Positions 1 to 64,000 of a stretch of DNA of 64,000 bases are shown here, in pieces. The stretch covers positions 248,001 to 312,000 of the forward strand of contig NIVC01000800.1 in assembly GCA_002269645.1 (NCBI GenBank), written 5' to 3'. The notes beneath the pieces were generated by a model. The model was not told where the DNA came from, searched no databases, and worked only from the letters and a program-made list of their open reading frames with translations. This DNA comes from Macrostomum lignano. Its lineage: Eukaryota. Each line of letters starts with the position of its first letter. Position 1 is the stretch's first letter. The translations under genes and the position numbers were made by a program.

Positions 1-235
1 AAATTGGTTGCTATGGGCGCTAACTTGGTTACTAGGGTCGCTAAATTGGTTGCTCTGGGCGCTAACTTGGTTACTAGGGTCGCTAAATTGGTTGCCATGG
101 GCGCTAACTTGGTTACTAGGGACGCAAACCTAGTTGCTAGAGGCGCTCTGTTGATACCCACACACTTGGATGCTAAGAACGCCAACTAAGTTGTTAGAGC
201 TCGAAATTGGTTGCTAGGGACGCCAAAATGTTCGC
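1..235. repeat. Minisatellite, ~42-bp unit made of two related 21-mers, degenerating 3'
   Basis: AAATTGGTTGCTATGGGCGCTAACTTGGTTACTAGGGTCGCT repeats at 1, 43 and 85, then decays; intronic relative to the SH3 gene. Confidence 0.85.
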
Positions 236-302
236 TACTTAAGGCACGCAAGGCGCTCGCCTTCCCGTCCGTCAAATAAAAAACTGGCTTTGTCTTCCGC
301 AG

Positions 303-596
303 GGCATGCCGCAGACCATCCTTCGCCTGGCGCCGCCCGCCCTGCGCCGGGCCCAGTCTGTTGCTTCCGCTTCCGGCGGCGGCCAGCCGTCCCCATCCCC
401 TTCCGGCGCAGCAGCCGGCAGGCGGCACCCGCCGCTCAATCGAGGCGCTACAATCGCCGCGCCGGGAAACGGCGGCGGCGCCGCTGCCGCCTTCAGCTAT
501 GACGACATGTTTGACGATGGCACCTACGCCAGGATCGACACCCTGGCTGAGACCGACGGCGCCGCCTTGGCCTCCGTGCGGAGAAAGTCTGCAATG
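303..596 (+). CDS. Penultimate coding exon of an SH3-domain adaptor gene (low-complexity, with a DDGTYARI Tyr motif)
   Basis: Acceptor ttccgcAG at 301-302; open frame GMPQTILRLAPP...YDDMFDDGTYARIDTL...RRKSAM; donor ATG|GTGGGT at 597. Phase 0 matches the acceptor at 1063. Confidence 0.7.
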
Positions 597-604
597 GTGG
601 GTAG

Positions 605-1035
605 CTCACCGACCCACTCACTGAACCACTCACTGACCCACTCACTGACTCACTGACCCACTCACTGACTCACTGACCCACTCACTAACTCACCGACTCA
701 CTCACTGACCCACTCACTGACTCACTGACCCACTCACTCACTCACTGACCCACTCACTCACTCACTGACCCACTCACTCACTCACTGACACACTCACTCA
801 CTCACTGACCCACTCACTCACTCACTGACCCACTCACTGACTCACTGGCCCACTCACTCACTCACTGACCCACTCACTGACCCACTCACTGACTCACTCA
901 CTGACTCACTCACTGACCCACTCACTGACCCACTCACTGACTCACTCACTGACTCACTCACTGACCCACTCACTCACTGACCCACTCTTATCCCAATCGC
1001 TGACCTACTGACTCACTCGCATTCAATAACTGACC
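605..1035. repeat. CACT/CTGACC-based intronic minisatellite
   Basis: Mixed cactcactga(c/ccc) units fill most of intron 597-1063. Confidence 0.95.
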
Positions 1036-1063
1036 CATTCGCTTCTTCAATTTGCCGCTGCAG

Positions 1064-1303
1064 GCGCCGGCGACGCCCCAGCACCAGCAGCAGCCGCAGG
1101 CACCGCAGAACCGCAGCAGCCTGCGGGTGTGCGGCTGGGCGCGGGTTCTCTACAACTACGACTCTCGGCAGCCGGACGAGCTGACGGTGCGCGAAGGCGA
1201 CGTGCTCAGCGTGCTGGAGAAGAGCGCCGACGGCTGGTGGCTGGGCGAGGACTCAACGGGCAGGCGGGGCATCTTCCCGGGCTCCTACGTGGAGGAGTTC
1301 TGA
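1064..1303 (+). CDS. Terminal exon encoding a C-terminal SH3 domain (architecture as in F-BAR/SH3 adaptors such as Nostrin/PSTPIP; orthology not established)
   Basis: ARVLYNYDSRQPDELTVREGDVLSVLEKSADGWWLGEDSTGRRGIFPGSYVEEF* has the SH3 hallmarks (LYxY, ELT, GWW, GxFPxxYV). Acceptor ctgcAG at 1062-1063, stop TGA at 1301-1303. Confidence 0.9.
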   Translation, partial: APATPQHQQQPQAPQNRSSLRVCGWARVLYNYDSRQPDELTVREGDVLSVLEKSADGWWLGEDSTGRRGIFPGSYVEEF

Positions 1304-1437
1304 GCTCTGAGTTCTGAGTCGAAGGCTTTCAATCCGAGTTTCTCAATGCTTTCAGTTTGTCTTTTATTCCTTTAGCGACTACATTTGGTTGAGATTGGGA
1401 AATGCATCTCGGAGTCATGAAGCACAAATGTCTCTTT

Positions 1438-1743
1438 TGCCGATATGTATCGAAAGTAATAGAATGACAATATATAAGTGAGTCATATGCGAGTGTGTGT
1501 TTTATACAGTGCCGATATGTATCGAAAGTAGTTTTTAAATAAACGAAAAACTTACTAAAAGCATGATTATTATTATTAATCTGGGTGTTGCCGATATGTA
1601 TCGATAGCAAAGTAATGACCAGTTCTAAGTTCACTTATTGCACGTGTTTTTACATTGCCGATATGTATCGATAGTAATTTTAAAATCCACCATTTAAAAA
1701 CTAGTAAATTGCTTGGAATTTTCACATTGCCAATATGTATCTC
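1438..1743. repeat. Five regularly spaced copies of a 16-bp palindromic core TGCCGATATGTATCGA
   Basis: Cores start at 1438, 1510, 1589, 1656 (identical) and 1728 (3 mismatches). Spacers are 56, 63, 51 and 56 bp. Internal dyad CGATA-TG-TATCG. An AATAAA lies near 1538. Confidence 0.9.
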
Positions 1744-2294
1744 CAATTCTAATCACGGAGTGAACTGTGAAAGCTGAACTCTTTCACTCACGCTTGGCTG
1801 GCTCCTCAACTCACCAATCCGATTGTTTTTAAAGCTTGAATTGCCTTTATTTTGTTTGCATAGTTAGTTATTCTTTCTACTCCAGTTTTGTTCTACTGTT
1901 AGTAGGCTGATTTAGATAGTGTGCACATTTGCGCATTTTTATGCTAAATTTGCTATTTATTAAGAAATTATTTGCTGTGTAATTTTTTGTTCACCTTCCT
2001 GTCCAAAAAATGTGTTATTTTGAGTCCTTTTTATTCCCCGTGAGCCGGCATGATTTCTATTAAATTGTTGCATTAACTGCCTTGTCGGCCCGTGCAAACC
2101 CACGGGCTCTGCATGACCACTTAGAGATCTGTGCTTGCTTTTATTACAATCCGCTTATTCCCGTTGCTTCTTCGTCTGAAACTGGAGCGTCCACAGCTTT
2201 TTGTGTAAATGAATATGCGGCATCAACCAGCTGCATGAATGCGTATTATGGCTCAGTATTTGCTTAATCAGCTCATCCACAGTAATTGGTGCCT

Positions 2295-2825
2295 ACCTGT
2301 GTACACCTGCGCTCCCCGCCACCCCCGCCCACCCCAATGTACACCTGCGCTCCCCGCCACCCCCGCCCACCCCAATGTACGCCTGCGCTCACCGCCAGCC
2401 CCCACCCACCCCAATGTACACCTGCGCTCATCGCCAGCCCCCACCCACCCCAATGTACACCTGCGCTCCCCACCAGCCCCACCCACCCCAATGTACACCT
2501 GCGTCACCGCCAGCCCCCACCCACCCCAATGTACGCCTGCGCTCCCCGCCAGCCCCCACCCACCCCAATGTACGCCTGCGCTCCCCGCCAGCACCCACCC
2601 ACCCCAATGTACACCTGCGCTCCCCCCAGCCCCCACCCACCCCAATGTACACCTGCGCTCCCACCAGCCCCACCCACCCCAATGTACACCTGCGCTCCCC
2701 ACCAGCCCCCACCCACCCCAATGTACACCTGCGCTCCCCCCAGCCCCCACCCACCCCAATGTACACCTGCGCTCCCCACCAGCCCCCACCCACCCCAATG
2801 TACACCTACGCTCCCGCCAGCCCCC
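2295..2825. repeat. Minisatellite, ~38-39-bp unit
   Basis: CCACCCCAATGTACACCTGCGCTCCCCACCAGCCCCCAC, about 14 copies. Confidence 0.95.
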
Positions 2826-3409
2826 ACAACTCCCCTTGTCAGCAGCAACTTCTACCGCTTGCTTTGCACGCAGCTAATGAAGAAGATTTCGAGTTTTTGT
2901 TCTTTTGAGAAGCAGATTTTTAGTTCAGTTTTTTTTGTTGTTTTGTATAAATAGCCTGACTTGTAGGCAGTTCTCGCTCTCACCTGTTTACTAACTCGTG
3001 TTCAACCCGCCTTCCCTGCATGGAGAGGCTGCTTATTGCTTACTACTTATTTTTTATTTCTTTTTCGCTTTCACATTGAGCATATTTTGCAGACTCCGTG
3101 CTGCTCAGAGTAGACTTTAAATGGCAGACATTTCTGCTCAAATTTTTCTTATAACATATTAACATCTATTTATTCATTTATGCTTGAAATATAAAGGCTT
3201 CTGCAGAAAATTGTTACGACTGAGGTTTTATATTTATGTTTGCCTAAAAATCACTCACCAACAAGATTTTCTTGTTTTCATTCTTTCCTGCACAGGCTAC
3301 TGCTAGTAGCCCGGTGCGAGTGGCGCTGCGGGTTGTTGAATTAAACTTTGATATTCTGCCAAATTCAACATTTTGATGATTGGTTGGTTGGCTGGAACCA
3401 CTAACGGCC

Positions 3410-3900
3410 AACAGAATCGCCCAGAACACACCCTGAGAATCGCCCAGAACACACCCTGAGAATCGCCCAGAACACACCCTGAGAATCGCCCAGGACACAC
3501 CCTGAGAATCGCCCAGGACACACCCTGAGAATCGCCCAGAACACACCCTGAGAATCGCCCAGAACACACCCTGAGAATCGCCCAGGACACACCCTGAGAA
3601 TCGCCCAGGACACACCCTGAGAATCGCCCAGGACACACCCTGAGAATCGCCCAGGACACACCCTGAGAATCGCCCAGAACACACCCTGAGAATCGCCCAG
3701 AACACACCCTGAGAATCGCCCCGAACACACCGTGAGAATCGTCCCAAACACACCCTGAGAATCGCACCAAACACACCGTGAGAATCGCCCCTAACACACC
3801 CTGAGAATCGCCCCAAACACACCCTGAGAATCGCCCCGAACGCACCGTGAGAATCGTCCCAAAAGTCTGAGAATCGCCCAAATACACTGAGAATTGCCTC
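3410..3900. repeat. Minisatellite, 23-bp unit
   Basis: CCTGAGAATCGCCCAGAACACAC tandem copies, degenerating 3'. Confidence 0.95.
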
Positions 3901-4439
3901 AAACACCCTAAGAATCTCCCCTGACAATTTCACAACTTCCTATCCGGAAGTCTCACAGTTTCCGCCGCAGGAAGCTGGGCACTTCTTATCTTTTATCTTG
4001 TTCTCCGGCTCCACTCGAGCGGGGACAGGCCGGGAGGCGGGCTGAGGGCAGGTCAGCCGCTGCGAGCTGTGTCTAATTATCAATTCCAGTTTCCTCAGCT
4101 CTACGGGCCTTCCTTTGCCCTTCTGCCCATCCCAGCCCCTAATCCGCTTTAGGCCATCAGTCATTTGTCTTCCTCATTCAGCTCTGCCCCTCGCCTCCGC
4201 CGCTCCTCGCCACTGCGCGATGGAGGTTGTAGAGGGTGCATGTAGAGAATAGATGGAGAATAGAGAGGGAGTGTGAGAGTGGAGTAGAAGCTGAAGAAAC
4301 GGTAGCTGAAAATAACAGGTGGAGTCAATTGGGTGAGAGTAGAGAAGGAATAAGGGTGAGAGTAAAGGAAACGTATGCGAGTAGAGAAGGAGGGTGAGAC
4401 TTAAAAAGAAGGGTGAGGAAGCGGGTAAGAATAGATAAG

Positions 4440-4965
4440 TAAGGTGAGAGTAGAGGAGGAGGGTGAGAGTAGAGGAAGAGGGTGAGAGTAGAGGAAGAGG
4501 GTGAGAGTAGAGGAAGAGGGTGAGAGTAGAGGAAGAGGGTGAGAGTAGAGGAAGAGGGTGAGAGTAGAGGAAGAGGGTGAGAGTAGAGGAAGAGGGTGAG
4601 AGTAGAGGAAGAGGGTGAGAGTAGAGGAAGAGGGTGAGAGTAGAGGAAGAGGGTGAGAGTAGAGGAAGAGGGTGAGAGTAGAGGAGGAGGGTGAGAGTAG
4701 AGGAGGATGGTGAAAGTAGAGGAGGAGGGTGAGAGTAGAGGAGGAGGGTGAGAGTAGAGGAGGATGGTGAAAGTAGAGGAGGAGGGTGAGAGTAGAGGAG
4801 GAGGGTGAGAGTAGAGGAGGATGGTGAAAGTAGAGGAGGAGGGTGAGAGTAGAGGAGGAGGGTGAGAGTAGAGGAGGAGGGTGAGAGTAGAGGAGGAGGG
4901 TGAGAGTAGAGGAGGAGGGTGAGAGTAGAGGAGGAGGGTGAGAGTAGAGGAGGAGGGTGAGAGTA
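4440..4965. repeat. Purine-rich minisatellite, 19-bp unit
   Basis: GGGTGAGAGTAGAGGA(A/G)GA tandem copies. Confidence 0.95.
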
Positions 4966-5369
4966 TCACCCATGAGAGATGAGGCCTCACGCCGCTACAC
5001 AATAGTGAGGGCAGCGGCACTGTCTCAGCTGAATTAGTTGGGAATTCCGAATCGAGCAGCTCGAGTGAAGAGAGAGAGAGAGAAGTGTGCGGAGGGCGGC
5101 AGCGAGCCGCGGGTCCGAGGCTCGCTGCGCTGTCACTGCCGTGTCCCGCATGCCGGACAGTGATGCGGCAGCCCCCCCCCGCACAATCAATCGATGGCCC
5201 AGGGAGCGCAGGACGATTGGGGAAGAAGTGGGTTGAGACGGCAAAGAGCCGCCCGCCAGCGATTTCCCCGTGTGTGCCTGCCCTCTGGCCCGCCTCGCCC
5301 GGTCACCCAACCGGACCTTTTGTGTTCTTCCAGCCTTGGTCCTCTGGGCCGCCCGGCAGCGCTTTGGAC

Positions 5370-6230
5370 ATCGCCCCGGTGAGAATCGCCCCAGTGAGAA
5401 TCGCCCCGGTGAGAATCGCCCCAGTGAGAATCGCCCCAGTGAGAATCGCCCCAGTGAGAATCGCCCTAATGAGAATCGCCCCAATGAAAATCGCCATCAT
5501 TGAGAATCGCCCCAATGAGAATCGCCCCAATGAGAATCGCCCCAGTGAGAATCGCCCCAGTGAGAATCGCCCCAATGAGAATCGCCCCAGTGAGAATCGC
5601 CCCAGTGAGAATCGCCCCAGTGAGAATCGCCCCAGTGAGAATCGCCCCAGTGAGAATCGCCCCAGTGAGAATCGCCCCAGTGAGAATCGCCCCAGTGAGA
5701 ATCGCCCCAGTGAAAATCGCCCTAGTGAGAATCGCCCCAGTGAGAATCGCCCCAGTGAGAATCGCCCCAGGAAGAACCGCCCCAGTGAAAATCGCCCCAG
5801 GAAGAACCGCCCCAGTGAGAATCGCCATCAATGAGAATCGCCCTAATGAGAATCGCCCCAATGAGAATCGCCCCAATGAGAATCGCCCCAGTGAGAATCG
5901 CCCCAGTGAGAATCGCCCCAGTGAGAATCGCCCCAGTGAGAATCGCCCCAGTGAGAATCGCCCCAGTGAAAATCGCCCCAGGAAGAACCGCCCCAGTGAG
6001 AATCGCTCAAGTGAGAATCGCCATCAATGAGAATCGCCCTAATGAGAATCGCCCCAATGAGAATCGCCCCAATGAGAATCGCCCCAGTGAGAATCGCCAT
6101 CATTGAGAATCGCCCCAGTAAGAATTACCTTAATGAGAATCGCCTTAATGAAATTCGCCCCAATGAGAATCGCCTCAATGAGAATCGACCCAATGAGAAT
6201 CGCCATCAATGAGAATCGCCCCAGTGTAAT
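5370..6230. repeat. Minisatellite, 15-bp unit
   Basis: GAGAATCGCCCCAGT with an internal higher-order duplication (blocks near 5500 and 5830). Confidence 0.95.
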
Positions 6231-6289
6231 ATTTACGATTATATATGCCAGTCACTACATCATAGTAGTATGTAGTATGTTACTACATC

Positions 6290-6715
6290 AGTGAGAGTCG
6301 CCCTCCAACCCCAGTGAGAGTCGCCCTCCAACCCCAGTGAGAGTCGCCCTCCAACCCCAGTGAGAGTCGCCCTCCAACCCCAGTGAGAGTCGCCCTCCAA
6401 CCCCAGTGAGAGTCGCCCTCCAACCCCAGTGAGAGTCGCCCTCCAACCCCAGTGAGAGTCGCCCTCCAACCCCAGTGAGAGTCGCCCTCCAACCCCGGTG
6501 AGAGTCGCCCTCCAACCCCAGTGAGAGTCGCCCTCCAACCCCAGTGAGAGTCGCCCTCCAACCCCAGTGAGAGTCGCCCTCCAACCCCAGTGAGAGTCGC
6601 CCTCCAACCCCAGTGAGAGTCGCCCTCCAACCCCAGTGAGAGTCGCCCTCCAACCCCAGTGAGAGTCGCCCTCCAACCCCAGTGAGAGTCGCCCTCCAAC
6701 CCCAGTGAGAGTCAC
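6290..6715. repeat. Minisatellite, 23-bp unit, nearly perfect
   Basis: GTGAGAGTCGCCCTCCAACCCCA, about 18 copies. Confidence 0.95.
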
Positions 6716-7501
6716 CATAGACAATCCGGAGGTCAGGACAAGCCTTGGCCAAGCTTCAACCATAGACAGTTTTTACAATAAGCAGGAAAGTCAGGGTGCT
6801 GCCATGAATTAGTCTATGGCCAATAGTCTCAGAAATATAAATACATATTTGCATTGGTAACTCAGACCTTCGCTGTATGGTGTTGACGCATTTTTAGTTT
6901 ATGGTGCCTATCAGCCTGTGTGTTGGATACACTTTGACCTCGCTCACTTAGCCTAAAACTGTCTAAGTCTTCAGGCAATTACGAGCTACAAGCTTAATAT
7001 GGTAAGTTAAACTAAATTTACAATGCCAATAAAGGCTGAGAGTTTTCGTTTTATTTATGTGAAATTGCGCCCGCAACCTTGCCCCAGGAGGCAAGTTAGT
7101 TTGCCGGTAAAAAAGCAAAATTTTGTGTCAGATATATAATTGCTGAGTTGCTGGGACGCGGCGGCGCTTCTGCAATAGTGAGTAAAAGGAGAGGCTGGGG
7201 TAGCAGCTACTGACACCAATGGGGAGCCTTGGCTTTGGCCCAGTCGTCCAATTTGTGTGTCAGCCACCCCTCAGCCCACTTAGCATGCGCCGCGACGGGC
7301 ATCTCTTCTGCAAAAGAAGTTGAGCTGCCCTGAGTAGCACTCTGAGCACACTGGCTTCACTCACACTGCCCTCATTGCCATTCTGAGTCCATGCCCGGCT
7401 TGCTCATATCTTATCCTTTCAGATTAATTGAAATCCTTGGTTCTTCCACCCCCATTTAGACAGACTTTGTTAAAAGGGTAAGTGCTGTGCTGCTTTGCGT
7501 G

Positions 7502-8086
<585 letters not shown>

Positions 8087-8412
8087 AGCCAGCCAGCTGC
8101 TCTCCAGCAGGCCACTTAGCGAATCAATACCCAGGCAGTGGCTCATTGAACCCAGGCAGCCAATGAAGCCGCGGCTTAACGCTTGAAGGCCCGGCCAAGG
8201 GTCTGGGGTGGTGAAGCCCTGGCTGGCCAGGGGGGAGCGGAAGGCGCTCTCTCATATGAGGCCGCTCTCTGCCCGCCTTAGCCCGTAATTACGCGGCTTC
8301 CCAAGTGTAATTCTCCCTCACCGCAACTCCAGTAGGACTGTCGGCTTGTTGAAGCGCCCGCGCGATAATCCGGAGCACTTCGAGCAGAGAGTGACTTCGG
8401 GCTTTGATTTTT

Positions 8413-8447
8413 CTAACTTCATTTTTTCCAAACCGCCTGTGCAGCAG
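8413..8447 (+). promoter_or_regulatory. Branch point, pyrimidine tract and NAGNAG 3' splice site upstream of the paralog A start (5'UTR intron or trans-splice acceptor)
   Basis: CTAAC at 8413, then ttcattttttcc, then tgtgCAG|CAG at 8442-8447; the ATG in gccaccaagATGG is at 8490. Confidence 0.55.
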
Positions 8448-8489
8448 CGGAGAGCTCTGAGGTCCGGCAGCCGCTCAGCAGCCACCAAG

Positions 8490-8807
8490 ATGGAGCAGCA
8501 GCAGCAGCTAAAGATGAAAATCAAGAGGCGCTCAAGAAGCTCCTGTGAGGTGCTCAACGACGGCGATGTCGCTGCTAAGGAAGAATTCTCGCCGACAGCA
8601 TCGTCTGAGGAAGCTGGAACAGATGCTTCATCTACCTGCAGTTCAGAGGCGGTCTCGACCTCCGCGCTGAAGGAGAACTCGGACGAGACCTCCAACGGGC
8701 CAACCACTTCATCTTCAGCCTCCTCGAGTTCTTCATCATCCACCAGCTTAGGCAGGCTGGAGAGGCCAACGTCTGCGGGGAAGAAATTGCCCCGAGCAGT
8801 GGCTGAG
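8490..8807 (+). CDS. sbb: brakeless/scribbler (ZNF608/609-like) paralog A, first visible coding exon
   Basis: MEQQQQLKMKIKRR... carries the LKMKIKR motif shared with paralog B. Strong Kozak context. Donor GAG|GTGAGC at 8808, phase 0. Confidence 0.7.
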
Positions 8808-8924
8808 GTGAGCAACTGCCGCGCCGATCGCTTGACTAAAGTTTTCCGTGTTATCTAGGAATTGCTGCTTTGAATACAAATGCAAAAGGGACTGCGAGGG
8901 GACAAATGGTTCAATAGGGGAGAG

Positions 8925-9170
8925 AAAAGAGGAGTGAGGGAGAAGGGAGAGAGGAGAGGGGAGAAGGGAGAGAGGAGAGGGGAGAAGGGAGAGAGGAGAG
9001 GGGAGAAGGGAGAGAGGAGAGGGGAGAAGGGAGAGAGGAGAGGGGAGAAGGGAGAGAGGAGAGGGGAGAAGGGAGAGAGGAGAGGGGAGAGGGGAGAAGG
9101 GAGAGAGGAGAAGGGAGAGAGGAGAAGGGAGAGAGGAGAGGGGAGAGGGGAGAAGGGAGAGAGGAGTGGG
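8925..9170. repeat. GA-rich minisatellite, 21-bp unit
   Basis: AGAAGGGAGAGAGGAGAGGGG tandem copies in intron 1 of paralog A. Confidence 0.9.
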
Positions 9171-9747
9171 GAGGTGCAGTTAGGCGATGGGGTGCTCAAA
9201 GGGCCATCAAAAAGCTCCCCTCCCTGGATTTGGGATTTTAGCACCAAGGGGGATTGTGTCAGGATTCATGGGACGGCTGAGGCTCTGGGGCGGGGCGGAT
9301 TTTTAGGGAGCAACTCTCCCGCTCAGCTGCTGCTTAACCCTCCCCATCGCCTTCCTCAGACACGGGCCTCAACTCGTCTCGCCCCAGCATCCTGAAGCCG
9401 CCTCATCTCTCTTCCTCTCTCTTCCCCTCCCCCTGGCAGCCGTGGGCGCTCTCACTCCACCAGCTCAGCCCAGCAGCCTCACACGAGCCGCCCAGCCTCA
9501 GCCATGCCAACGCCAGGAGCCGCGGTTCCCAAGGGGCGACTCGGCACTGCCCGATTTCTTGCCCTTCTCTCCCCCCGCTCTGATCCCCCAGTCAGCTGGG
9601 TGTGTGCGCGAGTGTGTGAGTGCTGCTTCCCCAAATGGGATCCCGATTCTCTCTCTCATCCCCCCTATAAGCCACTCGTCTGTCTTCGGCAAACCCCCTG
9701 AGCAGTAGCGGAATTATTCTTGTGAGAGCTGCTTGAGGAGCTGGCCA

Positions 9748-9788
9748 GTGTGTGTGTGTGTGTGTGCGTGTGTGTGTGTGCGTGTGTG

Positions 9789-9832
<44 letters not shown>
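9748..9832. repeat. (TG)n microsatellite
   Basis: TG run with a few CG interruptions. Confidence 0.97.
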
Positions 9833-9833
<1 letters not shown>

Positions 9834-9919
9834 CCGGGCGATTTCAATTTCTTGTCGCCAATAGACGTGTCAATTGGGCATCAACACCCTCCTCACCCGC
9901 CCGTCCTGCTCCTGACTGA

Positions 9920-10597
9920 ATAGGGTGACTGAGTGATTGGGTGACTGAATGATTGGGTGACTGAGTGATTGGGTGACTGAGTGATTGGGTGACTGAGTGA
10001 TTGGGTGACTGAATGATTGGGTGACTGAGTGATTGGGTGACTGAGTGATTGGGTGACTGAATGATTGGGTGACTGAGTGATTGGGTGACTGAGTGATTGG
10101 GTGACTGAATGATTGGGTGACTGAGTGATTGGGTGACTGAGTGATTGGGTGACTGAGTGACCGGGTGACTGAGTGACTGGGTGACTGAGTGACTGGGTGA
10201 GTGATCGGGTGACCGAGTGACTGAGTGACTGGGTGACTGAGTGACTGGGTGAGTGATCGGGTGACCGAGTGACTGAGTGACTGAGTGACTGAGTGACTGG
10301 GTGAGTGAGTGACTGAGTGACTGAGTGACTGGGTGAGTGAGTGACTGAGTGACTGAGTGACTGAGTGACTGAGTGAGTGAGTGAGTGAGTGACTGAGTGA
10401 CTGAGTGACTGAGTGACTGAGTGACTGAGTGACTGAGTGACTGAGTGACTGAGTGACTGAGTGACTGAGTGACTGATCGGGTTACTGAGTGACTGATCGA
10501 GTGACGAGTGACTGAGTGATTGAGTGACTGAGTGACTAAGTGACTGAGTGACTGAGTGACTGAGTGACTGAGTGACTGAGTGACTGAGTGACTGAGT
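9920..10597. repeat. GAGT/GACT/GATTGGGT compound minisatellite
   Basis: Reverse-complement relative of the 605-1035 array. Confidence 0.93.
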
Positions 10598-11179
10598 GAC
10601 CCAGAGCAGGCAGTTGCCGAAGCCCCATTATGCAATTTGGAAGGGTTCATTGATGCCTGATGATATTGAAATCCAGCTCGGGGTTCGAGAGGCACTCTGG
10701 AGTGTGCTCATGCTGTTTTGCCGGCAGCTGTTTGCGGGGAATTTGCCGCCTGTGTCTGCTTGCCAGCATATTTAATCCGCCGCCCTTTTCTCTCCTTCTC
10801 CTCTCTTCTTCCTCTGCTCTTGCCTTCTTCTAGTAGCAGCAGCAGCAGAGCCAGCAAATCATTCTTTGCGGAAGTTGTCAGAGCCGTGGCTCCCGCTGTG
10901 TGAGAGCGGGTGGGACAGGGGGGGGGGCTGCGGCCCGGGCCATTGGCCTCTGCGGCCTTCTGGATTGTTCCAGTTCCTGCTGCTGCTAGTAGCAACTCAG
11001 CTATTGAGGCTTTATCTCTAGCCTCCTTATATCCCCTCTGCGTCCGCTTGCCTCCACGGAATTTTATTTATCCCATTGGCTCACATTAACTCAAGACTTC
11101 CCTGTCTTCTGCCACATATCGGAAGCCATATTTATTGGGGTTTCTCTCGGTTTAAAAATATTGCTCGGCATTTAGTTAG

Positions 11180-11505
<326 letters not shown>

Positions 11506-11741
11506 GGCTAGTTAGTTAGAATCGGGGTCAGACAAAAAACAGACTGACAGCGCGGGCTCCGTACTGAATTATGCATACGGCCTGTTTTTATTAGCCCCGC
11601 TGTTGAGCTCACGCGCTCAGCGCAGCACTGCGGGGGCCGTGACAGCTGCTCATTCTCAATTTGCGGCAGTTGCGGCGTCTGCTCCTTCATGCGCTGTGCT
11701 AAGCATTCACCTCCCGGCTTGCATATTAGCGGGAAATACAC

Positions 11742-12295
11742 AGAGAGATGGGGCGACAGGGAGACAGGGAGATGGGAAGACAGGGAGATGGGGAGACAGG
11801 GAGATGGGGAGACAGGGAGATGGGGAGACAGGGAGATGGGGAGACAGGGAGATGGGGAGACAGGGAGATGGGGAGACAGGGAGATGGGGAGACAGGGAGA
11901 TGGGGAGACAGGGAGATGGGGAGACAGAGAGATGGGGAGACAGGGAGATGGGGAGACAGGGAGATGGGGAGACAGGGAGATGGGGAGACAGGGAGATGGG
12001 GAGACAGGGAGATGGGGAGACAGGGAGATGGGGAGACAGGGAGATGGGGAAACAGGGAGATGGGGAGACAGGGAGATGGGGAGACAGAGAGATGGGGAGA
12101 CAGGGAGATGGGGAGACATGGAGATGGGGAGACAGGGAGATGGGAAGACAGGGAGATGGGGAGACAGGGAGATGGGGAGACAGGGAGATGGGGAGACAGG
12201 GAGATGGGGAGACAGGGAGATGGGGAGACAGGGAGATGGGGAGACAGGGAGATGGGGATACAGGGAGATGGGGAGACAGAGAGATGGGGAGACGA
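11742..12295. repeat. G-rich minisatellite, 16-bp unit
   Basis: GGGAGACAGGGAGATG tandem copies. Confidence 0.95.
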
Positions 12296-12539
12296 GGGAG
12301 CCTGGGAGGCAGAAGCCATTCGTTCCGCCTCACAGCTCCCGTGCCCTCCAAAAATTGGAAAAGCAGCTAGCTGGCTTTGTTCCAGAAACGTTTTTCACTG
12401 ATTTTTTCTGTCAAAGCAAAAAACAAAAACAGCGGATGCCATTGTTCTCCCAGCTTCAATTGCTTCGGTTGAAAATGAAACACTGAAGCGATCTCGTGGC
12501 TTCATGCTCCAGCTCCAACAGATCCAACCCGCATTGCAG

Positions 12540-12684
12540 GCCTCGTCCACCAAGAAGCTGAAGAAGGACTCCGCGGTGAACACGCAGTCAAAGGGCACCG
12601 CTACGGAGCCAGAGTGCTTGGGGCCCTGCGAACCGGGCACCAATATCAGCCTGGACGGCATCGTGTGGTTGGAGACGAACTCGG
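12540..12684 (+). CDS. sbb: brakeless/ZNF608-like paralog A, exon with the first half of the conserved domain
   Basis: [48 protein letters not shown](G) matches the family motif [24 protein letters not shown]. Acceptor ttgcAG at 12538-12539 (in-frame alternatives at 12512 and 12521); donor G|GTGAGC at 12685, phase 1. Confidence 0.9.
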
Positions 12685-12689
12685 GTGAG

Positions 12690-13418
12690 CCTTGTGGGGG
12701 TCATGAACTCGGGTGAGTGAGTCTCATGGGGGTCATGAACTCGGGTGAGTCTCATGGGGGGGGGTCATGAACTCGGGTGAGTGAGTCTCATGGGGGGGGT
12801 CATGAACTCGGGTGAGTGAGTCTCATGGGGGTCATGAACTCGGGTGAGTGAGTCTCATGGGGGTCATGAACTCGGGTGAGTGAGTTTCATGGGGGTCATG
12901 AACTCGGGTGAGTCTCATGGGGGGGTTCATGAACTCGGGTGAGTGAGTCTCATGGGGGTCATAAACTCGGGTGAGTGAGTCTCATGGGGGTCATGAACTC
13001 GGGTGAGTGAGTCTCATGGGGGTCATGAACTCGGGTGAGTCTCATGGGGGGGGGGGGGGGTTCATGAACTCGGGTGAGTGAGTCTCATGGGGGTCATGAA
13101 CTCGGGTGAGTCTCATGGGGGGGGGGTTCATGAACTCGGGTGAGTGAGTCTCATGGGGGTCATGAACTCGGGTGAGTCTCATGGGGGGGGGTTCATGAAC
13201 TCGGGTGAGTCTCATGGGGGTCATGAACTCGGGTGAGTCTCATGGGGGGGGGGTCATGAACTCGGGTGTTAGTCTCATGGGGGTCATGAACTTGGGTGAG
13301 TCTCATGGGGGGTCATGAACTCGGGTGAGTCTCATGGGGGGGGTCATGAACTCGGGTGAGTCTCATGGGGGGGGGTCATGAACTCGGGTGAGTCTCATGG
13401 GGGGGGTCATGAACTCGG
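12690..13418. repeat. Minisatellite whose unit contains the exon/intron junction (AACTCGG|GTGAGT)
   Basis: About 22 units of GGGGGTCATGAACTCGGGTGAGT(GAGT)CTCAT with variable G-run length, starting immediately after the real donor. Confidence 0.95.
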
Positions 13419-14108
13419 CCATTAGGTTCCATAAGCCCACAGCTGCAGGTCATAAGCTAAGGAGCTGTTAACAAAATGACACTTTTTAATCCTCTGCAAT
13501 TGAATCCCTCTAATGGCAGCTGGCGACAGCAGGCCAAAAAAACCAGCGACCATTTGTGCCCAAAACTTGGGTGACTGCATGGCGAATTCCGATCCCCAAC
13601 CCCTGATCCCCAGCTGCCTTCCCCGCTCCCCATCCCCCAGTCTGGCCGCCCGGACCCTTGTCGCTTTGGCTTTATCAACTTAGACCCTGGCAGCGCCGCC
13701 TGCCTGGGTAAATCGGGTTTTCCATCCGCCCAGATTCTCGGCTTCATCGCCTTCTACTTCTCCTTCGGCTTTGCTAAACCCACGCGCCCAGGGGGTAGCG
13801 ATGTAGCAGGACCTGGGGGCGCGGAGGCTGGGGATGGGGAGGCGGCAGTTCGGGGCGTGTGGGATCGGGATGCTGCACTGCGGAATGAGGAGGAGCGGCC
13901 GGGGGCTCGCCCGAGCCGGCTTATCTTGATTGATTTCCTAATATCCATTCGGCCATCCTCGGACAGACCTGTCTCTCCTGTGTGCCCTGTCCGCCTGTTT
14001 GGCCTGGCCCGCCCTGCCCCCACACTTGCTTGTATCTTAGCAGCACTCGCTCCTGAATGGTGGCCACATACTTGAATAAATTGAAGCTTGTGTTAGGGTG
14101 TAAAAGGG

Positions 14109-14386
<278 letters not shown>

Positions 14387-14839
14387 TCAAGGCACACTGA
14401 GCTCGGCAACCCGGAATCCCAATCAAAGCCCCCCCGCCACTGCTCAAGTGTGGGGAAGTTCGTGACTGTTGCATTTCTGTAGGCCGTGCGCCCCCCTCTC
14501 CTCGACCCCTAAGCCCGGCCGAGCTATGCCCGAGTTGCTTGCACCTTCGACCATCAATTTCCCTTTACCCCTATATCCTTCTCATTTTTCTAGAGAGAAA
14601 GAGAGAATACTCTTTAATGTGACAGGGGGCGGATGGAGCGCCTCCTGCTCGGCTCCCCACCTACTCCTCAGCTTCCTCTTTCCATCCTGTCTATTACGCA
14701 TGCCATCTTCTTCTTTTGCCTGCTAATAATATTTACTTTCAAAAGGAATTGGAATTTGGGGAGAAGGTGAGAAAATCGGAAGTGGAGAGAAAAAGGTACA
14801 TGTGAATGGGTGAGAGAGAGTGGGTGAGACCGGGGGAGG

Positions 14840-15490
14840 GGAGAAGAGAGATAAGGGAGAGAGGAGAGATAAGGGAGAGGGGAGATAAGGGAGAGAGGGG
14901 AGATAGCGGAGAGGGGAGATAAGGGAGAGGGGAGATAAGGGAGATAAGGGAGAGGGGAGATAAGGGAGAGGAGAGATAAGAGAGAGGGGAGATAAGGGAG
15001 AGGGGAGATAAGGGAGAGGGGAGATAAGGGAGAGGGGAGATAAGGGAGAGGGGAGATAAGGGAGAGGGGAGATAAGGGAGAGGGGAGATAAGGGAGAGGG
15101 TAGATAAGGAAGAGGGAAGATAAGGGAGATAAGGGAGAGGGGAGATAAGGGAGAGGGGAGATAAGGGAGAGGGTAGATAAGGAAGAGGGAAGATAAGGGA
15201 GATAAGGGAGAGGGGAGATAAGGGAGAGGGGAGATAAGGGAGATAAGGGAGAGGGGAGATAAGGGAGAGGAGAGATAAGAGAGAGGGGAGATAAGGGAGA
15301 GGGGAGATAAGAGAGAGGGGAGATAAGGGAGAGGGGAGATAAGGGAGAGGGGAGATAAGGGAGAGGGGAGATAAGGGAGAGGGTAGATAAGGAAGAGGGA
15401 AGATAAGGGAGATAAGGGAGAGGGGAGATAAGGGAGAGGGGAGATAAGGGAGAGGGGAGATAAGGGAGAGGGGAGATAAGGGAGAGAAGG
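14840..15490. repeat. GA-rich minisatellite, ~16-bp unit
   Basis: GGGAGATAAGGGAGAG tandem copies with higher-order variants. Confidence 0.93.
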
Positions 15491-15924
15491 GTGGGTAAGC
15501 GGTTAGGGAGAGAAGAAGAGAAGGAGAGCCAGCCAGTCAGACTGCTCAGTGCTCAGTCAGAACCGCAAGGATGCGGGGCAGAGGCAGGCTGGGAGCCGCC
15601 TTAATCAGGCACATAAGTGCCGAATGCTCCGAGCGCCGAACTCTAGGCCGATTCACCGGGAGGCACCGCGGCTCAGCTCGTTAATTATCCCCACTCCTCC
15701 CCATTCACTGCGCCCTTCCCATCCCGCCCGAACTATTTTGGCATCCATGCCGGCCAGTGCTCACACTGGGTCCCTGGGGCAGTTTATCTCCCTCCCATCT
15801 CTCTCTTCCCCAGCCAGTCTCCCCGCCTACATCTTCTGCCTTCTACTGCTTGCCAGCGATTCTGCAGCTGCATGGGCAATGCTGGCTTTCCTGCAACCAC
15901 CAGCTCTCAGTGACTGCGGTTCAT

Positions 15925-16437
15925 TGACCCATTGACCCACTGACCCACTGATCCCCTGACCCACTGATCCCCTGACCCACTGATCCCCTGACCCACTGAT
16001 CCCCTGACCCACTGATCCCCTGACCCACTGATCCCCTGACCCACTGATCCCCTGACCCACTGATCCCCTGACCCACTGATCCCCTGACCCACTGATCCCC
16101 TGACCCACTGATCCCCTGACCCACTGATCCCCTGACCCACTGATCCCCTAACCCACTGATCCCCTGACCCACTGATCCCCTGACCCACTGATCCCCGGAC
16201 CCACTGATCCCCTGACCCACTGATCCCCTGACCCACTGATCCCCTGACCTACTGCTTATCTGACCCACTGATCATCTGACCCCCTGATCCTCCCCCGACC
16301 CAATAATCCTCTGGCTCACTTATCCTCTGACTCACTGATCCCCTAACCCACTGATCCCCTGACCCACTGATCTTCTGACCCACTGATCCCCTGACCCACT
16401 GATCCCCTGACCCACTGATCCCCTGACCCACTGATCC
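15925..16437. repeat. Minisatellite, 16-bp unit, ending ~30 nt before the exon 3 acceptor
   Basis: GACCCACTGATCCCCT; each unit contains CCCTGAC and CACTGAT. Confidence 0.95.
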
Positions 16438-16467
16438 CAAAAGTCACTGAGCTCGCGAACCCCGCAG

Positions 16468-17506
16468 GCATGCTGGTGGTCAACGTGACCTGGCGCGGCC
16501 GCACCTACGTTGGCACCCTGCTGGACTCGTCTCAGCACGACTTCGCCGCTCCGCCTCCGGCGGCTTCATCATCGGGTTCCGCCGCTGACGTCGCAGTAGA
16601 CAGCGGCGGCGGTGGCAGCGACGGCGGCGGCAATAGCACCGAGGAATCTGGCTGCTCGAGCGCCAGCCGACGCAAAAGGCGAGCGGTGTCCTCCGGCGGC
16701 GGCAGCGGCGCCAAAAAGCAGAAAAGTCGGCCGCCGCAGGTCGGCCAGCAGCAGCAGAAGCGGCAGCCGGGAAGAGCCGGCGGGGACCCGCTGCCGGTCT
16801 GCTGCCCGCATCCCGACTGCTCGAAGCGCTTCGTCAGCATTCTGGCCATGAAGTGGCATCACAACGACTGCCACACTCGCCGGACGGAGCCGCCGCCCCC
16901 TCCGCCGCCCCCTCCGCCGCCCCCGCTGCCGCCCCTCCGCCGCCAGTGTTCAAAGTGCCGGAGCAGTGGAGGCCGGCCGTCTCGGTTTCTAAGAAATCCA
17001 AGCCGCAGCGGCATCAGTCCAGCTCACCGGCGGCTGCTGCTGCTGATGCAAAAGAGAGTCAGCTTCATCCGCAGCCTCCGCAGCCTCCAGCATCTAGTTC
17101 TCCGTCGTCTGTATCGCCAGCTGCCTCGCCGAAGCAGCAGCAACCGCCGCCGCCACCGCCGCCGCCGCTTCAACCGCCGGAGGAGGTTGTGACGTCATCC
17201 GATATGCCCCATCCGGCCCCTCCGTTGGCGGCTATGACTCAGCGGCATTCGCATCCGCTTCATCAACTCGGCCAGCTTCCGCCGCAGCAGCCGCATCCGC
17301 TTGCCAGATGGCCGCACTCGTTCGGCGCGGCGACAGACGATCAGCAGAAGCTGCAGTTCGAGCTGGAGCAGCTCCGCCTCATGGAGGCCGCCGCCGCCGC
17401 GTTCGCCGCCTTTCCTGGCCACCTGCCGGCCTTCCTCAGAGACCCCTTCGCATTTCCCTGTGAGTCTGCGGCCACTCCAGTCTGCGTCCCCCGTCTGTGT
17501 CCCTGA
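16468..17506 (+). CDS. sbb: brakeless/ZNF608-like paralog A, exon with MLVVNVTW domain, C2H2 finger and Pro/Gln-rich tail; 1-nt frameshift at 16932-16935
   Basis: Acceptor ccgcAG at 16466-16467; phase 1 gives [29 protein letters not shown]; finger CPHPDCSKRFVSILAMKWHHNDCH. The paralog-matching VFKVP segment lies in another frame (16853..17506 ORF). The exon ends at the stop at 17506 or at donor T|GTGAGT at 17460. Confidence 0.85.
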
Positions 17507-17509
17507 CGG

Positions 17510-18535
17510 ACCTCTCTTCTCTCTCTCCTCTACTCTCCTCTCTCTTCTCTCTCCTCTCTCCTCTACTCTCCTCTCTCCTCTCTCCTCTCTCCTCTACTCT
17601 CCTCTCTCTTCTCTCTTCTCTCCTCTACTCTCCTCTCTCTTCTCTATTTTCTCTTCTCTCTCCTCTCTCTTCTCTCTTCTATCTTCTCTCTCCTCTCTTC
17701 TCTATTCTCTCTTCTCTCTCTTCTCTATTCTCTCTTCTCTCTCTTCTCTCTTCTCTCTTCTCTCTTCTCTCTTCTCTCTTCTCTCTTCTCCCCTCTTGTC
17801 TCTCTTCTCTCTCGTCTCTCTTCTCCTCTCACGACTTTCATATCTCCTCTCTCTTCACTCCTCTCTCTTCTCTCTTCTCTCTTCTCTCTCCTCTATCGTC
17901 TCGCTTCTTTCCTCTCTCGTCTTTCGTATCTCCTCTCTCTTCACTCCTCTCCTCTCTCTCTTCACTCCTCTCCTCTCTCTCTTCACTCCTCTCTCGTCTC
18001 TCTCCTCTACTCTCCTCTTTCTCTTTCTCCTCTCTCCTCTACTATACTCTCCTCTCTCTCCTCTCTCCTCTCTCTTCTCTCTTCTCTTTTCTCTCTCCTC
18101 TCTCTTCTCTCTTCTATCTTCTCTCTCCTCTCTTCTCTCTTCTCTCTTCTCTCTCTTCTCTATTCTCTCTTCTCTCTCTTCTCTCTTCTCTCTTCTCTCT
18201 TCTCTCTTCTCTCTCGTCTCTCTTCTCCCCTCTTGTCTCTCTTCTCCTCTCACGACTTTCATATCTCCTCTCTCTTCACTCCTCTCCTCTCTCTCTTCAC
18301 CCCTCTCTCCTCTCTCTCCTCTACTCTCCTCTTTCTCTTTCTCCTCTCTCCTCTACTATACTCTCCTCTCACTCCTCTCTCCTCTCTTCTCTACTCTACT
18401 CTCCTCTCTCTTCTCTCTTCTCTCTCCTCCCTCATCTCTCTTCTCTCCTCTCTCGTCTTTCGTATCTCCCCTCTCTTCACTCCTCTCCTCTCTCTTCACT
18501 CCTCTCTCCTCTCTCCTCTCTCATCACTTCACTCT
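17510..18535. repeat. CT-rich low-complexity tract (~1 kb, almost pure pyrimidine on +)
   Basis: ctctctc/tctcttc units with internal duplications. Confidence 0.95.
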
Positions 18536-18547
18536 TCTATCTGCCAG

Positions 18548-18681
18548 TCTGTCTCCCCACGCCGCCTGTCTCTGCGCCGGGCATCATTAAGCTTCGCGGC
18601 GCGAACGCCAACACAGCAATTCGCCTCTGGGGTATTCCGCTTCCCTTAGCTATAGATTTTCCCCAAACCTCCCCGATATAA
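18548..18681 (+). CDS. Possible terminal exon of paralog A
   Basis: Acceptor ctatctgccAG at 18546-18547; phase 1 from the 17460 donor reads FCLPTPPVSAPGIIKLRG...FPQTSPI*. No homology support. Confidence 0.3.
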
Positions 18682-19154
18682 AAGCCGTTACATCCCCCTC
18701 CCCCGCTGCGTGGCGAAGTTAACCGCCGGGCCTCCTGCTGTGTTGGGACCCTCCCGCCGCTACCGCAGCCAGTCGCCTCCCCACACCAGAACTGTTTATT
18801 GAACTTTGCACTGCCCAGCCTCCATCCAGTCCGTTTGCCCAGTGCAATCCTGGGATTCTGCCGCCCCAGATGGCTGACCTCAACTGTGCGGCAGTCCCGC
18901 TCCGGGGTGGGCCGCCTGCATATGCAGGGAACACAATCTCAAGTGTTCGCTTAATTATAGGGATGCTTTAGGATCTCGATGCTTAAAGCTGTGTTGTTCC
19001 CAAGCCACACTTGAACACTCCCGCTTCCATTCAAGCATTTCCTGATTTTCCTGTTGCAGCCGCTGCCGCCTTTCCGCCGATGCCCAAGTGAAAGTTCTGC
19101 GGCGCCTTGGACACTGCGGACTCTGAACCTGCCGCTCTGCGGACCTGCCACTTG

Positions 19155-19995
19155 CTCGCCCTCTGCCTCTCCCTCTGCCTCTCCCTCTGCCTCTCCCTCT
19201 GCCTCTCCCTCTGCCCTCGCCCTCTGCCTCTCCCTCTGCCCTCGCCCTCTGCCCTCGCCCTCTGCCTCTCCCTCTGCCCTCGCCCTCTGCCTCTCCCTCT
19301 GCCTCTCCCTCTGCCTCTCCCTCTGCCTCTCCCTCTGCCTCTCCCCCTGCCCTCGCCCTCTGCCTCTCCCTCTGCCCTCGCCCTCTGCCTCTCCCTCTGC
19401 CCTCGCCCTCTGCCTCTCCCTCTGCCCTCGCCCTCTGCCTCTTCCTCTGCCCTCGCCCTCTGCCCTCGCCCTCTGCCTCTCCCTCTGCCTCTCCCTCTGC
19501 CCTCGCCCTCTGCCTCTCCCTCTGCCCTCGCCCTCTGCCTCTCCCTCTGCCTCTCCCTCTGCCTCTCCCTCTGCCCTCGCCCTCTGCCTCTCCCTCTGCC
19601 CTCGCCCTCTGCCTCTCCCTCTGCCTCTCCCTCTGCCTCTCCCTCTGCCCTCGCCCTCTGCCTCTCCCTCTGCCTCGCCCTCTGCCTCTCCCTCTGCCCT
19701 CGCCCTCTGCCCTCGCCCTCTGCCTCTCCCTCTGCCTCTCCCTCTGCCCTCGCCCTCTGCCTCTCCCTCTGCCTCTCCCTCTGCCTCTCCCTCTGCCTCT
19801 CCCTCTGCCTCTCCCTCTGCCTCTCCCTCTGCCTCTCCCTGTGCCCTCGCCCTCTGCCTCTCCCTCTGCCTCTCCCTCTGCCTCTCCCTCTGCCTCTCCC
19901 TCTGCCTTCGCCCTCTGCCTCTCCCTCTGCCCTCGCCCTCTGCCTCTCCCTCTGCCCTCGCCCTCTACCTCTCCCTCTGCCTCTCCCTCTGCCTT
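19155..19995. repeat. Two-variant 12/13-bp pyrimidine-rich minisatellite
   Basis: Interspersed CCCTCTGCCTCT and CCCTCTGCCCTCG units. Confidence 0.95.
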
Positions 19996-21394
19996 CCCAC
20001 TGTCAGCCTCTCCTCTCCATCTTCCTCATTGTCCACGCCCCTCTCCCCTCCCAGATCCCTCCCTCTCACTTCCGAGTTGCATTGCGCGGTTATCATAACA
20101 GAAATCTAATATTTTTGTTTATCTTTGGCACAAAATAATTCGATCCAAATTATTAATACGCTCCTATATCCGACTGCGCAACTCTCAACTGTACCTGCAG
20201 GCCTGTCAGTACAACAGAATTGTTTGCAAATCTCCCTGAACCTCCTTCAAGGCTTGGCACCGATCCAATGCTTCGAAAATTATTCGTCAGATAGCTTTTT
20301 AATTGCTTTTTACCACGAAGTCTTTGAGGCGAAACGCTTGTGGCTGACCTAGAAACTCGTTGCTTGCAAGCAGACAATTATAGGCTTGTCTTTTTGCTTT
20401 AGATTGACAAAACCTATTTATGCTACTGTATTAATTAGTTAGCAAAATTTCCCGTGTTGTTGCTTCAAGCATTCTTGATTTGCTTTTTTGTGCTTCTTTT
20501 GTGCTTTTTATTCTGCTTTCACATCATTAGTTGCGTAGTGTTGCAGTCAGTTATAGTCAGAGTTCACATATTCAACTGTTCTGATTTCAATTTGTTTATA
20601 TTTATCGGCATCAATAAATCTGACACTTTAGTCGCACTGCCTCTTATGTCACATATTTTCCTGTTATGTCAACACCAAAGGTTTTTTCGCTTGAAACCTA
20701 TCGATCCTTCGCCTTCACAGATGCATCCCGGAACCCACAAAACTTCATCCGTGGAACCAACAAAACTCCACTCTGGAACCCACAAAACTCCATCCGAGGA
20801 ACCCACAAAACTCCACTCCGGAACCCACAAAACTCCATCCTGGAGCTCTAAAAGCAACCCGTCAAAAAAGCCAAATGTTAGAATCCAGCCAAGCAACCGT
20901 CAAGCAAACAGCAGTTCCTGTGTAAAGCTATTTAGTAAAGTATTCATTCATCCACATGTGCACTGGGAGTTTTTAATGAGAGCATAGCGCGAGATTCTGA
21001 CTGAGCTGGTTGGAATGGAGACCAGAGATCGAGAGCTCTGCTTTGTGCTCTGGGGAGGCGCAGGCCGGTCATCCCAGCCAGTCACTCAGTTGCCCCGCAT
21101 GTTTGCTCTGGTCAAACAGAGGCGCAGGGTTCACTGCTGCCCCACAGCCCCCCCCCCAACCCTCACGAGCAACTTCTGACTCACAAGTGGCCCGGAGCGG
21201 CTTGCGTGCGTTTGAGAAGTCGGGCGCTTTTCGGGATCCGCATCCTCCCCACTCTGGAAAAGGCTTCATAAAGGGATTTTTGAAATAGGAGTTGGGATTT
21301 TTTGCGGGGCTATAGGGATCACTACTAAGTGGGGGAGATCAATTCCCAAGGGGGCAGAATCGGTGTGAATTAGCGAACACAAATAATCACCAAC

Positions 21395-22285
21395 CCGAAT
21401 CTTCACCTATTGACCCGAATCTTCACCAATTGACCCGAATCTTCAAAAAACCAACCCTAATCTTCAACCAACCAACCCGAATCTTCACCAACCAATCCTA
21501 ATCTTCACCAACCAACCCGAATCTTCACCAACCAACCTGAGTCTTCACCAACCAACTCGAATCTTCACCAACCAACCTGAATCTTCACCAACCAACTCGA
21601 ATCTTCACCAACCAACCCGAATCTTCACCAACCAACCTGAATCTTCACCAACCAACTCGAATCTTCACCAATCAATCCTAATCTTCACCAACCAACTCGA
21701 ATCTTCACCAACCAACCTGAATCTTCACCAACCAACCCGAATCTTCACCAATCAATCCTAATCTTCACCAACCAACTCGAATCTTCACCAACCAACCTGA
21801 ATCTTCACCAACCAACCTGAATCTTCACCAACCAACCTGAATCTTCACCAACCAACCTGAGTCTTCACCAACCAACTCGAATCTTCACCAACCAACCTGA
21901 ATCTTCACCAACCAACCTGAATCTTCACCAACCAACCTGAATCTTCACCAACCAACCCGAATCTTCACCAATCAATCCTAATCTTCACCAACCAACTCGA
22001 ATCTTCACCAACCAACCTGAATCTTCACCAACCAACCTGAATCTTCACCAACCAACCTGAATCTTCACCAACCAACCTGAGTCTTCACCAACCAACTCGA
22101 ATCTTCACCAACCAACCTGAATCTTCACCAACCAACCTGAATCTTCACCAACCAACCTGAGTCTTCACCAACCAACTCGAATCTTCACCAACCAACCTGA
22201 ATCTTCACCAACCAACCCGAATCTTCACCAACCAACTCGAATCTTCACCAACCAACCCGAATCTTCACAAACCAACCAGAATATT
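21395..22285. repeat. Minisatellite, 20-bp unit
   Basis: AATCTTCACCAACCAACC(C/T)G, about 44 copies. Confidence 0.95.
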
Positions 22286-22824
22286 CACGACCTCAATACT
22301 GAGTCACACAAAACCAGCTACTTCAGTGTTTTCTAATTCTGATCTTCGCTTTGCGTGAATAATTTTGCTACAATAAAGAATTCGAACAGTTACTGCAGCT
22401 TGAAAGTCTTGCAAAAGCAGAAAAATTCTACAAATTCTTCGTCAGAACTGCTGCTTGTCGTTGCGCAGAAGGGACCATGCAGCCAGCCATTTTCATTTTT
22501 CACGGCATGGCAAATTGGCGACTGGAATTGCAAAAAATTGCCCACATCAGAGCTTCATCGCTCGCTTTCTCCCTCTCCGGCCTTTCCTGTTGTCTCTGTT
22601 CAAATTTGCCTGTCAAGGCTTGAAAAACACTGCGCAACCCCTCCGTTGCTTAAAGCTCTGAAGGATCCGCGGCCAGGGTGCTTCTGCAGTTGGATCCAGC
22701 AGTCAGTTGAAGCGGCAGAAGTGGGCGGGCCCCGTGCGACTTCAGTCCGGCTTCCTGCTTGCTGGCTGCCACTGCCCGTCTCCCCATCCCCTGCTGGGGT
22801 GGCAGAGGGTGGGGCAAAGGAGGG

Positions 22825-23320
22825 TACAGTAGGGAGAGGAGAGGTAGAGTAGGGAGAGGAGAGGGTAGAGTAGAGAGAGGAGAGGTAGAGTAGGGAGAGG
22901 AGAGGGTAGAGTGAGGAGAGGAGAGTGTAGACTAGGGAGAGGAGAGGGTAGAGTGAGGAGAGGAGAGGGTAGAGTGGAGGAGAGGAGAGGGTAGAGGGAT
23001 GAGAGGATAGGGTAGAGTGAGGAGAGGAGAGTGCAGAGTGGAGAGAAGAGAGGATAGAGTGAGGAGAGGAGAGTGTAGAGTGGGGAGAAGAGAGGGTAGA
23101 GTGAGGAGAGGAGAGGGTAGAGTGATGAGAGGATAGGGTAGAGTGAGGAGAGGAGAGTGTAGAGTGGGGGAGAGGATAGGGTAGAGTGAGGAAAGGAGAG
23201 TGTAGACTGGGGAGAAGAGAGGGTAGAATGAGGAGAGGAGAGTGTAGACTGGGGAGAAGAGAGGGTAGAGTGAGGAGGGGAGAGTGTGATGGGGAGAGGA
23301 GATTGTAGACTGGGGAGAAG
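22825..23320. repeat. Degenerate GA-rich minisatellite, ~21-bp unit
   Basis: GGGTAGAGTGAGGAGAGGAGA-like units. Confidence 0.88.
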
Positions 23321-23760
23321 AGGGTAAATTGGTCAAAAGGGTGTGTGAAAAGACTACACAATCCGGATGCAGTTTAGCCAATGCAATATTCAGGGTCATA
23401 GCGCAGGGGGGGGGGCTGCGCAGGATGGAATCTGTAAAAAAACCCTTTCCCCTTCTAACTTTCTTCAACGCGGCAGCGGGTGGAGAGGGAAGAGAAGCCC
23501 GGGGAGTGCTGGAGGGAGTTTTCGCAGGGAAGTGACTGCGTCTGCAGTGCAAGTCGACCTGCCGGGGAGCAAACACACTGGTAGAGCCGCCTGTTCAGTG
23601 CTGTTCAGAATTCTCTGGCGCAGCAAGGCGAACTTCTCTCGCTTTTCTTCGGTTTTCATGTCAAAACAAATTTTCGAGACCCGGGAAAGTGAACAACTGT
23701 GGCGGGAGGAAGGACTGACTGGTTGAAAGCTGGGACCAAGGGGCAAAGGGGGCAACCCAC

Positions 23761-24314
23761 TCTGGTGCTGGCGCCTCTGGTGCTGGCGCCTCTGGTGCTG
23801 GCGCCTCTGGTGCTGGCGCCTCTGGTGCTGGCGCCTCTGGTGCTGGCGCCTCTGGTGCTGGCGCCTCTGGTGCTGGCGCCTCTGGTGCTGGCGCCTCTGG
23901 TGCTGGCGCCTCTGGTGCTGGCGCCTCTGGTGCTGGCGCCTCTGGTGCTGGCGCCTCTGGTGCTGGCGCCTCTGGTGCTGGCGCCTCTGGTGCTGGCGCC
24001 TCTGGTGCTGGCGCCTCTGGTGCTGGCGCCTCTGGTGCTGGCGCCTCTGGTGCTGGCGCCTCTGGTGCTGGCGCCTCTGGTGCTGGCGCCTCTGGTGCTG
24101 GCGCCTCTGGTGCTGGCGCCTCTGGTGCTGGCGCCTCTGGTGCTGGCGCCTCTGGTGCTGGCGCCTCTGGTGCTGGCGCCTCTGGTGCTGGCGCCTCTGG
24201 TGCTGGCGCCTCTGGTGCTGGCGCCTCTGGTGCTGGCGCCTCTGGTGCTGGCGCCTCTGGTGCTGGCGCCTCTGGTGCTGGCGCCTCTGGTGCTGGCGCC
24301 TCTGGTGCTGGCGC
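23761..24314. repeat. Perfect 15-bp minisatellite
   Basis: TCTGGTGCTGGCGCC, about 37 copies with no visible variant. Confidence 0.98.
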
Positions 24315-24409
24315 CGCCCCTGTCTACCCACCCTATCTATTCTCCCCTTATCTACCCTCCCCTCTCTACCCTCCCCTATTTACCCTGCCTTATCAATCCT
24401 CTCTAAATG

Positions 24410-24625
24410 CCATGGCGCCAACTCCCAAATGCCATGGCGCCAACTCCCAAATGACATGGCGCCAACTCCCAAATGACATGGCGCCAACTTCCAAATGACA
24501 TGGCGCCAGCGCCAACTCCAAATGACATGGTGCCAACTACCAAATGACATGACGCCAACTCCCAAATGACATGGCGCCAACTTCAAAATGACATGGCGCC
24601 AGCGCCAACTCCAAATGCAATGGCG
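24410..24625. repeat. Minisatellite, ~22-27-bp unit
   Basis: ATGGCGCCAACTCCCAAATGAC, about 9 copies. Confidence 0.9.
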
Positions 24626-26049
24626 TCAATTGTCGGTGACAGTTTTGTTTAAATCTAATTTAATGAGGAATTCGCAGTTTAAAATGGTACTAATGGGAGC
24701 TAATTCTATCATAGAGCTTGAATAGTATTTTTATTTTTAACTTCCCGAATAAAAATGTCGCATTAATCAAATTTTTAGTTCCTAATCTTATCCCAAAATC
24801 GAAAGAAAAATAGGAAGTATCACGGCGGAATTGCTACGATCGTATCGGGGACGAGTGACGCAATCTTAGGGAATGCTTTTTGCGCCCCACTACTAGACCA
24901 AGGCTTGGCTTTGCTTTGCTTCTGCTTCCAGGCCCCGAGGCCCCTTGACGCGCTTCAAAGGCGCATAAGATGGCCGACTCTCTCCGCTCCCCTGTGCATA
25001 TTCGATTTCATAATGAACTTCGGCCCCCGTATTAATTATAGAAATGGCGGAGATTAGCGGCTCCCGGTAATTAGCATCGATTGGACGGATGGTTGGGCCG
25101 GCCGGATGAATGAACTGCCTGCAGGCTGTGGGGCTCCCCGCTGTGCTAATTCCACCAGATGCCAACCCACCCACTCTGTCTGTCACGTTCTCGCTTGGGC
25201 CTCGCTGATTGGCTCTCAGCGGACTGGCCAATAAGAGCCGTTGAAGGTCTGGTGCGGTTTTTCCATAGGGGGGCTATGGCCTGCTATGAGGCCAGACAAT
25301 TTTCAGCTCTCAAACGCAATTCCTGTTCTCGCATTTCTGTCCCGACCAAATGATAAATCCTATGCGCTCCACTCGGCGCGCACGCGGCTTATGGGGATGG
25401 GGATTTCCAACTGAATTCTCCCCGATCGCATGCTGAGCACAGGGCCCATATAGAGCCTTCCTTTCCCCTTCCGTCATTATGCAGTCTGGGAAAAGTGGCA
25501 GCAGTGTGACAGCAGCAGGGAGGAGTTGAAGGGAGCGCGGGGAGAGGGAGAGAGGCAAGAGGAAGAGGGGAAATAATTGATGAAGCTGGAGGCCGTCCCA
25601 GACTCCCAGTCGTTGTCCAAAGGCAAAGCGGGAGGTCCCATATCGAAGACGCTTCAAGTCCAAGTGACTTTTCAAGCAGCTCCCCCAAGAGGAGGCAGAG
25701 AGTGGCGCCTGGCAATTTGAGCTGCCCAGATTTTGCGGGGGACGCGAGGAGGTGGAAGGGATTGGAGAAGGGATTCTTTCGCTCGCGGCCAGTTTCTTTC
25801 TCCTTCCGGCTTTGCCCGGCCTATAGCCTCATCATCTCTGCTTCGGCTGGAAGCTGTAAACTAGATTAGCGACTTCCACTTGACAATTCACATTTGACTG
25901 GACATTAGTGACCCCCTGTGACCCCTTCTGACCCCCCCTAGTGCGATGCGCCAACCTCTCTTGCAAATCCTAATCCCCTCGAAGCTCCCATGATTCAAAT
26001 ATCCATAGCCCTGACTTCCTTTATCTACCTTACTGATCTGCATGCACAT

Positions 26050-26440
26050 CCCCGCCCAATCTACCCTGCCAATCTACCCCGCCCAATCTACCCTGCCCAA
26101 TCTACCCTGCCCAATCTACCCTGCCAATCTACCCCGCCCAATCTACCCTGCCAATCTACTCTGCCAATCTACTCTGCCAATCTACTCTGCCTAATCTACT
26201 CTGCCAATCTACTCTGCCCAATCTACTCTGCCCAATCAACCCTGTCAATCTACCCTGCCACTACCCTGCCAATCTACCCTGCGAATCTACCCTGCCAATC
26301 TACCCTGCCAATCTACCCTGCCAATCTACCCTGCCAATCTACCCTGCCCAATCTACTCTGCCAATCTACTCTGCCCAATCTACTCTGCCAATCTACTCTG
26401 CCCAATCTACTCTGCCAATCTACTCTGCCCAATCTACTTT
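26050..26440. repeat. Minisatellite, 13-14-bp unit
   Basis: CCAATCTAC(C/T)CTG(C) tandem copies. Confidence 0.92.
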
Positions 26441-27679
26441 TCCCTTTTTTGCCTTCTCAAACTCTAAACTACCAGGGTCAGCGTGCCCACTTGCAATTAT
26501 AATTACGGTACCCTCCCCGCCTTATCTACTCTCCCCAAGCTACCCTGCCATATCTACCCTCCCCTATCTGCCCTTGTCCTATCTCTACACTCCCCGATCT
26601 ACCCTTGTCCTATCTACCCTCCCTTCCCCTATCCAGCCCTACCCTTCACCTACCTAACCCGCCCTTACCTACTCTACCCTCCTACGGGCCCCCATCTACA
26701 CTGCCATAACAATGCATCTCAGGCCATCAGCGAGTTGTCAGGAAGTTTGTTGTTGCCCCAGTCACTTCAAGCAATCCATCAAATTGAATTCATTCTAAAA
26801 ACAAAGACTGGATACACAAACTTTATTGAGACAACCCATGAAAAACAAATTCAAGATGCTTGGAACACCGGATATAAAAATAAACTATGCTAATTAACCT
26901 ATAAGAAAGTTATTAGTTGCTAGCAGATGCTGAATGTGTTTTGAAAGATAAACATAAGCATTTAACTTCACTCAAGCCATTGCTTGCTTGCTTGCCTGGC
27001 TGACTGACTGATGTGTGGTGTGGAATATGAGATAATATTTCTTACAGTTGACACAGTGATTACGTAATCTTCATCCACTAACTTCCTCCCCCTTTTTTAG
27101 CTTTGTGATACAAACAGCCTGACGGGTTTCTTTCGAATTTGGCTATGCAGACGCCACTCCCAACCATCGGTATCGGGGATAAAATCTGTTTCTCGGACAG
27201 AAACCTCTCATCATGCTGTTGCGTTCACTCCCCTCAAATTGGGGATCCAAAAAGCCATTTAGGGAAGAATTTCTTGGGAAAGAATTTCTACCTGTAAGAA
27301 TGCCAACCCAAGCCATCTGTAACATGAAGGAAATGTTCCATACTTACTACTGGCAGCTGAAACATCAAGTAGGCAGAGACGAGTAAGGACACGAATTTTT
27401 GTTACTGCGCAAAAACTGCGCAGATGTTTATGACTTTTTGAACAAAGAGTGAACCATGCACCGACAATCATTCTTTCACGATTAGTTGAAATAGTTGCAC
27501 AAAGGCAGGGCCGGAGCTAGAAGCTGGTGAAGCAGGCGGGTAAAACGGAAGAAGAAAAAAGAAACTGGAAGCAAGGATAGAAGCAGTAAGCTGATGCCAG
27601 ACTAACTGAAGGTATAGAGCTGAAAACAGAAAGGAACGCAAAGATGAAATCAAATAAAAAGCAGACAGAAAGCAAAAAT

Positions 27680-28010
27680 ATGGAAGCATGCAGAAACAGA
27701 CAGAAGCAGACAGATATAAGCAGACAGACAGAAGCAGACAGATAGAAGCAGACCGACAGAAGTAGACAGACAGAATCAGACAGATAGAAGCAGACAGATA
27801 GAAGTAGACAGATAGAAGTAGACAGATAGAAGTAGACAGATAGAAGTAGACAGATAGAAGTAGACAGAAAGAAACAGACAGATAGAACCAGACAGACAGA
27901 AGCAGACAGACAGAAGCAGACAGACAGAAGCAGACATGCAGAAACAAACAGATAGAAGCAGACAGACAGAAGCAGACAGACAGAAGCAGACAGACAGAAG
28001 CAGACAGGCT
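27680..28010. repeat. Minisatellite, ~14-bp unit
   Basis: AGACAGATAGAAG(C/T) and AGACAGACAGAAGC units. Confidence 0.9.
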
Positions 28011-28629
28011 GAATCAGAATAGAGACAGAACATACGCTCGTAGTTAGATGTATCAATTAGCACCTTCATGAACAGATCATTATTATTTTCAAACTCCAGC
28101 GCAGCTCGCACACAGTCAAGGGCCAGGAATGATTCAAAACACAATATGGAAGAAGAGCAACCCTCCACCGAGCCTTTCAGTTGCTGCAGTTTCTAAATGG
28201 AGATGGAGATGACGTGGCTGGTGAATAAGGGATATTTCTGTCTCAAGCTTGGCCCCCAGCTGGCTCCACTCGTCTCTGGGGGCTTTAAACTTGCATTCCC
28301 CACACAGTTTCTCCCCTCTCCAAGCATCCCAATCGTCCCGCTTGCTTGCCTGCAATTCCAAAAATTCTCCTTCAAACATTTTTGTAAATGCGGAATGCAA
28401 AACCCATTCCTTGTGTTTTATATAGCTAATAACAAACGGCGCATTTTAGACAAAACTTTGTCAGACCTCACAAATAGCAGTCACCTGTGGAGGGCATCTT
28501 TTATGCCTGACTGGAAATTAGCAGTTCAGTTCTTGTGCGAAAGCAGCAATATTGAGACTGAAGATAGACGAGTAGATGGAAGAGCTGCAGATAGTTGAGA
28601 CTGCGATTGGATTCAGTGAGACTGGAGAC

Positions 28630-29900
28630 AAAGATTGGAGAGGGAGGAGGGTGAGATTAGAGAGGGAGAGAGGAGTGAGGTCACAGAGGGAGAGAGGAGT
28701 GAAATTGGAGAGGGAGAGACGGGTGAGATTGGAGATGGAGAGAGGGAAGAGCTTTGAAAGAGAGGGATGAGATTGGTGAGGGGGAGAGGGTGAGCTTGGA
28801 GAGGGCGAGGAGGGTGAGATTGGAAAGAGAGGAGGGTGAGATTGGAGAGAGAGAGGAGGGTAAGATTGGAGAGGTAGAGAGAGGTGAGATTAGAGAGGGA
28901 GAGAGGGATGAGATTGGAAAGGGAGAGAGGGATGAGATTGGAGAGGGGGAGAGGGAGGAGATTGGAGAGGGGGAGAGGGATGAGATTGGTGAGGGGGAGA
29001 GGGAGGAGATTGGAGAGGGCGAGGAGGGTGAGATTGGTGAGGGGGAGAGGGATGAGATTGGTGAGGGGGAGAGGGATGAGATTGGTGAGGGGAGAGGGAT
29101 GAGATTGGTGAGGGGAGAGGGATGAGATTGGTGAGGGGGAGAGGGAGGAGATTGGAGAGGGCGAGGAGGGTGAGATTGGTGAGGGGGAGAGGGAGGAGAT
29201 TGGTGAGGGGGAGAGGGAGGAGACTGGAGAGGGGGAGAGGGATGAGATTGGTGAGGGGGAGAGGGATGAGATTGGAGAGGGGGAGAGGGATGAGATTGGT
29301 GAGGGGGAGAGGGAGGAGATTGGTGAGGGGGAGAGGGATGAGATTGGAGAGGGAGAGGAGGGTGAGATTGGAGAGGGAGAGGAGGGTAAGATTGAAGAGG
29401 GGAGAGGGATGAGATTGGAAAGGGAGAGAGGGATGAGATTGGTGAGGGGGAGAGAGATGAGATTGGTGAGGGGGAGAGAGATGAGATTGGTGAGGGGGAG
29501 AGGGAGGAGATTGGTGAGGGGGAGAGGGATGAGATTGGTGAGGGGGAGAGGGATGAGATTGGTGAGGGGGAGAGAGATGAGATTGGTGAGGGGGAGAGGG
29601 AGGAGATTGGTGAGGGGGAGAGGGATGAGATTGGTGAGGGGGAGAGAGATGAGATTGGTGAGGGGGAGAGGGATGAGATTGGTGAGGGGGTAGGGTGAGC
29701 TTGGAGAGGAAGAGGAGGGTGAGATTGTGGAGGAAAAGAGGGTGAGATTGGAAGAGGAGAGAGGGATGAGATTGGTGAGGGGAGAGAGTGAAATTGGAGA
29801 GGAAAAGAGGGTGAGATTGGAAGGGGAGAGAGGGATGAGATTGGAGAGGGAGAGAGGGTGAGATTGGAGATGGATAGAGAGGTGAGATAAAAAGGGAGAG
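28630..29900. repeat. GA-rich minisatellite, ~24-bp unit
   Basis: GAGATTGGTGAGGGGGAGAGGGAT-like units. Confidence 0.92.
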
Positions 29901-30219
29901 ATTGGAGAAAGCAGTCAGTAAGACAGTTTTCAAAACATGGTGCAGTCAGTGGGATGGGGCTACAGTGGATTAGTAAAACTGAAAATTGCAATGTTCGCCA
30001 TCTCAGCCAAGCATTCAACCACAAAAGGAGCATTTTGTGAATTCTACCATTGAATATGTTGCATAAAGCAGCAAGCCAGAATAGAATGAATAGAATGAAA
30101 GAGAATTAATAAGTAAAAAAGAAGACAGCTGCTTGACGTACGCTGCGACTGGCGTACCAAACACAGAATGCATTCAGTAATTGTGTAAATGTGCAGCAGC
30201 ATTGTCGTTACTTTTGCTC

Positions 30220-30347
30220 TTTGGTGCTGGCGCCCCTTGGTGCTGGCGCCCCTTGGTGCTGGCGCCCCTTGGTGCTGGCGCCCCTTGGTGCTGGCGCCCC
30301 TTTGTGCTGGCGCCCCTTTGTGCTGGCGCCCCTTTGTGCTGGCGCCC
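30220..30347 (+). repeat. 16-bp GGTGCTGGCGCCCCTT array (left arm of an inverted pair)
   Basis: About 8 copies; reverse complement of the 30806-30892 array. Confidence 0.93.
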
Positions 30348-30776
30348 CGCTGACGCCATATTGAAATTACGATTTTGTTGACAATCGGATGAAACAAAAA
30401 TCCAACCATTTTAGTTGTTAATCTGCTTTCCTTTTCATTTTTGTATTCTGAACATCCGGAATCTAAACCCACTCCGCCTGCAGTCTCTTGCAATTGTAAA
30501 GGATTTCGGATTTCGTAAATATTTATAACACTGCATAAAGCAGAAAATTCAAAAAGAAATTATGCAGTCAACCTTCGATTGCTCATCATTCTTTACATGC
30601 CGCTTTTGTCTGTCTAAATTATTTGCTGGAGAATGGATTAGAGAGCATGAGAAAGCAGACTGACATGATGATTCAATGATCGATGAGAATTCCTCTTCCA
30701 GCTGCCCTTCCAGATCCTTAAACCGCAATCAGTGGAGTTGTGAAGAGTGAAGTTATTTTATTTGAAGCCGTCCGTA

Positions 30777-30892
30777 GCGCAACCAGGATTTCGAAATTGG
30801 GGGGAGGCGCCAGCACCAAGGGGCGCCAGCACCAAGGGGCGCCAGCACCAAAGGGGCGCCAGCACCAAAGGGGCGCCAGCACCAAAGGGCCC
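30777..30892. mobile_element. hAT-MITE-like terminus followed by a GGCGCCAGCACCAA(A)GG array
   Basis: GCGCAACCAGGATTTC (30777-30792) matches 14/16 the reverse-complemented right end of the 37205 MITE; a G-run and about 5 units follow. Confidence 0.5.
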
Positions 30893-31904
30893 AGCAAGGA
30901 GTTCTAAGAAATTCACCAAAAGATACAATGAGCAAGCAATGCAAAATATTTTTCAGATTGCTATTTATATTTCAAATAAAAATCTACTGCATTTCGAAGA
31001 GCGACTCCTCAATAAAACAAATTAGCATTGATTGATGGAGTTTACATTACGAGAGACTGGAGCTGGGAATCGCTATTGTTGAGTCTGAGAGGCTGTATAA
31101 TGACGGAGCATGGAGTGAGAAAGAGAGTGGAGTAGCTCGTATTTTATAGCGGCAGATTTAATTGCGGTAACCGAAAGTTAGTATATTAGCTCGTAGTATT
31201 GCATTAGCCCAAGTATTTAAGCCCCCTGGGGCATGGCTGGGGAGGAGTTCTCTCTAGGATTTAGTGACAGTTAGTGAGTCACAGCGCACACGTTTGTAAT
31301 AATAATACTAGCTTTATATGTGCTTCTTTCTTTCTGTTGTGTATTAAGGGATTCAGCTTTTATCTGTCTGTCTGTCTGGCTGGCTGGGCCCCTACTTCCT
31401 CTCCTCTCTCCTCTCTCCTCTCCTCTTCCCCAGAAAAACCGCTAAAGCCTTCGCTCCCCCACCCCCACCCTATTTGCCGCAACTAGAGCTGAGATAGTGG
31501 GGGAAGAGAAAAACGCTTCGTTCGGGGATTCGACTGCTTTGCTGGCTGCTGCTGGGGTGCCCAAAAGATGGAGAGGATGGGGATGGGGAGTTAAGGTCGA
31601 AAAAAGAAGAGAAGGCCAAGACTGAGTGTATGAGTAGCGAGTAGCGACTAGAGAGAAAGAGAACGACTGAAATGAGATGAGCTATACAGAGCAGCAGACC
31701 CCAACAGAGTCATCAGGGATCTAATATTCAGAGTAAAATGATTCTGATTCCATGATTCTGATTCCCAATCCCAACCGAACCAAAGCAGGCCCATTTACAT
31801 CGATAGCCTAAAATAGCCTAACGTCTTATCATAATGCTTACGCATTATATTACGTCTTTCGACTGTTTTAGCTGTGCAAATAATAAAACTATTTTGGCGC
31901 TTAT

Positions 31905-34025
31905 CTTATCTATGGCGCTGTACAGTCACTGATTTTGGCGCTTATCTTATCTATGGCGCTGTACAGTCTCTAATTTTGGCGCCTATCTTATCTATGGCGC
32001 TGCACAGTCTCTAATTTTGGCGCCTATCTTATCTATGGCGCTGTACAGTCTCTAATTTTGGTGCTTATATTATCTATGGCGCTGTACAGTCTCTAATTTT
32101 GGCGCCTATCTTATCTATGGCGCTGCACAGTCTCTAATTTTGGTGCTTATATTATCTATGGCGCTGTACAGTCTCTAATTTTGGCGCCTATCTTATCTAT
32201 GGCGCTGCACAGTCTCTAATTTTGGTGCTTATATTATCTATGGCGCTGTACAGTCTCTAATTTTGGCGCCTATCTTATCTATGGCGCTGTACAGTCTCTA
32301 ATTTTGGTGCATATATTATCTATGGCGCTGTACAGTCTCTAATTTTGGTGCTTATATTATCTATGGCGCTGCACAGTCTCTAATTTTGGTGCTTATCTTA
32401 TCTATGGCGCTGTACAGTCACTGATTTTGGCGCTTATCTTATCTATGGCGCTGTACAGTCTCTAATTTTGGCGCCTATCTTATCTATGGCGCTGCACAGT
32501 CTCTAATTTTGGTGCTTATCTTATCTATGGCGCTGTACAGTCACTGATTTTGGCGCTTATCTTATCTATGGCGCTGTACAGTCTCTAATTTTGGCGCCTA
32601 TCTTATCTATGGCGCTGCACAGTCTCTAATTTTGGTGCTTATATTATCTATGGCGCTTATCTATGGCGCTGTACAGTCTCTAATTTTGGTGCTTATATTA
32701 TCTATGGCGCTGTACAGTCTCTAATTTTGGCGCCTATCTTATCTATGGCGCTGTACAGTCTCTAATTTTGGTGCTTATATTATCTATGGCGCTGTACAGT
32801 CTCTAATTTTGGTGCTTATATTATCTATGGCGCTGTACAGTCTCTAATTTTGGTGCTTATATTATCTATGGCGCTGTACAGTCTCTAATTTTGGTGCTTA
32901 TATTATCTATGGCGCTGTACAGTCTCTAATTTTGGTGCTTATATTATCTATGGCGCTGCACAGTCTCTAATTTTGGTGCTTATATTATCTATGGCGCTGT
33001 ACAGTCTCTAATTTTGGCGCCTATCTTATCTATGGCGCTGCACAGTCTCTAATTTTGGTGCTTATATTATCTATGGCGCTGTACAGTCTCTAATTTTGGC
33101 GCCTATCTTATCTATGGCGCTGCACAGTCTCTAATTTTGGTGCTTATATTATCTATGGCGCTTATCTATGGCGCTGTACAGTCTCTAATTTTGGTGCTTA
33201 TATTATCTATGGCGCTGTACAGTCTCTAATTTTGGCGCCTATCTTATCTATGGCGCTGTACAGTCTCTAATTTTGGTGCTTATATTATCTATGGCGCTGT
33301 ACAGTCTCTAATTTTGGTGCTTATATTATCTATGGCGCTGTACAGTCTCTAATTTTGGTGCTTATATTATCTATGGCGCTGTACAGTCTCTAATTTTGGT
33401 GCTTATATTATCTATGGCGCTGTACAGTCTCTAATTTTGGTGCTTATATTATCTATGGCGCTGCACAGTCTCTAATTTTGGTGCTTATATTATCTATGGC
33501 GCTGTACAGTCTCTAATTTTGGCGCCTATCTTATCTATGGCGCTGCACAGTCTCTAATTTTGGTGCTTATATTATCTATGGCGCTGTACAGTCTCTAATT
33601 TTGGCGCCTATCTTATCTATGGCGCTGCACAGTCTCTAATTTTGGTGCTTATATTATCTATGGCGCTGTACAGTCTCTAATTTTGGCGCCTATCTTATCT
33701 ATGGCGCTGTACAGTCTCTAATTTTGGTGCATATATTATCTATGGCGCTGTACAGTCTCTAATTTTGGTGCTTATATTATCTATGGCGCTTATATTATCT
33801 ATGGCGCTGCACAATCTCTAATTTTGGTGCTTATATTATCTATGGCGCTGTACAGTCTCTAATTTTGGCGCCTATCTTATCTATGGCGCTGTACAGTCTC
33901 TAATTTTGGTGCTTATATTATCTATGGCGCTGTACAGTCTCTAATTTTGGCGCCTATCTTATCTATGGCGCTGTACAGTCTCTAATTTTGGCGCCTGTCT
34001 TATCTATGTCGCCTATTCTGCTAAT
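31905..34025. repeat. Minisatellite, 41-bp unit (~52 copies)
   Basis: TTTTGGCGCCTATCTTATCTATGGCGCTGTACAGTCTCTAA alternating with a TTTTGGTGCTTATATT variant; recurrent deletion variants. Confidence 0.97.
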
Positions 34026-35315
34026 TTTCCTAGATGCATACATCCCAACTTTTGAAAAGTTCCTACAGCTTGAATCACACTCCAAACTGCCCAACAGGCA
34101 TTTTTGGTGCTAATCTTTGGTGCCAAAACTATTTTCGTTTGGTCGCAAAGGCACTTGGGCTTATCTTTTTTCATAAGCTAAGGCTAAAGCCATACATGTC
34201 GATAACTATACTATAATGTAATGAAATTGAACTGGTTGAAATGAAGTTGAACTCATGTACTAATTATATCTGTACAGTTAAATATTTTATTTAAGTTGAC
34301 TTCAGCGTCAGAATTCAGAATTTAAATAGCTAATAACAAATATAGCTACAACACCACCTCGGCTCAGTCTTTTATCTTTTATCTTTTTATATGATGCATA
34401 TAACAATTGTGAGCTTAATATTGTCAATGTCATTAGTTGCATGGGAATTAGGACGCTTTTTGACAAGCAAACTCGGGCTCTTATCAACTATCTCCCCCCC
34501 TGCCCGAATCTCTATTACCTACCCACGCAGATCCCTTTAGGGGGGGGGGTGATTTTCCCAAGTCCCCACCCCCATGCCCCCCCCTCCCAGGCAAATGCTT
34601 ATCGGGAGCTCCAGTCAAGCAAGCGCCCATCGCTCTTCTTTTTCCTGTAAAACTATAAAATTTCCGTGTCACTTGCCAGCTTGGGTTCGGGACTCCGAGC
34701 CCCCGCAGTCCCACCCAGCCCGCTCAATTTTGCCCCCCCCGTCCCTTGTGTTTGTTCAGTTTATTCATCCTCTTTTTTCCTCACTTCATTTCAGTTCTTA
34801 CTCTTAGATTTATCAATAAGACTTGAAGTTTGTCCTCTCTTGCCGATGTGCCAAGTGGCCCCGTCTGGCCTCCGCCGAGTTTTTTATTTCATTCCCCGAC
34901 TTGTCATTAAAAATCTTTAAAGCTATCTGTCTATGTCTAGGAACGGAGGCTGCTGTTTGGATAATAAAAAATTGGTTCTGGCCTCTGGCTGTACTGTATG
35001 CTCTATGCAACTGGCTTCATAGATTGACATTATTGAGATTGGCACGGAATTTCTCTTATGAATTAACTGAAAACCACCTGACTGACCCAATTACTGTTTT
35101 GTTTGTTTATAGCTTCATTTAATTTGCAGTAATTAAAGTATTTGAGCATTTTAGCTAGCTAACATTTAATTAGAAAAGATTAGGTCAGTAATTTTCTTCC
35201 GACGAAATTGCATTCATTTGTAGCATGTAAAAAGCAATGGGCCAATAACTTGTGAATTGTGATGCCTCCAATAGCCAAATTTTTGGCACTTGCGCAATCG
35301 CATTGGTACTGTGTG

Positions 35316-35440
35316 TAGGGATGCCGAAATCCCGGAGTTTCGTGATCCCGGGATCTCGCAATTAATCCCGAAATTTTCTAACATCGCGGAAAAATCCCGG
35401 AGGTTAATCCCGGGATACCCCCGAAAAAGTCCCGGGATCC
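35316..35440. mobile_element. Probable solo DNA-transposon end with ATCCCG(G) subterminal repeats
   Basis: TAGGGATGCCGAAATCCCGG followed by several (A)TCCCG(G/A) motifs; no matching opposite end or TSD found. Confidence 0.4.
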
Positions 35441-37204
35441 TGGTGTTGTGACACCTAGACAGGTAGTATAGTACTGGTGTATGTGCGGTGCGAGTATCGA
35501 GTATGCTTTCTGACTGAGACAGAGTATGCTATAGTAAATAGATTAATAGATAACCAAACCAAGATAGTATTTACTACTATTTTATAGGCAATAGCACGGC
35601 TGGACATATTGGTATTATGAAATTGTTTTTTTCATTTAAAGAAAGCAATCCATTATAATCAGCCGGTAGAGCAGAGCACACTAAAAATAAGTATTACTAT
35701 CACTGTTATGTGACCCCCATTTGTCCAGACAGCCAAACACTGACTAAATTAAAAAATCAATAAAATGAAGTTAAAGAATCAGACAAACCAGACACAGCCA
35801 GTGTGTACAAACGCGATGGGTAAAACCTTTAAAACCGCCCGTTCCATGCAGCCTGACTGAAAATCTTCAGTTCGTGCGCGAGGGAATAAGTGAGGAGATT
35901 CGCGGGTAATAAAATTCCGGCACGGACCCAAATGCCGCGGCGGCCTACAGTTGTGCGAAGAATTTTCTAACTGGGAAGCCCCCCGCAGGTCCACCCAGCC
36001 CCCCCCCCCCGCCAAGAGGGGCTTTATGTGAGCCGAATTAGCAGGCGATGCAATAAAAATGGCGATTTGCGACGCGATTAGAAAGGACTACGGGCTACGG
36101 CAGAGTAAATGAACGTGCTTTTGCTTTACTTTCTATGCGCCTTAGGGCTTAGGCCATTTGTATTGTGTTGGCTTAAAACGTGGGAATATCTTCTGGGTTG
36201 GCATTGAATTTCGCAAGCCAAATACTTGAAATAAACAGGGGAATGGGATAAGATTCAAGAATTCAAGGAAGATTTTTAAGAAGATTATACACAATGCACA
36301 AGTATATTATAATTAATTACAAACGCCATAGAAACAGGGCAAAAACAACAAAAGCTTCCTTCTATTTAAAAATAATTCTTGCCAATGCGGTGCCATGGTG
36401 ATTGTATCTAATTCACATTACTTTACATCATACATGTCATTGCAGCGGCAAAAATCGGACTTACAATAAATATAACTAATGAGATTTGATCTATTGCATG
36501 CATGCAATGCAAACCATTCAATTTACCCAAACCTGACAGATTATACTGCTGGGACCGCTGGGCGCGGGTGGGTTGCGTGGGTAGACAGACACTAGACTAG
36601 GGCCAACAGGAACAGAGTAAACAGAATTATGCTTGTTTTATACACCAAACCGAACTCTAAATCTTTATGACGTCAAATATAAAACTAGAAAGAGTCCAGA
36701 TCCCAAGGATCCCAACCAACCCAAGTTCCAACAGACATTGGATGCATTGTAATCGTAATTGTAAACAAGCAGTCCAAGGACTCCGAGACTCCGACAAACT
36801 TGAGACTTGAATGAACACTGAACACAAAGACCAACAATTCGTAAAGCTTAAACATCCAAATTCCAAATCTCCCGTCCTAAAGCCCCACTGCCGATGACCT
36901 ATTTTAAAAGGGGCGGCGGCGCTAAAAGGAGGAAGGAAAAGGGAAAAAACCTACTCGGAAAATGCACTAAAGAGACAGGAACAACAGAAACTTTGCCGAA
37001 ACTTTGCTTGCTTGTGTGTCTCGAGTCTCGACTCTAGTGGCGTTTTTTTAAAATAAGAACTTATTACATCTAAGGTTGTTCCTTCAGCAAAGCACATTAG
37101 GAATTCGGATCTTCACAATCACAACGTGAGATATTGAGAATTTAGTGCTAAAAAATATAAAAACCCCTTATCTCTCATTTTGCAATAAAAAGACTCAAAA
37201 GTGA

Positions 37205-37386
37205 CAGGGGCGTAGCCAAGGGGGGGGGGTCATGGGGGTCATGACCCCCCCCCCTAGCCGGCTGATCCAGGCTAAATTTTCAGGCCCCCTCCCCCGTCGC
37301 AGAGGCCTAGCACCCCTGCCCCGGTTACCGCTGTGAGCCTGTGACTGACTGTGACCCCCCCGAAAGAAATCCTGGCTACGCCACTG
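37205..37386. mobile_element. Complete 182-bp non-autonomous hAT-type MITE
   Basis: TIRs CAGGGGCGTAGCCAAGG ... CCTGGCTACGCCACTG and a perfect 8-bp TSD AAAAGTGA (37197-37204 and 37387-37394). An 8-bp TSD with CAG-starting TIRs is typical of hAT. Confidence 0.9.
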
Positions 37387-38356
37387 AAAAGTGAACACCC
37401 TTCCTTCCATGTGAAATTTTCACAATCTGCGAGTGCAGCGTTTTTCAGCTTGAGTTATCCATGTTCTATAAAAATACAACACGGCAAATTTTCAATGAAT
37501 TTAAAAGTATAAAGGACAATCAATAAGATGTGCAAGTGCAACGTGCAAGTGCGTGGTGCAAAAATACCGGTTCGACTGTCTGAGTCTGACTCTGACTGAC
37601 TATCTGTATCTCTGCCTTGTACTGTATCAAATGAAATGAATGCTATAGCAAACAAAGCAAATCAAACACAATTTCAACAACAGCAGCGCAGCAGCTATTG
37701 TAGCCTACAGGCGCCTCACCTCACAAAGCCAAGTTGTGGTGCTCCAATACAATACAATCAATAATAATCCAATTCCAAACCCATTTGTAAGTTGTAACTG
37801 AGGTAATGAATCTCCATTGTAGTTTGTAGATAGTGGCAATATCAATTTATTAGCTAATATCAATATATTCGATTCGATACGTATGCGGCATAACATGACT
37901 AAGCACAAGTATAATCCCCTTTTCGCCAGCATTTACGTAATTAATGGTAACTAAAGTAACAAGCATCAGATTTCTAATTATTGTGGCACTGAATTTTGGG
38001 ACACATTCGCCAGGGGTGGCTTCGTCCATAGATATAAAAAGTAAGCCCTACAAAAAGGTGGCAACGCAAGCGAAGCAAGCCTTCTATTGCAATGAGAGTG
38101 GGTTGACTACTAGCAGGGGAGGGGAGCTGGGGAAGCTTCTCTCACCAGTGGAACCCTTTAAATGTCTCTCCTACTCCTCTAGTGGTGCAGGAGGGTCTGG
38201 GGAAGGGATGGCGGATATGCTTGCAAAGCAAGCAAGCTGTTAACGCAAAAATTAAAGGGGCAGCCGCGTGAGCGCGCATGCTAACTATTTGTTGGGTTAG
38301 CCAGCCAATGAGAAGCCTCCTACGATTCTCCACAGTCGGGCAGGCACCTCATTTGC

Positions 38357-38878
38357 CTATGTTATCAGACTAGACTTGATCCAACACTTGCCTCTCGCTT
38401 GGTTCAACTGGCTCTTATTTTTACAATACATAGACTGGGCTTGCGTGACTCTGTCTTCTTGAACTGAAGTCTGATCTACTAAGCAACTCCATTCCCTTTC
38501 ATTTTTTCTATTTTTCTCTTTACTACCCAATCTGAAGATTCTGGAGATTCTCAATTTCTCTTTGCTAACCGAGTCTGCGAATCAATACAATCCAAAACTT
38601 GCCTATTCGCGTATTATTATAACTGTCGTTCGATCACCTGACACCTAGGCTTTGCTTTGGCATCGTTGCTTACCGTAACATTTATTAATCCAATGAAATA
38701 GAGTCGGTGAGTACTTACTTCCTCTAATTTTTCTAAAAGACTGAATGCTTCTTTCGGGATTTCTTTCTTGGTTTGTTGTTTGTTGCTTTCTTCGTCTTGG
38801 CCTGGGGGACACTTCTAATGTAATGGGGCTAATGTCTAATGAGCGGACTGCAACTCCAACATTAGCATCTGACTTCAT
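38357..38878 (-). CDS. Candidate two-exon orphan gene (38878-38719 + 38574-38357), about 125 aa, basic
   Basis: Donor GAA|GTAAGT at 38718 and acceptor ttcgcAG at 38576-38575 join two separate ORFs in the correct phase (phase 1) across a 144-bp intron. No recognisable domain. Confidence 0.35.
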
Positions 38879-39069
38879 CTGATCTAATACGTATTTATAA
38901 AACTTTATAATAATAGCTGCTAACGGTTTCTATTATAGCTTGCATACTAGCAATCTTCGCCCCCCGATGGGGGACATCTAAATAGAATATCTGTTCTCTA
39001 AAAGTAACAAAAAGACAGCGAAATAAAGCTTTCACAAAGACAACAGACATTCCATCTGTAAAAAAAAAT

Positions 39070-39660
39070 ACCCAGACAGCATGCAAGCATCTCCCAGATA
39101 GCATGCAAGCATCTCCCAGATAGCATGCAAGCATCTCCCAGATAGCATGCAAGCATCTCCCAGATAGCATGCAAGCATCTCCCAGATAGCATGCAAGCAT
39201 CTCCCAGACAGCATGCAAGCATCTCCCAGATAGCATGCAAGCATCTCCCAGATAGCAAGCATCTCCCAGATAGCAAGCATCCCCCAAATAGCAAGAATCC
39301 CCCAGATAGCAAGCATACCCAGACAGCATGCAAGCATCTCCCAGATAACAAGAATCCCCCAGATAGCAAGCATCCCCAGACAGCATGCAAGCATCCCCAG
39401 ACAGCATGCAACCATCCCCCAGATAGCAAGCATTCCTGGATACAAAGAATCCTTATAGATAGCTAGCAACCCCCTCTCAGATAGCAAGTACCCTCCACTC
39501 CCCAAGAGCAAGCATCCCCCAATAGCAAGTTACCCCAGATAGCAAGCATTCTTCCGATAGCAAGCATCCCTCCCCCCAATAGCAAGCATCACTCAGATAG
39601 CAAGCATCCCCCTGATAGCAAGTATCCATCCTTAAATAGCAAGCATCCACCAGACATCAA
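39070..39660. repeat. Minisatellite, 22-bp unit, degenerating 3'
   Basis: AGCATGCAAGCATCTCCCAGAT tandem copies. Confidence 0.93.
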
Positions 39661-39724
39661 GTAGCTAGTGCAATAATTTCCTTAGCTTTATAGTGGCTCC
39701 ATTTTGTTTGGCATGACACTTCTT

Positions 39725-42700
39725 TTTATGTTTGACATGGTGGCTCTTCTATGTTTGACATGGACACATGGTGTCTCTTCTATGTTTGACATGGTGGCTC
39801 TTCTATGTTTGACATGGTAGCTCTTTAATGTTTGACATGGAGTCACGTATATGTTTGACATAGTGGCTCTTTAATGATTAACATCGTGGTTCTTTAATGT
39901 TTGACATGGTGGCTCTTTAATGTTTGACATGGTGTCTCTGTTATGTTTGACATGGTGGCTCAGTTGTTCGACATGGTGTCTCTTCTATGTTTGACATGGT
40001 GGCTCTTTTGTGTTTGACATAGTGGCTCTTTAATGTTTGACATGGTGGCTCTTCTATGTTTGACATGGTAGCACTTTAATCTTCGACATGGTGGCTCTTT
40101 AATTTTTGACATTGTGGCTCTTTAATGTTTGATATGGTGGATCTATTATGTTTGACATGGTGGCTCTTTAATTTTTGACATTGTGGCCCTTTAATGTTTG
40201 ATATGGTGGCTCTTTTATGTTTGACATGGTGGCTCTTTAATGTTTGACATGGAGTAATGTATATGCTTGACGTGGTGGTTCTTTTATGGTTGACATGGTG
40301 GCTTTTTTATGTTCGACATGGTGGCTCTTTTATGTTTGGCATGGTGGCTCTTTTATGTTCGACATGGTGGCTCAATAATGTTTGACATGGTGGCTCTTTT
40401 ATGTTCGACATGGTGGCTCTTTTATGTTTGGCATGGTGGCTCTTTAATGTCTGACATGGTGGCTCAATAATGTTCGACATGGTGGCTCTTTTATGTTTGA
40501 CATGCTGGCTCTTTAATGTTTGACATGGTGGCTCTTTAATGTTTGGCATGGTGGCTCTTTAATGTTTGACATGGTGGCTCTTTTATGTTTGACATGGAGT
40601 AATGTATATGCTTGACGTGGTGGTTCTTTTATGGTTGACATGGTGGCTCTTTTATGTTCGACATGGTGGCTCTTTTATGTTTGGCATGGTGGCTCTTTAA
40701 TGTTTGGCATGGTGGCTCTTTAATGTTTGACTTGGTGGCTCTTTAATATTTGACATGGTGGCCCTTTTATGTTCGACATGGTGGCTCTTCAATGTTTGAC
40801 ATGGTACCTCTTTTATGTTCGACATAGTGGCTCTTTAATGTTTTACATGGTGGCTCTTTAATGTTTGGCATGGTGGCTCTTTAATGTTTGACATGGTGGC
40901 TCTTTTATGTTTGACATGGAGTAATGTATATGCTTGACGTGGTGGTTCTTTTATGGTTGACATGGTGGCTCTTTTATGTTCGACATGGTGGCTCTTTTAT
41001 GTTTGGCATGGTGGCTCTTTAATGTTTGGCATGGTGGCTCTTTAATGTTTGACTTGGTGGCTCTTTAATATTTGACATGGTGGCCCTTTTATGTTCGACA
41101 TGGTGGCTCTTCAATGTTTGACATGGTACCTCTTTTATGTTCGACATAGTGGCTCTTTAATGTTTTACATGGTGGCTCTTTAATGTTTGACATGGTGACT
41201 CTTTTATGTTCTTCATGGTAGATCTTTTATGTTTGACATGGTGGCTCTTTAATGTTCGACATGGTGGCTCTTTAATGTTTGACATGGTGGCTCTTTACTT
41301 TTCGAAATGGTGGCTCTGTTTTATGTTTGACATGGTGGCTCTTTAATGTTCGACATAGTGGCTCTTTAATGTTTTTATTGGTGTCTGTTTTATGTTTGAC
41401 ATGGTGGCTCTTTAATGTTCGACATGGTGGCTCTTTAATGTTTGACATGGTAGTTCTTTTATGTTTGATATGGTGGCTCTTTTATGTTCGACATGGTGGC
41501 TCTTTAATGTTTGACATGGTGGCTCTTTTAGGTTTGAAATGGTGGCTCTTTTGTGTTTGACATTGTGGCTCTTTAATGTTTGACATGGTGGCTCTTCTAT
41601 GTTTGACATGGTAGCACTTTAATCTTCGACATGGTGGCTCTTTAATTTTTTACATTGTGGCTCTTTAATGTTTGATATGGTGGCTCTTTTATGTTTGACA
41701 TTGTGGCTCTTTAATGTTTGACATGGAGTAATGTATATGCTTGACGTGGTGGTTCTTTTATGGTTGACATGGTGGCTTTTTTATGTTTGACATGGCGGCT
41801 CTTTTATGTTTGGCATGGTGGCTCTTTTATGTTCGACATGGTGGCTCAATAATGTTCGACATGGTGGCTCTTTTATGTTTGACATGGTGGCTCTTTAATG
41901 TTCGACATGGTGGCTCTTTTATGTTTGGCATGGTGGCTCTTTAATGTCTGACATGGTGGCTCAATAATGTTCGACATGGTGGCTCTTTTATGTTTGACAT
42001 GCTAGCTCTTTAGTGTTTGACATGCTGGCTCTTTAATGTTTGACATGGTGGCTCTTTAATGTTTGGCATGGTGGATCTTTAATGTTTGACATGGAGTAAT
42101 GTATATGCTTGACGTGGTGGCTCTTCTATGTTTGACATGGACACATGGTGTCTCTTCTATGTTTGACATGGTGGCTCTTTAATGTTTGACATGGAGTAAT
42201 GTATATGCTTGACGTGGTGGTTCTTTTATGGTTGACATGGTGGCTTTTTTATGTTTGACATGGCGGCTCTTTTATGTTTGGCATGGTGGCTCTTTTATGT
42301 TCGACATGGTGGCTCAATAATGTTCGACATGGTGGCTCTTTTATGTTTGACATGGTGGCTCTTTTATGTTCAACATGGTGGCTCTTTTATGTTTGGCATG
42401 GTGGCTCTTTAATGTCTGACATGGTGGCTCAATAATGTTCGACATGGTGGCTCTTTTATGTTTGACATGCTGGCTCTTTAATGTTTGACATGGTGGCTCT
42501 TTAATGTTTGACATGGTGGCTCTTTAATGTTTGGCATGGTGGCTCTTTAATGTTTGACATGGTGGCTCTTTTATGTTTGACATGGAGTAATGTATATGCT
42601 TGACGTGGTGGTTCTTTTATGGTTGACATGGTGGCTCTTTAATATTTGACATGGTGGCCCTTTTATGTTCGACATGGTGGCTCTTCAATGTTTGACATGG

Positions 42701-43880
42701 TACCTCTTTTATGTTCGACATAGTGGCTCTTTAATGTTTTACATGGTGGCTCTTTAATGTTTGACATGGTGACTCTTTTATGTTCTTCATGGTAGATCTT
42801 TTATGTTTTGACATGGTGGCTCTTTAATGTTCGACATGGTGGCTCTTTAATGTTTGACATGGTGGCTCTTTACTTTTCGAAATGGTGGCTCTGTTTTATG
42901 TTTGACATGGTGGCTCTTTAATGTTCGACATAGTGGCTCTTTAATGTTTTTATTGGTGTCTGTTTTATGTTTGACATGGTGGCTCTTTAATGTTCGACAT
43001 GGTGGCTCTTTAATGTTTGACATGGTAGTTCTTTTATGTTTGATATGGTGGCTCTTTTATGTTCGACATGGTGGCTCTTTAATGTTTGACATGGTGGCTC
43101 TTTTAGGTTTGAAATGGTGGCTCTTTTGTGTTTGACATTGTGGCTCTTTAATGTTTGACATGGTGGCTCTTCTATGTTTGACATGGTAGCACTTTAATCT
43201 TCGACATGGTGGCTCTTTAATTTTTGACATTGTGGCTCTTTAATGTTTGATATGGTGGCTCTTTTATGTTTGACATTGTGGCTCTTTAATGTTTGATATG
43301 GTGGTTCTTTTATGGTTGACATGGTGGCTTTTTTATGTTTGACATGGCGGCTCTTTTATGTTTGGCATGGTGGCTCTTTTATGTTCGACATGGTGGCTCA
43401 ATGATGTTCGACATTGTGGCTCTTTTATGTTTGACATGGTGGCTCTTTAATGTTCGACATGGTGGCTCTTTAATGTTTGACATGGTGGCTCTTTTAGGTT
43501 TGAAATGGTGGCTCTTTTGTGTTTGACATTGTGGCTCTTTAATGTTTGACATGGTGGCTCTTCTATGTTTGACACGGTAGCACTTTAATCTTCGACATGG
43601 TGGCTCTTTAATTTTTGACATTGTGGCTCTTTAATGTTTGATATGGTGGCTCTTTTATGTTTGACATTGTGGCTCTTTAATGTTTGATATGGTGGTTCTT
43701 TTATGGTTGACATGGTGGCTTTTTTATGTTTGACATGGCGGCTCTTTTATGTTTGGCATGGTGGCTCTTTTATGTTCGACATGGTGGCTCAATGATGTTC
43801 GACATTGTGGCTCTTTTATGTTTGACATGGTGGCTCTTTAATGTTCGACATGGTGGCTCTTGTATGTTTGACATTGCGCT
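39725..43880. repeat. ~4.1-kb minisatellite, 24-bp unit, with higher-order duplications
   Basis: ATGTTTGACATGGTGGCTCTTT(A/T)A; identical variant blocks offset by 1575 bp and 391 bp. Confidence 0.98.
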
Positions 43881-43935
43881 TCTTGTATGTTTAGCAGTTT
43901 TTTGTTTTTAAGGTGTTTTAATAAAAAAATCATTT

Positions 43936-44003
43936 TGCGCTACCAAGATTCGAACCCAGGTCGCTACATTAGCAGTCCAGTCTGTTCGCATCTAGGCTAT
44001 CTT
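43936..44003 (-). pseudogene. tRNA-Ser(GCT)-like remnant or SINE head
   Basis: The minus strand reads GATAGCCTAGATGCGAACAGACTGGACTGCTAATGTAGCGACCTGGGTTCGAATCTTGGTAGCGC, with an A-box-like TAGCCTAGATG, a GGACTGCTAAT anticodon arm and a B box GGTTCGAATC. Acceptor and T stems pair poorly. Confidence 0.6.
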
Positions 44004-45674
44004 TTTTCAATTGGAGCACATGAATTGTGGCCCTTATAATTCAATTCTTACAGCAAGTCGGTTAGAGTAAAAATTTATGACATAATCAATTTCTCAGTCA
44101 GCCAGTATCAGTCTCAGTTCAAGTTAGCAATATTGTTACGCAATTTTAATCAAGTCTTGTGTGCGTTTCTGTGGCACGGTTTTCACCTTGTTGTGATGCA
44201 ATCTGTATCACAATCGGAATTCAGTCAGTCAGTTTTTTCCCTAGCATTCTTACAATGCATTTCAAGTCGAAATTTTTGCTTGACCTTTGCAAAAAAGCAT
44301 GTTTTTCGAATATTTAATCCCTTTAAAATTGAGCAATTTCTTAGCCAAGATGCATGTACCGTCCCAGGAAAATTTCTGATCGAATGGTGCAAGTTTGAAG
44401 AAAATCGGTTAAGCCATTTTTTCCGAAATCTATCGCATACCTACCCACATACAGACAACTCATTTTTAGTATATAGGATATAAGGCTCTATGCCCTAGGC
44501 TAGTCTCGCTATTTAAGTTTTGATGAACTGAAACGAGCAAAATTCTAGTGTATAAGTTGTATAAACTACGTTGAATTTGCAAATACGCAAATGTACCTTG
44601 TGTTGAATAAATGATACAAGAATTAAAATGATTTTTTAGGCCTGCCAGTAGGCACTAGAGACGGGTACTGGTTTGAATTTGATTTGAACTGGGCAAATGC
44701 AATGCAACATAGGGATCCTAGGGACGGTCTGTCCTCCACGAGAAAAATCGTAGAATATCATAAAATTCATAAAGATTCATAATCGAGAATTGCGCCGCTA
44801 TCAGGGTAAGAACTCAAGAAGCCGGGCCGTGGTGTACATTAAAAGATAAAAAATATAACGAAGGGATTTGTAGCCAAAGGCAAAGCTATCCAATGTCCAG
44901 TCCAGCTGATTTAGGAGCAGGACTGATAATTGCGAGAGGACAGGCAGATAAGAATTACTTTAATAGAAATCGCATCGCACAAATCACAGAATCGATATCG
45001 ATTATTAATTTCAATCCTAATTGCCCGGTTGCCCCGGTTCTCGATTGTTAGTGTATATGAATGAATTGATAATTGATTAATTCTCAGCTTCAATTAATTA
45101 ATTAAGTTGAGTCTGAAAGGAGAGAATCGTATTCCCTGACCCTGTATCCTACTCTACTCCATTACTAACAGGCTAGAGTAAGAGGTTGCAAATAAAAGCA
45201 ATTTCCGCCTTTCTTGAGGTTGGTTTGATTTAGTTTAGGTACAGCGCAAGCCGCGCTTTGTGGGGTTTGGAACCCCCCAACCGAAAAGCATTGCCTTGCT
45301 AATGGTGGGTCCGCGGGGCTGGGGGGGGCTTTAGAGTGTGAACTGTGAAGTCTGGGGGAGACCACCACCCCCTTCTCGCTCAGCTGACTGACTGTCTGCG
45401 CTTTAGACAGGCGCAATGTAATGTGTAAAGCTCTCCTGCCGGGACTGGAGGGGGTGGTGGGCCGGTCAGCCTTAGTCCACGCTTGGATTGGTCGACTAAG
45501 CAGCCAATTGGCGTGCGGGGTTTTCTAGGGCTTCCCCCAATTCCATTCAGTGTGTGTGTGCAAAGGAGGCCCCCCTTCGTTGTTTAATGGGGATGGCTGG
45601 CTCCCCAACCCTCAAGGCGCTTTATTACGGCATGCTATTATGGCTTACTCCACCTGGCTGTAGAATTGATTAAT

Positions 45675-45706
45675 CTAACCCTATTTCCCCCCACTGTATA
45701 TTATAG
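45675..45706 (+). promoter_or_regulatory. Branch point and 3' splice site upstream of the paralog B start
   Basis: CTAAC at 45675, then ctatttccccccac, then ttatAG at 45705-45706; ATG at 45765. CCAAT/ATTGG boxes near 45485-45510. Confidence 0.55.
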
Positions 45707-45764
45707 CATCCTTACACCGAAGCCGCGAAATCAGTGAATCTCTTCCAACTACCATGCCAATGGA

Positions 45765-46163
45765 ATGTCGTCCGTTGAACAATTAACAACTATCGACAGA
45801 GCTATCGTCGAACCCAATCCGTCCGGGACGACCGCGTCAGACTCGTTTTCAAATTGGGACCTACTAGGCGACCTAATGATCGACTTAGGCGGCGGCAACA
45901 CCGGCCCGGCGGACCAGGGGCCGCTGAAGATGCAGAATAGTTCCGCCTCGGAGAATCTGGCCCCGGCAACAAAGCCGGACTCTGACAAAGGCCTCGTTTT
46001 AAAGATGAAAATCAAGCGCAAATCTAAGAATGAAGAGAAGCACGAAATTGTCACGCCAGATATGGAGAAATACCGATTATTGTCAGCGCCATCTGTCAAG
46101 CTGGAAGAAGCAGACTCATCCGCTACTCATGCTCCCGCGGCTAAGAAGTCTCGGCCAGATAAG
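45765..46163 (+). CDS. sbb: brakeless/scribbler (ZNF608/609-like) paralog B, exon 1
   Basis: NWDLLGDLMIDL resembles the family N-terminal W..G.LIIDL motif; also VLKMKIKRK. Donor AAG|GTAAGC at 46164, phase 0. Confidence 0.85.
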
Positions 46164-46854
46164 GTAAGCCTCATTTTGCTGCATTTAGTTTCAGTTCCGG
46201 GGCGTCTTTGTTCTGTTGCCTCTTTATTAGTTGCACAGAAAACCACGGCAAGCTTGGAACTGCTACTGAATTTTTGTTTAATTTCTCTGTTTGTTAGTTT
46301 TTTAGCAGGCTGTAGCCAGTCTATTAAACTGAGGCAGGCTTGGAACAAAGCAACCCCCCCCCCTGAAATATTATTCTCTGCCACTCATGCAGTAAAGTGC
46401 ACTCGCAATTCTCAACTAACCATCAGATTAAAACCTGACTGAAAAAATGGCCTACTCAGCATCTTTTTTTTGCTAACTAATTTTTTAAGAAATACCGTCA
46501 GTGACGGAACCGACCTGTATGCTGGCAGCACTGCTGCTTTCCTGGGATATCTTGCTCTAGTTCTGCCTAAACTTCTTTCTTAAAATTACCGACATCCAAT
46601 GACATCATATCCTAACGTTTCTTAGAATTACACACTGACCTTCAATGACCTTATATCTTTGCGCTTCTTAGAATTACTGAACTTTATTGACTCTTAACTT
46701 ATTTTTCTTAGAATAACTGAACTTTAATGAAGGGCGACCAAAGATCCCTTAACCGACCAGTGACTTGACTTACTTAAAAAAAAAAAAATCACAATACGCC
46801 ATTAGTTAACTCCATTAACAAATCCCAAACCCTTATCAAACACATCCCATCCAG

Positions 46855-48807
46855 TCTTCCGGCCGGCACGCATCCGCGAGCTCTTCAACTGGTCACTCTG
46901 GCAGCGGCAGCAGCGGCAAGCGGGACGCCTGGGCCAACACAGCCACTGTGGGCACCGGGATCGAGCCCGACTGTCTCGGGCCCTGCGACAGCGGCACCAG
47001 CGTCTCCCTCGACGGCCTAGTCTGGCTGGAGACGGACACCGGGGTCCTGGTGGTCAACGTGACCTGGCGCGGCCGCACCTACGTTGGCACCCTGCTAGAC
47101 TCGTCCCGGCACGACTTTGCCCCGCCATGCTCGGCCCCCGGCGCCTCCACCTCGGCCGCCGGCGCCAACAACTGCTCCAGCTCGAATCCTGAGGATCCCG
47201 AATCGTCCAACAGCAACGGCGCCGGCTCTCGCTGGTGCCAGCAGCAGCTGAACGGCCACCACCAGCATCATCACCATCATCATTCCCTGGCTTATCAGCA
47301 CGCTCAGCATCACGGAGGTCGCGGCGGCCGAGGCAATCGGCGCCGGGGAGGCCGGCCGCTGGCGCGTCAGCTGCCGCTGGCAAATGGCAGTAGCGGCAGC
47401 AGCGCCGGCAGCAACGGAGGCGGCGGCCCGGAACTGCCGCACATCCGGTGTCCAGAACCCGGATGTGACAAGCGCTTCGCCCAGCTTCAGGCGTTGAAGT
47501 GGCACAGCATCAACCAGCACAGTCAGCAGCGTCAGCAGCAGCAGCCACAGGATTCCCCCAGCGGCAGCCTTCGCGAGGAGAAATCTCTAGACGGATCCAG
47601 CGTGTTCAAAGTTCCTCAGCAACAGGCTGTGTCCAAGCCGCAGTCAGCCGCCGGGGTCGTGACTGTCTCGCGGACCTGCCCGGTGCCCTACGGCCCTCCG
47701 CCTCAGGCTGGCTCAGCCGGTTTCAAAGCCATTCAGCCGAAGCCTGGCAAGGCTGGCCGAAGGTCCGCCGACCCGGTGTCGCCTGCCTACAGCGACATCA
47801 GCGACGAAGGCGGAGCTTCGGTGCTGGAGCCGGAGGACGAGCAGCAGCAGCAGCAGCACAAAGACCGGCAACAGCAGCAGCAGCCACTAGCGAGGTCTTT
47901 GTCTGCCAACGAGGCGATTCGCGCCAAGTCTTTACCGCCAACTCAGCATCAAGCCAGGCCGCCGTCCGCATCTGCCGCATCCGCCGCTGTTGCTGCTACA
48001 AGCGCCGTGGCAACTCAGCCGCCTAGAACGCCTTCTACCTCGTCAACGACGTCCTCCGGCCACGGCGCGCCGCCGAAGCCCAGCTTGGGCCACTCGCCCT
48101 CCGACGGTGCCGATGCCCGGCCGAAGGCGACTGCACCGCCGCAGCAGCCGCCGCCGCCGCCCCCGTCCCAAGCGCCGTCGTCGGCCCCCGCCGTGGCGCC
48201 TTCAGCAGTCAGCGCCGCCGGCAGGCCGCCATCAATGTTCCAGCCGTCGCCTCAGCGTCGCCCGTCGCAGCCGAGTCCTTCGGCGTCGTCTCCGAGATTC
48301 GGGCAGCAGCATCAGCAGCATCCGGGAGCCGCAGCGGCAGCCGCCGCCGCCATGGCCGCCGGCTTTGACCCGTACCGGATGTCGTCCTACCAGCACCTGC
48401 CCGGCCTTGAGGCGCTCAGCCAGTACGCAGCAGCCGCGGCGGCGATGTCTTCTGGAAGACAACAGCAGCAACAGCAGCAACAGCAACAACAGCAGCCGCA
48501 GCATCCTCAGCTGCATCATCAGCAGCAGCACAAAATTCACGAGCTCGGCCGCAAAGCCGCCAGTCCGAAGGCGTCGCCGCCGACCCCAAACGGTCGTTTC
48601 CCAGCCTCCAACGGTGCTTCATCTAGTCACCACCAGCAGCTGCATCAGCAGCATCTGCAGCATCACCTGGCCAACCTGCACCAGCAGCACCAGCGGTCTC
48701 AGCCTCCTCCACATCATCACCTGATGGAACAGTTCAGCCTGCCGTTCACCCTGACCTCTCAGATGATGCAGTCTGCCCAGGCTCCTCATTACCTGCATCC
48801 CAAGTGA
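46855..48807 (+). CDS. sbb: brakeless/scribbler (ZNF608/609-like) paralog B, exon 2: conserved domain, C2H2 finger, IQPKP and SPAYSDISD motifs, Gln/His/Ala-rich tail
   Basis: Acceptor cccatccAG at 46853-46854, in frame. [55 protein letters not shown]; [24 protein letters not shown]; FKAIQPKP; [11 protein letters not shown]; stop TGA at 48805-48807. Confidence 0.95.
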
Positions 48808-49509
48808 AACTTCCTTTGTCCATCAACCTTTGTGCCGGAATCGTTTCCTGTTAATATTTCCGCTTTGCTGCTTTTAGTTCGCACTCCAAAGTCAAGGTGG
48901 ACCTCTCTCCCTTTGTCTTTTAATTTCACTGTAAATACCAGTTTATTATATATGATTATGAATGCATCTGTAATTTGTTATAATTCCGTACGCGAAATTT
49001 GCATCTCAAACCGGGATTGTTTTTCAACGCAGACGCTTTCAAGCACCCGCTGTACAATGGTTGCCAAGCTTATATCTACTGTACTAAATGCTATACTAAT
49101 AATACTGTTTTCTTGTTGTGTCTTAATGTTAGTTTGTAATTTACTTTTATCCGAGCTGAATTGTGACACAAATCGTATAGAAAGTTTATCAACTCTCTGG
49201 CTTGTTATCGTCATTCAATCCGCGCCAATCCGTAAAGACTTCTCAATTTGGAATTATCGGTGATGAAATAATCTTTGTTGGCTTTGCTTGCTTTGTTAAA
49301 CTGCACTGTGACAACAAAAATATGAATTAATCGCTCACTAGAATGAGGCGAGATGCGGCCCCATATGCCTTATGCATTGTTTGTAAATTATTAATGATGC
49401 AATCTTTGCAATGTGCAACAAAATCTGTGCTTTTCGTTTGGACTTTGCGTTGGTTATCTTGGATTTGCAAGTACCGACTTGCTGACATTTTGTCCAAGTG
49501 ATAAACCAT

Positions 49510-50010
49510 CTCTAGACACTATAAGTTGTCTTAAGACACCATACGATACGTCTCTAGACTCAATAGATTACCTCTAGAAACGATAGATTATCTCTAGACT
49601 CGATACATTATCTTTTGGTACGATTGATTGTCTCTAACAGGTGATAGACTGTCTCCAGACACAATAGATTATCTCTTAGACTCCATAGATTATCTCTAGA
49701 AACGACCGATTATCTTTAGACTTAATAGATTATCTCTAGACTCAATACAATAGATTACCTCTAGACACGATAGATTTTCTTTAGACACAATAGATAGATT
49801 ATCTCTAGCCACGATGGATTATCTCTAGACATGATTGATTGTCTCTAAGAGGCGATAGACTGTCTTTAGACACGATAGATTAACACTAGACACGTTGGAT
49901 TGTCTCTCGACACAATAGGTCTTTAGGTTGTCTCTATAGACACGATAGATTATCTATAGACACCAAAGATTGTCTATGACACGATGCAATGTCTAGACTC
50001 TGTAGATTTC
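49510..50010. repeat. Old degenerate minisatellite, ~20-bp unit
   Basis: GATAGATTATCTCTAGACAC-like units with TCTAGA cores. Confidence 0.85.
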
Positions 50011-50649
50011 CCATCTAAACCCGAAAGCGAAGACTATTTCGAAACAAAAGCAAGGCCTTCCTTTCTTTCACAAAACAGCAGGTGCTCCAGCGCGGCTGCA
50101 AATTATTAGGCAAAATGACCTCTTATTCAATTCAGTTTCCACAACGTGACAGTCATCATAATGTGCTAATATGGCCCCTGCCTCCTTGTCTGCATGTGAC
50201 ACCTCTGTAATTAAATGCCATATGCTCAGCGCAGTCACCGCGCGTCAAAGTGTAAAGTCGAATAATCGCGAACTCTACTTGTATTGACAGACTTATAAAA
50301 GTGGTTGCATGCAAACAATAAACCCAAGAATATAATTTATGAGGGAGTTTAGCGGGTGTAATACCTTAATTCTTAAGGATATCAGGTGTACACAAAGCTG
50401 TTTTTTCCTTCGTCAGCAGCTCAGGGGATCAAATCTTTCCAACCGTCATTATCGGCTTTATCTGGGTGGGGAGGCGGGGCTCCGGCTTCCCTCTTCAGAG
50501 CCCTGGAGGGATCGGGAAGGATTGAATGAAGCCGAGTGACGCAACACAGGGGATTGGGAAATTGGCATTGGCACGGTGGCATGTCGGATTTCCGTTTGAA
50601 TTCGAGCGGCAGGGCGTCTGCGAAATCTTGACAAATACTGTAAGAACTT

Positions 50650-51095
50650 GGGAGTCATGGGATACCTATGGGAGTCATGGGATACCTATGGGAATCATGT
50701 AATCTCTATAGTAAGCATGGGGCATCTATAAGAAGCATGGGATATCTATGGGAATCATGTATTGTCTATGGAAAGCATGGGGCATCTATAAGAAGTATGA
50801 GATATCTATGGGAAGCATGGGATATCTATCGGAATCATGTAATATCCATGGCATATCTATGGGAATCAATGGATATCTACGGGAAGCATGGCATATCTAT
50901 GGGAATCAATGGATATCGATGGAAATCAAGGGATATCTATGGAAAGCATGGGATATCGATGGGAATTATCGGATATCTATGGGAGTAATGTAAATATCTA
51001 TGGGAAACATGGGATATCTTTGCGAATCAAAGGATATCTATGGGAATCATGTAATATCTATGGGAAGCATGGGGCATCTGCGGGAGTCATGGGAT
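50650..51095. repeat. Degenerate minisatellite, ~20-bp unit
   Basis: ATGGGATATCTATGGGAAGC-like units. Confidence 0.88.
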
Positions 51096-51664
51096 ATCAA
51101 TTGAATCGGGCCATAAGGTTAATATTGTGCATCTGAGACCACATCATTTACGAACTAGCGCAGCATGGGTTCGAGTACGCAGTCGATGTTCCCCAGTAGC
51201 CAGTCAACTTCAATACGCCCGCTTGTACATGGCTTGACTGATGGGAAGAAACAGACCGGGAGACCAGGCCATAAAAAGAATTTCTCCAATGAGGCGGAAC
51301 AGCGCGGGGAATCAGTGAATCAGTGGGGGATCAAGGAGGCAAAAAATCCTCTCCAATATTATTAGGCTCCGAGGGAGCGCGGGGAAGAGGATGGAGAACG
51401 ATCGGTTCGCTGCCCACGGAACAAAGACCATTGGGAATGTAGCCACCGCCACAGTCTGTAATCAGGGATATGTGATCTGTGGAGGCCAGGGGCGGAGGCG
51501 ACAGGCACCCACCGCCGCAACAGGGTCCCCCCGTCCTTTGACGATCGGCAAATGATATCAAGTTCGATGGATTGTTAAATGTAGAGTCTTTATGAATTCG
51601 ATACGTAGGTGCCTTTTTTTAAATGTCAAATATTGAAACTATGGGTCACACACAGCACACACAG

Positions 51665-52300
51665 TTGGAATGGCGCCTCAATTACAGTTAAGATGGCACC
51701 TTAATCACAGCTGGAATGGCGCCTCAACAACACTTGAAATGGCGCCCCAATCACAGTTGGAATGGCGCCTCAATTACAGTTGAAATGGCGCCTCAATTAC
51801 AGTTGAAATGGCGCCTCAATTACAGTTAAGATGGCACCTTAATCACAGCTGGAATGGCGCCTCAACAACACTTGAAATGGCGCCCCAATCACAGTTGAAA
51901 TGGCGCCTCAATTACAGTTAAGATGGCGCCTTAATCACAGCTGGAATGGCGCCTCAACAACACTTGAAATGGCGCCCCAGTCACAGTTGAAATGGCGCCT
52001 CAATTACAGTTGAAATGGCGCCTCAATTACAGTTGAAATGGCGCCTCAATTACAGTTGAAATGGCGCCTCAATTGCAGTTAAAATGGCGCCTCAATCACA
52101 GTCAAAATGGCGCCTCAATCACAGTCAAAATGGCGCCTCAATCACAGTCAAAATGGCGCCTCAATTACAGTTGAAATGGCGCCTCAATGACAGTTAAAAT
52201 GGCGCCTCAATTACAGTTGAAATGGCGCCTCAATTACAGTTGAAATGGCGCCTCAATTACAGTTGAAATGGCGCCTCAATTACAGTTGAAATGGCGCCTA
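51665..52300. repeat. Minisatellite, 22-23-bp unit
   Basis: AATGGCGCCTCAATTACAGTTGA tandem copies. Confidence 0.95.
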
Positions 52301-53134
52301 ACCATGGAGGTGCAAAATGTTTTACGTCAAAAATGTGATGAAATCTTATACTGCCTGTATAATTTGGCCCACTAAAGTCAAGCATTACGCAATAAAATGT
52401 AGCAATAATATCACGACGAATTTCCACCGAAGCAAAACAAAGACCAGTCGGGGGTCAACAAAGACCCATTCTGACCCAAGCTGATTTTCTATCGTTCGGA
52501 AAAAACCGAAAACAAAATAATGGTGGGGAAAGTGAGAGCTGAAAAAATGTGAGGAAAGTTGAGAAGCATTCACACTTACTCAAGGCTTTTGCAGATATTT
52601 GACTGTATATTTGACACGATAGCCCACCAACCAATATCCCCTATTCATATTCTCTCCCACTTCAGACCATCTCCCCGGGATCCCCACCTCATTTCTTCAG
52701 CTCACGCTTGGCTAAGCTCTCACAGCCCCCAAGTGGGAGTTGGGAAATTTGGGAAGAAAGAGAGAAGCCGGGGGGGGAGGGGAAAAGGCAGAGAGGAACC
52801 CCCGTGGCTAGATCCAAGATTATCCCTCAGCATAGGCGTCTCTGTTCCCAGCTGTCTTACCTACACAACGTCAACTCTTTCATCCCACACAGTCAGATTC
52901 AAATCACCTTACAGGGAAGTTTGCCTCCCCCTGTGTTTACTGTGCGCCCGTCTGTATTCCCTAAATTCCCAACATTGCCTTTGACTCCCTCTGCTGGCTA
53001 AACTCCCACTAATCGATTCATCCAGATGCAAATTCTGCTTCCAGCATGACGATTTTAATGTAGTATACGAGCGTGTTATATAGAACATTTCAGGTTCGAT
53101 GATATTTAACGCTTGATGTGGGTAGCTTGGGTAG

Positions 53135-53460
<326 letters not shown>

Positions 53461-54019
53461 TTCTGTATTGTCAGCTGTCACTGTCAATACTCCAACCCCT
53501 TACCCCCTGCATATACAGACAGGTACGCACAGAGCAGTAGTTTAGATCATAAATTCTGATTATGTGCATCAGAATGACAGAATCCTAGTTTAATTCCCGA
53601 CCAAACAGGAACTGAATTCTAGTAACAGAGCGGGGCTACAGAATGCGGGTTGGAACAAAGCATAGGCCGCCCCTTTCCAACTCCCAAATATAGATAGTTC
53701 TTCTCCACCATGCAACCCAAACAGCCCGGGCATGCGTTTTTCCCACGGTCCATTCTAAACTCCCAACCAACAGCAACCACTTCACTTAACACTGGCTCGG
53801 TGGCTCCTATGCGCGGTGAGAAGCGGAGATCTTTGTGCAACAAAAACTGCGACTGGATAAAGGAATTAAATTTGGTTAAATGGGTGGCGTGGCTGTTTAG
53901 CGTTTCGCAAACTGATCCCACCAACTCCCCACTTGATCCCATATTCTCCACCCCGAGTTACTTTCAATCCTTCCAATTGGCAACTATTTGCAAATTAAAA
54001 AAATGAGGCCCTTCCAAGA

Positions 54020-54808
54020 CATGACAGCAGAGTGAGAGGACAAGACAGCAGAGTGAGAGGACAAGAAAGTAGAGTGAGAGGACAAGACAGCAGAGTAAGG
54101 AGATGAGACAGCAGAGTGAGGAGATGAGACAGCAGAGTGAGGAGATGAGACAGCAGAGTGAGGAGATGAGACAGCAGAGTGAGGAGATGAGACAGCAGAG
54201 TGAGGAGATGAGACAGCAGAGTGAGGAGATGAGACAGCAGAGTGAGGAGATGAGACAGCAGAGTGAGGAGATGAGACAGCAGAGTGAGAGGACAAGACAG
54301 CAGAGTGAGGGGACAAGACAGCAGAGTGAGAGGACAAGACAGCAGAGTGAGAGGACAAGACAGCAGAGTGAGAGGACAAGACAGCAGAGTGAGAGGACAA
54401 GACAGCAGAGTGAGAGGACAAGACAGCAGAGTGAGGGGACAAGACAGCAGAGTGAGAGGACAAGACAGCAGAGTGAGGAGATGAGACAGCAGAGTGAGGA
54501 GATGAGACAGTAGAGTGAGAGGACAAGACAGCAGAGTGAGAGGACAAGACAGCAGAGTGAGAGGACAAGACAGCAGAGTGAGGAGATGAGACAGCAGAGT
54601 GAGGAGATGAGACAGCAGAGTGAGAGGACAAGACAGCAGAGTGAGAGGACAAGACAGCAGAGTGAGGAGATGAGAAAGCAGAGTGAGGAGATGAGACAGC
54701 AGAGTGAGGAGATGAGACAGCAGAGTGAGAGGACAAGACAGCAGAGTGAGAGGACAAGACAGCAGAGTGAGAGGACAAGACAGCAGAGTGAGAGGACAAG
54801 ACAGCAGC
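54020..54808. repeat. Minisatellite, 21-bp unit, two variants
   Basis: AGACAGCAGAGTGAGAGGACA and AGACAGCAGAGTGAGGAGATG. Confidence 0.95.
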
Positions 54809-55234
54809 GTGTGCAAATAATGCCTTTCTCTGTTTGCTTTTATCGAGTTCAATTTCGGAACTGAAGCAAAATTCAGCAATTTCTGTTACAATAACACGTT
54901 CGATAAAGCCGTGGCCTCAGAAACACTATTCAGCTAAAAATAAATTAGGCCTCAGCTCTCTGTCTCGGCGGTTTGCGACAAAATCGGCAAAAATGCTACA
55001 GTTTGCGAACCCAAGCCTCGCTTCCACCCACCACTCTCTCCTGCTACTCCCTGTGCGTTTCCGCGGCTTCACCAATTTGCCAGCAATAGCATGGCCGGCC
55101 GAGCAGAGTTCTGCAGCCGAATTTGGGAGCGTGCATTGAGAGCGAGCGTGCATGAGCGTGCAAATGTATGGGTCGGGTTGCCCGCTGTCTGCTACAGACA
55201 GAGCTTTCTGTTGTGGATTTTTTCCCTCAATTGT

Positions 55235-57110
55235 CTCTCCCTGTCTCTCCCCTGCCTCTCCCTGTCTCTCCCTGTCTCTCCCTGTCTCTCCCCTGTCTCT
55301 CCCTGTCTTTCCCTGTCTCTCCCCTGTCTCTCCTCTGTCTCTCCTCTGTCTCTCCTTGTCTCTCCCTGTCTCTCCTCTGTCTCTCCTTGTCTCTCCCCTG
55401 TCTCTCCCTGTCTCTCCCCTGCCTCTCCCTGTCTCTCCCTGTCTCTCCCCTGTCTCTCCCTGTCTTTCCCTGTCTCTCCCCTGTCTCTCCCTGTCTCTCC
55501 CCTGCCTCTCTCTGTCTCTCCCTGTCTCTCCCTGTCTCTCCCCTGCCTCTCCCTGTCTCTCCCCTGCCTCTCCCTGTCTCTCCCTGTCTCTCCCCTGTCT
55601 CTCCCCTGTCTCTCCCTGTCTCTCCCCTGCCTCTCCCTGTCTCTCCTCTGTCTCTCCTTGTCTCTCCCTGTCTCTCCTCTGTCTCTCCTTGTCTCTCCCC
55701 TGTCTCTCCCTGTCTCTCCCTGCCTCTCCCTGTCTCTCCCTGTCTCTCCCCTGTCTCTCCCTGTCTTTCCCTGTCTCTCCCCTGTCTCTCCCTGTCTCTC
55801 CTCCTGCCTCTCTCTGTCTCTCCCTGTCTCTCCCTGTCTCTCCCCTGCCTCTCCCTGTCTCTCCCCTGCCTCTCCCTGTCTCTCCCTGTCTCTCCCCTGT
55901 CTCTCCCTGTCTTTCCCTGTCTCTCCCCTGTCTCTCCCTGTCTCTCCCCTGCCTCTCTCTGTCTCTCCCTGTCTCTCCCTGTCTCTCCCCTGCCTCTCCC
56001 TGTCTCTCCCCTGCCTCTCCCTGTCTCTCCCTGTCTCTCCCCTGTCTCTCCCCTGTCTCTCCCTGTCTCTCCCCTGCCTCTCCCTGTCTCTCCTCTGTCT
56101 CTCCTTGTCTCTCCCCTGTCTCTCCTCTGTCTCTCCTTGTCTCTCCCCTGTCTCTCCCTGTCTCTCCCCTGCCTCTCCCTGTCTCTCCCTGTCTCTCCCC
56201 TGTCTCTCCCTGTCTTTCCCTGTCTCTCCCCTGTCTCTCCCTGTCTCTCCCCTGCCTCTCTCTGTCTCTCCCTGTCTCTCCCTGTCTCTCCCCTGCCTCT
56301 CCCTGTCTCTCCCCTGCCTCTCCCTGTCTCTCCCTGTCTCTCCCCTGTCTCTCCCCTGTCTCTCCCTGTCTCTCCCCTGCCTCTCCCTGTCTCTCCTCTG
56401 TCTCTCCTTGTCTCTCCCCTGTCTCTCCTCTGTCTCTCCTTGTCTCTCCCCTGTCTCTCCCTGTCTCTCCCCTGCCTCTCCCTGTCTCTCCCTGTCTCTC
56501 CCCTGTCTCTCCTTGTCTCTCCCCTGTCTCTCCCTGTCTTTCCCTGTCTCTCGCCTGTCTCTCCCTGTCTCTCCCCTGCCTCTCCCTGTCTCTCCCTGTC
56601 TCTCCCTGTCTCTCCTCTGTCTCTCCTTGTCTCTCCTCTGTCTCTCCCCTGCCTCTCCCTGTCTCTCCCTGTCTCTCCCTGTCTCTCCCCTGCCTCTCCC
56701 TGTCTCTCCCTGTCTCTCCCTGTCTCTCCCCTGTCTCTCCCCTGTCTCTGCTCTGTCTCTCCTCTGTCTCTCCCCTGTCTCTCCCTGTCTCTCCTCTGTC
56801 TCTCCTTGTCTCTCCCCTGTCTCTCCTCTGTCTCTCCTTGTCTCTCCCCTGTCTCTCCCTGTCTTTCCCTGTCTCTGTCTCTCCCTGTCTCTCCCTGCCT
56901 CTCCCTGTCTCTCCCTGTCTCTCCCTGTCTCTCCCTGTCTCTCCCCTGTCTCTCCTGTCTCTCCCTGTCTCTCCCCTGTCTCTCCCTGTCTCTCCCTGTC
57001 TCTCCCTGTCTCTCTGTCTCTCCTGTCTCTCCCCTGTCTCTCCCTGTCTCTCCCTGCCTCTCCCTGTCTCTCCCTGTCTCTCCCCTGTCTCTCCCTGTCT
57101 CTCCCCCCTT
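55235..57110. repeat. ~1.9-kb minisatellite, 11-12-bp unit
   Basis: CTGTCTCTCCC(C) with CTGCCTCTCCC variants; stop-free in all six frames. Confidence 0.97.
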
Positions 57111-57216
57111 CTTTCTCCCAATCGGCATTATCTAAAATAATTATTGTCACATGACAGTCTTAAATCGCATCAGAATCTTAGCTGCCTTATTAAGAACCCC
57201 CAAGGCAGACTGCATG

Positions 57217-57217
<1 letters not shown>

Positions 57218-57279
<62 letters not shown>
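57218..57279. repeat. (GA)n microsatellite
   Basis: Direct observation. Confidence 0.97.
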
Positions 57280-57280
<1 letters not shown>

Positions 57281-57539
57281 CCAGAAGCTCAGTTGCCAAG
57301 CGCCAAGCTCCATTCCGAATGAACTGTGGCGGTTTGCAGTCGTAAAACGGAAATGCGGGTTTGAAATTAGGATTGGGGAAACCGGATGACAAAAAAATCA
57401 ATAAATCAGTGGGCTGGGCTTGCCCGGAGACCGCACGTAGGTGATAGTAGGGCTGAAGACTGTTCTGCGCAATCTGCTCCCCATCTATCCTGTCCCTAAT
57501 CCTTATCGTAGGATTTTTCACGGGAGGCTGTATCATCAG

Positions 57540-57830
57540 AAGGGGCGCCGTTTTCATTTGAGGGGCGCCGTTTTCATTTGAGGGGCGCCGTTTTTATTTG
57601 AGGGGCGCCGTTTTCATTTGAGGGGCGCCGTTTTCATTTGAGGGGGCTTTAGCACCAGGGGCTTTAGCACCAGGGGCTTTAGCACCAGGGGCTTTAGCAC
57701 CAGGGGCTTTAGCACCAGGGGCTTTAGCACCAGAGGCTTTAGCACCAGAGGCTTTAGCACCAGGGACTTTAGCACCAGGGGCTTTAGCACCAGGGGCTTT
57801 AGCACCAGGGACTTTTGCACCAGGGGCGCT
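57540..57830. repeat. Two abutting arrays: 20-bp GAGGGGCGCCGTTTTCATTT x5, then 15-bp GGCTTTAGCACCAGG x~12
   Basis: Direct observation; the second unit resembles the reverse complement of the 23761 unit. Confidence 0.93.
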
Positions 57831-58458
57831 AGGAAACTCCATATAATTTACCATTCGTCAATGCCCCCCGACCCCTCTCGCCCGCAACCCGCGTCAGGTA
57901 AAACAATTATATTAATGTTCCTGTTAGAATGACGTCATTTATTTGTTTATTTTGGCTCTCCAGTTGCGAGTTTCGCCTTGTTCACTCACTATACTAAGTC
58001 TGTGTGTCTTCTCCTAGAGGCAAAAGAAGGCAAAGACAGCAGATCAGTGGGGAGGGGGTCCTCAAGGGCGGTTGCGTGCGTGTCTGCAAGCTGGGACAAA
58101 GACACTGGGAGAAACCGACACCCCCTGCCTGCCTCAAGTCTGCCAGCGTTTCCTTTCCTTCGGCTGCCCGGCCGCGCAGTTAATGGCCGGGGGGGGGGTC
58201 GGTGGGGGGTTGCTTAGCGGGCTGATTTGGAAACAAATCGAGTAGAAGGGATGCGATAGTGAGGGATTCCAACTCACTCACTTCCCGCTCTCTAGGCAGT
58301 CGCATAGCTTTAACAATAATCAGATGAGGAGACGGCGGAGCTGAATTATTAATTTGATGGAGGGCTCGGGGAGTGCGGGTCTAATCAGTGCTATGCTGTC
58401 TCTGGGATGTAGCGCTCTGAGTAGCTCGTATAATCAGTTGATCCCTACTGATCTGCTG

Positions 58459-59830
<1,372 letters not shown>

Positions 59831-60139
59831 TACAAAGCCCAGAGGCCACTCACTTCATTTTTAAAAGCTGGAATCCATTCGGAACCGAAGGACCCTTGTA
59901 ACCACTTGAATGAAAGGGGATCTACTTAATAGGAGAATGTGGCATCTGCTCTATCGATCCTGATGAGCACCTCAGCCCAGCACTCAGCTGGAGGCTCTGC
60001 CGTCCTTGTTGGCCTTCGTCGACATGAAACTGTTGGAACATTTTCTGGCGAATCTTCAAGTTGATCTTTGCATTGTGTGTGAAACGTTGCTGACCTCTTT
60101 AATTTTCCATACATAATTATCTCAATTTATCTACAGTCT

Positions 60140-60855
60140 CCATTCGTTCACCCGGAGTCTCCCATTCTCTCCCTCAGTCTCCCAATCTCACTCTCAGTTT
60201 CCCGTTCTCCCCTCAGTCTCCCAATCTCACCCTCAGTCTGCCATTCTCACCCTCACTCTCCCAATCTCACCCTCAATCTCCCAATCTCACTTTCAGTCTC
60301 CCAATCTCGCCCTCGTCTCCCATTCTCACCCTCAGTCTCCCATTCTCACCCTCAGTCTCCCAATCTCACCTTCAGTCTCCCAATCTCACCTTCAGTCTCC
60401 CAATCTCACTTTCAGTCTCTCAATCTCAATTTCAGTCTCCCAATCTCACCTTCAGTCTCTCAGTCTCACCCTCAGTCTTCTTATCTCGCCCTCAGTCTCC
60501 CATTCTCACCCTCAGTCTCCCATTCTCACCCTCAGTCTCTTAATCTCACCTTCAGTCTCCCAATCTCACCTTCGGTCTCCCAGTCTCACCCTCAGTCTCC
60601 CAATCTCACCCTCAGTCTCCCAATCTCCCTTCAGTCTCCCAATCTCACCCTCAGTCTCCCAATCTCCCTTCAGTCTCCCAATCTCACCCTCAGTCTCCCA
60701 ATCTCCCTTCAGTCTCCCAATCTCACCCTCAGTCTCCCAATCTCCCTTCAGTCTCCCAATCTCCCTTCAGTCTCCCAATCTCCCTTCAGTTTCCCAATCT
60801 CACCCTCAGTCTCCCAATCTCCCTTCAGTCTCCCAATCTCACCCTCAGTCTCCCT
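60140..60855 (+). repeat. 20-bp CAGTCTCCCAATCTCACCCT array (left arm)
   Basis: Reverse complement of the 61570-62170 array. Confidence 0.93.
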
Positions 60856-61569
60856 GTCTCAGCTTCAGGTCATTCTTTACTCGAATCCCCAGGATGATGC
60901 TGTTTTGCAATAAAGGCCCCCCAGAGCACCCAAATTATTTCTCAGAGCTGACAAACAGCTTAGAAATGGATAATTTTCCAACGATTTCCCTGCATCAGAG
61001 AATTTGCCGCTCAATCTTTACCAGTATTTCTCTTTTTTCTCTCGCGCAATCTTTGAAAATCAAGCAAAATCGGCAGAAGCAGAGAAAAGCAATTAAAATG
61101 ATTTCTGTACCAATGTTCGGTCTGGGAATGACTCATTCTGTTCCATTTGCCGGGGGGAATCCACAAAGCATAGCCCCATCCAGAGGACCCTTCAGAATCA
61201 CGCATGACTGTTCCGGACTAATTTGATTGGCTGACAAGCTCTAGACCAATGGTGAGGCGGCTAGCTATCAGTTGGCTGTAAAATGAGATTTCAAATCTCA
61301 TAAAAACTGAAGTTTCAAATAACTGCAGGGTTTTAGTCTCTACTGTCAGTAGGCGATGAATTCATGTAAATTTCATGACTGCGAATGAGAAATTGTATAA
61401 AATGTTGGGGGAAATGGCACGGACAGAAGTTTATGACGTCCGAGAACTAGAGCGAAACGAATCCATAATTTCTTTATTTATGGAGTCTTTGGGAAGCCAA
61501 GCAGGTTTGTCACGTGTTGTTCATGTGAGAGTTAGAGAAACTGGCCCTGTCTAAAGAACCTCGATGGCA

Positions 61570-62170
61570 TTTGGGAGACTGAGGGTGAGCTGCGGTGAGA
61601 TTGGGACACTGAAGGTGAGAGGAGACCGAGCTGAGATTTCGGAGGGTGAGATTGGGAGACTGAGGGTGAGAATGGGAGACTGAGGGTGAGATTGGGAGAC
61701 TGAGATGAGAATGGGAGACCGAGAGAGAGATTGGGAGGCTGAGGGTGAGATTGGGAGGCTGAGGGTGAGATTGAGAGACTGAGGGTGAGATTGGGAGATT
61801 GAGGGTGAAAGTGGGAGACTGAGGGTGAGACTGGGAGACTGAGGGTGAGATTGGGAGACTAAGGGTGAGATTTGGAGACTGAAGGTGAGACTTGGAGACT
61901 GAGGGGGGTGAAATTGGGAGACTGAGAGTGAGAATGGGAGACTGAGAGAAAGATTGGGAGGCTGATGGTGAGATTGGGAGGCTGAGGGTGAGATTGGGAG
62001 GCTGAGGGTGAGATTGAGAGATTGAGGGTGAGATTGGGAGACTGAGGGTGAGACTGGGAGACTAAGGGTGAGACTGGGAGACTGACGGTCAGGTTGGGAG
62101 ACCGAGAGAGAGATTGGGAGGCTGAGGGTGAGATTGGGAGACTAAGGCTGAGATTGGAAGGCTGAGTGTG
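61570..62170 (-). repeat. 20-bp GAGGGTGAGATTGGGAGACT array (right arm)
   Basis: Same unit as 60140-60855, in the opposite orientation. Confidence 0.93.
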
Positions 62171-62923
62171 ATTCAGTAGGAAAGGATGAAGAGAGCAAGA
62201 TGTACTTTAGCGCAGGTAAACTGAGGGAAGGCACACAGATTTATCCCAGATGTATCGGCGAGGCTGCCACAGCAGACACGGGAATGCCATCATTTTACTT
62301 GCTTGCTGATTAATTAAAGTAGGTTGCGCTGTGCAAAGCTGCTTAATTGGTACAAGTTTTGCGTTTTGGGTTTTGCACCACAGCAGTTGGGATTTGGGCG
62401 GCCAAGTTGCTTCTCAGTCCCTTTCCTCTCTCTTCCCATTCTCCCTGCCCCATGGTTGAGTGCTCCGCTTAGCAAATACCGATATTTGTAGGGCGAGAGG
62501 CAGGACCGTACAGTGAAGTAGTGCGGTACGCGTAGCCTCAGCTTTTATGCTTGATTTTTGGCCTATCACTGTGCATGCGTTGGCATTGAGCGATCGGGGG
62601 CGCAAAGCAGGGCGCAAAGCAGAGGAGTTCGGCGCGTTGGTGACACCAGAGACCACCCACACCCACCCAGGCTGAGTGGCGAGACGAGAGAGAAAAAAGT
62701 TTCCTATAGTGTTTCCTTTCTATGCATGCGTGACTGTGGCCTGCTCATGGACTGCTGGGATCTAGTATCTGGGCGGAGGGCTTTCGATATTGTTGTAGAA
62801 TTATTGGAGATTATTGCTTAACTGCCATGGGGGATCCAGCAAACCAGCGAAGGGTCAGTTGCCCTCCCTCACTAGTGAAATGAGGAGTCATGTTTCTTGG
62901 CGAGTCTTGCCTGTGGATAGATG

Positions 62924-62924
<1 letters not shown>

Positions 62925-63005
<81 letters not shown>
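62925..63005. repeat. (GATA)n microsatellite
   Basis: Direct observation. Confidence 0.97.
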
Positions 63006-63006
<1 letters not shown>

Positions 63007-63478
63007 TCGCTAGCATGGGGTCAACTTGCTTTCCATTCCAGTCAGTCCCAGTGCTGTGTTCAGTAGTCCATGGTCTTCCCCGACTGTACGCGTACTGCCA
63101 AATGCGCAGGAACTTTCACCCTCCTACCCAGCCAGCCACTTACCGAGTGCCGCACCGCCCTCCACCAGCACAGGCGAAGTGTGGCTTGGCCACAACCCCC
63201 CCCCCCCAATCGTCTGCAGTTTTTGTCTTCTGCATGCCAGCCAGTCCGGCTCCCTCTGACCCACCAGAAACTGTCCAATCTCCCATCCAGCATCCAGGCT
63301 TCATCAGCGTTCAGTTGTGCATCAGCCCAGACCTTTTATTAGTCCTAGACCGAACCTTCCGTAACCTTTTTTACATTCACCTTACTGGCGCGGTGATTAA
63401 CTGGGCTTTTCTGCTTTTAACTTGATCTGCTTAACTCTTTTGTATTGCCGTCGATTAACGATTTGCGCATTGGTTTCC

Positions 63479-63754
63479 ATGGCAACTAACGAATTGGACA
63501 GCATACTGGACAGTCTGCACGCCCTGCAGCTGGACTTGGACAAGTGTCTGCGCGAGGAGAATCGCGAGGCGAAACGGAAGCCAGAGGAAGAGCCGCCGCC
63601 ACCACCGCCGCCGCAGCAAAAGCAACAACAGCAGCAGCAACAACAATGTCTAGAAGCTTTGCTGGAGATGGACGAGAGTCGAGACGATTTTCCGCCGCCT
63701 CCGCCACCTGAAGAGGCAAGCAGCTGCGACCAGAACTGCCTTCGTGCAGCATGA
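63479..63754 (+). CDS. N-terminus of a probable cytoskeletal adaptor (LD-like helix, poly-Pro and an FPPPP Ena/VASP-EVH1 ligand; MRL/RIAM-, zyxin- or paxillin-like)
   Basis: MATNELDSILDSLHALQLDLDKCLREE...PPPPPPP...LEALLEMDESRDDFPPPPPPEE; coding-like GC3 and CAG runs; ccATGG context. The frame ends at TGA 63752-63754 just as the 24-bp repeat begins. Confidence 0.6.
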   Translation: MATNELDSILDSLHALQLDLDKCLREENREAKRKPEEEPPPPPPPQQKQQQQQQQQCLEALLEMDESRDDFPPPPPPEEASSCDQNCLRAA

Positions 63755-64000
63755 CCAGAAAATTCTTAGAAAGCAGGACCAGAGAATCCTAAGGTCTCAT
63801 GACCAGAGAAACCCAAGGTCACATGACCAGAGAAACCCAGGGTCACATGACCAGAGAACCCCAAGGTCACATGACCAGAGAATCCCAAGGTCTCATGACC
63901 AGAGAATCCCAAGGTCACATGACCAGAGAATCCCAAGGTCACATGACCAGGGAAACCCAGAGCAACCCAATGTCACATAACCAGAGAATCCCAAGGTCTC
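63750..64000 (+). repeat. 24-bp repeat reading HDQR(I/N)PRS in one frame
   Basis: CATGACCAGAGAATCCCAAGGTCA units running off the window end. Confidence 0.92.

What the first reader, a model, noticed from the sequence alone, without database searches (positions are those of the whole stretch)
1438..1743. Regularly interspaced palindromic 16-bp core conserved while spacers diverged
Seen: four identical TGCCGATATGTATCGA cores and one degenerate last copy, at periods of 72, 79, 67 and 72 bp. Each has the dyad CGATA-TG-TATCG. The layout looks CRISPR-like, but the spacers are not independent: spacer 1 resembles spacer 3 (aagtaat..aatgac..taagt..gtgt.tttt.ac) and spacer 2 resembles spacer 4 (ttttaaa..aaaaact.a.taaa..gc.tg). 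This points to an old ~145-bp dimeric duplication in which only the cores stayed invariant. Inference: purifying selection on a homotypic protein-binding site. Established: cores 3 and 4 end in TATCGATA, the Drosophila DRE bound by DREF, and clustered CGATA is the BEAF-32 insulator motif. Both proteins have BED fingers. The cluster lies at the 3' end of the SH3 gene, upstream of the sbb domain, so it could be a boundary element or a repeated 3'UTR element.
Basis: partly seen in the sequence, partly recalled or inferred. Interest (0 to 1): 0.72.

Follow-up and report, generated by a model that had tools for sequence, protein, structure and literature searches.

The report
Conserved palindromic core in decayed repeat

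Summary
Four exact TGCCGATATGTATCGA cores lie at 1438, 1510, 1589 and 1656, and a degenerate fifth at 1728. Nothing else in the 64 kb matches within 3 mismatches. The array is two copies of an A-B dimer of about 146 bp, plus a decayed fifth unit of A type. Spacers 1/3 and 2/4 are related; A and B spacers are no more alike than shuffled sequence. Between the dimers the cores match at 32/32 positions, against 86/140 elsewhere (Fisher p about 1e-6, columns chosen post hoc). TRF tandem repeats cover 46% of the window, yet this is its only array with exact cores and diverged spacers. It starts 135 nt after the stop codon of an SH3-domain gene and about 6.6 kb upstream of an sbb/ZNF608-609-like gene. 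The DREF/BEAF-32 reading is weak. TATCGATA occurs in only two units and lies partly outside the invariant block. The BEAF dual-core spacing is not met, and protein comparisons suggest the genome is not Drosophila. Best reading: a multimerised binding site kept by purifying selection. I lean slightly to a DNA-level dimeric factor (0.38) over a 3'UTR RNA element (0.30). A transposon relic or concerted evolution is not excluded. No related genome could be reached, so function is untested.

The parts
1064..1303 (+). Last coding exon of an SH3-domain gene. The stop codon is at 1301-1303. The upstream exon runs from about 303 to 596, and the intron 597-1063 is filled by a minisatellite.
   Evidence: Translation; Pfam SH3_1/SH3_9/SH3_2 hits; generic SH3 matches in the PDB; minisatellite at 605-986.
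1438..1588 (+). Dimer copy 1: unit 1 (A type, 72 nt) plus unit 2 (B type, 79 nt).
1589..1727 (+). Dimer copy 2: unit 3 (A type, 67 nt) plus unit 4 (B type, 72 nt).
1438..1453 (+). Core 1, TGCCGATATGTATCGA, exact. Followed by AAGTAAT.
1510..1525 (+). Core 2, exact. Followed by AAGTAGT.
1589..1604 (+). Core 3, exact. Followed by TAGCAAA. TATCGATA lies at 1599-1606.
1656..1671 (+). Core 4, exact. Followed by TAGTAAT. TATCGATA lies at 1666-1673.
1728..1771 (+). Decayed fifth unit of A type. The core reads TGCCAATATGTATC, with CpG changed to CpA. A deletion of about 15 nt then removes the right half-site. After that, CCAATTCTAATCAC resembles CCAGTTCTAAGTTCAC of unit 3.
   Evidence: (s3/s5 z=2.2).
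1538..1543 (+). The only + strand AATAAA between the stop codon and 2400. It lies inside unit 2. A CA at 1561-1562 and the U/GU-rich stretch 1563-1589 follow it. This is a candidate poly(A) site that would separate cores 1-2 from cores 3-5.
   Evidence: sequence. Its use is inferred, not shown.
2059..2064 (+). ATTAAA, an alternative distal poly(A) signal. If it is used, the whole array is in the 3'UTR.
   Evidence: Inferred.

Best explanation
The array is a locally generated tandem duplication that has aged. A unit of about 72 bp gave an A-B dimer of about 146 bp, and the dimer duplicated to at least 2.5 copies. The spacers drifted by substitutions and indels, and a fifth unit decayed. Four copies of a block of about 22 bp, centred on the dyad CGATA-TG-TATCG, were kept identical by purifying selection. 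I take the block to be the recognition site of one sequence-specific factor, multimerised four times. My slight preference is that it acts in DNA: a homotypic cluster of sites for a dimeric or oligomeric DNA-binding protein, working as an enhancer or boundary-type element in the 3' flank of the SH3 gene, between that gene and the sbb/ZNF608-609-like gene. A BED-finger protein is possible but untested. Shown: the repeat anatomy, the rate heterogeneity, the decay of the fifth copy, the position relative to the genes, and the uniqueness within the window. Inferred: selection rather than gene conversion, action in DNA rather than RNA, and any identity of the factor.
For: - The cores are invariant (32/32 between dimers and 64/64 across the four copies). 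Spacers are 61% identical with gaps and 70% without, and A and B spacers are at shuffle level.
- All 8 CpGs of the four cores are retained, in DNA whose non-repeat CpG o/e is 0.76 against GpC 1.26. The one copy that lost its right half-site by deletion also carries a CpG-to-CpA change.
- The conserved block of about 22-24 bp is roughly centred on a 5-2-5 dyad, which is the size and shape of a dimeric protein footprint.
- A DNA-level site explains equal conservation of all four cores whichever poly(A) signal is used.
- It is the only array in the window with exact 14-mers recurring at 40-250 bp in DNA that TRF does not call, among 55 ordinary arrays.
- No known RNA family, tRNA or significant spacer structure competes.
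- There is precedent that BED-finger oligomers read clustered or inverted CGATA (PMC2605929; PMC7471704).
Against: - There is no binding, accessibility or cross-species evidence; only one genome was available.
- The dyad alone has about a 4% chance expectation.
- Outside the 5-bp arms the conserved flanks are not symmetric: TGC on the left against A(A/T)AG on the right.
- The array sits 135 nt after a stop codon, with no poly(A) signal before it. At least cores 1-2 are therefore almost certainly transcribed, which suits an RNA-level element as well.
- The central TG makes the 12-mer a perfect RNA palindrome on the sense strand only.
- The A,A,T,T pattern at position +17 hints at conversion or parallel change rather than simple conservation.
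- The p-values use columns chosen after seeing the data.
Confidence: 0.38

Rival explanations
1. RNA-level element of the SH3 gene's 3'UTR. The four cores would be multimerised sites for an RNA-binding factor or a small RNA. Alternatively they pair with one another: CGAUAUGUAUCG is perfectly self-complementary with two central G.U pairs. That would give 12-bp helices (1:2, 3:4 or 2:3) that recruit a dsRNA-binding protein, gate the poly(A) signal at 1538, or link transcripts.
For: - The array starts 135 nt after the stop codon, and there is no AATAAA or ATTAAA before 1538, so cores 1-2 at least should be in the mRNA.
- In the minimum-free-energy fold of the whole array, cores 1:2 and 3:4 pair as 12-bp stems. 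Sense-strand dimer segments fold at -21.4 and -23.6 kcal/mol (z -2.2 and -2.4), against -12.0 and -18.9 for the antisense.
- The block length of about 22 nt matches a small-RNA footprint.
- Each core carries UGUA, and UAUGUAU fits the loose U-R-U-R-U-R-U pattern (sequence; motif knowledge is mine).
- Architectural precedents exist: the Xist A region, with 8-9 repeats, U-rich spacers and inter-repeat pairing (PMC2796953), and the NORAD repeat units (PMC5828396).
Against: - The good-looking poly(A) site inside unit 2 (AATAAA at 1538, CA at 1561, GU-rich to 1589) would leave the equally conserved cores 3-4 outside the mRNA.
- The core stems follow trivially from one self-complementary word. No covariation is possible, and 0 of 20 predicted pairs are compensatory.
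- The whole array folds at z=-0.97, and the spacers alone at z between -1.05 and +0.69.
- There is no Rfam match.
- Linear RNA-binding-protein sites are usually 4-8 nt, not 16-22.
Confidence: 0.3
2. No host function. The array would be a relic of a mobile or satellite-type repeat, for example subterminal transposase-binding repeats or a MITE or Helitron-type element with internal tandem repeats. Alternatively the cores are kept alike by short-tract gene conversion (concerted evolution) rather than by selection.
For: - The genome makes tandem arrays at an extreme rate: 46% of the window, 55 arrays.
- Position +17 is A,A,T,T in units 1-4. This contradicts the spacer relationships (1~3, 2~4) and needs either parallel change or conversion between neighbours.
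- BED fingers, which read CGATA-type words, come from hAT transposases (PMC7471704).
- An unrelated plant-like contig, L081, carries the same 16-mer as 20-nt inverted arms of a small MITE-like structure, so such words do occur in mobile elements.
- A 64-kb window cannot reveal a family of moderate copy number.
Against: - No terminal inverted repeats bracket the array in 1304-2300.
- No second copy or inverted copy of the core lies within 3 mismatches in 64 kb.
- No sequence from 1300-2300 recurs elsewhere in the window.
- No transposase or reverse-transcriptase-like ORFs were seen (by inspection).
- Identity falls off sharply within a few bases of the block. Conversion tracts would have to be about 24 bp and always in register.
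- The internal tandem repeats of such elements are normally similar over the whole unit.
Confidence: 0.2
3. One reading: a DREF (DRE) and/or BEAF-32 (clustered CGATA) site cluster acting as a Drosophila-type insulator or promoter element.
For: There are 10 CGATA motifs on either strand in 1441-1673, the densest cluster in the window. Two perfect TATCGATA lie at 1599 and 1666. The 'single element' criterion of at least 3 CGATA in 200 bp is met twice (PMC2605929).
Against: - The invariant word is not the DRE: 2 of 5 units have it, and units 1-2 read TATCGAAA.
- The dual-core architecture with a spacer of about 200 bp is absent; the largest gap is about 67 bp.
- Single elements are reported to be poor predictors of BEAF binding in vivo.
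- BEAF-32 is reported only in the genus Drosophila, and the window's proteins have no close relative among annotated insects.
- The human DREF homologue prefers TGTCG(C/T)GA(C/T)A, which is not present.
Confidence: 0.05
4. Neutral accident: an ordinary decaying minisatellite in which the cores escaped mutation by chance.
For: Tandem duplication is commonplace here. The tests are post hoc and rest on one locus.
Against: Fisher p=1.2e-6. P(32/32)=1.4e-5 at ungapped spacer identity. Two exact runs of 17 or more have p about 0.003, and those two runs are also identical to each other even though A and B spacers are at shuffle level. The eight CpGs, the most mutable sites, are all intact.
Confidence: 0.05

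Closest known systems
BEAF-32 CGATA clusters and the DREF DRE (TATCGATA) of Drosophila
   Same: Clustered CGATA in both orientations with AT-rich DNA between them. Two units contain a perfect DRE. The location is intergenic, between two genes.
   Different: The conserved word is a 16-22-nt asymmetric block, not CGATA or the DRE. The dual-core spacing is absent. The array lies at a 3' end, not at a known TSS. The genome is probably not Drosophila, and BEAF-32 is genus-specific.
Homotypic insulator or enhancer arrays built on repeats, such as the gypsy Su(Hw) site array, the CTCF-site repeats of the H19 imprinting control region with A/B-type units, and the Xenopus rDNA 60/81-bp enhancer repeats (my own knowledge, not checked here)
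   Same: A short invariant protein-binding core is reiterated in direct orientation inside longer, diverged, AT-rich or alternating repeat units.
   Different: No factor, footprint or activity is known here. There are only four intact copies, and the site lies within a probable 3'UTR.
Xist A-repeat region
   Same: Conserved cores separated by U-rich, divergent spacers. Function has been proposed to depend on pairing between repeats (PMC2796953). Here adjacent cores can form 12-bp helices on the sense strand.
   Different: There is no sequence similarity. Here the pairing is a trivial property of a single palindromic word with no covariation support, and the setting is an mRNA 3' region rather than a lncRNA.
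NORAD repeat units, and the classical duplicated 3'UTR control elements hunchback NREs and tra-2 TGEs (the latter two from my own knowledge)
   Same: An old tandem duplication in which short protein-binding motifs stay conserved while the rest drifts (PMC5828396). The elements lie in a 3' non-coding region.
   Different: The core is not a Pumilio element: UGUAUCGA against UGUANAUA. The units are about 72 nt rather than about 300 nt. Transcription of all copies is unproven.
Transposon subterminal binding-site repeats (hAT, CACTA, Mutator) and MITEs or Helitron-type elements with internal tandem repeats (my own knowledge)
   Same: A short motif reiterated at irregular or regular spacing, possibly a BED-finger target.
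   Different: No termini, no inverted copies and no other family member in the window. The dimer duplication happened in situ or before insertion, and this cannot be told apart with 64 kb.
CRISPR array
   Same: At first sight, a short palindromic repeat at regular spacing.
   Different: The locus is eukaryotic, with spliced genes. The spacers are homologous to one another (1~3, 2~4). The core is 16 nt with spacers of about 56 nt. No cas context is present and Rfam gives only noise.

Membership tests
BEAF-32 binding element | Cluster of at least 3 CGATA motifs within 200 bp ('single element') | tested here: met
   10 CGATA/TATCG motifs at 1441-1673: 4 in 1441-1524 and 6 in 1592-1673. Definition taken from PMC2605929.
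BEAF-32 binding element | Dual-core signature: two CGATA clusters bracketing a CGATA-free AT-rich spacer of about 200 bp (the predictor of in-vivo binding) | tested here: not met
   The largest CGATA-free gap is about 67 bp (1525-1591). Spacer GC is 0.27. PMC2605929 reports that single elements are poor predictors of in-vivo binding.
BEAF-32 binding element | Host encodes BEAF-32 (reported only in the genus Drosophila) | tested here: inconclusive
   The taxon was not identified. The SH3 protein has no hit. The sbb-like protein's best full-length match is a tick protein at 35%; the insect clusters are 67-71% identical in the core domain. This argues against Drosophila. BEAF-32 distribution is from PMC4208683.
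DRE / DREF site | Palindromic octamer TATCGATA as the conserved unit | tested here: not met
   Present only at 1599 and 1666. Units 1-2 read TATCGAAA and unit 5 TATCTCCA. The last two bases of the octamer fall outside the invariant 16-mer. Definition from PMC7471704.
DRE / DREF site | Promoter-proximal position upstream of a TSS | not testable with these tools
   No transcript data. The array is 135 nt 3' of a stop codon and about 6.6 kb upstream of the first recognisable sbb-like exon.
CRISPR array | Unrelated spacers and a prokaryotic context with cas genes | tested here: not met
   Spacers 1/3 and 2/4 are homologous. The locus has spliced animal genes. The only CRISPR-DR Rfam hit is noise, lies outside the array at 2166-2182, and scores 16.9 bits against a threshold of 35.
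Ordinary minisatellite | Head-to-tail units similar over their whole length (detectable by TRF) | tested here: not met
   TRF reports nothing at 1438-1743 at a minimum score of 30. It is the only chain of exact 14-mers in DNA that TRF does not cover, among 55 TRF arrays.
Transposon subterminal repeats / MITE | Terminal inverted repeats or target-site duplication bracketing the motif cluster, or inverted copies at the other end | tested here: not met
   No bracketing inverted repeat in 1304-2300. No inverted core within 3 mismatches in 64 kb.
Transposon subterminal repeats / MITE | Many dispersed copies sharing a longer consensus | not testable with these tools
   Only 64 kb of this genome is available. 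There are 0 further copies here. Scans of metagenome and viral collections returned only single chance 16-mer hits.
Known structured RNA, miRNA or tRNA-derived repeat | Match to an Rfam model or a tRNA, or a significant fold | tested here: not met
   No gathering-level Rfam hit in the window, and only noise at E of 2.5 or more in 1200-2300. No tRNA. The array folds at z=-0.97, and the spacers at z between -1.05 and +0.69.
Multimerised RNA platform (Xist A-repeat or NORAD type) | Conserved cores in diverged spacers with potential for inter-repeat pairing | tested here: met
   The pairing is in silico only and follows from the palindromic word.
Multimerised RNA platform (Xist A-repeat or NORAD type) | All copies lie in one transcript | not testable with these tools
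   AATAAA at 1538 splits the array. ATTAAA at 2059 would include all of it. There are no expression data.

The most novel reading that the evidence does not exclude
The 12-nt centre of the core is a perfect RNA palindrome on the sense strand only, with G.U at the centre. Four copies in one 3'UTR would then form a multivalent self-pairing module. It could form alternative intramolecular helices (1:2, 2:3, 3:4) that hide or expose the poly(A) signal lying between cores 2 and 3. It could also form intermolecular duplexes that cluster transcripts of the same gene. This would be an mRNA-encoded 'velcro' kept by selection.
Probability: 0.07. Interest if true: 0.7.

Novelty: new member of a known kind. 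Interest (0 to 1): 0.36.

Why it matters
If the cores are a selected binding-site array, they give a ready-made 22-nt bait for finding a sequence-specific factor in a poorly sampled animal lineage. The factor could be an architectural or enhancer protein, or a 3'UTR regulator. The locus also has a natural internal control: the decayed fifth copy and the drifting spacers. In a genome where nearly half the DNA is young minisatellite, it also shows what an old, functionally retained tandem duplication looks like. As it stands this is a single-locus candidate, not a new class.

Tried and rejected
- **Orthologous loci through proteins.** The spliced SH3 C-terminus gave no hit at E<=1e-5. The sbb-like N-terminus gave only distant relatives. 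No congener DNA could therefore be fetched, and conservation across species is untested.
- **Exact 16-mer scans of public DNA.** The metagenome scan returned 120 or more stretches, each a single hit, and the viral scan returned 7. None has an array. blast of 1400-1800 against all fetched loci extends the match by only a few bases. L081 carries the word as 20-nt inverted arms in a plant-like contig; I judged this unrelated. A two-core pattern would have been a better use of the single metagenome scan.
- **Third protein search, not run.** I considered searching with the spurious minus-strand ORF over the array (1329-1634). I left it out because the species and its near relatives are evidently absent from that database, and a core of about 6 residues cannot reach significance there.
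- **Known RNA classes.** CRISPR, miRNA cluster, tRNA-derived repeat and other known RNA families were rejected.
- **Structured spacers.** Rejected.
- **Transposon termini.** None found.
- **Literature search for the word.** Only two 12-mer coincidences in unrelated papers (human cancer-cell and Pseudomonas studies), which I did not open.
- **Taxon clues.** There are no telomere-type repeats. CpG o/e of 0.76 is suggestive of methylation but not decisive.
- **Second CGATA cluster at 49.5 kb.** It is an unrelated degenerate repeat of about 24 bp.

Full report
**1.

The word TGCCGATATGTATCGA occurs exactly at 1438, 1510, 1589 and 1656. A 3-mismatch copy, TGCCAATATGTATCTC, lies at 1728, so the periods are 72, 79, 67 and 72. 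No other match within 3 mismatches exists on either strand of the 64 kb. Dinucleotide shuffles expect 0.27 matches, and none of 100 gave 5.

Anchoring the five copies on the core shows that the conserved block is longer than 16 nt. It reads tTGCCGATATGTATCGA(A/T)AG(T/C)A, about 22-24 nt. Three of the upstream spacer ends also share TTTT(A/T/C)(T)ACA(G/T). The dyad CGATA-TG-TATCG is in all four intact copies. A 5+5 dyad in a 16-mer of this composition has about a 4% chance expectation, so it is only a mild signal.

**2. Anatomy: a decayed higher-order tandem repeat**

- blastn aligns 1437-1540 with 1588-1686 at 75% identity, E=7e-13.
- With cores removed, spacer 1 against spacer 3 scores z=4.5 against shuffles (p<0.001), and spacer 2 against spacer 4 scores z=2.3 (p=0.03).
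- All A-versus-B spacer pairs sit at the null, with z between -0.8 and 0.1.

Dimer 1 is 151 nt and dimer 2 is 139 nt.

The fifth copy is not just a degenerate core. It is a decayed A-type unit. It carries a CpG-to-CpA change and a deletion of about 15 nt that removes the right half-site. Downstream, CCAATTCTAATCAC still resembles CCAGTTCTAAGTTCAC of unit 3 (s3/s5 z=2.2). The array was once at least 2.5 dimers long, and the fifth unit shows what unconstrained decay looks like at this locus.

**3. Rate heterogeneity**

In the dimer-dimer alignment the two cores match at 32/32 positions, against 86/140 for all other columns. Fisher gives p=1.2e-6, with columns chosen after seeing the data. Ungapped spacer identity is 0.70, which gives P(32/32)=1.4e-5. 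Under uniform identity, two exact runs of 17 or more occur with p about 0.003. The A-unit and B-unit cores are also identical to each other, although their spacers are no more alike than shuffled sequence.

The array holds 11 CpGs and 8 of them are the two per core. CpG o/e is 1.51 in the array and 0.75 in the spacers. In the window's non-repeat DNA it is 0.76, against GpC 1.26. The most mutable dinucleotides are therefore exactly the ones retained.

One detail cuts across simple conservation. Position +17 is A,A,T,T in units 1-4. That conflicts with the 1~3, 2~4 spacer history and needs parallel change or short-tract conversion. The T state creates the only two TATCGATA in the window, at 1599 and 1666.

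**4. Context**

Translation of 1064-1303 gives ...RVCGWARVLYNYDSRQPDELTVREGDVLSVLEKSADGWWLGEDSTGRRGIFPGSYVEEF*, an SH3 domain (Pfam SH3_1, E=1.4e-16). Against the PDB it looks like a generic SH3 domain. The array begins 135 nt after the stop codon.

Between the stop codon and 2400, the + strand has one AATAAA at 1538, inside unit 2, followed by a CA at 1561 and U/GU-rich sequence up to 1589. It has one ATTAAA at 2059. Cores 1-2 are therefore almost certainly transcribed. Cores 3-5 are transcribed only if the distal signal is used.

Downstream lie about 6.6 kb that are mostly minisatellite. After that come the exons of an sbb/ZNF608-609-like gene (about 8346-8858 and 16470-17500) and a second tandem paralogue (about 45765-46200 and 46948-48807).

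TRF arrays cover 46% of the window, in 55 merged arrays. Among 1586 chains of exact 14-mers recurring at 40-250 bp, the only ones in DNA that TRF does not call are the four overlapping 14-mers of this core. TRF itself reports nothing at 1438-1743, even at a minimum score of 30. Tandem duplication is routine in this genome. An old array with invariant cores is not.

**5. Which organism?**

- The spliced SH3 C-terminus has no hit at E<=1e-5 among 5.8 billion proteins.
- The best full-length match to the sbb-like N-terminus is a tick protein, 35% identical over 91% of the query.
- The best domain-only match is Ciona savignyi at 80%.
- The 90%-identity cluster that holds Gryllus and Anopheles proteins is 71% identical to the window, and the cluster that holds a Coptotermes protein is 67% identical.
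- The window's two paralogues replace the DCTRHDWAPPRF that most of the aligned tick, termite and ostracod homologues share with DSS(R/Q)HDFA(P/A)P.

I infer a poorly sampled or fast-evolving bilaterian, and very probably not Drosophila. The taxon remains unidentified.

**6. What it is not**

- **Not CRISPR.** The locus is eukaryotic and spliced, and the spacers are homologous to one another.
- **Not a known RNA.** There is no Rfam hit at gathering level, only noise at E of 2.5 or more in 1200-2300, and no tRNA.
- **Not a structured RNA array.** The whole array folds at z=-0.97 and the spacers alone at z between -1.05 and +0.69.
- **Not a recognisable transposon.** No inverted repeats bracket the array, there is no inverted core, and nothing from 1300-2300 recurs elsewhere in the window. 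However, 64 kb cannot exclude a dispersed family.
- **No related array in public collections.** Exact-word scans of metagenome and viral collections returned only single chance hits. One plant-like contig, L081, has the word as 20-nt inverted arms. I regard that as unrelated.

**7. The DREF/BEAF reading**

According to PMC2605929, BEAF binding in vivo needs a dual core: two clusters of CGATA bracketing a CGATA-free AT-rich spacer of about 200 bp. Isolated clusters of 3 or more CGATA are poor predictors of binding. Here there are 10 CGATA motifs in about 230 bp, so the cluster count is met. The largest CGATA-free gap is only about 67 bp. BEAF-32 is reported to be restricted to the genus Drosophila (PMC4208683).

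The DRE is TATCGATA, and human ZBED1 prefers TGTCG(C/T)GA(C/T)A (PMC7471704). Only two units here carry TATCGATA, and the octamer runs beyond the invariant block. The specific identification is therefore not supported. The more general idea, that an oligomeric DNA-binding protein (perhaps BED-type) reads inverted CGATA pairs, remains possible.

**8. Mechanism**

The shown steps are the local tandem duplication, long residence with spacer drift, the loss of one copy, and strict retention of four blocks of about 22 nt. The inferred step is purifying selection on a multimerised recognition site.

*For action in DNA.* The block has footprint size and is centred on a dyad. All four copies are conserved equally whichever poly(A) site is used.

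*For action in RNA.* The array sits in the probable 3'UTR. The central TG makes CGAUAUGUAUCG a perfect 12-nt RNA palindrome on the sense strand only. In the minimum-free-energy fold of the whole array, cores 1:2 and 3:4 pair as 12-bp stems. Sense segments fold at -21.4 and -23.6 kcal/mol, against -12.0 and -18.9 for the antisense.

That pairing is a trivial property of a single word, and none of the 20 predicted pairs shows a compensatory change.

My estimates are:

| Reading | Probability |
|---|---|
| DNA-level protein-site array | 0.38 |
| RNA-level 3'UTR element | 0.30 |
| Transposon relic or concerted evolution without host function | 0.20 |
| DREF/BEAF specifically | 0.05 |
| Chance | 0.05 |

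**9. Comparison and novelty**

The architecture, conserved cores in drifting repeat units, is known in DNA. Examples are the gypsy Su(Hw) array, the H19 ICR CTCF repeats and the rDNA enhancer repeats (all from my own knowledge). It is also known in RNA: the Xist A region (PMC2796953) and the NORAD repeat units (PMC5828396).

This is at most a new member of that known kind. It rests on one locus in one genome. Interest is moderate to low until a genome-wide census, congener alignments, transcript ends and a pulldown are available.

Noticed in passing
window 1-64000: TRF tandem repeats cover 46% of the window, in 55 merged arrays with units of 7 to about 123 bp. The arrays fill introns and intergenic DNA. 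This is an unusually minisatellite-rich gene region.
   Followed up: partly
window 8346-17500 and 45765-48807: There are two tandem paralogues of an sbb/ZNF608-609-like gene on the + strand, with very different intron sizes (about 7.6 kb against about 0.5 kb). Both replace the DCTRHDWAPPRF motif that most aligned homologues share with DSS(R/Q)HDFA(P/A)P.
   Followed up: partly
window 597-1063: The last intron of the SH3 gene is almost entirely a 12/20-bp minisatellite, CTCACTGACCCACTCACTCA (605-986).
   Followed up: no
window 49508-49985: A degenerate repeat of about 24 bp (CTCTAGACACGATAGATTAT) lies in the 3' flank of the second sbb-like paralogue. It is the second-densest CGATA cluster in the window (5 per 320 bp) and is unrelated to the 16-mer core.
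   Followed up: partly
window 1454, 1526, 1605, 1672 (position +17 of units 1-4): The base after the core is A,A,T,T in units 1-4. This contradicts the spacer relationships (1~3, 2~4). It implies parallel mutation or short-tract conversion between neighbouring cores. The T state creates the only two TATCGATA in the window.
   Followed up: partly
window 39766-43892 and 31891-34012: The first region is a very long array of a 23-bp unit (179 copies, 81% matches). The second is a higher-order array with periods of 41 and 123 bp (92% matches at the 123-bp period).
   Followed up: no
window, non-repeat DNA (34.4 kb): CpG o/e is 0.76 against GpC o/e of 1.26. This moderate CpG depletion is compatible with germline methylation and is unlike what I recall for Drosophila.
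   Followed up: partly
L081 494-598 (Ga0058698_10056318): A plant-like, AT-rich metagenome contig carries the same 16-mer inside 20-nt inverted arms, 65 nt apart, forming a MITE-like structure. I judged it a coincidence of the exact-word search.
   Followed up: partly
window 1526-1556: The AAUAAA at 1538 sits in the 9-nt loop of a predicted 10-bp A/U hairpin directly after core 2. Unit 4 keeps an analogous A/U hairpin with a different loop. Neither fold is significant against shuffles.
   Followed up: partly
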